A stretch of 63,883 bases of DNA, counting the filler, from Hausera hauseri (taxonomy: Eukaryota), in the NCBI GenBank assembly GCA_046269625.1. It is 11 parts of 11 records of this genome, joined end to end, with 100 filler letters (N's around TTAATTAATTAA, not from the genome) between each part and the next. Parts side by side here need not be neighbours in the genome. Positions count along the whole stretch, not along the records: positions 29,740 to 38,874 come from JBJURY010449912.1; 10 more parts are not named here. One strand, written 5' to 3'. Shown here one piece after another: positions 1-63,883 of the stretch (position 1 is the stretch's first letter; each line of letters opens with the position of its first letter). The notes beneath the pieces are model-generated. The model was not told the origin of the DNA. It worked only from the letters and a program-made list of their open reading frames with translations, and made no database searches. Made by a program: the position numbers and the translations under genes.

Positions 1-309
1 GTGAATTACATCAGTTTGGGTCGGAATGCGGATTTCGTTGAGACGTACAAACAGGACTTTGAGTCTAATGATTTTGTATACACATGCAATCTATTGTGCG
101 CAATATAGGTTTGCTGCACAAAAACATCAACAATGACATCGATGGATTTGTTCACGTCCACCTATCCATTCTTCATCTTTGTACTAACACCAGATTATGA
201 CGTTGAACAGACTCAACTACCTCAGAATGGAAATCTGAGACTGGAGGTTGACTTTGCTAAAGCGTTGGTGCAGTTTACGGAGATATGCTTGATGCTGGGG
301 TTGAAATGA
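1..309 (+). pseudogene. C-terminus of Polinton/adintovirus double-jelly-roll major capsid protein
   Basis: Frame 1 reads ...YPFFIFVLTPDYDVEQTQLPQNGNLRLEVDFAKAL..., matching the Polinton MCP motif F.FDLTPD...GNLRLEx.F..AL; internal stop at 106-108. Confidence 0.75.
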
Positions 310-372
310 CGAAAACCGCACCGTCATTATATAAATAAAATCCGCTGTCTTGGTATTATGGAGTAATTTACT

Positions 373-724
373 TTGATTACTACTACCATTATGCTTAAAC
401 CGCATGTTACATTGAGCTCAATCACTACGGAAAACTGCTCTTGGGTGCGAACTTTCGTGTCGTGTTTCCACTGGATGGTGTGCCGCGTGATTTACGACGC
501 GGTGGCTTTATTGCCAATACAGAGTTCATCGTTGCCGGGCGAACATTGGATTGCTGTGTACGTGCTCCATTCGACCAACGTCGTCACAGTAATCGATCCG
601 CCACGCGTCATCGTTAGTTTATCATATTGAAAGACAATAACCATCGTCATATCGTGTTGAATACAAGCGATTTCATTATCAACATCCACTGATCGTATTG
701 TGTGGACATTACTGCATCCTGTGA
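373..724 (+). pseudogene. Adenain-like (C5) cysteine protease of a Polinton, frameshifted
   Basis: SSLPGEHWIAVY (catalytic His) in ORF 373-630, and YQHPLIVLCGHYCIL (Gln and catalytic Cys) at about 676-721; directly follows the MCP. Confidence 0.8.
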
Positions 725-959
725 CTAACGTTACAGACGCTTGGATGAACAATGATTATACTTTGTGTTCATTTTGAGAGAAATACAATATTTTGTTACA
801 CATGCGTTATTATTGCCATTTCGCCCCTTTGCTACACGCATACACACACGTCACAACTCATTATTTCGTTTTGCATGCAGGCATGTCTGGCGCGTAACAC
901 ACACTTGTTTCACGTCACGCCTCACCACTGCACGTGTCAACTCGTCGTCGTCGTAACCG

Positions 960-1320
960 GGCTTTGTCTTCTGCGACACGCAAAACCGACCGCACCACTG
1001 AACTCGCCGTTGTCGATTGATAACAAACAGTTCATTTACCAGCGCTAACATCAATGGTTCCATTGTGAAATTCACCTGCGTTTCCATTGGCGCCACATTT
1101 TCTTCTCTTTGACTGACTTTCCCGTTTTCCTAGACACGCGAAACCATGTTTCCTACATCATTCGAACGCTCGTACTCTACTCTACACTTTCTCCTATCCA
1201 TCCCTGCTCAAATTTTGATCCTGGAAAAAGTTCGCTTTTTTCTTTTGCATTTCCTGGCTTTGTCTTTTGCGACACGCAAAATCCGACCACACCACTAAAC
1301 TCGCCGTTGTCGAATTGACC
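960..1320 (+). repeat. Two diverged ~60-bp direct repeats (about 960-1020 and 1256-1318)
   Basis: GCTTTGTCTTyTGCGACACGCAAAA..CCGACCrCACCACTrAACTCGCCGTTGTCGA occurs twice. Confidence 0.85.
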
Positions 1321-1399
1321 AATCAGCATGCGAGCCGCTTGTGGTTGGTCAATTGCTGCGTGAATGGACTCCCCTTTGGTCTAGTCCTCTCTTTTTTCC

Positions 1400-1985
1400 C
1401 CTACTATGACAGAATTTTAACAATGCGTTTTTTCGGTTCGTTTTTTCGTTCGGTTGCCATTTTCACCCGGATCCTTTAGTCCGATCGTGAGGCGGCTATA
1501 ATATGAAATGCTCAACTACTGATGGGCTATGAGCTGAACCAATTTCCACCGCCGTTTGACTTGTGTAAGGGAAAATTTTCCACATGTTCCCATGGTTTGA
1601 CCGAGTTGCAACCGTGTCCATTGCATTCGCCAACATCGATTTACCCTCTGTACACATTTTCTCAGTGCTAGCAACATGTTTCGCGTTACACGTGGGCATT
1701 TCCTGTTTTGCTTCTCCCTCTTCTAGCGCCTCTCCCTTACATTTCTGCAAGCCGCACGGCTATTAACTTTTGCTCAGCTCGTCAAGCTCTACCGATCTGA
1801 GTCGATCCGATGTCCAAAGTTTCTTCCCACGGGAGGTGGGGGTCGTGAAAAAATTTTCGAAATAGCCAATTAGGTGGGGAAAACCAGTCAACTGAACAAT
1901 CAGAGAAGTGCCATGGAGTGCTCACTGGTCGACTGACCAATCAGAGAAGTGCGGTGGAGCGCTCACTCCCCCTACTTCTAACCAT
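1400..1985 (-). repeat. Probable Polinton terminal/subterminal region, homologous to 54390-54960
   Basis: Reverse complement aligns colinearly with contig 10 (GCTCCACCsCACTT, CAAAAGTTAAyAGC, GGGAACATG, TATArCCGCCTCACGATC, ATCCGGGTGAAAA); lies downstream of MCP-PRO. The TIR identity is inferred. Confidence 0.5.
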
Positions 1986-2299
1986 TTGACTTTCCGACCA
2001 AAATTATTCGGAAACTCGGTAAAAAGAAATTCGAGTTCGAAAGTTTTTTTGAAAAATTTGTCTCACCTATACCATCTTGTATAAAATTCGAAAATACATT
2101 TTGACTTTTTCAAAAATTTTCGAATTTGCACTGAATTCGGATAGTGCAGCACTTTCGAAGTGCTAAAATCGATGGTGCCCTGGAGGGGGATTATCTCACT
2201 TCGTAAAATATTTAAAAATTAAAAAATGTAAATTTAAAAAAATGATTTTATATTGATTATCGATCCCGGGGTATTTGGTCCAGTGCATTCCTTTTCATC

Positions 2300-3951
2300 T
2301 TATGTGGTCGGTATTACGGATAGTTCTCAGTGCGGAAAGCCGCTTATGGTCTATTTCAAAATATGGTGACAATCATAACTCCTGAAGTTATGAAATACCA
2401 CCGGCACAAATGGCCGCACAGGCCGCGCCAAATTGCATGAATTACATGTCACTCCTAGGACTCGACCGGTAAAATGGTCGTGATCCGGTACGAGCCGTTC
2501 CTGTGCATCAAACGGTAATATTTTGTTGCACAGGTAACACTTATCTGTGACCAAACGTCAGGCGTTCATCTTCAATTGTCCAGATCACGGGTTTTGTGCT
2601 ATTATCGCAATACCACAGTATAATTTCAGTTTCCACTATGGTTTGCAACTGTTGCAAGAAATCGCGTACATAATTCCATCTGTGGAAAACATTATATTGA
2701 GGTTGACTGCGGTTTTTATTGCGACAACCAACATATCGACGGCGATTGGAACATATTTTTGGCCATATGTTCTGCCGTGGTAAGATAGCTTCTATATCGG
2801 CATATACTACATATGCCAAACTGTCTGTTTTTGACCAATCAGTGACCCTGAGTTCCTTTTGACGGACATGACATACATTGCGGTTCCTGACGAATTTTAT
2901 CTGCACAGAGTCACATGTTTCTCCCATGTTGTTTCTGATTTGAATCCATGAAGACATACATGACTCCATTTACATTGTATGCGTTTTTGGAGGAAATGGA
3001 CTTGCGTGATGTTCAGCAGTATGTCCAGATTTATCACTGCAACGTAATGATACTTTTCATTTTGCTCCAATAGCAACAAATTTACTGAATGGACATTTGG
3101 TTTCTGACTACGATAGATTATATCCACATGAGGATTTTTGTAAATTTCTTCATCCGCCGGTATTTCTATTATTGTATTGTATCAGAAGACGTTGATTGCC
3201 AGTGTCGGATTACGCCGTTCAAATGCCGGAATAGATTTGAGATTCATCGGCATCCAGCATCCAGCATCCATCGTAATTTAATTCGGAAAAATATTTCTGA
3301 TACTGATTTGGACGATATGTACTGTCTGTCCACTTGGTGATATTTCAATACCGTCCGGATACTGTAAAGTAAACAGTATTTTTTACATTCAATACCGCCA
3401 GAGACTGCTTCAGAGCTATAGGTATCGGAATGAATGATCGGCCAGACAAATATATTGCCACTCGAATTTGTTTTGATAAAGCTGAGGGTGGCAATTTGTA
3501 TAATTCGCCATACACTACCCTTTTCCGTGTAGTTGGCGATATTCTCCTCGAACTCTTCGCCTACATCGACAATAAAATCTTATGCGTATGGTAAGGCTCG
3601 ATGTGACAGGTACCATTGTTTCCTGTCACCTTCAACGTTTTCAAATTCTGCAAGTGCATAATATTGCATTTTGCAGTGTTGGAATTTGGCCACCTCTGTT
3701 TTCAACCGGTTACGCACATGAGCGGGCACATCCTTCAATTGCGTTTCTGTTTTCGCCGCCATGTCCACCTTCATGTCCACGTAGGATCTATTCAGATCGT
3801 ACTTGACTGTAATGCTGGGAACACTGTTGACCTCCTGTTCTTGTTGATGCTGTTCCTGCTGCTTCTGCTGCTGGGTGCTGTTTCTGATTATTAAGTCGTC
3901 AAGACTTGTTGAGGCCTGCCGTTTTCTACTGGTTGTTGTTGTTGTTGTTGT
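2300..3951 (-). pseudogene. Polinton protein-primed DNA polymerase B, N-terminal half, decayed and 3'-truncated
   Basis: CYLC..DHDHFTGRVLGVTCNSCNL (endonuclease VII-like insert), VVFHNFRSYDCH (Exo II), VVYADIEA (Exo I); colinear paralog of about 15050-16730. Confidence 0.9.
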
Positions 3952-4051
3952 NNNNNNNNNNNNNNNNNNNNNNNNNNNNNNNNNNNNNNNNNNNNTTAAT
4001 TAATTAANNNNNNNNNNNNNNNNNNNNNNNNNNNNNNNNNNNNNNNNNNNN
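3952..4051. other. Artificial contig linker (N44-TTAATTAATTAA-N44); same linker at 14628-14727, 19286-19385, 25505-25604, 29640-29739, 38875-38973, 43610-43709, 48417-48516, 53645-53744, 57757-57856
   Basis: Near-identical ~100-bp N spacer with a six-frame stop 12-mer occurs ten times; sequence character changes across the linkers. Confidence 0.98.
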
Positions 4052-4059
4052 GCTTATAA

Positions 4060-4200
4060 GGCTGAGTTCACTTGAAACTCTTCAGACTGAAGAAGTCTCT
4101 TGGAGGAGAGACGAAACGTTTCACTAAAAGAAGAACACGTCCAGAGGACCTACTTATTTTTTCTTTTTTGATTTTTTCTACCCGGATTACTGAGATGCAT
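4060..4200 (+). mobile_element. Penelope-like element terminal fragment with minimal hammerhead ribozyme core (4087-4123)
   Basis: CTGAAGA-A-GTCTCT tggagg AGAGAC-GAAACGTTTC: CUGAnGA, stem II, GAAA and a palindromic stem III, as in fish Penelope pLTRs. Confidence 0.7.
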
Positions 4201-4329
4201 CAGGAAAAAGTTTCAGTAGTGGGTTCATCCCACAGTTCGCCACACTCTCAGAACCTCTAAGGCATTTAACCTGAAAAGTGACAAGATTTATGTTTGGACA
4301 GTAGTAAGAAAACAGCCTTTGAACTTTAA

Positions 4330-4969
4330 ACTGAGTTATCCAGAGCAGGGACTCTAGCTTATTTTGAGAAAGAGGCCCCAACCAAAATTATTGTAGATGA
4401 GAGCCCAGTTGGACTCGGTACAGTTTTGACACAAGAACAGAAAGGGGGAGAGGTACAAATATGTTATGTAAGTCGTAGCTTAACAGACTGTGAACGCAGG
4501 TACTCTCAGACAGAAAAAGAAGCCTTAGCGCTGGTATGGGCGTGCAAAAGGTTATACCCATATAAACATGGTAGAAAATTTGACCTAGTCACAGACCATA
4601 AGCCCTTAGAGGTCATATACACCCAGCGATCCAAGCCATGTGCACGGATCGAGAGATGGGTTATTCGATTACAACCATATGACTTTAAAGTGGTGTACAT
4701 TGTCGGAAAGCTAAACATTGCAGACTCTTTATCTTATGTTTATGTTGACAGACAAGACAACACAAGAAACTCACAAATACGAGTCAGAGGAGTATGTGAG
4801 ATTTATTGCAGTAAATGCAACCCCAAAATCACTTACTACCAGAGAAGTCGAGGAAGCATCTGCCACAGATCCAGAGTTAACAGAGGTGCAAAGAGCGATT
4901 GAAAATGGACATTTTGAGAAATGCAAAAAATATGCACCTATTGCAAATGAACTGTGTGTGATAGGACAC
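4330..4969 (+). pseudogene. Ty3/Gypsy pol fragment (RNase H and linker), teleost
   Basis: IVDESPVGLGTVLTQ...YVSRSLTDCERRYSQTEKEALALVWAC...TDHKPL...RIERW...NIADSLS. Confidence 0.9.
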
Positions 4970-5979
4970 AGGGAGTTTAAACGAAAGTTCAACTCTGGAA
5001 GACTCTTAACCTCACCTGCTCCTGCTGCCTCCACGTCTCAAGCTCAGCTGCATCAAATCATCGCAAACCCAGTCACGTCCAATCAGGTCCTGCCTTCCAG
5101 CGGATACAAGCCAGCTGACTCAACGCCCCGTCCTCACGCCAGCTGATTGTCAAATTCAGCCCTCAACATGTCAGACTTCAAGTCAGATGATCCTATTGGG
5201 TCCTCGATCTTTCCCTCCGAGGATCCGCTCTACTCCCCTCTTCTCCACTCGGCGAAGCGCCCAATTGGCTGCACGCTCAGCCCCATCGTCACCATCTGCG
5301 CTCCTCCGGGCTAAAGGTATTAATCTGCTCCCCTGCCTAACAGCGATTCTTCTTCATCTCCTCTCCCTCGGACCTCATCTCTTCCACCTCCTGCAGCCCC
5401 TTCGGGCAAGCGGTCTTGTAAATCCTCCAATCCTCAACCAAAACATCGCCGAGGCAGGCCAGCGTCTGCTCTTCCACATTCTCACGCCTCACCCGGCCCC
5501 TCCTCTGCCCGGGTCCAAGGCTCCTTTCATCCTGCAGCCACGCTAGCTTCGGCTCCTGAGGCCAGCGCTCCTCCGGCGGATTTTCAACCTGCTCCGCCCC
5601 CTCCAGCGACATCCAGCACCTCTCCAACATGCTCGTGGCCTCCATGAGTTCGCTCCAACGCTCCATATCCACACTCGCCTCTCGCCTGCAGCAACCCGGC
5701 TATTCCAGCACCGCACAGGCCACTTCCTCCTTCCCTCCAGCTCCGTCCTCGTCTCTACCTGGTTCGCAGCCCCTCCCCTCGACGTTCACGTGCACTCTGG
5801 CGAATGCCTGTCCAGGGCTGTCCTTAGGTAAGACGTACTCATCCATAACTCATTCATATTTTTCTGCCTAACTTCATAACTTCATTCATACTTATCTGGC
5901 CCCCACCTCCCCACCCTCATTAGGCAGGACCTACACACCCATTCACGCAAATATATCATCCAGACTGTGTTCTAAAATT

Positions 5980-6620
5980 CTTCAGGGCCAGTATATTAAC
6001 CTCGTGTCCATTATTTTGGCCTCCCCTGAAGTTGACCAGCATGTAGCTCCTGCTGAGGGCTTTTCAGCCATCCTTAAAACTTCAGATCCCCGTCTTACCA
6101 AAGACCTCTCTATTGGCCAGTTTTTAGCCGCTTTTAGCTTGTATAGAGACGTAATCTGCTCCATGTATCCTGATCACCGACAGGAATTAGATTCCTATCT
6201 AGCTCTTATCGCTGATCTTCACCTCAAATACAGCAGGTCCATTTTCTATCAATATCACAAAGCATTTGCCGCCAAAGCTGCTACACTCCTTGCTCAGTCT
6301 GGGCTAACTCTGGACTGGTCCATTCTGGACACAGAAATTCTAATCATGCTGACCCAAGCAGCTTCTTGCCATCTCTGCGGTACCATAGGCCACCAAAGCT
6401 CTCTCTGCCCTACTCTTCCTTTCAGTTGTCGCCAACCTACCAGTCCTCCTCCCAGCTTTCAAAATGTTGGAAGGTAGAACTGTATAATAACTGTATTATA
6501 ATAATCCCATTTGTAATAATTTTAACGAAAGCATTTGCGCTTTCTCAAACTGTCGTCTCCTCCACATTTGCAGTTTTTGCAAAGACGCCCACCCCAAACA
6601 CGCATGCCCCCGCCGCACCA
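5980..6620 (+). pseudogene. Ngaro-type gag-like ORF C-terminal region with zinc fingers
   Basis: ELDSYL...FYQYHKAF...DWSILDTE, CHLCGTIGHQSSLCP and ICNNFNESICAFSNCRLLHICSFCKDAHPKHACP. Confidence 0.75.
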
Positions 6621-6659
6621 GCTTCAGCAAAAATTGGCATTTCAGTTGTTTATAAGTCG

Positions 6660-7209
6660 TTCCCTTTCCAGTTCATTTTTGTTAGCCTTCTTCGGTTTTT
6701 GTTGTTTGTTTTTTTTGCGCCTAAGCGAGTTTACAACTCCCTACAAAGTTTTGTTTCATCTAGGGACTTGGCATTTTCAGACCTTAAGTCCCACCCTGAC
6801 CATTATAGCCTCTTTCTAACACTCAAAAGGAAAAGGTGCATGTTATATTGCAATAGCTCGCCTAGACGGGGCTGTCTGCCCCTTTCACGCCATGTTTAGA
6901 TTTGCTCTAAAACGTCACAACTTTGCCTCTCCCCTTATGCCTTTACTTCTCACTCCCGAAGGTCTGCCTATGTCCTCCTCTTGGTTCCTCAAAAGGTTGA
7001 GAGAGATCTTAGCTTCCTGCAACCTTCCCCCTAGCCTTTTTTCAGGTCACTCTTTTAGGATAGGGGCAGCAAATTTCGCCGCCACCCTAGGCTTTCCCTC
7101 AGTTTTCCTCCAACAACTCAACCGATGGTCTTCATCCGCCTTCTCCTCCTTCATTTGTCCGGATCTGTCCTCCGTCTTAGCTGCACAAGGTTCTCTAAGC
7201 TTTAGGTAA
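6660..7209 (+). pseudogene. Tyrosine recombinase of the Ngaro/DIRS element, frameshifted
   Basis: LLAFFGF..LRLSEF (catalytic Arg box) and FSGHSFRIGAA...RWSSSAF (HxxR box; catalytic Tyr region degenerate). Confidence 0.85.
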
Positions 7210-7469
7210 GCTTAATTGCAACTCGCTGGTGGTGGTTTGGTGTCTCTCTTTATTAATTCCTTCCTGTCAATGAAATAGTCTCCCTCTGCTTCCTTCTCTG
7301 ACTTCTTGCTCAGCCCTATACCCCATAACCTTCGTCTCAATTCATCGTCCAAATCCACTCAGCCGGTTCAGCTACGCCGCTCCCAGGCAGCCCACAGCTC
7401 GACCTCGTAAGTACCCCTGCTTTAGTAGGCTCCTTAGTTAACCCCCCTAGCATCCTTCACTTTCACCCG

Positions 7470-7596
7470 CAGCAGCCGGCCTTCATCTACCGGCACACAC
7501 CGACATCCACAGCAGCCGGCCTTCATCTACCGGCACACACCGACATCCACAGCAGCCAGCCTTCATCTGACAGGTCACACTGACATCCTCAGCAGA
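7470..7596 (+). repeat. Three tandem ~40-bp repeats in the 3' region of the Ngaro-like element
   Basis: CAGCAGCCGGCCTTCATCTACCGGCACACACCGACATCCA twice exactly, plus one diverged copy. Confidence 0.9.
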
Positions 7597-7686
7597 TAGT
7601 TTCCATCTCTAGCTTGCAGTTCCACTGCGCTCCTCCTGAAATCCCATATCCTTCACTCAGCCATAACTCGCGGCTTCGACTTAAAT

Positions 7687-8371
7687 CTCAGAGGAGCAAG
7701 AGCAGTTGTGTTAGCACATAAAGGACATTTAGGAATAGTAGGAACAAAACAACGTCTCAGAACAAAAGTATGGTGGCCTGGCATGGACAAAGCAGCAGAA
7801 AAATACTTGTATTAGTAGATTATTACATTTGCTATTATGAGTATGAGGTGTTATTATCTACAACTGCAGAGAAAGTCATTGACATAGAAATGGCCTACCA
7901 GTTGCTGTCAAGTCAGACAATGGTCCGCAGTTCAAATCTGAATTATTCAGAAAATACTGTGTGAGTAATGGAATCAAAAATGTGAGAACAACACCACAGT
8001 AGGCTCAAGCCAATGGAGAAGTGGAATGTCAAAATGCATCACTGATGAAGAGGATCAGGATTGCACAAGCTGAAGGATCAGACTGGAAACGGGAACTGAG
8101 GAAATATGTTACAGCATACTGCAGTGTTGAACATTCAACGATAGGAAAAAATCCAGCAGAACTGTTATTCAACAGAAAAATGAAGGGAAAGTTACTAAAC
8201 ATAAACAAGACGAACACAGTTGCACTGGATGTGCGTGACAGAGCTGCAGAACAAAAAGGAAAGGCAAAAATTTATATGTATACCAGAAGAGGAGCTCAAT
8301 ATTCAGAAGTTGACCTAGGAGATACAGTGCTGGTTCAACAAGACAAAGTGCACAAGTTCAACATTGTTTAA
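7687..8371 (+). pseudogene. Ty3/Gypsy integrase remnant (continuation of 4330-4969)
   Basis: LAHKGHLGIVGTKQRLRTKVWWPGMD, SDNGPQF, QANGEVECQN, PAELLFNRK. Confidence 0.88.
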
Positions 8372-8577
8372 TGCATCACCACCAGGGGTGGAAATTAAAA
8401 ATGTTCCCCACCAGCCACAGTGGCTGGTAGACAGATTTTTGTACCGGCCTCTCAAACTTTTTACCAGCCACTACTTTTTTTGTTTCTCTAACGCAGTAAC
8501 ATTTAGACAATTCATGGTTCTTGGTCTATTCACATTGTTTGTATTTATAATCAGATAATGGCACTCAATATTTATTA

Positions 8578-8710
8578 CAGGGTTCCCACGGGTCCTTGAA
8601 ATCCTTGAAAGTTTGTGAATTTGAAAAAATTATTTCAAGGCCCTTGAAAGTTTGTGAAAACAGCCAAAAATTATTCTTGTCCTTGAAAGTACTTGAAATT
8701 TTTGGGGGGA
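8578..8710 (+). mobile_element. Probable end of a non-autonomous hAT-like DNA transposon
   Basis: Starts CAGGGTTCCCACGGG with subterminal CCTTGAAA repeats; other CAGGG-type ends near 8382 and, inverted, near 11221. Confidence 0.45.
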
Positions 8711-11700
8711 TTGAAGTTCTCTATTCACATGACTGATTTTCATGATCTGTGAATAATGAAATAAAATAAAAACTTAATGTTGCGGTGGAAAACTCAGGAT
8801 TACGGTAAACTGACGTGGCTTTCAACGAATAACGTGAGCAATAGTCATAGTTTTACCCAATCAGAGCCGAGTAGGGCGGGTCGTTCTTTCTGAGCCCAGG
8901 TGAAAGTACCACAGCTTCTCCTGTCCTCACCGAGCAGCAGCTTCTGGATGTGTTTACATCCCCTCCTCCTGCACTGAGCTGCTGAACCCGGGCCCGGCAT
9001 GGCTAATCGGGAGAATCTGGACTTCTCCCGGTGGGCGGGTCTGATATTTGGGCCGAAAGGGCCAGTAAAGTGTTAGTTATTGATCAGATACTGCTACCGG
9101 TGTCCCTGTTCTGCCGGGCAATTATATGATACAATGTCCTGGCTTAGACGCAGGGCTGCCTCCGCCTCCAGCTAGGAGCGCTCGTCGTTTTTTTCCTTTT
9201 TTGTTGTTGTTTTGCGCTCTGATGTAACACATTAGCACACGCGGTCAGTCGTGTTTAAAAGATGGAAGGAGCGAGCGTGGCGCGGAGAAAGTTAGAATTA
9301 AAAAGAGGAAAACTCTGGAAATGGATGCAGCTAAATGTGCTAAATTAGCAACTTTTTCAGTAAAAGAAGGTCGTGGTTTGAGTGTAAGAAATTTCAGGTT
9401 ATTCGTGTTCGTTCACCAGGAAGTGTGCGAGGAATATGCTGAAAATGTACCAGTGCATGAAAAGAAACAATTACGAGTGATACTCATTCGTTTAAAGAGC
9501 TCTTGAGAAGACTCGTTTATTAACGGAGCGTTCTGGCCCCCATCCGGAAATGAAATCAGTTTTAACAAGACTCACTGAGACGTGGCCCCACCTTCTGATT
9601 ACGTCATATGCAGGGGAACCTATCCTACAGGGGACCACGCCTCCAGACACAGAATACTTCCTCTTAGTGAGAACTCCAAAACTTAATTATGTGTTGAGAT
9701 TTTTCCAGGCATGTAGCTACTTTATAAAGAATCAATTCAAGAAAAATGGTCACAGTTAACAATTCAGTACAGGTCAGCTAATCATAAAACTATACCCTGT
9801 GTGTGCAATATAAAATCAGTATTTGACCTCAGCCCAATAAATTTCTTCATGAGGATGATGAAACAAAATGTAAAGAATCACTGAAAATTAATCAATTTTA
9901 AATGTAAATACATTCTAAAAAAATGTATTAACAATAGTTTAAAGAGATATATATTATAGAAATCTACATTGTTTTAGTTTAATCAGTCAGACTTTAACAC
10001 AGCTGACACAATAACTTGGTGAAATATAGTGATGTGCTTATTTTCAACATGTTAATAAAAGGATCTCCATGTTCTGGAAAAATCTCCTTGAAACAAGAGA
10101 AAACCTATGTTTTTAAGAAAATGGCTACTTATCGATTAATATTCGTAAATCGATCGATAAGATTAGTCAACTTTAGATTAATTCATTAATTGATAACTTG
10201 CATCAATAATAAAAGCTGCAAAACAAAGTTCTGTTTAGTGAAAGTGGTTCTGTTGATGAAGTTGTTTTTATAACTGTGTGCAGAAGTGATGCTGTTATCA
10301 AAGTATTTTAATATGTAAGTAATATCAGACATGTTATCAGTTCTCAGAGCTTGTAGTTGATCTCATTAATCATGTCTCTGAATGGTTTCTGTCACACAGG
10401 CTCTGTGCAGAAGTAGACCATGTTTTTGGCCATTTTCTGTGCAGTTTGTTTCATTTTGAAGCTAATCTACATGGAACATCTGTGTACATGTGTACTCTGT
10501 GATTTAAAAGCTAGTTGTAGTTTATTTAGTAATAGAACTAGTTTTATAAGTATTTTTCTTATTCGGTAAGGACATTTACATGTTAGCTGTACTCAACAGG
10601 TACATTGTTCTATGAATAATTTGTTACATTTATCTGGTTACAGTTGATTTAGGCTGTAGAATAATCTGTGGTTCCTCAGGTTTATGAAGGTAACTTGTTC
10701 TGTGGGTTTCTCAGCTGTTGGGTGTTATGTGGTGCAGAGGATGTGTTGTGATTAAAGATGAATGATGCAGTAAAAACTAACTTGATGGTGCTGTAACTAT
10801 TTTAATTGGGCAACCTGGTTTCTAAAGATAAAAATAAATATATCTGTAATATCATTAAGTGTAGAAAAAAAATCAGGCAACAGATTGCTTTACATAGATG
10901 ATAACTTCTGTCAATGGTTAGTTTTTGTTTGTTTGGCACTGCATTGTTGCTGTTTCCTGTGTGTAGTTAATGTGTGTAACAGCACATGAATCATTTGCGC
11001 ACCATCTTCTTACAAGTGAATTGGTGAGTTGAATAATTACATCTCCATGTATTGTGGATAGGAGTGTAGGGTAAACATTTAATCCACCTTATTTCATTGA
11101 TTCTCAACAACTCTTGAGTTTTTTATTGAATTTACATGATATTAAAACCGTTTATAGGGTTTGGAGGGGGGCCCATGAGCCTCAGTGCCCAGGGGCCCCT
11201 AGGGTTACTACTCCAGCCCTGAGCGCAGGGGAACGTCCAGCATCTCCTGGAAAAGATGAAGAGCATGGTGAAGAGAGGTTTGCTTCTCAGCTTTTGTTGA
11301 GCTCAAACAGAAACAACGTGCTGTTAAAGTTCAAATATTAGTTTTCCACACAATCATTTTGTTGTTTGCTCTAAATGAGAGGCAGCAGCTGTTTAAAGGG
11401 AAACATGAGGCTTTTCCTGTGTGTTAGCAAAATATCTTCTGAAAGACCGAAGTGAAACAGGAAATGATCAGCAGACGTTCATCAGCTGATTTGTTTTTCT
11501 TCTTTTGAAGCTGAAGTTCAATGAATTCCCTCATGTGACATGTTATCTTAATGAGGACCTGATGAGAAGCAGAACATTAGATTTGTTTCTGAGCAGAGTT
11601 CTTTTTAAACTTGAACAAACCGGAAGAATTCTTCTGTCTTTCAAACAGACAAACTGTTTTCATGAATATTCTGAGCTGAAACCAGATCAGGTTGGACCTC

Positions 11701-11861
11701 CTGAACCAGACTAACCGGATCCTCGTCTTTAAAACATGTTTTTACATGAAGCGTCACTCCATTCTTCAGGTAAACTCACCTGTAGACCCCTGCTGGCTGC
11801 AGAGAGAACTGCAGCTGGGTGGGTGGAGCCAGGTGAACAGACCTCACCTGTGTGGCTGTTG

Positions 11862-11968
11862 GCCAATCACATCACTTCATCTACCTGAAACTGAAAGTTT
11901 CAGAGTTCAGACTCCATTTTCTGACAGAGGAAACAAACTGGAACATTTTGAGTTCAAACTTGGTGAGT
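11862..11968 (+). promoter_or_regulatory. Candidate promoter and first non-coding exon of the NLR-like gene (CCAAT, ISRE-like GAAACTGAAAG, donor GTGAGT)
   Basis: CCAAT at 11863, GAAANNGAAA at 11887-11896, and a TTG/GTGAGT donor at about 11963, upstream of the NLR-type coding exons. Confidence 0.4.
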
Positions 11969-14330
11969 TTTAAACTTTATTTAAAGATATTTTTCTGAGT
12001 TAAAGAAAGTTTTTTGTGTTTTCTTCTTGTTAGATTTATTAAACTGCTCAGTCTGAGCTGTTTGGTTTATAACAGGGAGGAACTCTGTCTTCTAACACTC
12101 ATTTCTGAGCAGCTTATTGTTTCTTTGCTCAAACAAAATGACAGACATTTGGACAAAGAAAAAGACGACACGTCAGGATGAGGGCAGAAGATGAAACTGA
12201 ACACGTCGGACTAAAAAGCAGCTTTTTGGAAGCAGAATCAGCTCTCAGGATTGTGTTGAACTCACAGACTTTGAGTCTCGTCTGACTCACAGCTTTCCTG
12301 CTCTAAAACACTGATGGTGAAGATTTCTAACAGGAGAACTTGTTTTCTGGAAGATAAAACACAGAACTGGATTAAAACACATTCAACACTTGAGTCATGT
12401 TACATTAGTGATTAGAAGAAATGTAGATTATAAAGAAATAAAACCACTTTAAATAACAAGTGAACATTATTCACCTTCAAATGTGTAATAATTAAATGTA
12501 GCCAACTTTATATAATCAAACATTTTATTTAAGATAAAGAAATAAAAAATCAATTGTCAGCTTGTAGCTGTATCAGTGTCCAAGGACAATTATTAGCAGA
12601 CAGACATTAATTAGATCAAAGGAACTGAACTGATTTAAACAAAGTTGGATTGATTTTCTTTCTGTTTGAGCTGCAGACAATAAATGAGTTTTAAATCCTC
12701 ACTGGAGACATAATCTCATGTAGTTTTTGTCTCTTTCAGACAAAATATGACTCAGATCTGAGTTCCTGACATCAGAGCAGATCTTCAGCTCCTTTTTTCA
12801 CTGAAGCTCTTTGTGTCAGACTTTATTTCTCTCAGTTAGTAAGAACAGAGAGAAGACAGCTCCATAAACAGCAGAAGTGAAGCAGCTTTATGATTCTAGC
12901 AGCTGAAAGCAGTGAATCATGGAGATCAATCATGGAGACTTCAGCCACAGGGAGTTGTTGAAAAGCCTAAAATCATGTGTGAATGTGCAGAAAGTCATGT
13001 TGAAGCATGTGAATAAAGGAAACAGTTTGAAGGGTTTACCAGCAGAGACAGAACTGGTTCTGGTGTCACTTTGTTCACAGAGTTTCTCCCTGAATGAGGA
13101 AACAGAAAAACATTCCTCAGAAGGTGAAATTCTGGTTCTGCAGGTCCTGAGGAGCAGCAGCAGCTCGTCTGCTGCCTCTCTGTGACTCTTTCTGTTTCTC
13201 TCTCAGCTCCGTCAGCAGCAGCAGCTCCACTGAGAGGAAAACTGGGTGGTCTGTCAGTTTCTGCTGGGGGTCTGTCTCAGCTTTGTGTTGCTGCACTTTA
13301 TCTCTGACACAAACTGTCTTCATCCCTGCAGGAAACAGCTTCATCCATCAGCCCACAGAACAGGAAGCAGGTGAGTTCAGAGCTGCTGATGGGCTTTATG
13401 AGCCTGTTAGACTGAGAACAAGAGGAGGATTATTTCTCTACATGAAGGTGCAGCAGGTGTGGGTCTGAGGTCTGAGTCAGTCCCAGTCATGAAGATCAGC
13501 CTCACAGAGCTGCTGAAGCTTCATGTGTTTCCTCTGACTGCACTCAGTGTGAGGAAACACCACAGAGTTTCAGCCTGAACACATGAAGGTGTGGAGCAGC
13601 TCTCATCAGCAGCAGCAGCAGGAAAACACTGCTGACCTCAGTGAGGAGCTGCAGGAGAAAACTTAGAGCCTGAACACAGTCTTTCTGTAAGATCTGTAAA
13701 CGTTTTTAATGTTATTTGTATTAGAGCAAAAATTAAACCTGTTTCAGGATATTCTTTATTATTATTTGATTTATCAATTCTTTTTGTAACTGGTTTCTTA
13801 CATCATTAACTAATATTTGGGTAAATGTTCACCCTACTTCCTCTCAAGTATTTTACAATGTCTTCCTCATTGGATGAATGTAGATCTATGAAGGAGTTAA
13901 TCTGGCTCCGCCCACCAGCAGTTGGTTCCTCATTTCATTATATATCAGGATTATTCAGATGTACCAGTTTCAACGAGAAACATCATAATTTAAATGTAGA
14001 AAAAATGATTAAAAGAATAAAATATTAGAATATTTCTTATCAAAAATACATCTAATATATAGAAAATTATTTTTTGAGGGAAATGTTTAATAAATCAGTC
14101 TAAAATGACTGTGATGAAGTGAAAACCTGTTCAGGATGAGCCCGACTCAGCTCCTGTGGTGATGGATGGACATTCAGCTGACACTGAGAGGAAACAGAGA
14201 GCAGGAGCCAATCAGAGGAGCAGCTGATCTGTTTACAGCACAAATGATGGAAAGATGAAGGATGTGTTTCCTCTGCAGGTGAAGCTACAAAGTGTGTGTG
14301 AGCTGATGTGGACTCAGTCAATTCAGCAGC

Positions 14331-14590
14331 ATGGATCAGTGTGAGGACAGAGAGGAGGGAGCCCCTCCCTCTAAGACCACTCAGAGGTGAGAGGACCACC
14401 TGGACCTGAGGACCACTCTGCTGCACGTCACAGCTCAGCATCAACACTCTGACTGTGTTCACAGGAGCACACCTGGACCTGAGCATGAACATGGACCTGA
14501 ACCTGGACCCAGCTGTGTGTCCTTAAAGAGCGACTGGTCAACTGATCGTTTTATTGACTTTAAGTCCAGTGAGTCTCCAGCATGGTCCAG
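14331..14590 (+). CDS. First coding exons (14331-14386, 14465-14590) of a teleost NLRC3-like (FISNA-NACHT) gene
   Basis: Spliced product MDQCEDREEGAPPSKTTQRSTPGPEHEHGPEPGPSCVSLKSDWS...; PSCVSxKSDxS is the fish NLR N-terminal repeat; GT-AG boundaries keep the frame. Confidence 0.85.
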
Positions 14591-14958
14591 GTGAGCTGTC
14601 TGTCTGTGTCTAAATGTCTAAATGTTTNNNNNNNNNNNNNNNNNNNNNNNNNNNNNNNNNNNNNNNNNNNNTTAATTAATTAANNNNNNNNNNNNNNNNN
14701 NNNNNNNNNNNNNNNNNNNNNNNNNNNCAAGCATCATCTCGGGCCGTTTACGCGGCCCAAGAAGATGATGCCTGTGTATTGCCCTATATATCCACACTAC
14801 TGTACTATTAGAGTGCATAACGTTGATAGTTGCCATACTGCAATGTAGCAGTACTACGGCATCACCACAATGCTGCACAGTATACGGGCCTATGTTTATC
14901 CCGGTTGTTGTTCTATAGTTGATGATGATGACAAATCAACTATGAACAATTTTATAAT

Positions 14959-17900
14959 TTGCACAAGGAACACTTAAACCAATTTAAGCGGTCGAAGAAA
15001 CAAATATTTATGGACAACAACAACAGCGGCAATAGCAGCAGCGTCATCCCCTCAACAACAACAACAACAACCAGTAAGAAATGTCAGGCCTCAACAAGTC
15101 TTGAGAGACTTAATCAGAAACAGTACCCAGCAACAGCAGCAGCAGCAGGAGGAACAGCATCAACAAGAAGAACAGGAGGCTAATATTCCCAATATTACAG
15201 TCAAGTACGACCTAAACATATCGTACGTGAACATGAAGTTGGACATGACGGCGAAAACAGCAATGCAATTGAAGAATGTACTTGCTCATATGCGTAACCA
15301 GTTGGAAATAGAGGTAGCCAATTTCCAACAACACCACTACAAAGTACAATATGATGCACTTGCAGAATTTGAAAATTTTGAAGGTGACAGGAAACAATGG
15401 TACCTGTCACATCGAGCCATACCGTATTGTGAAGATTCTATTGCCGACGTAGGCGAAAAGCTCGAGGAGAAAATTATCAACTACACCAAAAAGGGTAGTG
15501 GATGGCGAATTATACGAATTGTCAGTCTCGGCTTTATCATAACAAAGTCGAGTGATATGATATATTTGTCTGGACGATCATTCATACCGACACCTGCAGC
15601 TTTGAAGCAGTCTCTGGCGGTAGTGAATGTAAAAAATACCAACGATAAATACTGTTTTCTTTACAGTATTCTGGCGGTATTGAAATACGACGAAGTGGAC
15701 AGACATAGTGCATTTCATCCAAAACAATATCAGAAATATTTTTCCAAATTGGATTTCGATGAAAGCTGAATGCCAATGAAACTGAAATCCATTCCGGCTT
15801 TTGAATGACGTAATCCGACACTGACAATCAATGTGTTCCGGTACAATACAGTCGTAGAAATATCTGCGGATGAAGAAATTTACAAAAACCCACATGTAGA
15901 TATACTCTTTCGAAGTCGGAACCAAAATGGTCTCTCAGTAGTAAATTTGTTGCTACTGGAGCAAACAGATAAATTTCACTACGTGACAGTAACCAACTTG
16001 GACAGACTACTTAACATGGATCACCATCATTTTGTACAAAAGCGAATACAGTGTAAATAGTGTCCTGTATGTCTGCATGAATTCAGGTCGGAAACATCAT
16101 GGGAGAAACATGTGACTCTGTGCAGACAAAATTCATGGGGAAGCATAATGTATGTCATGCGCTTCAAAAAGGAACTCAGGTTCACAGGTTGGTCAAAAAC
16201 AGACAATCCGGCATATGTGATGTATGCCGATATTAAGGCAATTGTACCACGGCACAACGTATATGATCAAAAACACGTTCCAATCGTCGTTGGTATGTTG
16301 ATTGTCCCAATAAAAGCGGTCGGTCAGCCGCAATATTACACCTTTCACGGCTTGACATGTGTGCGTGATTTCCAGCAGCGTTTGGAAACGGCAGTAGAAA
16401 CGGAAATTGCACCGTGATATCGCAATAACAGCACAAAACCCCTGATTTGGACAGATGAAGATGAACGCCTGACGTTTGCAACCACCGATGAATGTTACCT
16501 GTGCCACCACAAAATATTACCGGAACGGCTCGTACCGGATCACAACTCTTTTACTGGTCGATACTTGGGAGCAGCATGCAACGCATGCAATTTGGCAAGA
16601 CGTGTGCGGTTATTCCTGCTGGTGATATTTCATAACTTCAGGGGTTATGATTGTCACTATATTCTGAAATGGGCCATAAACGGATTTCCGCACTGGGAGC
16701 TATCCTTAATCCCAACAACGATGGAGAAGTACCTGTCCCTATAGGCACGCATAAACCGGTTTCAGGTATGGTTTCTTAACTCATTGCTGTTCCCCAATGA
16801 GTCTATACCAAAGCTCGTAAATGCCTTGTACGATGTGCTGCTAACACTGATGCAGTTCCCCGCACATTGCACGCAGAAAAGGCATATTCCCATATGACTT
16901 TGCCGTGTAATATGAGCGACTCCGGACAACAGAGGATTTACCGCCGCGATGGACAGGTATTACGGAAGATGAATATCACAGAGCACAGGAATTTTGGACA
17001 GAGCTGGGTTGTAGAAACCTGTTGGACTACATGCTTCCGTATCTAAAGCTCGATATGTACCTATTAGCCGATGTGTTTCAGACATTTCGGACTAAAGCGT
17101 TGGAGGAAGATAGGTTGGAACCCCTTAACTTTTACTCAATACCGGGAATGAGTTGGACATAGGCACTAATGTCACTGGATCGGGACAGTGAGCTGCTACA
17201 AGACCCGGAAATGTACCGACTGTTTGACGTTGGCATTTGTCGCGGAATGACATTTGTCAACAAGCATCACGTAACCAGTGATGACGATGATACAACATCA
17301 ATGTTGTACATCGATATTAATAACCTGTACGGTTGGGCGCTTTCGCAACCCTTGCCGCACCGTTCATATGAATCGATAATGGACAAGCAAGAACTGGATA
17401 CATTGATGGACAATCTGCCAGCAGCAAACACGACAGAAAGCAGCTCAGTCGGCTACCTAATTGAAGTTGATCTCGTGGTACAGTATGAGCTGCATGTCGC
17501 TCTGGACAAATTATCCGTGGCATCAATCAGACAATGTCCACCCGGCGGCTCAAAAGTAAAGAAACGGTTCATGACGCATGAACCCAAATCGAATTACGTG
17601 GTTCATTGGCGCCTACTGCAGTTTTACATGCAGCTCGGTGTATGCGTCACACAGCTGCATCGTTCAATCCGCTTCAATCAGACGAATATATTCAAAGCGT
17701 ACATTGATAGAAATTCAGAGAAACGAACCGCAGCTCGGACAAAGTTTGAAAAGGGCTATTACAAGCTGAAAAACAATTCACTGTATGGGAAAACAGTAAG
17801 AGAATCTGAAGAAGCGGCTCAATGTGCGTCTGGAAAACAATGAAGAATGACTGGTTACGTACACCAGCAAGGCTGAGTTTAGGCGGTCAATGCACATTGC

Positions 17901-18556
17901 CGATGGATTGGTAGCGGTGCTGTTAAACCGAGAAGAAGTCGTACTAGACCGACCAAGCTACATTGGGCAAGTGGTATGGACCTAAGCAAGTTGCGAATGT
18001 ACCAGCTTCAGTATCGCTACTTGGCACGTTACCGGCAAATGTTAGACGACTGTGAGATCAGTATCGTTATCGATGACATAGGCAGCTTTTTCCTGGAGCT
18101 GAAAAACATCAATCGAGACCAGCTACTCCTGCAAATTATGGCAAATGGACTACTGGACACGTCCAACTACCCGCAGAACCATCACCTGTACAGCAGTGTG
18201 ATAATAAACAAAATCGGCTGCTTCAAGGACCAAATTGAAGGCCGGGTTCAATACATGGAATGGGTATTTTTGCGCCCAAAGTGCTACAGTCTTCTGACGG
18301 ACTGTGGGCCAAAAATGCGGGAAAAGGCATCCAGCTGAAACAAACGGAAATAAATCACAATGATTATCGCCGCGTCTATGATGGACAAGAAGAAGAAGAA
18401 GGAAAGGCTGTTGTATCTCAAACGACCATACGATAGATAGAGCACCAGCTGTATGCCATCACAAATAAAAAGTTTGCTTTGACATGCATCGATGACAAGC
18501 GAAACTGGGTGGGGCGGAATAAGAGTTTGGCGTGCAAACATTGGCGTTTGAAATAA
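14959..18556 (+). pseudogene. Near full-length Polinton pPolB, with many stops and frameshifts
   Basis: KGSGW, NDKYCFLYSILA, YADIKA, FHNFRGYD, YIDINNLYGWALSQPLP, YKLKNNSLYGKT, degenerate DTDS (DDIGS), FLRPKCY, DDKR. Confidence 0.93.
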
Positions 18557-18765
18557 AACACGCAGATAAAATCGGTGCAGACAAATAAATTAACTATGAC
18601 ATTTTATGTGATCTGTGTTTTATAAATCATGTATATTGTTCATTGCTTTGCCTTTTGTTTTATTATTATTTAATTTATCTATTTAACTTAATGTAATGAA
18701 AAACAAACAAACAAAACCAATAAAACTTATTAATCATCATAAGCTAAAATCCAAAACAAGGTAAG

Positions 18766-19240
18766 TCAAATCAGCGTAAACTTTCCCAGCTTCCATATTG
18801 GTGATTTAACGCCGTGTAGATCCTTGTATCCTTTGAACTTCAATGTTAGATGGCTTTTATCTCCTTCTGGTGGCAAAACTGCTTTTTGCTGCTGCTACTG
18901 CTGTTTCTCCACGACGTGAACTGACAATTTTCGTCATATTTCCTTTGAGAAAAATCGATGATGTATTAGTGATATCGTTACTCAACGCCAAATCACTGTC
19001 AACTTTTCTAATTGTGTCTTTTATCATATCCAAATCATCGTCGCTCATCTTTTTAACCAACTGACTATATTTCACCAGTTTGATTTTGACTGTTTGCGTA
19101 AATGGCAATTGAATAGCGTTGCGCAGATAATGTAAGTTGTATCTATTATACAACCGGGAATTTCTGAGCGAAAATTCACTGTACCGTGGCTTTTTTGAGA
19201 GACTGCTGTCACTTCCTGGTGAATTGTTTTCCAGAGGCAT
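18766..19240 (-). pseudogene. Hypothetical Polinton gene convergent with pPolB (frameshift near 18860)
   Basis: 127-aa ORF plus a probable shifted tail HLTLKFKGYKDLHGVKSPIWKL; AT-rich intergenic region between the two stops. Confidence 0.45.
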
Positions 19241-19642
19241 TGTTTAAAAAAGACAAATGTGAACTGAAATTACATATCTTTATATNNNNNNNNNNNNNNN
19301 NNNNNNNNNNNNNNNNNNNNNNNNNNNNNTTAATTAATTAANNNNNNNNNNNNNNNNNNNNNNNNNNNNNNNNNNNNNNNNNNNNTTCCTCGACGATTCC
19401 TTTCAAACTGTTAGGTATCTTGTCTACTTCATTTATTTCGATTGATCTTTTGTTTTGTGATTTGATATGGATCTGCCGGTAGATGGCTTTTGAATTGGGG
19501 GTTATGATAGTCGCATTTTCCTGAAGGAATTCATCGATATCTGCATAAGTTCCGCCATTATACTTACCAATCTGAAATAAAAGAAAATAAGATTATTCTT
19601 AAGACAGATTCTTATTTCAATACGAAATATTTTCACTGTCTG

Positions 19643-19686
19643 ATGATAGAATAACCCGATCTGTAGTTGTCAGGTTATTTTATCGT
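19643..19686 (-). promoter_or_regulatory. Conserved 17-bp stem/10-nt loop hairpin after the polyprotein (also 29758-29801, 40017-40060, 51282-51325)
   Basis: Sense ATGATAAAATAACCTGA-caattacaga-TCAGGTTATTCTGTCAT; present in all four copies with mostly pairing-compatible changes. Confidence 0.8.
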
Positions 19687-19724
19687 ATAAGTCATTTCGG
19701 TACACCACCCTTAACCTTCCATCT

Positions 19725-20858
19725 TTATTTTTGCGGCGTTTGTTTACAGTTTTTGGAGGTCAAACAAAATGACGCTATTAATATTATCAAGACGAACGCT
19801 GACAATCCAATTACAGATAAAATAGGTAAAGCTGTCCAGTCGAACGGCTTTTGTGTCGTTATTTGTGTTGTAATTTCATTTTTTATCTTTTTAAACTCTG
19901 AGTAAACGATTTTCTTTAATGTACGTAATGTAATTGTTTGATTTCGTCTTTTTGCTGCATTGATTTGTATTATATATTCTGTTTGAGCCTTTAATGAATT
20001 ACATTCAGTCTGTTGCGTGTTTTTATGCAGTATTACGTTTTGTTTACTATGTAGTGTTCGACAACTTATCCCCACATCGTAACCCAATTTCTTGTCAACG
20101 AAAAATTTTATTTTATTCTATTTTAACACATATTTAATAGGGATGTTTTCTGGTTCTTTTTCGATTCTTTTACTCGTTGCAATGATTCTCGTGGTTGCGC
20201 TGGTTGTCGCGGTTTCGACTGGAATTTCCCAAATCTGATTCTCTAATCGATATCCTCTTAGATAGATACTCGGTTGGTTAGGTCTGACCTGATACAAATC
20301 AAACTGTATTTTGTAACTATATCCACGGGGTATTTTGAAACATGGATTTGAATTCCATCGACTGATACTACAATACTTTGTTGGTGGATTTGTTTTCTTG
20401 GATGGTATGAATTGTGTCGATATCTGGTAGGACTCAGTTAATGGGGTTTTAGTTTTAATCTGGATACAGGCATTTTTCAAATTTTTAGAAACCTCGACTA
20501 TATTCTCATCTAGAAGTCTTATTTGAGGATTAGTACTCTGGATTACATCGGTTAATTTTGTTTGATTAGAAGGATTCTGGTTTGGCATGGTTATCTCGAC
20601 TGGCGGTTGTATATCCGCTCAAATGGTTTCATCAGGATAATAGTACATAAGTATTACGTATCTGTAGGTTCGTCTGAAGTCTAACTCGCAGCATTTCCTA
20701 TAGATTCCATAATCAAATTCACAATCCTTTATTTTCTCGTTATTTTGATCAGTAAATTTTATCCGTATTTTCATATACGTTCTAGTTGCTTCATTAGTCT
20801 TGAACCAGATACATAGTCTCTTCCAATCTACATCGTAAGCTTTCATTGTTTTGAGGTT
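19725..20858 (-). pseudogene. FN3-like ectodomain plus TM, copy A (in frame with IN; point stops)
   Basis: ORFs 20619-20846, 20118-20588 and 19725-20087 share the pol frame; LKAQTEYIIQINA FN3 signature; TM LPILSVIGLSAFVLIILIASFCL. Confidence 0.75.
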
Positions 20859-22313
20859 TTATACGTCCTTTTGTCCTTCTTTAACTTGTTGTTCTTCCTT
20901 CGTTTTAGCTTCTCTTGCCTTTTTACTAATTCCATATATATCCGGTAAGCTAGATTCATCGTGCCACCATTGGGCTTTAGTGCTTGGAACGTAAGAGGCA
21001 ATTAATGATAATGCTAAGATTATCTGTACGTAGGATACCGGTCTATTGACTATAGTAGAGGCCTTTGTTTTCTTTTTATCTTGACTTTGTTTTAGACTCT
21101 GATCTTTATATCGTAAATTGTAATATTTATTTGGCCTTATTTCTGTTTTAACAACTCTTTGAATGGAGATTATCTCTTCTTTTCCGTTTTTATTAATATA
21201 TACGGTAGTTGGTGTGGTTCGAACAACTTCATAAGGTCCTCTTCCGGTGCGAGTAAGCTTTAGTGACGTACCTTTCTTTGCTACTGGATAGTGTACGTAA
21301 ACCCAATCTCTCTTTTCTAAATCATGAGGTTTGGCTTTCTTATCGTACTGTTTCTTAAACTGTTCTTGGTATTCGAGTGTTAGCGTTTTTGCTATATCCC
21401 AACACTTCTGTAACCTTGTTTGTAAAACTTCTGCAAAGTTTGGTTCTAAGTCTTCTGGGTTTGTTTGATACGGGGTCATTCCTAAGTCCGTAGGTAATAT
21501 CGCTTCGCGCCCGTACATCATGAAAAATGGTGTAAATCCCGTAGCTGGGTGTGGAGTTGTATTAATAGCAAATTGCGTTCCTTCTAAAAATTCATCCCAA
21601 TCCTTTTGATCCTTTGCAACCACTGTTGATAAGACTCGAATGACTGTTGCGTTCATACGTTCTACCATTCCGTTACATTGGGGATGATACGCGGTCGTAG
21701 TTAATAGTTCGATTTCAAAGATTTTAGTAATCTTATCAAATAATTCACTCGTAAAGTTTCTTCCTCGATCCGTCAAGATTTGATCAGGTGGTCCATATCT
21801 GCAAATAACTTTCCTTACTACTGCATCTGCTAACGTCTCTGCTTTTTGGTCGATTAAAGCTACTAATTCGACGAAGTGCGTTAGTCGGTCTACGCATGTT
21901 AAAATATACTTGTTATTTTTGTGAGTTGTAGGTAATGGTCCTACTATATCCATAGACATGGCCTGCATAGGCCTATCTGGTACATTGATTGGTTTTAATT
22001 CGGCTATATAATTTTTCACTTTCTTTTGTTTCGTGGCACAGACTTCACATGCATCCACCCAATTTTTCACATCGATATAGATGCTAGGCCAGTAATATTT
22101 ATTTAGTATTCTCTCCAATGTCTTTTTCCATGACATGTGTCCGGCTAGATAAGAATCGTGTTCCGCCATTAATACTTCTGTTCGTAGTCCTCTCGGAATG
22201 ACCACAAGTTTCCGTCCCTTTCGTTCGTAATACAAAATACTATCTTGGTTTGATGCATAGTATTTGTGTCCATGTCTTTGTAGATGCTTCTTCAACTGGC
22301 GTCCCTTTGGCAT
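20859..22313 (-). CDS. Polyprotein segment: integrase (HHCC, DDE, GPY/F) running into a hydrophobic signal sequence
   Basis: HDSYLAGH..CEVC, SMDIVGP, TDRGRNF, GMVERMN, RGPYEV, then VSYVQIILALSLIASYVPSTKA; same frame as 22512-25493. Confidence 0.93.
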   Translation of the reverse strand: MPKGRQLKKHLQRHGHKYYASNQDSILYYERKGRKLVVIPRGLRTEVLMAEHDSYLAGHMSWKKTLERILNKYYWPSIYIDVKNWVDACEVCATKQKKVKNYIAELKPINVPDRPMQAMSMDIVGPLPTTHKNNKYILTCVDRLTHFVELVALIDQKAETLADAVVRKVICRYGPPDQILTDRGRNFTSELFDKITKIFEIELLTTTAYHPQCNGMVERMNATVIRVLSTVVAKDQKDWDEFLEGTQFAINTTPHPATGFTPFFMMYGREAILPTDLGMTPYQTNPEDLEPNFAEVLQTRLQKCWDIAKTLTLEYQEQFKKQYDKKAKPHDLEKRDWVYVHYPVAKKGTSLKLTRTGRGPYEVVRTTPTTVYINKNGKEEIISIQRVVKTEIRPNKYYNLRYKDQSLKQSQDKKKTKASTIVNRPVSYVQIILALSLIASYVPSTKAQWWHDESSLPDIYGISKKAREAKTKEEQQVKEGQKDV

Positions 22314-22511
22314 TTTATTTTGTTAGGCAAACTTAAGTATTTGTTGAATAACTTTATCTTTGGCTTGTTCTGAAGATATTTTGATCGTTCTGTCTAATGT
22401 TAGGGTGCGTTGTCGTTCCACCAATTCTTCAAGTTGAGCTTTCTTCATTGTCGTAATAATGCTTGTTTTTGTCTTAAGCCTTGATAAAGCATCTGCATCG
22501 ATATGTTTACT

Positions 22512-25493
22512 TTAGGGCTTATATTGAAATTCGATATTATATCGTGAGATTTCTTCGATCCAGCGATTTAATCTGCATGTTGGGTTAATAGCTCGTCCCT
22601 TCAAGGTCGTGACAGCCTTGTGATCAGTGACCATAATAATTTTCTGTCCATAGACATAAACGTTAAAATATCTTAAGGCTTCTTTTACACCTAATTTTTC
22701 TAGTTCCGTAACTGAATAATTTTTCTCGGCCTTTTTGAGTGATCGTCCGCCATATGCGATCGGATGCTTTAATTCTTCATCCTCTTGTTTTTGGGCTAAC
22801 TCATAGCCAATTCCTTCTTTGCTTGCGTCTGTTTTAATTATAAACGTTAAGTTGAAATCGGGATATCTTAATACTGGTTCGCTTGTTAAAATTTTCTTCA
22901 TTTCATCAAATGCCCTTTGTTTGACATCGGTCCATTTCCATTTGATTCCCTTTTTTAACAATCGATATAATGGTGCATTGATTTTTGAATTGTCCGGCTC
23001 GTAGGTAGCGTAATATCCACATAATCCTAGCCAATGCCTTAATTCTTTCTGATTTTGAGGTTTCATGCAGTCCGATATTTTATTTAATAGGGATTTATCT
23101 GGTTTTGACCCTCCTTCTCCGACTATGTGTCCGAGATAAGATACGGCATTCTGCGCCCATTTGAATTTCTTAGGATTCAGTTTCAATCCTGCCTGTTCTA
23201 ATCGCATAAGGGTATCTTCGATATCCTTTAGATGTTCCTCTTCGGTTTTTGATGCTATCATTACATCGTCCAGGTAGGCAAATGCATGATCAAGTCCCAT
23301 TAACATTTTGTTCATCATCCTGGTGAATATAGCTGGGCCAGTTGTTATACCGAATGGCATGACATTAAATTCGTAAACTCCATCGTGTGTTTTGAACGCT
23401 GTTTTATATCGGTCATCTTCCTCAATTTCTACTTGCCAGTAACCGGATTGTAAGTCCAGTGTGGTGAACCATTTTGCTCCTGATAATCTATCCAGTGCTT
23501 CTTTTACAGACGGTAATGGAAACGAATCTTTCATCATCAGAGTGTTTAAGGCCCTATAATCTATACAAAATCGATGTTTGGTAGTACCTTTCTTTTTAAC
23601 CATCAGTATTGGCGAATACCATGATCGGTAGCTTGGTCGTATTATATCGGCTTTTAACATACGTTCTACTTCTTTAGTAATTTCAGGTCTCAGTGAATGA
23701 GGTGGCGGGTACCATTTAGGCATTTTCTGTTCTTCCAGATCAATTTCTTCATTGGAGCCAGGTTTCTTCCTTAATGGTATCGTTAATCTGAGGGCCTTTG
23801 CCCGGCCTATATCTTCTTCATTTTGGGCAATAATCGATTTGTATTTGCATAATAGTTCATAAAATTGACAATACACTTCTGGAGAAAATTTGGTTTCAAC
23901 ATGAGGTGGGAATTCGGCGTATTTGTACGGTTTTTCTTCGATTGTTATAGCTGACACCTTATAAGTGTGACCCAATGTCGTGTTAGCGTACAACCTTACA
24001 GAGGTTGGTGCGTTATTCACCAACCTAACGGGTACTCGTCCTGTCGTTACCCGTGTCAGAATGTTACTGAGGATAATATTTGGGTTTAGGTCTTCTTGTG
24101 GTTCAAAGTATACCGGTTGATCATCCTCTTCTCGTATTTGAGCATAAATTAACATCTCAGTTCGAGGTGGGATATTTTCGTCTACGGGAATCCATACTTC
24201 TCCCAATTTTCTTTCTTTCACGGTTTTGATCCCTCTTACTGGTCCGAGTTCCATCAACTTTCCGGTTTGTAAGTTTATTGCAATGTTAGGTAGTTGTTTC
24301 AATATATCGTAACCCAATACTACGTCGTCCGTTAGTTGATCCATTATGGCAAATTCATGCTGGAGGGTCTGACCCAATAAGTCAACTATAGGACTCCATT
24401 TAAATTTTGGCTTAGATTCCTGCCCGAAGGCTCCTATACTGCTTGGATCTGCCGAAGACGTTGGTTGTAACTGTTTTCGTAGTATCGGTGGTATTGATTC
24501 TAATTTGATGAAGGACTTCTCCGATCCTGTGTCCACTAAGGCATATACCTCCCAGTCTTCAATGGTAACTTTTGTAAAGGGTCTTCCTTCCACAACTGTC
24601 CCATAACAATTCGATACATCCTTGGGGCGTCTGATTGAAGAAATCTTATGTCCGTTAATCGTTATTTCTGGTGACGAAACAATATTCTCCGTTAGCTGTT
24701 TTAGTTCTCCGTTTGGATATAGATTATTGTTCACTATGCTACTTTCATTGTTTTTAATTAATGGTTCTTGAATTCTTGAGTTTGAAAACGATCTCGTTCC
24801 ATGAGTCTCCCAGATTGTCGATTTGGATTCTATATTACGAGGTATTCTTGACGAGTATATTATTCCATGATCATCTTCCGCTCGCCGTTGGTTAGCAATC
24901 TGCGTTTTCTTTAACACTCCGTACTGCTTTGTTCCTTCATAAGGGTCTTCAAAGTGAAAGGGATTCTGACAAAATGCTGATCTGTATGACATCGTAGAAA
25001 ACTTATCACAATCTTCGTATACCGGAGCTGTTGGCGGCATTATGGGCAATGGTGCTTTAATCACCGAATACATTTTGTGTCTATTTTGTTTAGGGAGGGC
25101 TTCTCCTCCCTTAGGCTCGTCATCATCTGAGTCATCTCTTCTAGTTATTATTTTCTTAGTTTTACGTTTCGATAGGAAGAAGGGTCTTGTTCGCCGCTTG
25201 TAATTGTGGTAGCCAACATGTCGTTCCACGTCGTTTTTCCATCGATTTTCTTCATAGGCTTTAAGCATTTTACCGAAAGGTGTGATAATTGCTCTTAAAA
25301 TTTTGCAAGAAAATCCTGTCAACGTGAATATTTCATATCCATTTATAATTGCTTGGATTACGGCCTTCACTAATTGTACCATAAAATAGATTGCTAAGAA
25401 TCCGGATGCAGCTTGTCCAAAAATCAAAAATCTTCCCCAAATTTTGTAGAGTATTTCCGTAGTTACTCGTTGATAGTGATTTACTCCTAACAA
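22512..25493 (-). CDS. pol: Polyprotein segment: glycoprotein TM/tail, aspartic protease, dUTPase-like spacer, reverse transcriptase, RNase H
   Basis: 993-aa open ORF: WGRFLIFGQAASGFLAIYF (TM), ALVDTGS (DTG 24525-24533), RFCIDYRALN, MPFG, YLDD (23265-23276), TDASKEGIG, TDHK. Confidence 0.95.
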   Translation of the reverse strand: MLGVNHYQRVTTEILYKIWGRFLIFGQAASGFLAIYFMVQLVKAVIQAIINGYEIFTLTGFSCKILRAIITPFGKMLKAYEENRWKNDVERHVGYHNYKRRTRPFFLSKRKTKKIITRRDDSDDDEPKGGEALPKQNRHKMYSVIKAPLPIMPPTAPVYEDCDKFSTMSYRSAFCQNPFHFEDPYEGTKQYGVLKKTQIANQRRAEDDHGIIYSSRIPRNIESKSTIWETHGTRSFSNSRIQEPLIKNNESSIVNNNLYPNGELKQLTENIVSSPEITINGHKISSIRRPKDVSNCYGTVVEGRPFTKVTIEDWEVYALVDTGSEKSFIKLESIPPILRKQLQPTSSADPSSIGAFGQESKPKFKWSPIVDLLGQTLQHEFAIMDQLTDDVVLGYDILKQLPNIAINLQTGKLMELGPVRGIKTVKERKLGEVWIPVDENIPPRTEMLIYAQIREEDDQPVYFEPQEDLNPNIILSNILTRVTTGRVPVRLVNNAPTSVRLYANTTLGHTYKVSAITIEEKPYKYAEFPPHVETKFSPEVYCQFYELLCKYKSIIAQNEEDIGRAKALRLTIPLRKKPGSNEEIDLEEQKMPKWYPPPHSLRPEITKEVERMLKADIIRPSYRSWYSPILMVKKKGTTKHRFCIDYRALNTLMMKDSFPLPSVKEALDRLSGAKWFTTLDLQSGYWQVEIEEDDRYKTAFKTHDGVYEFNVMPFGITTGPAIFTRMMNKMLMGLDHAFAYLDDVMIASKTEEEHLKDIEDTLMRLEQAGLKLNPKKFKWAQNAVSYLGHIVGEGGSKPDKSLLNKISDCMKPQNQKELRHWLGLCGYYATYEPDNSKINAPLYRLLKKGIKWKWTDVKQRAFDEMKKILTSEPVLRYPDFNLTFIIKTDASKEGIGYELAQKQEDEELKHPIAYGGRSLKKAEKNYSVTELEKLGVKEALRYFNVYVYGQKIIMVTDHKAVTTLKGRAINPTCRLNRWIEEISRYNIEFQYKP

Positions 25494-25604
25494 TGATTCC
25501 CATTNNNNNNNNNNNNNNNNNNNNNNNNNNNNNNNNNNNNNNNNNNNNTTAATTAATTAANNNNNNNNNNNNNNNNNNNNNNNNNNNNNNNNNNNNNNNN
25601 NNNN

Positions 25605-27050
25605 TAATTAGACGCTCAAAGTTCTTTATCCAAAAATAATGTTTCTTATCGCCATCATCTAGTAGGAGCAGATACCTATCATCTTCCAAATGAGCATCAC
25701 ATATTTCCAAGGGGTAGAATTTATTATCCTTATCCAATCCAAAGATATTGATGGACATGTTGTTGATGCAGCTGAACTTCTTGATTTCATCTAAGGATGG
25801 AGGGAAGGTGATACACTGAAAGTCGTAGTTGTGTTGAAGATCATTATATAATAAAACACGGTAAGCATGCTTTTGATCCGTTACCAGTTTTTATAGAATT
25901 GCATACATGAAAAACATGTTGCCATTATTATAGACATTAATGCAAGCATTTCTCTGCCGAATCCATTCCGGAAGCTGTATATATGAACTGCCTTGCATGG
26001 GCGAGTATCTGTGTACATATATAAGCAGTCTCTTGATGGTTTCCAGAACCCATCCACTCTTCTTATCCTGGCTCTCATCGTCTTCACGGATCAGCTTCGT
26101 ATGCTCTTAATGCAGCCATTCAGGTATATTTATGTTTTCCAATATGGGCCTATTTTGGTCTTGAAGGCCCTATTTGATTTTTCAGCATCGACATTGACGC
26201 ATGTGGCCTCAAGTTTCATACTAACCTTAAGGGCCTTGAGCTCAGTCATATAGTCCTGTAGGATTCCATCTGTTTCTTCCTTTGCATATTCCAGAAACTC
26301 CTTGATGGTTCTTTGTCCAGTTGCATCAATGACATGTTTGCGGACTTTATCATTTAATGCAGCAGCATCAACTCGTCTCTGTCTTTGGCTTTTTGGCGCA
26401 GCCGCTACGCCTGTTGAGCCTGAGACATCTGATAGGTCTGATGGGCGTTTTAATCCTGAATCTCTATGTATTGCTACAGGCTGTACTACTGCATGGTGTA
26501 TTGCAGGCTGTACTGCTGCATCTGGCTGTACTGTGGACTGCACTGCGGACTGTACTGCGGATTGTACTGCTGATTGTACTGTGAACAGTACTGCCGACTG
26601 TACTGCGGACTGTGCAACTAGCTTATGATCATTAAATATGATTATCTTGGACTTTGATGCGAAGTCAGTCAAATGATTCTTGTGACCTTCATAGAACTGT
26701 ATGTATTCCCCATCACATACAAGCTCACATCCTGGGCAAATATAATAGAGGATTCTATTGAATTTGTGGCCATAATAGCTCCTCATGGTATTGTGTCAAT
26801 TCTCAGGGTATATGTGCAATACACATATGAACTGCAGCTTTGGTTTTTCTTTGACACAAAAGACGTTATTGGCATATTGGTACTCAACATTTGTTTTTTC
26901 GACTTGGCGAAGGAAATCAAGGGCTATTTATGGACATTGTAAAATTCCTCGTACCCTATCCTACACACTACCTCACATGTAGGGCATATATAATACTGAA
27001 CCTTGTTGAACATATGCCCAAAGTATTTCATCATAATACTATGGTAATTT
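25605..27050 (-). pseudogene. N-terminal part of a second-family Polinton pPolB with duplicated CxxC..H zinc-finger-like modules
   Basis: YYICPGC and YYICPTC modules, KALKVSMKLEA..RAFKTK, KKSGW, GSSYIQLPEWI, SINIFGLD..YPL..LLLL..HYFWIKNFERLI. Confidence 0.85.
26490..26620 (-). repeat. 12-bp coding tandem repeat (AVQS)n inside pPolB
   Basis: AQSAVQSAVLFTVQSAVQSAVQSAVQSTVQPDAAVQP in ORF 26130-26786. Confidence 0.85.
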
Positions 27051-27399
27051 TTTGGCTCATGGATTGGAGCCAAGAACTCTCTGTAAAGTTTGCACATCTA
27101 AACAAAGCAATTATTTGATGAACACAAATAAGAAAACTTACCATTCGCAGAAGTGCGTTTGGAAATAATAAAAAATATTGTTATGTCAACTTGCACCATC
27201 TAATTTTTATAATTGATGCAGTAAAACAGAACACGTGTACGGAAATAATTGTGATGCAGTGAAAATCAAAACACTTAAAGAAATAATTTTAATGGTGGGG
27301 TAAATTTGGCACTGCATATTGTTGCCAAAATGTTGTATTGTTAACATAATGTACATTTGTTTTAATGCATCAAATGCATGAACTTGTCACGTAATTATA

Positions 27400-29130
27400 C
27401 CACCGTATTGCTTGTCAAAATCATGCGTTTGTTTTAATGCATCAAATGATTTAAATATGTGGCGGCGCCATATTCGAATAGGTTTTCGTATATGCGGAAT
27501 CGATTAAAGCCATCACATTCTTCGAATAATGCTTGCTTGACCAAATATTCGAGTTCGATTCGATATTTATTCGAGTTCGAATAATATATTCAAATATCTG
27601 ACACTAGCTTTGGATTCTCCACGTATGCATTCCTATCCACGTGCGCTTAAAGATTTATTGGTTTCAATGTGCTTCACCTTCAAAATCACCTCAACTGCTT
27701 AATCAATATAAGAATTACTTTGTATTTAACGAGTACTTTTAACATATTGGAAAAAACTTGTTTTTTATACACGTTAATGCAATGCACCGCACTAATCTTG
27801 ATTGCTGTATAGGTTTTCCATCATGGGCAATCGAATGCCATCATTAGATTTTTTCAATAAGGCATGCTTCACCGAGTTTTCGAGTTCGAATAGCCAAGTA
27901 TTTGACTTGCAAGTTCGATTTCGAATACCTGATGTCATATTCCGATTTGGCATGCACGACTTTCTATCCAGACCCGCTATTAGATTTATCGATTTCCGCT
28001 TCAATGCGCTTAAAATGCACTTTTGCTTAATTCAAAATATTGATTTTATGCCTACATAGTACATTTTCATGCACGTAGGGGTTTTCGAATACGATGAATC
28101 GATTTCCGCTGTTAGATTTTTCGAATAGTTCGAACTTCGATTTTCGAGTTCGAAAATCTTCGAATTTCGAACTTTCGACTCGATATTCGAGTTCGGCATA
28201 CTCGATTTCCTATCTGTCCCCGCTCAATGTTGGGTCAAATTTTGCTTCCAACGGCTTAAATAACATGTTGAAAATATAGCCAATTTGCACTTTGGTTCGA
28301 TAGTAATCAATAACTAATTAATAAATTTAAATTCTATGTGCACATTCATATAATACATCATGTTTGCTTCCGATTGCACCCGGTCACAAGTGTTAATTAT
28401 CCATATTGGATTTATCGGAAATTCGATATTATTGATTTTGCACACTTTCACACATGTTTTTGCACTGCACACCACATATCAAGGTGCATCTCGATCTGCT
28501 CTATCTAACTGCACTTCTCCCCGATCAATTCCATCAATCTTACGCTGCACAACTCAAACAGTGCGCAAAGGGAAAAAGTGCTCCTGCACACCGATCAATA
28601 AACACACCAATCTCGATTAGTGCACAATTCGATACTAAATCAAGTACTGCACACGCCAGTATATGTGCCATATTCATATCATTGATTTAAAATTTATAGC
28701 GGAAAGACCTGTGGCGGTTCTGCCCCACTTGCGAATTATTCGACAACCAATCAATCGATTTAAATTCTAACTGCACATTCACAAACAACATAATGTGTGC
28801 TTCCGATTGCACCCGGTCCCGAGTGCCAATCATCGATTTTAAAAATATCAGAAATCCAATATTATTGATTTTTGCACACTTGCACTTGCACCAATCGATG
28901 TGCACTGAAGCGCACTATCGATTAGCACTTTATCCAGATCGATTCGATCAATAGTGCACTGTACAGCGATCGATATGTGAAAAGTGCTCTTAGCAACGAT
29001 GCCTAGCAGCACAGTTTCCAGGCACTTTTTTGATCGGTTGTGCTCTGGGTGCACTATCGATTGGCACGTGTGCAAAATCGATTTATCGATTACCCCCCCC
29101 CCGTGGGACCGAAAGCACATTTTCGCACTA
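27400..29130. repeat. Non-coding region rich in TCGA/TGCA/ATCGAT, probable Polinton terminal region
   Basis: Upstream of pPolB; internal repeat ATGT.TGCTTCCGATTGCACCCGGTC near 28360 and 28793; poly-C near 29093, after which composition changes. Confidence 0.45.
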
Positions 29131-29859
29131 TTTCAGTGAAATTGACAGTAGCCAAGTGTGAAGCGAAACGCTGAGGTCCAAACAGCAACAATCTCAACCG
29201 GTACAAGAACAAAAACTCCACAATTATCATCCGATTCGTTTCAAATACCAAAACACAAACAAACCATTCCAATCAGCCGAAGTCGTTCAGCTAAAAGAGC
29301 AGACATCGACGTCGATAATCATCAGTTATGATTCGGCTGTCAGCATTTGCAACAACAGTCTTGAACTCGATCCGCCAATTGTCCGATCCGATTTCAGCAA
29401 TAACGAAATTATCAGATCACCGAACAGTAAATTAAACTCAACGACCATTTTTAACTGTACAACTCCATTAATCAATAATGACATATTTCCCCAATGATTG
29501 TCTTTTGACATCATCTTGCTTACTTCCTATGGTTATGATTGCATATTGTTCATGTACGGCTGTGCTACACAAACACACACGCGTTTATACACATACAATG
29601 TTTTATAGGTCTCGTTGAATTGCCTTTGTTTATGTACCANNNNNNNNNNNNNNNNNNNNNNNNNNNNNNNNNNNNNNNNNNNNTTAATTAATTAANNNNN
29701 NNNNNNNNNNNNNNNNNNNNNNNNNNNNNNNNNNNNNNNAAACATTTTCTCTGTCTGATGACAGGATAACCTGATCTGTAATTGTCAGGTTATGCTATCA
29801 TAAAGTCCGTCTCGGTCCCTTTTACCCGTTTATATCCTTTTCGATTTTTACAGCGTTTA

Positions 29860-31110
29860 TTACAATTTTTTTAAATGAGGAAAATCATCGCCATTAATGT
29901 GACAAGAACGAAAATTGACAAACTAAACAGCTGTTATCGCTAAATTGTTTGGCTCAATGGAACCCTTTGTGATAAACGTATTTTGAGTACTAAGATCTTT
30001 ATGCTGCATTACCTCAATTTTGTTGTGAAGAGTTCGTACTGTAAAAGTCTTAGGGTTTTTACCTTTTGCGGCAATTCGGATTATATAATTATGCTGTGGT
30101 CGTAATGATTTCATTCGGTTTCCTGACTATTCTTTTTTAGGATTATAATTTGATTGGTGTGCAGGGTGCGACATTCAATTTTGACGTCTTAATTTAATGT
30201 TTCTTCAGCGTAAGATAGAATTTTATTACTTTTTGCCAAAATCTTAACCGGTATGCTCCCTAGTTCTTTTTCGGGCATTTCATCTGAACTGACGATCGCA
30301 GTAGTGAGAGTGGTACTTGGAACAGTGGACGGTTTTCTCATAGTAATTTGAAACGGAAGCTTCCATATTCCGATTTTTGGGCGGTATCCTCGTAAATAAA
30401 TACTCGGTGCTTTAGGGTAAGTGTTGTACAGATCGAACTGTAATTGTTAGTTGTGTCCTAACTGTAATATACAGCACACAGTAAGCCGTCGTCGTGCGAT
30501 ATAACAATACGCCGGAATAGGAACCAAGGGGTTCAGTGGTATACATCGGACGGAAATTTGTCTGTCTCCTGGCAGTTTTATTTTGGTCTCAATTCAAATA
30601 CATAGGTTCTTTAAGTCTCTGGAAATCCTAATAATGTTATAATCTAAGAGCCTTTTAAATGGGTCAGTATTATGGATTATGGCATCCGTCTTGACTCGAT
30701 TCGTGTCATTTCGTTGAGGCATCCTTATCAGAAGTTCAGTAATTATATAGGCTTTAGCTCCGGGCTGATTATAATAGAAAATTTACAATCTGTATCGGTA
30801 TGTTCGTCCGAAATCCAATATACAACATTCCCTATGAGTTCCATACGGAGAATCGCATGTTTTCGTCGTGGATACAGTTACAAATATTATTTGAAATTTT
30901 ATACGACTCTGAATACGTTCACTTGCCTCAAACCATCACACGGTTTGCTCCAATCCATATCGTATACTCTATGTGACTGTAAGTTCTGGATATCCTTTTG
31001 TTATGCCGCATATTGTAGTTTTTCGGTTAGGGTTATTGACCTTGTCTTTGGTATATACCAAATGATTAACGATAGAGCGAGAACTAATTATACATACGAT
31101 ATTGGTCAAG
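29860..31110 (-). pseudogene. Signal + FN3-like ectodomain + TM, copy B
   Basis: PISYVxLVLALSLI signal, Cys pairs, LRPQHNYIIRIAA FN3 signature, hydrophobic end. Confidence 0.7.
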
Positions 31111-31149
31111 TCACTATCGACGACGTTTTCTTTTCTTTATTTGTATAGT

Positions 31150-34100
31150 CCAATTTTGCTTTGCTCGAACGCAAATTATAGCGTTTGTTTGATCTTATTT
31201 TCGTTTTAACTACTCTCTGGATTGATATGACCTCCTCCTTGCCATTTTTGTTGATATAAACTGTGTTTGGTGTGGTTTTGGTAACTTCGTAAGGTCCTCT
31301 GCCTGTTCTGGTAAGCTTAAGAGATGTGCCTTTCTTTGCCACTGAGTAATGTACGTAAACCCAATTTACTGATTCAAAGTCGTATGGTTTAGACTTCTTG
31401 CCATATTGCCCTTTATATTGATCCTCGTATTTGCTGGATAATTCCAGGGCTATTTCCAAACACTTGTGTAATCTCAATTGTAATACTTCAACAAAGTTTT
31501 GCTCTAAGTTTTCCGTTCTGGTTGTATATGGAATCAGTCCTAAATCTGTAGGTAATCCTCAATTTAAAAAACGGGGTAAATCCTGTTGCAGGATGTGGGG
31601 TAGTATTAATGGCAAACTGCGTACCTTCCAAAAATCGTCCCAATCCTTCTGGTCTTTTGCGACTACTGTCAATAAAATTCGTATAGCTGTCGCGTTTATT
31701 CTTTCAACCAGTCCGTTACATTGAAAATGATAAGCTGTGGTTGTTAGTCGCTTGATTTCAAAAATTTTGGTAATTTTTTCGAACAGTTCGCTCGTAAAGT
31801 TTCTCCTCGGTCTGTCAAAATTTGTTCCTGCGGCCAATATCTGCAAATAATTTTCCGGACTACTACTTCTGCCAGGGTCTCAGCCCTTTGGTCTATTAAT
31901 GCTATAAGCTCGACGAAATAAGTCAATCGGTCTATACATGTCAAAATATATTTATTGCTTTATGAGTCGTAGGTATCGGTCCTACAATATCCATAGACAT
32001 TGCTTACATTGGTCTGTCAAGCACGTTGATGGATTTAAGCTTGGTGATGTAGTTTTTTCACTTTTTTCTGTTTGGTTGCGTATACGTCACAAGCATTTAC
32101 CCAATTTCTCACGTCTATGTAAATGCTCGGCCAGTAATATTTATTTAATATTCTTTTCAATGACTTCTTCCACGACATGTGTCCGGCTAGATAGAGTCGT
32201 GTTCGGCCATTAGAACTTCCGCACGTAATCCTTTTGGTATGACGACTAATTTTCGCCCCTTTTGTTCGTAGTACAACACATTTTCTTGGTTCGAATCTCC
32301 TGCGACGCAGTATTTGTGACCATGTCGTCGTAGGTGTTTCCGTAACTAATGACCCTTTAATGTTTTGTTAGTATCAACGAACTCGATAATTTGTTATATA
32401 ACCTTGTTTTTTTCTGTTCGACAGTAATCTTCAATGCCTTATCCAGTGTGAGAGTCCGTTATCTTTCTACTAAGTCTTCGACGTGGGCTTTTCTCATTAC
32501 CGCAACCGCGCTTGTTTTAGTTTTAAGACTCGATAATGCATCGGCATCGACATGTTTATTTCCGGGCTTGTACTGGAATTAGATATTATAACATGAGATC
32601 TCCTCGATCAATCTGTTGAGTCTACAGGTTGGATTATTTGCGCTACCCTTCAAGGTCGTGACCGCCTTGTGATCAGTGACGATTACAATTTTCTGTACAT
32701 AAATATACACATTAAAATGTCTCATGGCGTCCTTCACCGCTAGCGTTTCCAACTCCGTTACAGTATAGTTCTTCTCGGCTTTCCTTAGAGAGCGCCCTCC
32801 ATATGCTATCGGGTGTTCTAACGCCTCGTCTTCTCGTTTCTGAGCTAGTTCATATCCGATGCCTTTCTTACTGGCATCCGTTTTGATTATGAACGGTAGG
32901 TTAAAGTCGGGATATCTTAAAACGGGTTCACTAGTTAGAATCTTCTACATTTTATCGAAAGCTTTCTGTTTGGCATCGGTCCATTTCCATTTGATCCCTT
33001 TTTTAAGCAAGCGGTACAAGGATGCGTTTATCTTTGAATTGTCTGGCACATAGGTAGTAATACCCACATAACCCCAACCAGTGTCTTAGTTCCTTTTGAT
33101 TCTGGGGTTTCATGCAGTCCGATATTTTATTTAATAATGATTTATCCGGCTTTGATCCTCCTCCTTCGACTATGTGTCCAATCTTATGAGTGTACCGTCA
33201 ATATCCTTTAAATGACCTTTGTCCGTTTTTGAAGCAATCATGACGTTATCTAAATAAGCGAACGCGTGTTCTAGTCCAATTAGCATCTTGTTCATCATGC
33301 GGATAAAGATGGCTGGTCCGGTAGTTATTCCAAATGCATAACATTAAATTCGTATATACCGTCGTGTGTCTTAAATGCAGTTTTATAACAGTCTTCTGCC
33401 TCTATCTCTACTTGCTAATATCCGGATTGTAAATCAAGTGTGGTGAACCATTTAGTTCCAGAAAATCTATCCAGAGCTTCCTTTACCCATGGTAACGGAA
33501 AGGAGTCCTTCATCATAAGTGTATTTAATGCTCGATAGTCGATACAAAATCGGTGCTTAGTGGTACCTTTCTTCATAACCATAAGGATAGGTAAATACTA
33601 AGATCTATAGCTTTGTCTGATTATGTCGGCCTTTAACATTCGTTCAACCTCCTCGGTTATCTCTGGCCTTAACGAGTGTGGATGGGGGGGTACCATTTCG
33701 GTATCTTCTGATCCTCTAAATCTATTTCATCGTTGGACCCAGGCTTTTTCTTAAGTGGGATCGTGAGTCTTAAGGTTTTAGCTGAGCCAATATCTTCTTT
33801 ATCTTTCTCAATGACTGAGCTATAACGACAAAGTAATTCGTAATCGGCAGTATGATTCTGGGGAAAATTTAGTTTCAACGTGGGGTGGAAACTCGGTACA
33901 TTTATAAGGTTTCTTTTCGATGGTGACTGATGATACTCTATACGTGTGTCCCAAAGTGGTATTGGCATATAGTTTGATCGGAGTGGGTGCATTATTCGCT
34001 ATCTTAATCGGTACGCACCCTCTTAATACTCTCGTTAAAACATTACTGAGTACGATGTTTGGATTAAGCGATTCCTTCGACTCAAAATACATTTAGGATC

Positions 34101-34570
34101 GTCATCTTGACGTATTTTAGCATATATTAATATTTCCGTTCTGGATGGTATGTTTTCATCCACGGGAATCCACACGTCTCGGAATTTTCTATCTTTAGTG
34201 GTTGCAACTCCTTTTATTGGGCCAAGTTCTGTCAATTTCCCTGCGTTGAAATCTATTGCTATGTTGGGTAGTTGTCTCAATAGACCGCACCCCAATACTA
34301 CATCATCCGTTAATTGTTCCATTATTGAAAATTCATAATGAAAAGATTGTCCCATTATAGGAATTTCTGGTCTCCACCGGAATTTGCTTTTAGACGATTG
34401 ACCGAAGGCTCCGACACTTCCTGGGTCTGTCGTGGGACGTGGATGTAATTGTTTCCGTAGAAATTGCGGTATTAAATCATACTTTATCAGTGCTATTTCG
34501 GATCCTGTATTTATTAGTGCGTAAACTTCCCAATCTTGAAAGTGAATTTTTGCGAACGGTCTACCTTAGA
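31150..34570 (-). pseudogene. pol: PR-RT-RNase H-IN of copy B, many stops and frameshifts
   Basis: ALINTGS, RFCIDYRALN, YLDN, TDASK, CIDRLT, QCNGLVER, RGPYEV; colinear with copy A. Confidence 0.9.
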
Positions 34571-35249
34571 TTACCGTGCCGTAATAACGTGGTGCTATTT
34601 GGGGGTGTCGTATCGTAGACGCCTTGTCACCGTTGACGGTAACTTTAATGGTTCCAATTGGCTGATCGATTAATTGTCTTAACTCTCCAATTAAGTATAG
34701 TTTGTTATTCATACCATTCGCTTTTTCCATTTCCTGTTTTCTAACTGGCGACTGGATTTCTTGGCTTCTGAGATTGTGTGTTTCAGGGCTTCCAGTAAAT
34801 GTTGACTGCCTTTCGTTTGGTGTAGGTATTCTAGGCGAATAAATAATACCGTGATCGGCGACTGCCGATCGACAATGTAGGGCAGACGTTCTTTCCGTTT
34901 CGTGGGTCTTACGCAATATCCCGTAGTGTTTTGTTCCTTTGTAAGGATCCTCTAGACTAAACGGCTTCCAATAGATCCCTGTCTGGCACGAAATCGTAGA
35001 TTGTTTCTCACAGTCTTCATATATAGGTGCCGTTGGCGGCAGTATTGGTAATGGTAATTTCATAACAGAGTAGTTTTTATGCATGTTCGACTTGGATATA
35101 ACGTTTCCTCTCTTAGGCTCGTCATCGTCAGAGTTATTTCTTCGTGTCTTATTATTTATGAAGTTGTGCCTGTAGTCGAATATGCGTCTTTTACGTTTTC
35201 GATTATGGTAGCAAACATGTCGTTCCACATCCGCTTTCCATCTACTCTC

Positions 35250-37076
35250 TTCATAAGCCTTTAAGAATTTACCGAGAGGTGTTATAATAGCCGTCAGAAT
35301 CTTGTACGAGAATTCTGTCAAAGTGAATATCTCGGATCCATTTATAATCGCTTGAATTATTGCTTTGACCAGCTGAATCAAGAAATAAATTGCTAGGAAT
35401 CCTGAAGCGGCTTGTTTGAACATCAGGAATCTTCCCCAAATTTTATGCAATCTTTCCGTATTTACTTTTTGGTTGTAGTTGACACCAAGCAATGATTCCC
35501 ATTTCGCTTGATAACGTGCGTCCTCTAGTATTGTATGCATCACTCTGTTTAATTCATGTGTGCGCTGACGGAGGAAAGCGAGGAATTGTTTGAACGTCTC
35601 TACTTCTTTCGGTCGGTAAATCCCTTTGCGGCGGTATCTTGAAATTTATTATCGGTTATTCCTTTTATTAAATTTGTTCCCGTTAATTTGATCGAAAACG
35701 TAATTATGCCGCCGTTTGGTAAACTTACCCAATCGGTTTTGCTACGTCTGAACATTGGTTCACCTAGGCTGGTCTTGCAGTCGCTCAGAATTGTCGGCTG
35801 AGTAGAGTTTGCCAACAGTACTCTAGTAATTGGTGTTACTAACCTTGGTACGTCATGGTATATTACTGGAAGTTCCTGTATACACCTCTTCTCTTTCACA
35901 TTAATAGGTACATCTTTCTCTTCACATTCATAGATCAGTAGGACTTCTCCGGTTACCCGTCCGAAAACGCCTCATTTTACTGGAATTATTGGTGATGCTA
36001 ATTCGGGGTTAGCATATATTAAAGCCAGTTTAGTCCGCATGACTTCCAAGTTCAATTTGCAGTCATATGTTATCATTGGGTGATATAACTCGGCTATTCC
36101 GGCTTGTCCTTTATAGTAGTCTTGAGCTTAAACGTCCTGGCGTTTATCTCCGTCTCAGCTACAAAGGATGCTTCATAGTTGGTGACGTACATTATGATAT
36201 CACATCTTGTGAGTACATCTTTCTTAACAAATTTCAATCCATATGCATCGGAAATCAGTATAATAGATGTGGACTGTTCGGCTACATCTTCTCGCGTTTT
36301 AGAGTTAGTTTTCTTGCTACCTATGTATCGCTTCCATGTCGTCTCATTAAACTTAAGTTATTTAATTCTGAGAAAATTGCAATCGGTCTTAGCTGGGTGT
36401 TTCCAAATTCCCACGGAGCTTCTAAAGGAGCAAGTACCATCCTGGATGTGGCACTTCTGGTTTTCTATGTAAAGTTTAGTAACGCTATGGAACATTACCT
36501 TTTGTAGGCGCATTTCGGTTTCGTAAAAATCTACCAGTACGATGTTCGACTTTAGCCCTTTTTCAGTATCGTATTCTGCGCCATTACAATGTCCGATGTG
36601 TATATCTAGTCTTCCAGCTGCCACTTTATATACTCTTATTATCTTTCTTGATCCATTTCCAATTCCATGCCATCCCATTTTAATCTTCCAGTCTCTCTAG
36701 CTTGCTTACAATGCTGACGTTCTAAGTTCATCGGAATTGGTGGGGTTGTTGGCTTGATTATCGATAAATGCCCATGCACCAATCCACAATGGAAAATACT
36801 GCGAGATCGTCGCAACATACATTCTTTTCCGTCTAATGTAACTAGTTCGCGTTGTTGGTACAGTACGTAATTTTTCTCTTTTATTTCTAGTTCATGTGGT
36901 CTCGCATCTTCACACATTTCTAACTCTATTAATGAGTATTTTTGGCCAAGTTTAAATTTGTCGCAGTCGTACACTGTAACTGCACCCATTTGTCTTATTA
37001 GCATTATTAAGGTTAAGAAGTTAATTAACCAGTTTCGCTCGTTTCCTCTATTATTTCCGGTTACTTTTCGTAACAA
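35250..37076 (-). pseudogene. Class III viral fusion glycoprotein (chuvirus glycoprotein / herpes gB-like)
   Basis: Signal WLINFLTLIMLIRQMGA, then VYDC..YSL..C, C..FHCG..H, C..GHCNG, GRVTGEVLLIYEC..RCIQELPV..VTPITRVL..C, and WGRF..ASGFLAIYFLIQLVKAIIQAIING TM. Confidence 0.82.
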
Positions 37077-38874
37077 GTCTTAAAATCTATTATTGCCAAG
37101 GAAGGGCTTATTTTGACGTTCTTCTTCTCTTTCAAATAATTTGGACCAGCTTACTTCTTGGGGTAGTTTCCTGGCAGCCTTCTTTACCAAGCTAGTGGTC
37201 TTATTAAATTCGCTTTCTCGGACCGGATTGGTTTTAACGGCCAAATATAGCAACACTTTTTTTAATTCCTTCACGGTGTTCTCTGCTATAATTTTTTCGA
37301 TTATCGTTTCATTGCTTAAGGTGCTTCTGGATAATTTACATCGAAAATTTTTTATAGCTTTGGCTGCATTAAATATAGCCTTCTCTCTCGTCTAGCATAT
37401 TGCCGTCGAGACTAGAGTGGTTTACTATACGCATCAATTTTTTCATGAGTTCTGTCAGTTCTTCGTCATCTGCACTGAAGGTCAGTATGGATATTTATCT
37501 CATTTCTCTGATTATATCTCCGTTATGGTCGATTTCTTCTCGTGTCTTCCGAGGCCTGCCGACAGGACGCTTCTGTTAGGTTAAAGTCAGTGCGGTATCA
37601 CTGGTTGGCACTAAATTCTTATCATATTGTTCCTTGTCCGCGTCTGTCTGCAAGTATTCAAAGTACATTTCTGCGTCTCGAACTCCTACAATTCGTCCTA
37701 TCCACTGTTCAGTCTTCGCCTTTCTGGTGGCCTCTTCTTTTGTTTCGTCGGTGTGAATTGTTACTACTATCCGGTTTGCTTCGTCTGAAATAATTCCAAC
37801 TTCTATTAGTAGTTCCATTTGGTCTAATATTCTTCTTTTAAAATAAAGTCTACAATTTGGCTCGTTTGTATGGCCATTACTTTTTAACCACAGTGCTACA
37901 TCCTTCACAAGGGAACGTTTAGTAAACTCGTGCTCCTTCTCGTCACCCAGTCAAACGTTATTCTTATTTTAATCGTTTCTTCGGGCCTTGTCTTTAAGAT
38001 TTTAGCGTATTCTTTGATTAAAATTTTTGGTGCAGTACTATAAATGGTACCTTCGCTGGCCAATTTAGTTAAGGTGGGAACTAACCACCTTAATTGATTT
38101 TCAGTAAGGTTTACACTGATTGACTTAATTAGATCCCTTTCAGTTTGTGCCGAGTCCAGAAGCATCTTCACACTAAATCTCTGATTTGGTGGACACGTCT
38201 CCGTTTCGTACAAGTGCACGGGAGTTTTCGAGTTTTCGGCGACTATCGCATTCATATACGCGTCCCTTTTGTTTTCGTTTTCGGATATTCCGAAATCAAT
38301 CTCGGGAGTTTCTAACGGCCGGACTAAGTTCGCTTCCTTCATTGATTCTCTTAGTTTCCGTAGTTTCTTTTGCATTACAACCATTTGTGTGGTTCGGAAA
38401 CAACGTCCGTTTCCGGAGTTTGGCGTAATACTGTTAGCAGTTGACATAATTCTTTGGCTGATATAAATCCTTGTTCTTGATAGTTAGTTAGCTTAGAAGC
38501 TACGTCGCTTTGCCATCTTTGCACAAATTGTGACTTGTCAGCCTTTTCCGCTTCTGTAAAAGCATACTTAGTTTTATAGACCTCGAGTTTTTTAGTTACT
38601 TTGTCTAATCTTACCGTTTTTTGTTGGGTTTTAATGCAAGTTTCTTCAACTTGTCGTATCTGTGGCAACAATTGTCTTATTTTTTCGTTATTAATTTCTG
38701 CCATTTCCACTATCAGCAGTGCTAATTCATACATCTCATTAATAATTTTTGAGTCTGGGTCTATCTCATCAAGCAATCTTTTTACAAACTTGGTCTATTC
38801 AAAATAAAGATGGTGGTCGTTCCTTATTTTAGTCAGTTCGGTCCGATACCTTTGATCTGTTCCGACCATTCTTT
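37077..38874 (-). pseudogene. Unknown N-terminal polyprotein region upstream of the glycoprotein (gag position)
   Basis: Chain of same-strand ORFs 38375-38776, 37905-38447, 37576-37908 and 37080-37274; the last is in frame with the glycoprotein across one TAA; no CCHC seen. Confidence 0.55.
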
Positions 38875-38973
38875 NNNNNNNNNNNNNNNNNNNNNNNNNN
38901 NNNNNNNNNNNNNNNNNNTTAATTAATTAANNNNNNNNNNNNNNNNNNNNNNNNNNNNNNNNNNNNNNNNNNN

Positions 38974-39945
38974 NGTTTCTATTTCTCTTACTCCGGCTAT
39001 ATATGTTATCGGTATGGCCAATTTCCTCATTATCCTCTCTATTTGATACCCCACTAAGACGTATCCATGGAGGCATTGCGTTACTTCTTGTTGTACTAGC
39101 TTAAAATCCTTTCCATGATTCAGATGTTCTCTCTTAATTCCAGTAATTTTTGCATGCGTTCTAAACACTTTTTGTCTTGGATTGATGGTTTTTGAATAGA
39201 CTTCAGTCCCACTTTCTTCTCGGACGGATATCTCGATTGGAATATAATTCCCTTCTTCTCCTTCCCCATAGTTTATTGCGATCATCCTGAGATTTCTCTC
39301 GTCAGCTACCAATCTATATGAATATAGGTGTGTGCCCTGTTCTTCTTTTGTAGGCCTTTGTCTAAATTCTAAAGGTGGCAATGTAGCGGGTATTGTTTCT
39401 TCTTCGGTTGTTTCGATCGTTCTTTTCACTGGTAAGGCAGCTACACGAAATTCCAATTTGTGATTTCTGAGGCTCCTACTGTTGAATACAAAGGTATTAA
39501 ACCGGCTCTGTCTTCCTTGGAATGAATCCCATTTTTGATCCTTCAGTCGATAGTAAATTTCCCCATCTGTGAAATGCACATGGATTTCTGTTCTTTATCT
39601 GATAGGTACTGAGCGATTGGTTTAAATGGGTATGCCCTAGCATCTTTGTCTTCCCTCCATGCATACAAATATACTGCTCTAGCCTCCTCGGTTGTCCCTT
39701 TTAGCCCATTCGGTATTTCGCCAACTTCCCCATATTGCACGAAGCTTTTCCCTTGTAATTCTGTGTTTATCTGCCTATAGACGGCCTTTGAATTCGGGAT
39801 CCGCACTATTACATAGTTCTGTAGGAATTCGTCGATACTAAGTCGACTGGTCATTTCCTCCGTGTCCATCCTACGTCGGCTCGGAACTTCCTTGGCGTCG
39901 ACGCTAATTCGGCTTGGTTCCATCTGAGTCTGAGTACTTACTAAT
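38974..39945 (-). pseudogene. Accessory ORF of copy C: unknown N-terminal domain plus REX4/ISG20-like DEDDh exonuclease fold
   Basis: ISVREESGTEVYSKTINP..THAKITGIKREHLNHGKDFKLVQQEVTQCLHGYVLVGY; one frameshift near 39580. Confidence 0.7.
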
Positions 39946-42900
39946 CTGAACAAAAGAACATAAAGGTTAATCTTGAAACAAAGGATGGTTTTAAACCAAA
40001 ACCAATTCTTTGTTTGATGACAGAATAAACTGATCTGTAATTGTCAGCTTATTTTATCATATGGGTTTACAGGGTTCTCCGACTCCTTAGTTCCCATTCT
40101 GAATTTTTACGACGCTTAAAATAACAGTTTTTGGTAATTAGTCGAAAAATCGCAATTAGTATAATGAGAACAAACGTTGACAGTACTGCAATAGATATAA
40201 TTGGTAAAGCAGTTAATCCTAGTGGTGCTTGAGTAGTGATTGATGTTGTGGTTTTGTCGCCTATATCTTCGCATGTATGCTGTTTTGCATGCACCTCAGC
40301 CAAAGTATGCAGCGTAATTGTTTAGGTCGCTTTGTTCTCTGCATACACTTGTATTATGTATTCGGATTGTGGTTTCAGTAAGTTGCACTCGGTTTGATAA
40401 GTATTTTTAAAGTGTTACCATTTGCTTATTATATGTGGTCCGACAACTTATATATATCGTAATTTTGTTTTTCCTCTACGAAGAACACGATCTTATACCG
40501 TTTGGCCGAAAATTTGATAGATATAATTTCCAACTCTATTTTAGGTGCGTCGTTTGTCGTAAGAGCTCGACCAGCTTTATTAGTTGTAATTTCCATTGAA
40601 ATTCTCCAAATCTTATTTTCCGGATAGTAAGTTCGTAATTGTATGCTCGTCTTATTTAGTCGTACCTTGTATAAATCAAATCTTATTTTAAAATCTTGGT
40701 TCGCCGGCAGTTTGCAGCAAGCATGTTGCACACCTGCGCGAATAGAGCAATACTCTATTTCCGGGGTCGGTCCAGTTGTTTCTTCAAATCTGATACTAAT
40801 TTCTCGATTATCGGTTAATTCTATCCGGGTATCTACTTGGACGCATTTTCTTGCCTTGTTAATCACAATTCTTCGAATATTCTTATCTAATAGTTTTATA
40901 TCTGGATCAGTATATCGCAACATCTCGTTCAGTCCTATTTCATGATTTTTATCTCGTGTAGGGATAACTAGTTGAAATGGCGGCTTTATTTCGTAAACTT
41001 TTAATAAACTTGGTACGTACAGGTGATAAGTGAGGTTGTAAGTACGTCCAAAATATACGTCGCAACATCTGGTATGTTCTCCGTGCTCGAAGTCACAGTT
41101 TTTGGCATCTTCCGTCATTACATGGTCTAAGACGATTTGTAATCTTCCAAAATCGTGGTGCAGTTTCTGCGCCCTGAACCCAACGCACGTGGAGTTTGGC
41201 GAATAGAATTGAATTGACACTGACTGTAATAGCCTTTGGATTTCTTCGGCTGATGGTTTTCTTTTTGCAGCAAATCCGCCGTGCCACCATTTTGCTTGTG
41301 TTCTCGGAATGTAAGAAGCAATAAATGATAGTGCTAAAACTATCTGAACATATGAGATCGGTCTGGCAATTATTGAGGAAGTCTTTATTTCTCGTGAGCG
41401 TAAGTTGTAACGTTTATTGGGCCGTATCTCTGTCTTAACAACTCTGCACTGATACGACTTCTTCCTTTCCATTTTTGTTAATATATACTGTAGTTGACGT
41501 AACCATTGTAACTTCGTATGGTCCTCTGCCTGTACGAGTCAATTTTAGTAAGGTGCCTTTTTTAACGACCGGGTAATGCACATAAACCCAATTTCCTTGC
41601 TCTATATCATGCGGTTTCGCTTTCTTATCGTATTGCTTCTTAAACTGCTCTTGATATTCTTGAGATAATTCCTTGGCGATTTCCCAACACTTTTGCAATT
41701 GCATTTGTAACACCTCTGCGAAATTTTGTTCTAAATCTTCGGGATTAACTGTGTATGGCGTCATTCCTAAGTCCGTAGGCAACGCGGCTTCACGTCCATA
41801 CATCATAAAAAATGGCGTAAATCCTGTTGTTGGATGTTGTGTGGTATTAATCGCAAATTGAGTTCCTTCTAAAAATTCGTCCCAATCCTTTTGGTCCTTA
41901 GCCACTACTGTTGACAGTATACGTATGACGGTAGCATTCATCCGTTCGACCATTCCGTTACATTGAGGATGATATGCAGTAGTCGTTAATCGTTAGATTT
42001 CGAATATCTTAGTGATTTTCTCAAATAATTCACTGGTAAAATTTCTTCCCCGATCTGTGAGTATCTGTTCTGGAGGCCCGTATCGACAAATAGTCCTTCT
42101 TACCACAGCTTCTGCTAAGGTCTCGGCCTTTTGATCGATCAATGCTATCAACTCGACAAAATGAGTTATGCGATCGATACATGTCAAGATATACTTATTG
42201 TTCTTGTGAGTCGTAGGAAGATGTCATACGATATCCATCGACATGGCTTGCATAGGCCTGTCGGGTACATCGATTGGTTTTAATTCGGCCATGTAATTTT
42301 TCGCCTTCTTTTGTTTAGTTGCACATACTTCACACTCGTTTATCCAATTTCTTACATCGATATAGATACTAGGCCAAAAGTATTTGTTCATTATTCTTTC
42401 TAATGTTTTCTTCCAAGACCTATGTCCGGCTAAGTATTAATCATGTTCTGACATCAATACTTCAATTCGTAAACTTTTTGGGATAAATATCAATTTTCTT
42501 CCTTTCCGTTCGTAATATAAGATGTTTCTTTCGTCCCTATCATTTAAGGCACAATATTTGTGTCCATTCCTGTGTAAATGTTTCTTTAACTGTCGTCCTT
42601 TTGGTATAATATCTTTTTTTGCAAATTCTATAATCTGCTGGATAACTTTATCCTTTCTCTCTTCTGCTGAAATCTTGATTGCCCTATCTATTGTTAATGC
42701 GCGTTGGCGGTCTATTATTTCCTCAAGTTGACTTTTCTTCATTACAGTAATTGCGCTTGTTTTAGTCTTTAATCTTGATAGCGCATCTGCGTCTACATGT
42801 TTGTTCCCTGGCTTATATTGAAATTCAATGTTGTACCTTGATATTTCCTCGATCCATCTGTTGAGTCTGCATGTCGGGTTATTTGCTCGGCCTTATAAAG

Positions 42901-43609
42901 TTGTGACGGCCTTCTGACAATTATAATCTTCTGCCCATATACATAAACTTTAAAATGTCGAAGTGCTTCTTTTACAGCTAGAGTTTCTAATTCTGTAACA
43001 GAATAATTTTTCTCAGCCTACTTCAAGGAACGTCCTCCGTAAGCGATCGGATGTTTTAATTCTTCATTTCCTCTGTGCTAATTCGTACCCGATGCCTTCT
43101 TTACTGGCGTCGGTTTTAATTATGAAGGGTAAGTTAAAGTCTGAGTACCGCAAAACCGGTTCACTCGTCAATATCTTCTTCATTTCGTCGAAAGCTTTTT
43201 GTTCGATGTCTGTCAATTTCCATTTGATCCCTTTTTTAGGTAAGCGATATAAAGGTGCATTAATCGTTGAATTGTATGGTACGTAGGTTGCCTAATATCC
43301 GCAGAGTCCTAACCAATGTCTCAACTCTTTCTGATTTTGTGGTTCCCTACAATCTGATATTTTGTTTAATAGTGATTTATCCGGTTTCGATCCTCCTTCT
43401 CCAACTATGTGACCTAAGTAGGATACTGAATTTTGAGCCCATTTGCATTTCTTCGGATTTACCTTCAATCCGGATTGTTCTAATCTCATCAGTGTATGTT
43501 CAATATCCTTTAAGTGTTCTTCCTCCGTTTTCGATGCTATCATCACATCATCTAAATATGCAAAGGCATGATCCAGTCCCATTAACATTTTGTTCATCAT
43601 TCTTGTAAA
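38974..43609 (-). mobile_element. Envelope-bearing Ty3/Gypsy-like retroelement, copy C (RT to accessory ORF)
   Basis: YLDD RT, RH, IN, signal-FN3-TM (about 40067-41400), hairpin and accessory ORF. Confidence 0.92.
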
Positions 43610-43709
43610 NNNNNNNNNNNNNNNNNNNNNNNNNNNNNNNNNNNNNNNNNNNNTTAATTAATTAANNNNNNNNNNNNNNNNNNNNNNNNNNNNNNNNNNN
43701 NNNNNNNNN

Positions 43710-43780
<71 letters not shown>

Positions 43781-43803
43781 TCTCTCCCCCCTCTCTCTCT
43801 CTC
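43710..43803. repeat. (CT)n microsatellite; a second one at about 48341-48416
   Basis: Directly visible at both ends of contig 8. Confidence 0.98.
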
Positions 43804-43809
43804 AACGTT

Positions 43810-44169
43810 AGGAAAGTCCACCCCGTGATGTGCGTGTTCCCAAAGTCCTAGGCAGGTCACGGAGTTTCCCTTTAGTGGTCAGGACCATTGCATTACGCAG
43901 TGGTTTAGTGCACCTGAGGCATGACATTCAGTAATGCCCGTCACCTATATGGTGCCCAGGGCCCGTGCAGCCGTCTCCGGCACAATCTAGGCTTTTGTAA
44001 CTGAACCTTGTCATTCAGTTGGATAGGCGCAATCAGTAGGAGGGCCAACGGACACGCCCCCCACCCCCGCGCCACTGTATGAGGAGTCGGTAGAGTCCTG
44101 TCTGTTCCTAACGGGGACCACCAAGAGTCCACGAAAACCCGTGAAGGTAGTGTTGCCTTGGCTGACACC
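43810..44169 (-). repeat. ~360-bp GC-rich interspersed repeat; inverted diverged copy at 46804-47165
   Basis: Shared blocks CAAGGCAAC, TCCCCGTTAGGAACAGAC, ACGGCTGCACGG, GTGACCTGCCTAG, GGGAACACGCACATCACGGG. Confidence 0.85.
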
Positions 44170-44615
44170 TAGAACTATCAGCCTTACTCCCGAAACTGTC
44201 ATCTCCAACATCCGAGAACTAGGGATAAAGAACGGCATGGCCAGAACCGAACGTTATGTCAAATGTGCAAGACGAATTGTCATTCAAAACAAAACTGACC
44301 GATATAGTCACTGAGGGAACTAGTGATACGGGGATCGAAGCACCTGTCCGAAGTGTAGTGATGATGATCCATCCAGCTTGTAACCCATAACTCAGGATCG
44401 CTTTTTTTTTTTTTTTTTGCTCTACAAAATTTTGTTTTTAAAGCCAGATTCGGAGACTATGGCCTATGACGAAAAAGTCTGTCACGGACGTGTTGTAGAT
44501 ATCCTTGACGTTTCATTGGTATTTATGAAAATAAAGAAATTAATTGGAAAAATCATATTCTCAAAAAGGAGTATAGATTGTCATCAAAAATACACAATGT
44601 GAGAACAAATTCCAC

Positions 44616-44687
44616 TCCCAAGTGGTCTAGTGGTTAGGATTTCGCGCTCTCACCGCGACGGCCGGGGTTCGATTCCCCGCTTGGGAA
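44616..44687 (+). tRNA. tRNA-Glu (CTC)
   Basis: 72-nt cloverleaf: acceptor TCCCAAG/CTTGGGA, anticodon stem TCGCG/CGCGA with loop CTCTCAC, T-arm CGGGG-TTCGATT-CCCCG, followed by a poly-T terminator. Confidence 0.93.
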
Positions 44688-44929
44688 AGGTTTTTTTTTT
44701 TTTTTTTTGTTTTGTTTTAATTTTCTAAACTTTATTATTTACAACTATTTATGTTTCATGTATTCTTCATATTTAATGTTTCCAAACACCTTTCAGGTAC
44801 TACAACCATGACGTGTCTTGCTCTTGCTACGTACCTGGGAAGTAAATATTTTAACATTACAGTTGTTAATGTTTGTCTCCCTTGCACTGATAGTTTAATC
44901 TGAATTGATTTGACGATATCCACATCACC

Positions 44930-45790
44930 GAGCCTCATCTATTCTGTACGAGCACTGATAAGGGCTGTAGAAGGACCATGGAGTAGTGGCATTGAGCTCT
45001 CCTGCTTTCCCGGTCGTGTCTAGGAAGGTGGACCGAGGTCCTCCAAGCTTTAGTGTAATGTTTCTCCATAGAAATGCTTTAATCTGAGTACAGTGGGATC
45101 TGATATTTCGAAGTTTTGAAATTCGAACGAATGTCCCAGAATTCAAAAGCTAGATTAGAGAAACATTTGATTCAAAGTTGAACCGATGCTTATAAATTCA
45201 AGCTCATACTATGAGTGTCCCCCATCAAACCCAAGTGTTCACGAATTTAAGAAATTGATCGTTGGGTTTAAATTCTGTGCAAGAATGTACCGAAAGAAAC
45301 ATATTCAACTTGACTAATGTTTGGTGCATCATATGGTGTATTCAAAATGGTTGTTCCGTCTGTGTTCCCTTCTTTACCAATTATCGGCTTTCTCGCTGAA
45401 ATAGAAGTTTGTGTGGCCTAGAATCCACTGCATATATAAATCCACAACGTCTTATAACTGTGTAGCATATTTTTTGTACCTTTTGGGTGGTGTCAACTGA
45501 ATTTATTCTCCAACTTTCTATTGCTGTTAAGGCTGCCTGTGAATCTGAGAAGACCACAATATCATTTTGTGCCATTATATTAGATTCAAATTGCTCGAAG
45601 ATTTATGTCAGAGCTTTATGAATGGCAAACACTACTGCTTCATAATTTGTATACCATGTACCACAAGGACCTTATATTTTGATGGATTCCTCTGTGTCTG
45701 ATGGAATTATTACAGCTCCATATCCTGCATTAACTTTTGCCTTAAAGGCTGACCCATCTGTGTAAACATGGATAAAATCTTCGTAATTAT
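44930..45790 (-). pseudogene. Non-LTR retrotransposon (I-group-like) RNase H remnant
   Basis: IHVYTDGSAF...GYGAVI, NYEA..FAI, VFSDSQAAL, WIxGH..EKAD. Confidence 0.75.
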
Positions 45791-47667
45791 AAACGGTTGG
45801 TTTGGGATGAGAATTAAAGGTTTAATAAAACCACTTGAGTTTCTATTTAGTTTATGTCCAGCGTGTTTTAGTGACATGAACGTAAACTCTCGCTATGCAA
45901 TATTTGATAAAGCTCAGGCTGATACCAGTCACGCTCTATGTGTTTATGGAGTTCTATGTGATTCAGCATGGTCTTTCAGTTATAAATACAGAGATAGAAC
46001 TGGACTCCTGAGAGGATTTCAAGAGATATTATTCGTTACCCCTATCTCTAGAATTTATTCTTCTGTTGTCTGAGTGTGTATGGAAAAGTGGTTCGACAAA
46101 GTCAAGAATTTCATCATTTCTTCACTTCACTTCAATCCCTTTAGCGCACGCATGCAGGTACGCGCACACGCACAACACACATACACACAAGTTGAACCCG
46201 TGATGGTGGTATACATTGTATCCAAAAGCCAAAATACATCTCTACTTCTTCGTCTTTTACTTCTACTTTAAACATAAGGTATCCAAAATATTTCTGCGAT
46301 CCAGATCTCTCCTGGGCAGGACTGTGGAATCGGAGATTTTTGGACCGACAACGCAGTACTAGTCCTAGGCAATCTAACCAATTTTACACCAGATCTTACC
46401 AGTCTCTATCTATACTATCTAAAATTCATCTCTATGTCGCTTTCACGGTCTCTTTCCTTCTCGTTCCACATAACGGCCGTCCAGGCGTATCTGCTTATCT
46501 ACAACCTCAGTATATGGTCCTTCAACATCGTCTTTTCTTTATTTCATCATTAATGTTAATGATAGCTGTCTATCAGGCTATCTCTAATTAGACACGCTTT
46601 GTTCCTAATGGATTCTGGCCTCTCTTCTATGTTTAACACTCTTTAGCATTCTTATCAGACATCTTTTCTTTGTGTCCCTAAAGTTACTCACCTGATCACG
46701 ACTGTTGTATTACGACTATTCAACACTGGCCTGTCTGCTAATTAACGTAGAGAATACATCATAGAACATAATGAAACTGGGGAGTAAGGGCTGACAGCTC
46801 TATGGTGTGTCTGTCAAGGCAACCCTACCTCCACGGAGTCCACTCGTGGTGCTCCCCGTTAGGAACAGACATGGCTCTGCAGACTCCTCCCGCAATCGGG
46901 CCAATACCTCCCCAGCCCGTGGCCGCTCTTACTGATTGTCCCTATCCTACTGAATGTCAAGGTTCCGACGATGGTTCAGTTAGCAAAGCATAGACTGTGT
47001 CGGAAACGGCTGCACGGAGCTTGGGCGCTAAATGGGTGTCGGACATTACTCGATCCCATGTCCAAGGCGCCTTAAACTGCTGTGCAATGCAATGGGCCGG
47101 ACCCCTAAAGGGAAGCCCTGTGACCTGCCTAGAACATCGGGAACACGCACATCACGGGATGGACCTGTCCGAACGCAGAGTATTAAAATGGTCGGAGTGG
47201 GCCATCAGATGCAGATCTTCAGTGATTGTCCTATGTACAGTCAAATTGAACAAGTAGGACATAGTCAGTGGCGTGTGATTACTTTCCTAATATGGGACTA
47301 GCGTACATGATACTTTAAGAGACTAACAAAGGTCCTTTTTATGTGATGTGTAGAATTATCTTCACAAAGGAAATTTCACATGTGACAACGTACCTGGTGT
47401 AATTACCTTAAATTATGCATTTTTGACATTAAAAATGAAATAAACATATAAAGATAACAATGAACACACAATTCAACAAAAATTAAAAAGAAAAAAATAT
47501 TTCAAAGGCTTTGGAAACATGATTTTTATTTATATGTTAAACTAACGAACGGAGAGTAAAACTCGAGGCCCAAGACCAAACAATGTAATAAACAAACAAA
47601 TGTTTGAAAGAAGTAGATAAGGGAGAAGAACAAACTAGACAAGAGAGAAAAAAACAGAGAGGAAATT

Positions 47668-47760
47668 GCTCACTCCTGGAATCGAAACCGAAACACTGAT
47701 ACGGCGCCATCACCTAGTACCGACGGTAAGTCAAGCCATCTAACCACTACTCTAACTACT
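47668..47760 (-). repeat. tRNA-derived SINE head or tRNA pseudogene
   Basis: Box A-like TAGAGTAGTGG and box B-like GGTTTCGATTCC; no clean cloverleaf. Confidence 0.4.
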
Positions 47761-48338
47761 CACCCTCATTTTTCTTCCCCTTCTTATCTACTTGTTTCGG
47801 TCTATCGAGTGCCCTGTTCATACACATATTTGTTTTATTTATTTAATTTATACGTTAATGTGATCCTCCTAGAATTTTAAAAAGAGTCTCGGTACGTGGA
47901 AAAATGTGATTGAAAACATCTGATTCGAAATAACAACTAAAGTTTTACATTTTTGTTTCAACTGCAATGTCTAGAGTGGGCCTTCCTTTCGATATTATTT
48001 CTTTTTTTCTTCCTTCAAAACCGAAGGCTTCCTAAGATACGGTAACAGTCTGTCAGAATTCAGCACTGCGATACACCCAGTCACCATTCCAAGAAAGTTC
48101 TGCTGTGGCTGAGTGGGGACACAGGTGTATACTCACGTCCGAGGGTGACGCTCGGCCCCGCGCGCAGGTACCGGGATTTCTATAGTCCGTATTCATTTCA
48201 TTTTTTGTGCCGTGCGGAGAGTAACGAGTGACTGGGCCGAATGGCCAACTCAGCTGTCATATCAGATTCAGACGGTCAGCCTATGGATCGGGCGAATAGA
48301 GGGCCTACTATCAATATTCTGAGGTGGCGCGGATTGTG

Positions 48339-48416
<78 letters not shown>

Positions 48417-48739
48417 NNNNNNNNNNNNNNNNNNNNNNNNNNNNNNNNNNNNNNNNNNNNTTAATTAATTAANNNNNNNNNNNNNNNNNNNNNNNNNNNN
48501 NNNNNNNNNNNNNNNNAATTCGGCTGATATTTACAATGCTGATTAAATTTGCGAATTATCTAATTATGTCCAACAACTAAATTCGAAATACCTAATTATG
48601 TACAATCACTAATTTTCATAGTCAGCTTGTCAATTTAGTCATTCTAGAACAATTCTCCTTCCTGAACGGCATCCTCGGATGTGCCTATTGAGTCAGGAGA
48701 GGTGCCGCTACGACGGGTACTTCGTAATAATTCCATTCG

Positions 48740-49087
48740 TTATCTTATTCTGGGTCCAGAACTGGTACTAGGCTGTTCTCTGGGATTCGGCTCCAATTCA
48801 TAACTATGGTAGGGTTTAATTCTAACTATTCGGGTATAGCTACCGTTCGAATAGTACTTTAGATCAGCAGCTTCGGCTCGACAAACTGGACATGTGGTCT
48901 TCCCATTATCCAGCGTCCATTTCTCTAAACAGTCTCTACAATACTTATGTCGACAATCGGAGTTATTTAGCACCACGTATCCTTGTTTCAGGTTCGCCTC
49001 GCACACCGGGCATTCGTCTTCTTCTCTTGACAACTTCTCGTCGTTTAGATCTACTCTCAACAGAATTTCAATAGGCTCTACTATCAA
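48740..49087 (-). CDS. C3HC4 RING finger, probably the C-terminus of the accessory ORF
   Basis: CPVC-x13-CRHKYCRDC-x11-CPVC. Confidence 0.88.
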   Translation of the reverse strand: MIVEPIEILLRVDLNDEKLSREEDECPVCEANLKQGYVVLNNSDCRHKYCRDCLEKWTLDNGKTTCPVCRAEAADLKYYSNGSYTRIVRIKPYHSYELEPNPREQPSTSSGPRIR

Positions 49088-49628
49088 CCCTTCTTCATCT
49101 TGGTATAAATAAGCGTATATTCTTTTTTGTTTCGGGTTTATTGAACTTTTCTTAGGGTCGCATCCAACAGTTATTAGGGTCTAATCGCTGATAGTATTTC
49201 GATCTAAATGGGGAACTTCACCAGTCGATCGGTATTTCTGATATTGTTTCTTTAAGAGCAGCTTAACCGATTTATGCACAGGAACTAATATTTTACCACT
49301 TCGTTTGGATTGAAATATTGGTGCAATATACTTTCCGATTTTGGGATTTTCCCAGACATACGTGTTTTCGTAAACTTGTCTAGAAGGCAATAGTTTGACA
49401 AAAATATCGCTTATTTAATCTTCTGTTTGCTATAGTACTTGGTGGCTACTAACATCTAGGGATAATCTACGGTTGTAGCATAATGAATATTTTCTGTGGA
49501 TGTCTTCTTCCGCAAGACATTTATTTCGGTAATTTGTTCTTCTTGTTTTCTTTTTGCTTTTACTGCGGGTTTCTCTATGCGGGGCTGTATCTTTGGCCTT
49601 GTGGGTTTTGCGGTTAATCGTTCCGGTT

Positions 49629-51209
49629 TCAGGTCCTTTTGCCCGTTTTGGGTTCCTCTTTTGGTCCCATTTCGCCTTCCTTACTCTTTTTCTTGAACAA
49701 ATAATCGAAAAAGGAAATCTTCCTTTTTGTTGTTTTGTTGCTTTCAATCTCTAACTTTCTTTTTTCCTCTTCTATGTATTTTCGAGATATTTCTGGTATC
49801 TTGAATGGACTGTTGTTTGCTGTGGCACCATAACTGGTACTGGGTCTTTCATTGATACGTGCTTTATTTTCTGTCTCCTCCGTATTTAATCCCCGTATGG
49901 TTATTTGGTAATTCCGGTCTGGTTTAATTTCGACATTCCTGGATTGAGAATAAGGGCGAAAATGTCTACAATATGGTATACTGAGTCCCTCAATTTTTGG
50001 GAAGTCTCGTAAATTTTGTCTGGAGTTTGTGGGAGTCCATTCGTGGTACCACCTTAATCCAGCATTTATATCTTTCAGATATTGTGATCTCTGACTTGCG
50101 GATAGTATTCTACTTATTTTCACATTTTCCCCGGTCATGGCTTCTACCATTAATTTGAAACGGCCTTCCATAGTCAGTGGTATGTGGCTCTTTTTTTCTT
50201 CCACCTTATTTTCCACTTGTCTCATAATAGTCGAGTGGGTTTCTATTTTTCTTACTCCAGCTAGATATGTCATCGGTATGGCCAATTTCCTCATTATCCT
50301 CTCTATTTGATACCCCACTAAGATGTATCCATAGAGGCATTGCGTTACTTCTTTTTGTACTAATTTGAAATCCTTTGCATGATTCAGATGTTCCCTTTTA
50401 ATTCTGGTAATTTCTGCATGCGTTTCAAACACTTTTCATCTTGGGTTGATGATTTTTGAATAGACCTCAGTCCCATTTTCTTCTTGGATGGACATCTCGA
50501 TGTCAATGTAATTTCCTTCTTCTCCTTCTCCGTAATTTATCGCGACAACTCTTAGATTTCTCTCGTCGGCTACTAATATATAGGACTGTAAGTGGGTGCT
50601 CTGTTCTTCTTTTGTAGGTCTTTGTCTAAATTCTACAGGTGGTAGCGGTATATGTATTTCTTCTTTTTCTGTTGTTTCTATCATCATTTTTACTGGTAAG
50701 GCAGCTACGAGAAATTCTAATTTGTGGTTTTTGAGGCTCCTGCTGTTGAACACGAAGGTATTAAACCGACCTTGTCTTCCTTGAAAAGAATCCCATTTCT
50801 GATCCTTCAGCCGATAATATATTTCCCCGTCTGCCATATGCACATATATCTTCTGTTCCTTCTCTGGTTGGTATTGAGCGATTGGTTTGAAGGGGTATGC
50901 CCTAGCGTCTCCATCTTCTCTCCAGGCATACAGATACACTGCCTTGGCTTCCTCGGTTGTTCCTTTTAGTCCATTGGGTATTTTTCCGACCTTTCCATAT
51001 TGCAAAAAACTTTTTCCTTGGAGTTCTGTGTTTATTTGTCTGTAGACGGCCTTTGAATTTGGTATCCGCAATGTTACGTAGTTCTGTAAAAATTCGTCGA
51101 TATTAAGTCGACGGGTCATTTCCTTCGTGTCAATCCTAAGTCGGCTCGGAACTTCCTTGGCGTCGACGCTAATTCGGCTTGGTTGCATCTGGGTCTGAGT
51201 ACTTATCAA
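49629..51209 (-). pseudogene. Accessory ORF of copy D: unknown domain plus REX4/ISG20-like exonuclease fold
   Basis: ORFs 50436-51209 and 49629-50432 are in frame across one stop; HLNHAKDFKLVQKEVTQCLYGYILVGY. Confidence 0.72.
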
Positions 51210-51366
51210 TCTGAATAAAAGAACATAAAGGTTAATCTTAAAACAAAGGATGGTTTTAAACCAAAACCAATTCTTCGTTTGATGACAGAATAACCTGATC
51301 TGTAATTGTCAGGTTATTTTATCATATGGGTCTACAGGGTTCTCCATTTCCCTTAGTTCCCATTCT

Positions 51367-52945
51367 AAATTTTTATGACTCTTAGAATAACAATTTTGGC
51401 GACTAGTCGAAAAATCGCAATTACTATAATGAGAACAAACGTTGACAGTATAGAAATGGATACGATTGGTAGCGTAGATAATACCATTGGGACTTGCGTG
51501 GTGACCGAAATTGTGATTTACTCATCTATGTCTTTATATGTATGGGATTCTGCGCGAATCTCATCTAAAGTTTGTAATGTAACAGTCTGATTTTGTTTGT
51601 TTTCGGCACACACTTGTACTATATACTTGGTCTGTGGTTTTAATAGATTGCACTCTGTTTGGTAAGTACCTTTAAATGGCGTCACCACTTGCTCATTATA
51701 CGTTGTCCGACAATTTATGTATATATCGTAATTTTGTTTTCCTTCCACGAAAAACACGATCTTAGACCGATATGCCGAATGTTTAATAGGAATACTTCCT
51801 AATTCTCTTTTCGGCACATTGGCCGATGTAACGGCTAACGTAATGGTATTAATTTTAGTAGCTGGCCTTTTAGTGGTTGTCTCTAGCGAAGTTTTCCTAA
51901 TTCTGTTTTCCGGATAGTAAGTTCTCAATTGTATACTAGGTCTATTCGGCCGTACTTCGTATAAATCGAATCTTATTTTGAATTCTTGGTTTGCGGGTAT
52001 TTTGCAGCATGGTTTTTGCATGCCTGCTTGAATAGAACAATATTCTATTTTCGGGGTTGGTCCGTCTGTGGCTTCAAATGTGATACTAATTTCCTGATTG
52101 AAAGTCAATCCTATTTTAGCGTCCACCTGAATGCATCGTTTGTCCTTATTCACAGAGATTCTCTGGATATTTTCGTCTAATATCCTTATGTCTGGGTCAG
52201 TAGACCGTAATATTTTATTCAGTTTTACTCCATGATGTCTGTTCCATGCAGGAATGACTAATTGAGAATGTGGTTTCGCTTCAACGTAAACTTCAGTTGA
52301 GTCTGGCAAGTATAGACGGTAAGTGATGTTATAAGTGTGTCCAAAGTCTATATTGCAACACGGCATGTTTTCTCCAGGCTCGAAATCGCAATTTTTCGTT
52401 CCTCTTGTGGCTGTGTCAAGTAAGACAATTTGAAATCTACCGAAATCGTGATGCGGTTTCCAAGCTTTAAATCCAACGCATACTGCGTTTGGCGAGTAAT
52501 AGTGAATTGTCATCGATTGTAATAATTTAGTATCTTCTTGTTTTTGAATTTCTGCAGCTGTTGGCTTCTTTTCCGTCTTGGTAGTTTCCGATTTCGATCC
52601 ACTCTTTCGAATTCCGTATATGTCTCCTAACGATGATTCATCGTGCCACCATTGGGTTTGTGTTCTTGGGAGGTAGGAGGCAATCAACGATAATGCTAAG
52701 ACTATCTGAACATATGATATTGGTCTAGTAACTATCGACAAAGATTTTATCTCACGTTGGCGTAGATTATAACATTTACTGGGTCGTATTTCTGTCTTGA
52801 CAACCCTTTGTACTGACAAAACTTCTTCTTTTCCATTCTTCTTGATATACACTGTAGTTGGCGTGACCTTTGTAACTTCGTACGGTCCTCTACCCGTACG
52901 AGTCAATTTTAGTGAGGTGTCTTTCTTAGCGACTGGGTAATGCAC
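51367..52945 (-). CDS. Integrase C-terminus fused to signal + three FN3-like domains + TM (one stop at 51518)
   Basis: Open from RGPYEV through ISYVQIVLALSLIASYL to LKPQTKYIVQVCAEN; in-frame LPIVSISILSTFVLIIVIAIF after the stop. Confidence 0.82.
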
Positions 52946-54259
52946 ATAAACCCAATTTCTTTGTTCTATATCATGCGGTTTCGCTCTCTTATCATATTGC
53001 TTCTTGAACTGTTCTTGCTATTCTCGAGATAGTTCCTTAGCGATTTCCCAACACTTTTGTAATCGCGTTTGTAACACTTCTGCGAAATTCTGTTCTAAAT
53101 CTTCGGAATTAATTGCGTATGGCGTCATTCCTAAGTCCGTGGGCAACACGGCTTCACGTCTATACATCATGAAAAATGGTGTGAATCCTATCGCTGGATG
53201 TGGTGTGGTATTGGTGGCGAATTGAGTTCCTTCTAAGAATCCATCCCAATTTTTTTGATCTTTTGCAACTACTGTTGATAATATACGTATGGCGGTAGCA
53301 TTCATCTGTTCGACCATTCCATTACATTGAGGATGATATGCAGTAGTTGTTAATCTCTCGATTTCAAATAGTTTGGTGATTTTCTCAAATAATTCACTGG
53401 TAAAATTTCTTCCTCGATCCGTGAGAATCTAATCTGGGGGTTCATATCGACAAATAATTCTCCTTACAACGGCTTCTGCCAAGGTTTCGGTCTTTTGATC
53501 TATCAATGCTATCAATTCGACAAAATGAGTTAAGCGATCAATGCATGTTAAGATATACTTATTGGTTTTATGAGTCGTAGGAAGAGGTCCTACGATATCC
53601 ATCGACATGGCCTGCATGGGCCTATCGGGCACGTCAATTGGTTTNNNNNNNNNNNNNNNNNNNNNNNNNNNNNNNNNNNNNNNNNNNNTTAATTAATTAA
53701 NNNNNNNNNNNNNNNNNNNNNNNNNNNNNNNNNNNNNNNNNNNNCAGGTCTCAAGTCCATCAGAGACACAGACAAAGAGACAAACAACCATCACACTCCT
53801 AGTCACACCTAGTGCCACACAGAACAGCTCCAAAAGAGAACTGAGAACCCTGGATTCAGATCCATCTGCTGCTGCACACAGAGTTCTGATCACTTATCAA
53901 TAATAATAATTTATCATAGTAAATTATTATTGATAATTATCATGAAGAGTCATTAACATTAAGATGTAAGCACGCAGTCAAATATTCACATATATGTAAG
54001 TTCATTACTATTATAATTAAATTCGTGGATTATTTCCCGTTAATTGTTTTTATTCACCAAAAAACGAAATGAATTAATTCTATTTTCTATATTTTAGGAA
54101 AATGACAATTATTTTGAGTAATTCATATTAAAAAATAAACACGAAAAAGTTATATTTCTATAATTAAGGGTGTTGCAATCAAGGTTACAATTTGTATTTT
54201 GAACCTCGTAATTCGAAAGATTTTTTTAAGTTGCACAAGTTACCAACAAAATAAGTAGC

Positions 54260-54388
54260 TGTATTACCAGGGTTATGGGCCGGCCCCTCAAATTAAAATT
54301 TTTCATTCGCTCGACCTCACAACCACCGCCCGCTCCTGAAAATCTGTTTAGAAAATTTGAAAAACCGACCCATAACCCTGGTAATACA
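54260..54388. mobile_element. 129-bp MITE-like element with perfect 20-bp TIRs
   Basis: TGTATTACCAGGGTTATGGG (54260-54279) and CCCATAACCCTGGTAATACA (54369-54388); AAGTAG on both flanks. Confidence 0.75.
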
Positions 54389-54389
54389 A

Positions 54390-54960
54390 AGTAGGTAGAA
54401 GTGTGGGCTCCACCCCACTTTCCTAAAAGAGCTCAGATCGAACTCGGACCTAGTTTTCCCACCTATTTCGCAATTCTGAGTATTTCATGTCTCAAGGTCG
54501 GAGACCCTCCCCAGGGAAAGAAGAAGGTCGAGCAATGGACTTTGAACCGAGACCAATCGATCGAGCCGAACAAGGCAAACAAAAGTTAACAGCACCGCAA
54601 AGCGGGAAAATGTAACCCGGCGGCACAGGAGGCGGAAGACGAAAAACGAGCAATGTGCAACTGGCAAAGCAACACATGTGGCTGGTATACCGAAATTTTG
54701 TACAGAAGCAAAATTGATGTTGGCAAGTCGAATGGGCACGGTTTCGTCGTCGTTCGACCAAGGGAACATGGGTAAAACCGGTTGGGAAAATTTCCGTCGG
54801 GGAAAATTTCCCCATGTTTAAGTCTGACGGTAATGGAAATGAGTATCATACATTGCCCATAAGTTGGGGAAATTTTCATATTATAACCGCCTCACGATCA
54901 GACCAATGAATCCGGGTGAAAAACGGACACATTTTGTAAAAAACGTCAAAATCGTCATTT
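54390..54960 (+). repeat. Homolog of 1400-1985; candidate solo Polinton terminus beginning AGTAGGTAG
   Basis: Colinear similarity to the reverse complement of contig 1; an AG-start is typical of Polinton ends (inference). Confidence 0.5.
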
Positions 54961-55099
54961 TCGTTTTGTGTTTTTTGTAAATGTGTTCGTTTTGTTGTTT
55001 TGACCGTTTTGAAAACGTTATAAAAAGATATTGGAGAACGGTATCAACAAATTAATTTTTTTAAATACCTCTAACAAAATTAAAAACGTAATTTATAAC

Positions 55100-55920
55100 A
55101 AATGTTCGAAGTTTCCTCCCTTGGCTTTCACACAGACCTTCAAACGTGGAGTCATCGATTCGACCGTGTCACGCAGATATGTCTTATCAAGTTTGTCTCA
55201 AGCCTTGATGAGTTATTTCCAAAGATCATTCAAATGATAGATTTTCTTGCCCTTCAGACTCTCTTCCATGTATCCCCAGACTGAAAAGTCCAAAGGGTTG
55301 GGGTCTGGTAAGTTGCTTGGCCATTCTTCCTTGGTCAGATGGTCTGGAATTTGGGCTTGCATCCGTATCATTGATTTTGCTCCATGTGCTGGAGCCCAGT
55401 CTTGTTGAAAGATCATTTGGGTTTTTTTGTTTCTATGGGACGACCACTTTCTTTAGGATCGGATCTTGCTAGATTTGTGCATTAATTTTCACTGATTTAT
55501 CTATGAACATCAGTTGAGTCTTCGATGTGGAGGTGATACTGGCCCATACCATAAATCCTTTCGGAGAAAGTGTCCTTGTTCGAAATTTTCGCTTAACTGT
55601 GTTTTTCAGACTTGCTGACACCAGTTGCCGATGATTTTGAGGATTGAGAGCAACCTGCACAGTAAGATCTATTCATCATTCCATATCACATTCTCAACGC
55701 GAGGCGTTTTAAACTTTTCGAGTCACTTCTTTCACTTAGCAACCCGACCTTGCTTCGAAACATCCGAAGGGAATTGTCCGACCACCAGAAAGGTGACGTT
55801 TCTTGTCAGTAATGCAACTCTCTTGGAAAACCGATCATTGTCCACGGTCCCGACGGTGGTCGCTATAGCGAGGTTCAACTTACTTTGTTTTGAATTGTAC
55901 AATTTGTTCTACGAACAAGA
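55100..55920 (-). pseudogene. Tc1/mariner-superfamily transposase remnant, maT (DD37D)-like
   Basis: FMVWASI..KINA, FQQDWAPAH, WPSNLPDPNPLDFSVWG; D-36-D spacing in this copy. Confidence 0.85.
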
Positions 55921-56227
55921 ATCACCAACGTATTAAAATATATAGTTTGTACTATAATTCGATTTAGCAAATTTTTTCGTGTTACACAATACCTTTTGTT
56001 AGACGTGCAACACAGTCACTTTATTTTTACTCAAAAAGACAAATAAAGGATGCCGTCTTCAAAATAAAATGCGTCCCCGTAAGACTTACCCAAGGAGATC
56101 TTAGAAGAAAATAAGGAAATTTGTGAATATTGATCACCGATATTTCGATGAAAGCGTGGACTGTGCCAGTAGATGATAAGACCCTAAAAATTATCAAACA
56201 AAAGTATAAGGAGCTAAAAGATATAGA

Positions 56228-56630
56228 ATGGACATAAGGAACATCCTAAAATTAAAATCAAATCCTAGGAAAAGTATTGTAAGACACGAAGAACTGCAAG
56301 GATTTTTGTATTCAAATGAAAATGAACTCATAATGGAAACAATTTGCATCGTACCGGATAGTTCAAAAGAACAACCAGTCGCTCTCATCAGAGTAGAAAA
56401 ACAAGAATTAAAAGATCAAAAAAGAGGGAAGTGTTAAGTTTGCGGCGCGGAACTTAAACAAGGCTTCGTAAAATATGATGTGTGTTGACACAAGTTTTGT
56501 CGAATGTGTACAGAAGAATGGTCAATAAAACACAAGAAAATGAATCGTCCTTATTGTAGGCAAGCAGAAAAATTACCCTACTTCAACGGAGAGAAGAACA
56601 GGACTGTTATACTTCGACAATGTAAGTAAA
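56228..56630 (+). pseudogene. Decayed RING-finger ORF homologous to the retroelement RING
   Basis: LIRVEKQEL..KC*VCGAELKQGFVKYDVC*HKFCRMCTEEW..PYCR versus LLRVDLNDEKL..CPVCEANLKQGYV..CRHKYCRDCLEKW..CPVCR. Confidence 0.7.
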
Positions 56631-59600
56631 GAGAAGCCCCGGATGGCATACCAGCGGACCATTGGGAAACGCTTAAGGAGGAGGGATGTTAGACATGCCA
56701 CACAGTGAGTTTGATATAGATAAATCTATAAACCAAAATCTCTTTTTGACAAATTATCTCACATATACGAAATAGAACACATGGAATGCAATTTGAATTT
56801 ATCAACTAAATGCATCTTTCATTCATTATGTTGGGAAAATCTAACCGCCGACGTGCTGATTAGAATTTTCCTTTTATTCTTATTGTCTGGCCATTGAATA
56901 GCAGATTCATTAATTATATGATATTTTCTGTGTGATCGTGTGATTAACCATATGATAATTGATATTCATTGTGACTTTTTTTAATTATTGCGAGGTATAT
57001 ATACCCGCAAGAAAAGAAAAATAAAGTTAGTTAGTGTTCGTGTTGAACCGGATCAAATATTACTATTCGCGTTGAATCAAATATTGGTATTTGTGGGGAA
57101 TCAAGAATCAATTTGTGGTAAATTTCCTATGCCATCCTGAATCACCTCACTCTTCCTATCGCATATTCCTACTGCTATCTGCTAATCATTCTAATAAGTT
57201 AACATCTGTTCTTCTAGCTCAGATAACAAGACAATGAAGATACAACGAACTAGGAGGGCTTCATATGGAAGGGAAAGAAGAGAGAGCCTGTATCAAAATA
57301 ATGACATTTTAGAAGGCAAGTGTCAATGTAGTTTAATTTAGCATTGCATGCGTAATGAACACCTTGAGACAGTTACCTACCAGTCGCTAGTCATCTATGG
57401 ATTTCCTACCAGTTGTCTAGCTTGGAAAAGTGAGAACGTTTTTATATAATGCGAATGAAGACGTATGGAAGAAGGAGGGAAAAACTACGGTAAGACAATG
57501 GAATGATAGAATGAAAAAAAAATATAAATAAAATGAAAACGTGCAGTCTTAATTCAGTCTTTTTTTTTAAACTTTCTTTAAAATTTAAACATACGCTTTG
57601 TAACAAAAGAACGCAGAAGAAAAACGGTCTTGTTTTCAGAAAAGTGATTCTAAGACAGTTTGTGCCATCCTTGTCAGTTTCAAACCATTTTTAAGCCTGG
57701 AAGATTACGGAGTTAATAATCTAATGAGGAAATACAAAAACGTGTTGAAACATTTCNNNNNNNNNNNNNNNNNNNNNNNNNNNNNNNNNNNNNNNNNNNN
57801 TTAATTAATTAANNNNNNNNNNNNNNNNNNNNNNNNNNNNNNNNNNNNNNNNNNNNGAAGTCTCTTGAAGCGTGGTTCGCCATGTTAGTAGATCGCGTTT
57901 CTACCAATCCGACCTCAACGTCACTCGATGATTGTAAGATTGAATTATGCATAAGAAATTTATCATAAAAGTTTGTACAACAATTATCTCCATTCATTAA
58001 ATAAGCCTTATTTTCATCCCTTTTTTGAATTTCCTGACTATATTGGCTATTTATCGAATTAACTTTGAATTGAATTTGAACATTAATAGTCGTTTAAATT
58101 CCTCCTCACAACCAGAATTAGTTTCCACTGCATTTAGGGTCCTCTCGTTTTCCGTCAGTCGTTGTTCGTTAATTCGATCTTGTCCGCTCATAGTAGATTT
58201 ATAACAATTGGCGATTATGTTTTCGATGAATTACATGACTGGTGGCTTCTGGTAACTTTTGTTTATTGCTGTCTTCTGAGTTTTAATATTCGTTATATGT
58301 ATCTTACCTGCGAATTTGTCAGGAATCAAACGTAATGCTTCAAGTAATATGGCTGGATATGGCGAATCAAATATTGGCTTGATAAAACCGAATTACTTGT
58401 GTCAATTGTTAATAATTTCGTGAATAATATTGTCGTCTGGCTATCGTAGAATTATTGTTACAGAAATTTTGATTAGGATTTATGTTGATGGTTTTGTGTC
58501 GGTTTGTTTATTGACAAATTAGATGTTGAAGTTGTGAAGAATCGATGATAATTTTTGTTGTCGAAAATGAAAAATTATCGTTGTTTCTCGTTATAGGCAG
58601 TTTATATACTGCTTGGTGTGCATGGGAGATTTGGAAATTCCGAATTTTGCCATTGGACGGAATTTTGTATATATGGCGGTCATATGACATTCGAAGTTGT
58701 ATGACTCATATTTGTCAAGGATTTCAAATTATAAATTAATTTTATATATAATGGATTTTATTTCATTTCGTTTTTACTGTATTTTTAACTTCCAATTTTT
58801 TAAACTGGGATTACGCACTATCTCGTGAAAAAGATGTATCAAATGAAAATACATTTCCAACCATTCTTAAAACTTGTTGCTGTATTTGACAAGGCTGTAT
58901 CGGTGCTTATACATTACACACTTTAGTATTTTAATGTTTTAATGTTTCATTTGGGATGTAAGTTATTTTAGTTATTGATTTAGTTAATTAGTTACTTTGC
59001 CCCCTTTGGTTACAACAATATATACATAACGCAGGAATGGAGACACCCTTCAAGGGGTTTAACACAGTAAAAACAGACATTTATATATACAAGAGATTAT
59101 TTGTAGCACAATATGTACGATAATCACAGTCAAATAATTGCACTGAAAATTTGGATTACGAAATTATTTTTTAATTGTTTGTTTTTTTGAATCACAATTT
59201 AATCTTTCTAACTGTTCGAATTGAATTGCAGATTTCTGAATTCGGATGAGCTATGGTTTTCAATTTCGAATAAGTTGGATTTGGGATATCAATTTTTATT
59301 TTGGGTTGAATTGATTGATTTGTATTTTGAGTTAAATCCATTAAGGACCCTAATATTAGGGTCCCTTAGTTAAATTGAACCCTAAGAACCGAAAAACCAT
59401 CACCATTTATGAAATCAGAATCAAAATTTAACCATAATATGAAAAAACTATTCAATCCGAATGCAGATAATTCTAACCGAATCGAAAATGAAAAATGTGG
59501 AAAAACAACGTTATTGATAATAACCTATTAATGATTCGTATTTAGGATTCGAAACATTAACAATAACATCTTCGTAATTCGAAATTATGCAGTGCAGATA

Positions 59601-59699
59601 ATTGATGAATATCTCCATTTCTGTAAATGTACATATTTGTTAACCAAGGCAGCAAAGCAACCAATTAATCAGATCACAATTAAATAACTAATATTTGAG

Positions 59700-61106
59700 T
59701 AAATTAGAAGTTTGTGTGACGTTGCACATAATAAATAAGTGCCGATTTATAGTAAAACACTTAGACAAAAAGTAAAGTTTAATAGTAATTAACGATTATA
59801 ATTCGTTAATTAACAAGTACAAACTCGAAAGGTCGAGTCTTCCATAGACGCCGATCGGTCTGACTTAATCATTCGTAATCAGATTTTCGAAATGTCGTTG
59901 TATACAGAAAGCCTGAGAACTAATTTAGATAATGTTTTGGAAAATCCAAACCTGAATCTCGGACCCGTGAAGAACATGAAGACTAATTTATCAAATTAAT
60001 CTAGCACTTCGGGCCTACCATGGAGGACGATTTCGATAATAGAATTTAGAGATTTGGATCTACATGCGAGACCCGAATTGAGATTTTATCAGAAAATCAA
60101 TCTTCAATATCAAAGATACCACTGTCATCGGACAACCATAACCATAATTTTTGCAGCTAAATTTACTACAACACAAATTCTGATTCCAAAGTATGTTACT
60201 TAGTTGGTGTTGAAGTATATGTTTATGGTTTCTGCAGTTACTGATCATACTTCAGAATCATTTTCATTCCGACAGCAACCATAAATTCTAAATCTTATCA
60301 CCTTAGTGGTAAGTAATTTTTCCCTTCATTTCAAGGTTTGATATTTATTTAGAAATATTGTATCATCAACGTTTAACGGTAATATCTATTCTTCCAAATA
60401 CTAGTGTTGCGAACGTATTACTGTTCCAACACAATTCCACTTATCCACACAGTATTTATTGACAAAATATTCCGAAGAAACTTAGGTAATGAATCAGATT
60501 TTACAGAGGAACGAGATGGACGACAAAGATTGTTGAATGTTCTGGAAAATGCGGAGGGTAAACAAATTTTGTCTAGTGTTACGTTAATATACATTTTGTT
60601 TCGATCTCCTAGTCTGTCGACATAAATAAGGATAACTAATGCGTTGTTGTAAATAAAGATAATTACCGAAAGAACCGCCATCACTTTATGTACTTTTTAT
60701 AGAATAAATTTATTAAAACGAAATTGCTTCAAATTCAGAGTCTTAGTCAGCAGGACTATGATAATCGGATAATGATTTTAGTAAAAAGGAGGAATATGGT
60801 GCAGACAGACACAAACGTCTCTCGAACCACCCGCGGACTCTCCCTAAAAAGCCCAATTTTGTTTGCTGGAAGTGAAACAGCACGAGCGATCAGATAATGT
60901 TGATGAACCATACCTACACTAACAAAAGTCAGCGTCAAAAGAATGGTTCCAATACAATGGATATTCGACGGTATTTATTGAAATCTTCTGAATGTCATTT
61001 TTCTGAAAATCGACATTGGAAGCGTTCATTAAAACCAATAAAAAGTAAGAGTAAAAAAGAGAACAAGATCTCTAAAAAAGCTATTCGGCAAGCCCTATGT
61101 GAATGA
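59700..61106 (+). CDS. Possible multi-exon gene of unknown function with short introns
   Basis: Short coding-like stretches separated by small GT..AG segments; no family recognised; exon model not resolved. Confidence 0.25.
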
Positions 61107-61700
61107 TAATTTGCAGAAGCCGTATTCCCGTAACTGTGACCTTTAACTACGGATTCAGTTTATACACTTCTTGTGTGATAACCATGTTTAAATATTATAA
61201 TGTTATCTTATTTATTTAAGACTTATTATATCAAGTCACATTATATCACATGGCGTCACAAGCACGATGTTTCAGGACAAGGAAGCAAAATTGACAAAAT
61301 TTAGTGTGAGTGATACCGATATCGAAAGTCATATTAAAAATTGAAAGATTTTTTTCCCATTCGACGAAATCAGTTTGCCGCAAGAAGAAAAATTACGGGA
61401 ATGATTCAATGACTTCTGTCTTGAGTGAGAGGGACGTGATGTAACCATATTTAAATATTATATCGTTATCTTGTTTGAATAATACACCTTTTGGTACTGC
61501 ATTGAATCTTATTTAAGGCTTATTTCAAGTCACGTCATATCACACTTGTCCAATTTCCCCCTATTTGCAAAAATATTTTCCCATTAGGACTTTTTTAGCA
61601 AATAACAAATAGAAAAAAGACAGAAATGTTGCACGAAAGATGTATATTTGACAAAAATGTCACGAAAATCATAAGAACTCAGTCCAGATCATTGAAATAA

Positions 61701-62621
61701 TCATTGATGGTAAGGATTTCTCTGATTGTGATATTGAGAAAATCCCATGTTGTACGCACCGTTAGAATATGGTACACTTGGTTGTTGGAAAGGATTATAG
61801 TTCACAAATGGAATGCCCGTAGGCCGTTGAATAGGGTAGCCGAAATTGGGAGGCATTGACTGAAAATTTACGTACTGTTGACTGACGTAGGGATTATTAA
61901 AATTGGACGGTGAATACTGGAATGGATTTCTGTTAATCGGGGCCACTTGCCGCCTGTTGCCGTTGAACGAATTGAATCGCTGCATTCCACCATTGTTTTG
62001 TTGATAATTGATCTTTGGCACCTTCCTTTTCGTCTGCTTCTTTTTTGATTTTTGTCGTGAATCTCCTAAAACAGTTTTTTGGTACTTTTCTTCTTCGGCA
62101 TCGTCGGAAAACGCAATTTCATCGTCGGAAATGACATTTTTGTCGGCAATATTTCCCATTATTGTGAAATACGCGTTTTCAACTTTAGGTGCACAGAAAA
62201 TCTCGTCATCTTGAGACAGAGACGCACAAGTGTCCGCATCTTTGCATACTACGAGGTAAAACGGCTCTTTTGGTGATCCGAAAATATTATCAATCTAATG
62301 GGTGGTATGAATAACCTAACTATAATAAAACGCACCATTCCGATCATATTTCTGTTAGAATCGAAAACAACAGTGCCGACGTTAAGGATAGGGGTGACAT
62401 TAACGGCTCTCATCGTTACTGAAGGGATTTATAGATTATCTACTACCTACAATAGTTTACCAGTCTGAGTGTCTTCAATTCTATGCACTACGGAGCCGCA
62501 TATCTCTATTTTATCGGATGTCTGTACAAGTTAATATTGCCAACAACAAAACCATCATTACCGATATTCTAATATTTTGCAGTTTCTCCTCCAAATCAAC
62601 CGGTAACATATATTCGAGTTC
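61701..62621 (-). CDS. NAF1: H/ACA RNP assembly factor NAF1 (exons 62562-62621, 62461-62521, 62336-62418, 61701-62294; 5' end unresolved)
   Basis: Spliced PILNVGTVVFDSNRNMIGMIDNIFGSPKEPFYLV (Gar1/Naf1 domain), ISDDEIAFSDDAEEEKY, and a basic then P/Q/N/Y-rich tail; GT-AG introns of 40, 42 and 41 nt keep the frame. Confidence 0.8.
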
Positions 62622-63424
62622 CTGACAATAATGACATTTTAATATTAACCGTTACTGTTTACAATGATTCGTAATTAGTTTTCAAATGAGTTCAGCTTAA
62701 TTAAAAAATGTATAACAGTGACTCTAGACGACACTAGAGAATTAATCATGCAGATGTATTATTCGACTGTATTTGCCATTTTTGCTATTTTGAAGATTTT
62801 TACACAAATTATCTACAATAAAAGGAGTGATCATTTTGTCGTAAAAGGGAAATAGGAGAAGTGCAAAATTACTCATCATAAAATTCCACTTAATAAGTCC
62901 GACTTTGGTGAAGTTAGCTGTTTATTAATGGATTTTTATTACTTGAACATAAGTACTTAGAGAAGTCAATCTCTAAATTCATAATGTACCTTTAATACCT
63001 TATGTATGATTTTAGATATTCTTTAATCACAATAATTAGTGCACGAATTACAGAATATATTTATATTAAGAAATTTGGTTCGTTTGTGCTGCATTATGAA
63101 ATATTAAAAAAAATAAAATATAAAAAAATAAAAAATCTCGTCATCTTGAGACAGAGACGCACAAGTGTCCGCATCTTCATTCCGCATCTCATTCTAGCAA
63201 AGCAACTGACTTTGATGAAAAAAGTTTTACAAGCAATGCTAAAATTGCGCAATCAAAGCTAGGAAATGGCGACGTCATTTTGCATAAATTTCAAATTATC
63301 GTCCTTTCTCTACCACTAATATTTGATATTCTGTCGAACTAAATAATATTGTGTAACATCAGTTGCATATTCACTCATAGCATGGCGTTGCTCAAGTGTA
63401 AAGTTAATACTTAAATAGAATAAA

Positions 63425-63883
63425 GGTGGTCGGACCTTTCAACCCATGACCAAGTTCAACCCTTGTAAATTCTCAACCGCAGCCCTTTCAACCCTTGTAT
63501 ATTCTCAACCGCAGCCCTTTCAACCCTTGTACATTCTCAACCGCAGCCCTTTCAACCCTTGTACATTCTCAACCGTGGACCTTTCAAAACTACATTTTCA
63601 ACCCATATTTCTACCCGCATAGTAAATTATAATATACTCATTAAATATAATTACTAATTTAATTGGCGATTTGCTTCACAATTTGTATTTATATGGAGAT
63701 CGTTTGATTACAGTTGACAATGTAGTTTTAATAAAATATGAATTCAATTCGTAATTTGATATTTTAATTACATTTCAATTTATATATTTTATATTATACA
63801 TAATATATATTATATTTAATATTAGTATATTTAAATTTACTATGCGGGTTGAAATATGGGTTGAAAAAGTACAGTGTTCAAAG
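63425..63883. mobile_element. Foldback-type element: arm with four 32-bp tandem repeats (63455-63582), inner inverted repeat 63595-63628/63834-63867, truncated by the window end
   Basis: TTCAACCCTTGTAhATTCTCAACCGCAGCCCT four times (last copy diverged); 34-bp inverted match with one mismatch around an AT-rich spacer. Confidence 0.75.

Follow-up and report, generated by a model that had tools for sequence, protein, structure and literature searches.

Late domains are normally located in Gag or matrix proteins, and the HIV late motifs lie in the Gag frame rather than the Pol frame. The locus studied here raises the question of whether such signals can belong to the tail of a fusion glycoprotein, as two late-type motifs, PTAP and LYPNGEL, occur between the glycoprotein (Env) and the protease (PR) of a retroelement in Hausera hauseri. 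For Drosophila errantiviruses, a 2012 review gives ESCRT use as not known (PMC3383448), and our literature searches found no report of such ESCRT-type motifs in this Env tail. The element type has already been described, and the value of the present analysis lies in a family-wide pattern. An ordered and statistically strong pair of PTAP and YPxL in natural fusion glycoprotein tails would shift late-domain function to Env. The occurrence of such signals in many related surface proteins suggests a testable route by which elements may leave the cell, and the Env-tail motifs, being short peptides, are directly testable.

Identity of the Element

The window, meaning the whole stretch of DNA analyzed, comprised 63,883 nt from 11 records of assembly GCA_046269625.1, joined with 100-N fillers. 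The element belongs to the errantivirus-type Ty3/gypsy retrotransposons; its env precedes pol, is read in the same frame, and encodes a captured class III glycoprotein of chuvirus-like type. Copy A, located in JBJURY010138094.1, has the Pol order PR-RT-RNase H-IN of Ty3/gypsy elements (Metaviridae), and Pfam matches place its Env and PR-RT-RNase H in one frame. A gB-type/chuvirus-like Env (PF24664) was matched on five pieces, four of them above the curated cut-off. The env gene is located upstream of pol, as in GAG-ENV-POL gB-type errantiviruses, and this arrangement is an already known kind of element. The integrase C-terminus carries what we take to be a GPY-like motif. Terminal repeats (LTRs) were not seen in a self-BLAST of the window, in which record spacers cut every copy. 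A Troyka LTR retrotransposon was considered and rejected, as Troyka is defined by the lack of an envelope protein and of a GPF/Y motif (PMC12440569), whereas an Env is present here. The element also carries extra ORFs 3′ of the integrase.

All features of copies A and B described below lie on the minus strand. In copy A, the gB-type (Monjiviricetes/chuvirus-like) Env ectodomain's C-terminal end, the membrane anchor and the following helices span 25257..25502 (PF24664, E 3.7e-14). The anchor was placed by hydropathy at about 25344-25430, and the helices after it were seen in a low-confidence model. This Env is incomplete, with the record ending at the spacer (25505). A cytoplasmic tail, or Env-protease linker, of 223 aa follows at 24588..25256; it is basic near the membrane and has no confident fold. 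An aspartyl protease continues in frame with Env at 24291..24587, and its PF00077 match (E 1e-4) passes the curated cut-off. The remaining open Pol frame covers 22515..24290 (PF00078, PF17919, and PF17917), with RT at 23121-23600 and RNase H at 22539-22934. The integrase ORF (20859..22322; PF17921 and PF00665) shares the Env-Pol frame but is separated from it by one or more stop codons, and a signal-like stretch lies at its end.

Copy B retains an entire Env, from a signal-like stretch to the membrane anchor, at 35262..37079, as indicated by PF24664 on three pieces and by tblastn of fused relatives. This Env is disrupted and spread over several frames. An in-frame stop at 34566-34568 precedes PR, and the decayed pol at 31037..34565 contains many stops and frame switches. 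Both env-bearing copies are thus incomplete or broken. Upstream of the copy B Env, a disrupted region (37080..38874) extends until the record ends at 38875 and is probably a Gag-to-Env linker. It contained no capsid, zinc knuckle or Gag Pfam match, one piece of it gave no usable match in the atlas search, and it matched the pre-Env linker of relative P0023 weakly (E 0.013 and 0.078). The Gag of the element lies outside the window, so late domains in that Gag are possible.

Late-Type Motifs in the Two Copies

The motifs reported in the earlier note were found where it had placed them, in the Env-Pol frame: PTAP at 25023..25034 in copy A and 35025..35036 in copy B, and LYPNGEL at 24702..24722 in copy A. 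Their assignment to a glycoprotein tail was also borne out, as the anchor that precedes them belongs to a fusion glycoprotein of viral type. Because Pol is fused to the Env tail, this tail would point towards the cytosol and the inside of the particle. PTAP thus probably lies in a cytosolic region, and a possible lack of structure there is weakly suggested by a FoldIndex near or below zero and by pLDDT values under 50, in a single-sequence AlphaFold model whose mean pLDDT of 42.5 was too poor for a fold search.

Other parts of the earlier description required correction. The linker had been called otherwise divergent, yet 111 of 223 residues are identical between the copies (59 of 100 in the protease), so the agreement of two copies proves little. 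The motifs had been placed just before the protease, but the tyrosine of the LY block is 62 residues ahead of the catalytic Asp, and PTAP is another 105 residues upstream. The copy B block, LYLIGEL (34680..34700), had been given as the counterpart of LYPNGEL; it has no proline and does not fit YPXnL. The copy A block reads LYPx3L (Tyr-Pro-Xn-Leu with n = 3) and is by pattern a candidate ALIX-type site or, alternatively, a candidate protease cleavage site. In the EIAV p9 late domain, this Pro is required (PMC8402826).

The six-frame scan of the window gave three P(T/S)AP sites: the two in the tails, and a third at 986-997 that belongs to a different record. Among 200,000 shuffles of the copy A tail, P(T/S)AP arose in 0.4% and LYPx(1-3)L in 0.24%, while at least one of three late-motif types arose in 12%. 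PTAP is retained in both copies with synonymous changes in three of its four codons and zero replacements. However, 17 of 220 4-mers in the linker are fully identical between the copies, so PTAP does no better than 16 others, and the 7-residue LY window is equaled or exceeded by 72 of 216 windows. For blocks delimited after the alignment had been seen, pN/pS was 0.16 for PTAP and 0.17 for LY, compared with 0.39 for the whole tail, 0.32 for PR, and 0.63 and 0.50 for the flanks of the LY block. The two blocks appear as local islands of constraint. Overall, the two motifs of the window itself provide moderate evidence only.

Family-Wide Enrichment of the Motif Pair

A word-index search in which the Env end plus tail served as the query scored none of 2153 candidates, and there were therefore no close relatives of the copy A tail to compare. 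A long-protein search gave 21 Pol-like proteins, none of them listed with PF24664, and one of these was used as a tblastn query. Homologous Env tails were compared at the family level. The first set consisted of 91 matches, 90 anchored relatives, and 78 tails (75 BLAST clusters of tails), and all 90 anchored relatives were recovered with a tail-free profile. Of these 78 tails, 15 contained YPxL against 0.85 in shuffles, and 8 contained P(T/S)AP against 0.44; 0 of 5000 shuffles reached either count. In an unbiased screen, YPxL ranked at the top of 14,463 patterns. The controls FPxL, LPxL, and reversed PA(T/S)P were each found 0 times in the 78 tails. Neither motif was present in 59 of the 78.

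With the motifs fixed beforehand, a second set of 118 tails from 119 matches, which represents one related, mostly hymenopteran group retrieved with a query carrying both motifs, contained YPxL in 76 tails (2.6 expected) and P(T/S)AP in 26 (0.76 expected). With one tail per cluster, the counts were 15 of 34 and 8 of 34, respectively, and FPxL was found in 0 of 118. Both motifs occurred together in 24 tails, and PTAP came first in 24 of 24, the order seen in copy A. The earlier note had stated that its reading would fail if the motifs were no more conserved than the flanking linker in a larger alignment; at the family level, both motif classes were strongly over-represented, and in the same order, so the reading withstood this test there. 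PPxY was not enriched (2/78 vs 1.27; 4/118 vs 3.07). A generic YxxPhi endocytosis signal was rejected, since the pattern without Pro gave a count of 28 against 22.0 in the 78 tails (174 of 3000 shuffles) and of 35 against 34.8 in the 118 tails. A tyrosine-kinase-like site after PTAP was likewise rejected, with (I/V)Y(E/D) at 0/78 and 3/118. Separately, an acidic-xx-(I/V)Y pattern was enriched in the second set only (9 vs 2.2).

A protease motif directly follows the tail in 13 of the 90 anchored relatives, and Pfam protease matches were obtained for 11 of 12 fused relatives, plus P0073. In a quick tree that included 11 of these fused relatives and left 37 of 71 branches open, the window copies grouped with all 11 (SH-aLRT 95). 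The LYPx3L of copy A and the YP motif of the fused relatives coincide in relative position. In this clade, the element's own, P(T/S)AP was found in 1 of 13 tails, a count reached by 93 of 3000 shuffles. The tail of P0028 aligns up to the PTAP site, with Tyr in place of the final Pro, and the tail of the element aligned with no other relative. The four fused relatives with Gag-side sequence all carry YPxL in the tail, and their Gag-side parts contained no P(T/S)AP, no PPxY, and one YPxL. Across the family, n = 1 is the usual spacing, with Leu two residues past YP in 91 of 124 YP sites, while n = 3 alone was found in 4 tails. As this n = 3 spacing is rare and copy B lacks the proline, ALIX binding by the copy A LYPx3L is doubtful.

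Tails with no protease behind them were enriched in YPxL as well (11 of 65 vs 0.6), and stand-alone glycoproteins, including P0201 (Hymenopteran chu-related virus OKIAV146), end with the same pair. Statistically, these counts show P(T/S)AP followed by YPxL to be a pair common to this family of glycoproteins, with or without a protease behind the tail. The comparison with HIV p6 by position, drawn in the earlier note, is consequently not supported, and the motifs are part of the Env tail itself. At the family level, they are very probably ESCRT ligands.

Weighing the Alternatives

The unfused tails also bear on the proposal that the motifs are relics of a p6-like Gag C-terminus, left beside PR when env inserted between Gag and PR. 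The location upstream of PR and the zinc knuckle ahead of Env in the four fused relatives P0023, P0024, P0042, and P0044 agree with this, but the same pair at the end of stand-alone glycoproteins largely refutes it, and we consider it very improbable. Chance is a better contender for the window itself: the two motifs could be fortuitous matches in a moderately conserved linker to which the family signal does not apply. The linker is covered by only two copies and is unalignable with relatives beyond P0028, P(T/S)AP is scarce in the element's own clade, and both the shuffles with some late-type motif and the identical 4-mers noted above fit such a reading. It is nevertheless unlikely, given the rarity of P(T/S)AP alone in shuffles, the purely synonymous divergence of PTAP, and the agreement of motif order and position with the family pattern.

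The LY block could alternatively be a cleavage site at which the element's own protease frees Pol (Tyr-Pro in copy A, Tyr-Leu in copy B), leaving PTAP, if anything, as the late domain. Retroviral proteases cleave aromatic-Pro and hydrophobic-hydrophobic bonds. A cut within the linker would be needed for Pol release, 10 of 13 fused relatives have YP 30-56 residues ahead of the catalytic Asp, and an LY block that is constrained relative to its flanks and yet has lost its Pro suits cleavage better than ALIX binding. A protease site should, however, accept Phe, and FPxL was absent from both sets (as was LPxL from the first); moreover, YPxL is enriched where no protease follows, and the distance to Asp is not constant, reaching 62 in copy A. 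We regard cleavage as a less probable account of the block, though one deserving some weight; it is compatible with the PTAP part of our preferred reading. The motifs could also bind ESCRT factors and yet direct Env, and the Pol tethered to it, to multivesicular bodies, where the protein would be degraded or passed on in an exosome-like way. YPX3L, with n = 3 as in copy A, takes the PAR1 receptor to lysosomes via ALIX (PMC3341166), ZAM particles are reported to travel by endosome/exosome routes (PMC3383448), and HIV-1 p6, which has both motifs, gave no detectable budding on a spike tail (PMC10121106). The fixed order of PTAP and then YPxL in all 24 tails is, in turn, the combination that viruses use for release. 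Release and sorting share machinery and may not exclude each other; sorting as the main purpose seems improbable to us, and particle release is the probable one.

Overall, with somewhat better than even confidence, we favor the reading that the tail motifs recruit ESCRT and came with the captured glycoprotein, rather than being an equivalent of p6. PTAP and YPxL would most likely bring TSG101/ESCRT-I and ALIX to Env trimer patches, and the recruited ESCRT would assist in severing an enveloped particle or vesicle at its neck, which is the job of Gag in retroviruses. In the lineage of this element, PTAP is the better-kept signal and was probably functional, and the ALIX-type site is degenerate. 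Budding and an extracellular phase of the element would be consistent with this reading. More tentatively, the whole PF24664 family, in retroelements and chuviruses, may have ordered TSG101 and ALIX late domains in the tail, such that the fusogen itself drives budding; we hold this at somewhat less than even confidence. If so, the tail of env-pol-fused elements would also draw Pol into the particle, and by capturing a single gene an intracellular retrotransposon would acquire the means of entry and of exit together. Many chuviruses are not known to have a matrix protein, and such tails could explain how viruses of this kind exit the cell.

Comparison with Known Systems

The closest known elements are the GAG-ENV-POL errantiviruses with an HSV/gB-type Env described by Chary and Hayashi (PMC13524379), which share the Ty3/gypsy Pol, the gB-type/chuvirus-like Env, and env before pol; the present element differs in its extra ORFs past the integrase. 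That study analyzes ectodomains, and its main text mentions 'late domain', 'cytoplasmic', 'fused', 'budding', and 'ESCRT' 0 times each. The nematode non-canonical ERVs reportedly have a single continuous gag-env-pro-pol frame. As cited in PMC13524379, these metaviruses (Sacco et al. 2022, doi 10.1099/jgv.0.001739) resemble the present element in a captured RNA-virus glycoprotein and a flipped env/pol order.

In motif class and order, the tail matches HIV-1 p6 (PTAP and LYPXnL) and EIAV p9 (YPXL). The retroviral late domains lie in Gag, whereas the candidate motifs here lie in an Env tail in the Pol frame. Late domains act independently of position and serve as adaptors (PMC8402826). The bluetongue virus NS3 membrane glycoprotein recruits TSG101 through PSAP for budding (PMC7409164) and is, like the present Env, a viral membrane glycoprotein with such a motif; unlike this Env, NS3 is non-structural, is not a fusogen, pairs PSAP with PPRY, and is not fused to enzymes. 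An EABR, an ESCRT-binding region, placed on a spike tail recruits TSG101 and ALIX, and enveloped vesicles bud; p9 on the tail gave about tenfold less, and p6 no detectable budding (PMC10121106). Recruitment through a glycoprotein tail is alike in both cases, but the EABR tails are artificial and of high affinity. Finally, a chuvirus glycoprotein of the same family was captured by the LTR retrotransposon Anakin (PMC7642597, PMC10084718), whose backbone is BEL/Pao, while that of the present element is Ty3/gypsy.

Env-Pol Fusion in the Window and Its Relatives

The window, in which ten N-spacers separate the joined records, holds four record pieces of one retroelement family, all on the minus strand: copies A (19386-25504), B (29740-38874), C (38975-43609), and D (48517-53644). 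Among these, only copies A and B cover the motif-bearing Env tail region. A single open frame in copy A spans, from the record edge onward, the end of a fusion glycoprotein of the Monjiviricetes type (PF24664), a linker of 223 residues, and then protease, RT, and RNase H; the integrase follows in the same frame as Env-Pol, after a break. Copy B retains the entire Env, yet the copy as a whole is decayed and riddled with stops and frame switches; no capsid gene was seen upstream of its Env before the record edge. An AT-hook-like basic motif lies upstream of this Env at about 37545-37575 (-) (Pfam E 0.17), and similar motifs stand ahead of the Env signal in the relatives P0022 and P0030.

A profile of the A/B region was searched against 1.84 billion cluster representatives, giving 91 matches. 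Excluding one without a glycoprotein part and 12 with tails under 25 residues left 78 tails in 75 BLAST clusters (set 1). This set was not selected by its motifs, since a tail-free profile also recovered all 90 anchored matches. A protease motif occurs within 400 residues of the anchor in 13 anchored matches; Pfam confirmed the protease in 11 of the 12 fused relatives of one scan (exception P0044), plus P0073. As these 13 proteins carry a post-anchor protease motif and the polyproteins of P0022 and P0023 continue through RT and integrase, Env-Pol fusion is a conserved design. In a quick tree of 74 rows (proteins of 54 of the 78 set 1 tails, 18 hand-picked set 2 proteins, and both window copies), the window copies cluster with 11 fused proteins and two sequences ending before any protease (SH-aLRT 95). 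The fused relatives P0022, P0024, P0028, P0030, P0033, and P0042 have two or three aspartyl protease motifs per polyprotein; copy A has one. Within their N-terminal 150 aa, P0028 and P0029 have a small domain in common, located ahead of the Env signal; in P0029 it matches Bcl-2 weakly (E 0.00096, below cut-off).

Further features were seen in the window. Following the integrase, a further type I membrane protein is predicted at 19725-21000 (-) and also at about 40250-41280 and 51521-52600, with a signal-like stretch, an ectodomain without Pfam match, and a C-terminal hydrophobic anchor; P0022 and P0023 have a similar extension with two hydrophobic segments fused to integrase. Downstream of the element pol, an RNase T/DEDDh exonuclease-like cargo ORF was found at 49632-50435 (-) and 38975-39594 (-) (Pfam E 0.0077, below cut-off; atlas score 0.90). 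A second conserved cargo ORF without Pfam match, common to copies A, C, and D, lies at 50439-51308 (-), 39175-40043 (-), and 19386-19669 (-). At the far end of copy D, and possibly part of the element, lies a RING finger ORF at 48743-49180 (-) (PF13639, E 5.5e-10); a separate record contains a related piece at 56240-56617 (+) that is 32% identical to it. Decayed pieces at 2304-3950 (-), 14978-18338 (+), and 25606-26795 (-) presumably resemble protein-primed DNA polymerase B of the Polinton/Maverick type. Pieces at 4330-8368 (+) are taken to stem from an unrelated gypsy-like pol and from a DIRS-like element, the latter with a presumably tyrosine-recombinase-like ORF at about 6820-7206. An ORF at 61701-62294 (-), probably a host gene piece, is taken to resemble the terminal part of an H/ACA assembly factor of the NAF1/Gar1 type.

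Late-Domain-Type Motifs in Glycoprotein Tails

The earlier note had reported PTAP in the tails of copies A (25023-25034) and B (35025-35036) and an ALIX-type LY block, LYPNGEL (24702-24722; LYLIGEL in copy B). All coordinates and residues given there are correct. LYLIGEL lies at 34680-34700, and this LY block of copy B has no proline. The EIAV motif needs its proline (PMC8402826, section 6). Shuffling the copy A tail 200,000 times produced P(T/S)AP in 0.4% of cases; the figure was 0.24% for LYPx(1-3)L and 12% for a late-type motif of any kind. Between copies A and B, PTAP shows three synonymous differences and zero residue changes. Contrary to the earlier note, the linker is not otherwise divergent: its A/B identity is 111/223 (protease 59/100), and PTAP is 1 of 17 identical 4-mers among 220. 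The pN/pS values of the 21-codon block around PTAP (0.16) and the 12-codon LY block (0.17), both delimited post hoc, compare with 0.39 for the whole tail. With PTAP only one of 17 identical 4-mers and the copy B LY block proline-less, the two copies lend modest support to PTAP and none to a conserved ALIX site.

Across set 1, YPxL occurs in 15 of the 78 tails against a shuffle mean of 0.85, and P(T/S)AP in 8 against 0.44; 0/5000 shuffles reach either count. Neither PPxY (2 vs 1.27) nor the reversed control motifs (counts 1 and 0) are enriched in these tails, and FPxL and LPxL have 0 occurrences each. The tails (5,801 aa) hold 15 YPxL and 8 P(T/S)AP, and the upstream parts (23,615 aa) 3 and 0. 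Although the YP pattern was first spotted by eye, this concern is answered, since both motifs are textbook motifs and, when 14,463 short patterns were screened without bias in the same tails, YPxL ranked first, with PSAP and PTAP within the top 25. Neither motif is present in 59 of the 78 tails. Among the 13 fused tails, eight have a hydrophobic-YP, four YPxL, and only one P(T/S)AP; P0028, the sole relative with a tail alignable up to the PTAP site, lacks the full motif there.

Set 2 came from a search with P0109 as query, whose best 120 of 456 matches included 119 new proteins, 118 with usable tails; those that have names come mostly from ants and other Hymenoptera. A further glycoprotein, labelled 'Hymenopteran chu-related virus' and perhaps endogenous, carries both motifs. 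Within these best 120 of 456 matches, YPxL occurs in 76/118 tails (2.6 expected), P(T/S)AP in 26/118 (0.76 expected), and FPxL in 0/118; one tail per cluster gives 15/34 and 8/34 for the first two. YxxPhi without proline is at chance in the 118 tails (35 vs 34.8). Because the proteins are related and the query bore both motifs, set 2 shows conservation within one lineage amid otherwise variable tails, not many independent origins. P(T/S)AP precedes YPxL in 24/24 tails with both (sets 1 and 2), the same order as in copy A. Leu stands two residues after YP at 91/124 YP sites across the two sets, so the n=3 spacing of copy A is atypical. In many set 2 tails (P0117-P0231), YPxL is followed by a short conserved terminal segment of the Y-T-x-x-L-K type; others terminate exactly at YPxL.

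Interpretation and Precedents

The earlier note read the motifs as driving ESCRT-dependent budding from the glycoprotein tail, by analogy with HIV-1 p6. The observation is confirmed in part, and this reading has partial support in the family-wide enrichment and order, budding itself being a proposal. The window PTAP is probably one instance of the family's late-domain-type tail motifs; an ALIX site in the window element is doubtful. The LY block of the window lineage also fits a protease site: Tyr is kept and Pro exchanged between copies A and B, a pattern judged by general protease site preferences, but the family-level motif data speak against such a reading in general. A literal p6 analogy, with HIV-type late domains at the end of Gag, is unlikely because stand-alone glycoproteins bear the same motif pair and because, among fused relatives keeping Gag-side sequence, YPxL is in 4/4 tails, with one YPxL and zero P(T/S)AP or PPxY on the Gag side. 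A rival to budding is ALIX-dependent lysosomal sorting of Env through YPX3L, a route documented for PAR1 (PMC3341166).

The window element is a further example of an already described element type. Sacco et al. 2022 reportedly described an element with one continuous frame. GAG-ENV-POL elements with gB-type Env are known from nematodes, bryozoans, and flatworms (PMC13524379); the main text of that paper never mentions late domain, cytoplasmic, fused, budding, or ESCRT. Identity with Troyka was rejected, as Troyka has no Env (PMC12440569). One paper assigned candidate late domains to other proteins (PMC6394706), and ESCRT use by errantiviruses was called an open question (PMC3383448). The portions of PMC10084718 and PMC1592117 covered contain nothing regarding tail late domains, and among the papers listed, with most subscription papers outside them, the titles, abstract openings, and passages covered gave no earlier report of them for this glycoprotein family. 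Such motifs in the tail of the element's glycoprotein family appear to be an undescribed variant.

As Pol must sit inside the particle, the Env tail is inferred to face the cytosol. PTAP and LYPXnL recruit TSG101 and ALIX (PMC2651531), and late domains work from differing positions (PMC8402826). The tails of Env trimers would collect ESCRT-I and ALIX, which would help release an enveloped particle; Pol would enter on the Env tail and then be freed by its own protease. Engineered spike tails are a precedent for ESCRT recruitment from a glycoprotein tail and also a warning, because budding was undetectable with fused p6 and, with p9, amounted to about a tenth of that from the best construct (PMC10121106). 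Bluetongue NS3 provides a precedent in a viral membrane glycoprotein (PMC7409164).

Follow-up and report, generated by a model that had tools for sequence, protein, structure and literature searches.

We consider it likely that the stretch of Hausera hauseri DNA analysed here (63,883 nucleotides, called the window below) and joined from 11 contigs, holds decayed copies of a Ty3/gypsy element whose gB-type envelope leads in frame into protease, reverse transcriptase, RNase H and integrase (PR-RT-RH-IN), the whole forming one polyprotein that would cross the ER membrane twice. Four partial copies of this one element lie on the same (-) strand of the window and are 71-86% alike by self-comparison and tblastn (copies A-D; Table 1). 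Each copy has its own contig, so that the 10-11 kb spacing seen in the window leaves their tandem order uncertain. All four are broken, and the window contains no complete copy. Its self-comparison revealed no LTR pair, the copies ending at gaps, and we identified no PBS or TSD within it. In X1, the one element-bearing sequencing run (possibly the source sample and not independent; no RNA run bearing the element was listed), 12,906 contig pieces covered 30 of 30 bins of copy B, and transitions made up 842 of the 1104 changed places, which fits a high-copy, decaying family.

The window also contains sequences of other kinds. A pair of 1.65-kb inverted repeats (2304-3950 and 15053-16719) shares 79% identity, a separate RT/RNase H-like element occupies 4273-4746 (+), and a CCHC ORF lies at 5872-6474. 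At 61704-62294 (-) we noticed a Gar1/Naf1-like host gene fragment (Pfam E 0.0016). ORF pieces at 25549-26795 (-), including a VQSA tandem repeat, are unrelated to the LTR element and give the impression of possibly being a DNA-transposon or Polinton-like remnant.

Table 1. Positions of the element's copies and of their features in the window.
Feature	Position	Strand	Remarks
Copy A	19386-25504	-	own contig
Copy A post-integrase ectodomain, broken	19728-20858	-	membrane-proximal FN3-like domain; TM 19829-19773
Copy A integrase, in frame into second signal-peptide-like segment	20862-22322	-	segment 21038-20982
Copy A open frame	22515-25502	-	protease ~24587-24291; RT 23600-23121; RNase H 22934-22539
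Copy B	29740-38874	-	own contig
Copy B post-integrase module, broken	29780-31100	-	
Copy B RT, RNase H, integrase, heavily broken	31100-34037	-	
Copy B protease ORF (ALINTGS)	34038-34565	-	in the linker's frame, after stop 34566-34568
Copy B cytoplasmic tail and ~200-aa linker to protease	34569-35342	-	linker fast-evolving
Copy B membrane-proximal segment and TM (WGRF...GFLAIYF...)	35343-35438	-	
Copy B gB/chuvirus-type ectodomain	35439-36971	-	three frame changes and stops; fold via relative P0011
Copy B predicted internal signal peptide and YDC start of gB	36963-37028	-	no Met upstream of hydrophobic core within ORF
Copy B envelope pieces matching PF24664	36642-37079, 35603-35971, 34569-35645	-	Pfam matches
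Copy B in-frame stop between gag-side ORF and gB signal segment	37080-37082	-	not common to other copies in X1
Copy B gag-side polyprotein region, four broken pieces	37083-38794	-	5' end lost in N gap at 38875
Copy C	38975-43609	-	own contig
Copy C accessory ORF, DEDD-exonuclease-like, broken	38980-40043	-	RNase_T E 0.008
Copy C integrase end, signal segment, beta-sandwich ectodomain, FN3-like domain, TM-like segment	40050-41538	-	broken near end
Copy D	48517-53644	-	own contig
Copy D accessory ORF pieces: exonuclease-like part and C3HC4 RING	48746-51308	-	RING E 5e-10
Copy D integrase C-terminus, open into signal segment and three-domain ectodomain	51521-53017	-	TM-like segment behind stop

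The envelope and its junction with Pol

Upon inspection of the minus strand, we found all of the motifs that a first-pass annotation of this DNA had listed for a fusogen (signal, YDC, GEV..YEC..CIQELPV and WGRF..GFLAIYF). In copy B, the hydrophobic segment LINFLTLIMLIRQMGA is followed by VTVYDC (together 37028-36963), GEVLLIYEC...CIQELPV lies in the ORF at 35603-35971, and WGRF...GFLAIYF in the ORF at 34569-35645. The Pfam family Monjiviricetes_fusion (PF24664) matches three of the five copy-B envelope pieces scanned, over profile positions 5-128 (E 5e-12), 368-428 (E 4.5e-6) and 476-604 (E 2e-15), as well as the start of the copy-A ORF; the copy-B pieces at 36097-36357 and 36361-36696 gave no Pfam match. 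In a tblastn search, the matches to the intact relative P0001 cover the whole of 37160-35262 in colinear order (summed E 8e-66); along the way, the copy-B envelope changes frame three times (near 36670, 36120 and 35620) and contains in-frame stops.

The evidence on the fold comes from an intact relative, P0011, in place of the window's own broken gB. P0011 is 29-37% identical to the window pieces, and its model, built from 33 aligned sequences, has a pLDDT of 74.7, a pTM of 0.49 and a gB-like fold, with a long central helix and beta-rich domains. All 35 PDB matches listed by Foldseek are herpes gB (HSV-1 gB, E 2.4e-13), and the best match in a viral structure library is the glycoprotein of Tacheng tick virus 4 (E 1.2e-37), followed by further chu-like proteins. 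VIA-align places four gB chains at the top (Z 8.0-10.3, rmsd 7-9), with HSV gB at Z 10.3 and an rmsd of 8.8 over 363 residues. TM-scores against gB are low (about 0.3), indicating that the match is one of domains, not of one rigid conformation. The structural comparison with gB and chuvirus G, made on the relative, thus agrees with Pfam and tblastn, and the earlier call of a chuvirus/gB-type class III fusogen is borne out: sequence and model confirm the window envelope as a fusogen of this class, with a predicted function.

This fusogen had also been placed upstream of, and fused to, the protease. In copy A, a single open frame runs from the gB stem and TM through a linker of ~200 aa into the ALVDTGS protease, the YLDD reverse transcriptase and RNase H, and Pfam recovers PF24664, RVP, RVT_1 and RT_RNaseH in series with no stop between them. 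The reading frame of copy A therefore bears out the claimed fusion and the run from the TM into ALVDTGS and YLDD, and it extends the run to RNase H. Copy B, as also claimed, is open from the TM to just before the protease, where an in-frame stop intervenes (34566-34568). Between copies A and B, the stem, TM and tail are 79% identical at the amino acid level (dN/dS 0.07), the protease is 62% identical (dN/dS 0.15) and the linker is 49% identical, with pN (0.32) below pS (0.81); dS is saturated in several pairs, whose ratios stand as pN/pS only. The lower pN suggests that the linker is probably translated, under loose constraint.

The order PR-RT-RH-IN with an H2C2 integrase, which we found in the window pieces, is that of Ty3/gypsy elements (Metaviridae), and Pfam detected no BEL/Pao-type domains among 21 window pieces. 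Judged by its sequence and by an envelope upstream of Pol, the element is a Ty3/gypsy-type LTR retroelement and not a BEL/Pao one.

Upstream of the copy-B envelope, the gag-side ORF and the gB signal segment share a frame and are parted by the stop at 37080-37082. In X1, the entire depth over this codon (24 contigs) differs from the window within it, and one contig spans it without a gap, so that this stop is a lesion of copy B alone. The first Met of the copy-B envelope ORF falls late in the hydrophobic core of the signal, and we predict that the gB signal is most likely internal to the polyprotein. Neither Pfam nor a gag profile built from four relatives detected a capsid or CCHC/zinc knuckle in 37083-38794; the gag profile matched nothing anywhere in the window, and the gag-side piece had no usable match in the ESM Atlas. 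The Gag of copy B probably fell into the N gap at 38875. Since the window offers no capsid or CCHC for this element, its fusion to Gag rests on reading-frame continuity and on the relatives, of which P0001, P0002, P0008 and P0020 have Gag capsid/CCHC upstream.

A probable membrane protein behind the integrase

A signal-like segment, FN3-like domains and a hydrophobic anchor stand behind the integrase in all four window copies and in five of the six relatives with a whole integrase (P0001, P0007, P0012, P0042 and L001). P0015 has a signal segment after its integrase, but a different domain. The integrase frame of copies A and D continues into the hydrophobic segment ISYVQI.LALSLIASY, which copy C also has; a Cys-containing ectodomain follows, with a strong TM in copy A.

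When 1225 peptides were ranked with a profile built from those five relatives (whose own scores are high by construction), the top four places went to the matching window pieces, in the order A, C, D and B. The first of them reaches 26.3 bits, whereas 20 shuffles gave no score above 13.2 and a reversed set none above 12.4; the other three window FN3 matches (11-14 bits) lie within or just above the shuffle range. With a nine-row alignment profile of the membrane-proximal domain, 45 of 47 PDB matches are, as we take it from their names, FN3 proteins (best, tenascin-R, E 1e-4), and the domain has the L.P.T.Y E-F motif. Pfam fn3 matches it weakly, in two of nine members (best E 0.034). A weak model of the copy-D ectodomain (pLDDT 43.7) shows two beta-sandwiches with mixed Ig/FN3 matches; its two N-terminal modules (pLDDT 50-75) reach a VIA Z of 5-6 (at most 6.0), and its FN3 rows in Foldseek (E about 1e-3) rank below cupin rows. 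Alignment of the whole post-integrase ectodomain between window and relatives by hhalign was not significant (probability 0.7%), none of 5980 candidates among shorter proteins matched the post-integrase region of P0001, and part of the ectodomain drew only matches under 0.8 from the ESM Atlas. Between copies D and C, the ectodomain has a dN/dS of 0.13. The kept position and the purifying selection speak for use of the module, not for its location. Taken together, these sequence comparisons make an FN3-type membrane protein the likely product of the region behind the integrase.

In L001, an additional in-frame signal-FN3-TM cassette (4748-5350) lies between protease-like repeats and the main protease and would give the polyprotein a third membrane loop. 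A complex prediction for the gB and post-integrase ectodomains of L001, run without alignments, scored 0.00 and speaks neither for nor against a complex. L001 also has a DEDD exonuclease ORF downstream, as does the window; the window ORF has a DEDD-like fold with no obvious first acidic motif, and the L001 version keeps LDAEF. DEDDy accessory ORFs have been described in rotifer elements (PMC5408684).

Relatives and the origin of the gene order

A search with the N-terminal piece of gB found 36 proteins among 1.84 billion. Of 13 matches scanned, 7 have a protease behind gB and 4 have RT-RH-IN as well. P0001 (4057 aa) encodes, in a single ORF, a CCHC Gag, a ubiquitin-like domain, gB, ankyrins, PR, RT, RH, IN, a signal, an ectodomain and a TM, and the order of gB before Pol is found in six intact relatives (P0001, P0007, P0012, P0020, P0042 and L001). 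A metagenome scan with P0001 gave one locus from six pattern matches, and a viral contig collection scanned with copy A gave no match.

Several of these relatives have features of their own. Directly before the gB signal, six of them carry a Bcl-2-like domain (BH1/BH2-like, GGW; P0001 1042-1180, P0008, P0009, P0011 1-81, P0028 and L001 ~850-1260), and P0045 gives a weaker match. The 60 PDB matches listed of 109 for this domain are all of the Bcl-2 family (best E 2e-4). The gB signal might also serve the Bcl-2-like domain as its membrane anchor. Protease-like (DTG) domains occur in tandem, two to six per polyprotein, in P0002, P0042, P0009, P0016 and P0007, where they lie between gB and RT and behind the integrase. 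P0012 (HBK71150.1), a gB-PR-RT-RH-IN-FN3-TM polyprotein, stands in NCBI under a Flavobacteriaceae MAG label and is likely mis-binned eukaryotic DNA.

Could the junction of gB and pol be an artefact, or a novelty of this lineage? The region is rich in repeats and gaps and each copy fills its own contig, as an assembly chimera or a nested insertion would lead one to expect. Yet the junction lies inside the contigs of two copies that are 72% alike (19386-25504 and 29740-38874), copy A reads through it in an open frame, and intact relatives keep the same order. These observations rule out a chimera or nested insertion, to which we assign a negligible probability, in line with the expectation of the first-pass annotation.

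The same annotation had proposed that the lineage captured a chuviral glycoprotein independently and placed it between gag and pro. The fold of P0011 is indeed closest to chuviral G, the Bcl-2-like domain of the six relatives went undetected in the window (best E 9.3, on 37083-37391), and published GAG-ENV-POL elements are not monophyletic in their Pol tree (PMC13524379). The window RT, moreover, is 41-48% identical to seven relatives and sits on a long branch of an unrooted, poorly resolved tree of these seven that has no outgroup, so that RT alone does not prove shared descent. The envelope tells otherwise. The best matches of the gB piece are borne by retroelements (P0007, E 7e-25, versus E 7e-11 for P0038, a stand-alone glycoprotein of 653 aa), and in a gB tree that omits 9 of 39 blast rows with short alignments, the window piece falls among retroelement gBs, on an open fork (81/84) of a poorly resolved group. 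The FN3 module and the DEDD ORF are common to relatives with the same order. With its nearest gB relatives being retroelement polyproteins of the same order, an order already in print, independent capture is improbable; rather, the order of env before pol was probably inherited within an old Burro-like lineage and not captured afresh.

Membrane topology and comparison with known systems

The arrangement of the hydrophobic segments suggests how such a polyprotein might be threaded, with signal cleavage, topology and function all being predictions from hydropathy. Gag would stay in the cytosol. The internal signal peptide would then open translocation, with signal peptidase freeing the N-terminus of gB near YDC, and the gB TM would act as a stop-transfer sequence, so that Pol would be synthesized on the cytosolic side while still attached to the gB tail through the ~200-aa linker. 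After the integrase, the second signal peptide would reopen translocation for an FN3-like ectodomain that is anchored by a TM of its own. Synthesis at a single membrane site would yield Gag, gB, Pol and the FN3 protein in a ratio of 1:1:1:1, and Pol would be released later by the element's protease. Such a release implies that the tether of Pol to the membrane through the gB tail, which topology suggests, is probably transient and an assembly intermediate.

Pol might instead remain permanently membrane-bound, held by the gB tail and the post-integrase signal, and work on membranes rather than in a released core. A hydrophobic segment does lie on either side of Pol in both the window and its relatives. 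But an integrase has to get into the nucleus, and the proteases of retroelements excise themselves from the precursor. Copy A keeps an intact ALVDTGS protease, and a linker of such length and variability would be apt as a cleavage zone, all of which makes a permanent attachment very unlikely and favors the transient tether. As for the FN3 protein, we regard the particle as its probable site, where it would assist attachment or act as a decoy; between a particle attachment factor and host-cell cargo, the balance is about even. Cargo captured from a host and acting on the producing cell, by adhesion, as a signalling decoy or as a superinfection block, falls a little short of an even chance in our estimate. 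Cargo of host origin (BCL2, BIR, ankyrin and RING; PMC6431247) is abundant in Burro-like elements, and the module varies, in its number of domains, in the extra copy before the main protease of L001 and in the different domain of P0015. Against cargo stand the same position in nearly all relatives with a whole integrase and in every window copy, and the purifying selection.

A broader reading, which we hold tentatively and regard as rather unlikely, would make Burro-like gag-env-pol elements two-glycoprotein retroviruses built from one twice-threaded polyprotein, one glycoprotein, the gB fusogen, preceding Pol and the other, an FN3 attachment protein, following the integrase. If true, the FN3 protein would supply the partner that herpesvirus gB fusogens need and that seems to be missing from the published gB errantiviruses. 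The entry mechanism of gB-carrying errantiviruses is stated to be unknown, and herpes gB requires gD/gH/gL (PMC13524379). A co-translated FN3-like membrane protein offers a concrete candidate for a gB partner and makes the question of entry testable. From the pair of internal signals, one would further expect an LTR element to be processed in the manner of flaviviruses or alphaviruses and to yield Gag, Env and Pol in equal amounts.

The closest published design is that of the planarian Burro/GYPSM1, in which env lies in frame between gag and pol, called the first such case, and matches mononegaviral fusion glycoproteins; as described, its cargo includes BCL2, BIR, ubiquitin-like, ankyrin and RING domains (PMC6431247). 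Like Burro/GYPSM1, the window element joins env to pol in one frame, as parts of a single polyprotein (in copy A, with continuity on the gag side in other copies), and has RING-type accessory cargo; the Bcl-2-like, ubiquitin-like and ankyrin domains of the relatives found here match those listed for Burro. The window element differs in that a ~200-aa linker joins gB to PR, with neither ankyrin (none in copy A by Pfam) nor extra proteases, in that no Bcl-2-like domain is detectable and in its divergent RT. The available description of Burro/GYPSM1 mentions neither a post-integrase FN3 membrane protein nor a DEDD ORF. Burro elements exceed 30 kb and have long LTRs, for which the window has no complete copy to compare. 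The window element is Burro-like in design, and we do not file it as Burro.

Anakin, a BEL/Pao element, likewise carries a chuvirus-type glycoprotein in an LTR element (PMC7642597); its backbone and an env after the integrase set it apart from the window element, whose scanned pieces lack BEL/Pao domains. No clear capture of chuviral glycoproteins by gypsy elements had previously been found in one survey (PMC10084718). Errantiviruses of the GAG-ENV-POL type with a gB-type envelope occur in Nematoda, Bryozoa and Platyhelminthes, with nine flatworm rows in supplement 1, and resemble the window element in their Ty3/gypsy Pol, in an env upstream of pol and in an ectodomain flanked by two hydrophobic segments; on visual inspection, the Y..YQ-EC-CG pattern of the window and its relatives recurs in the Smed_errantivirus rows (PMC13524379). 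The published copies are intact and have LTRs, whereas those of the window are broken. Four window motifs are absent from the sequences of the supplement, which places the window family outside those aligned there, and the main text of that paper leaves fibronectin, polyprotein and Burro unmentioned. It also cites the nematode NERVs for an Env before pol (PMC13524379).

The window element shares this placement of Env. The NERVs described by Sacco and colleagues in 2022 reportedly have one continuous gag-env-pro-pol ORF and are said to be restricted to nematodes and to carry other accessory ORFs. A post-integrase FN3 module in such elements was not found in print within the texts covered; Grohme 2018, Sacco 2022, Repbase and figures lay outside that scope and may annotate it. 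Thus the order of gB before the protease is a published architecture, and the probable membrane protein behind the integrase is an addition to it.
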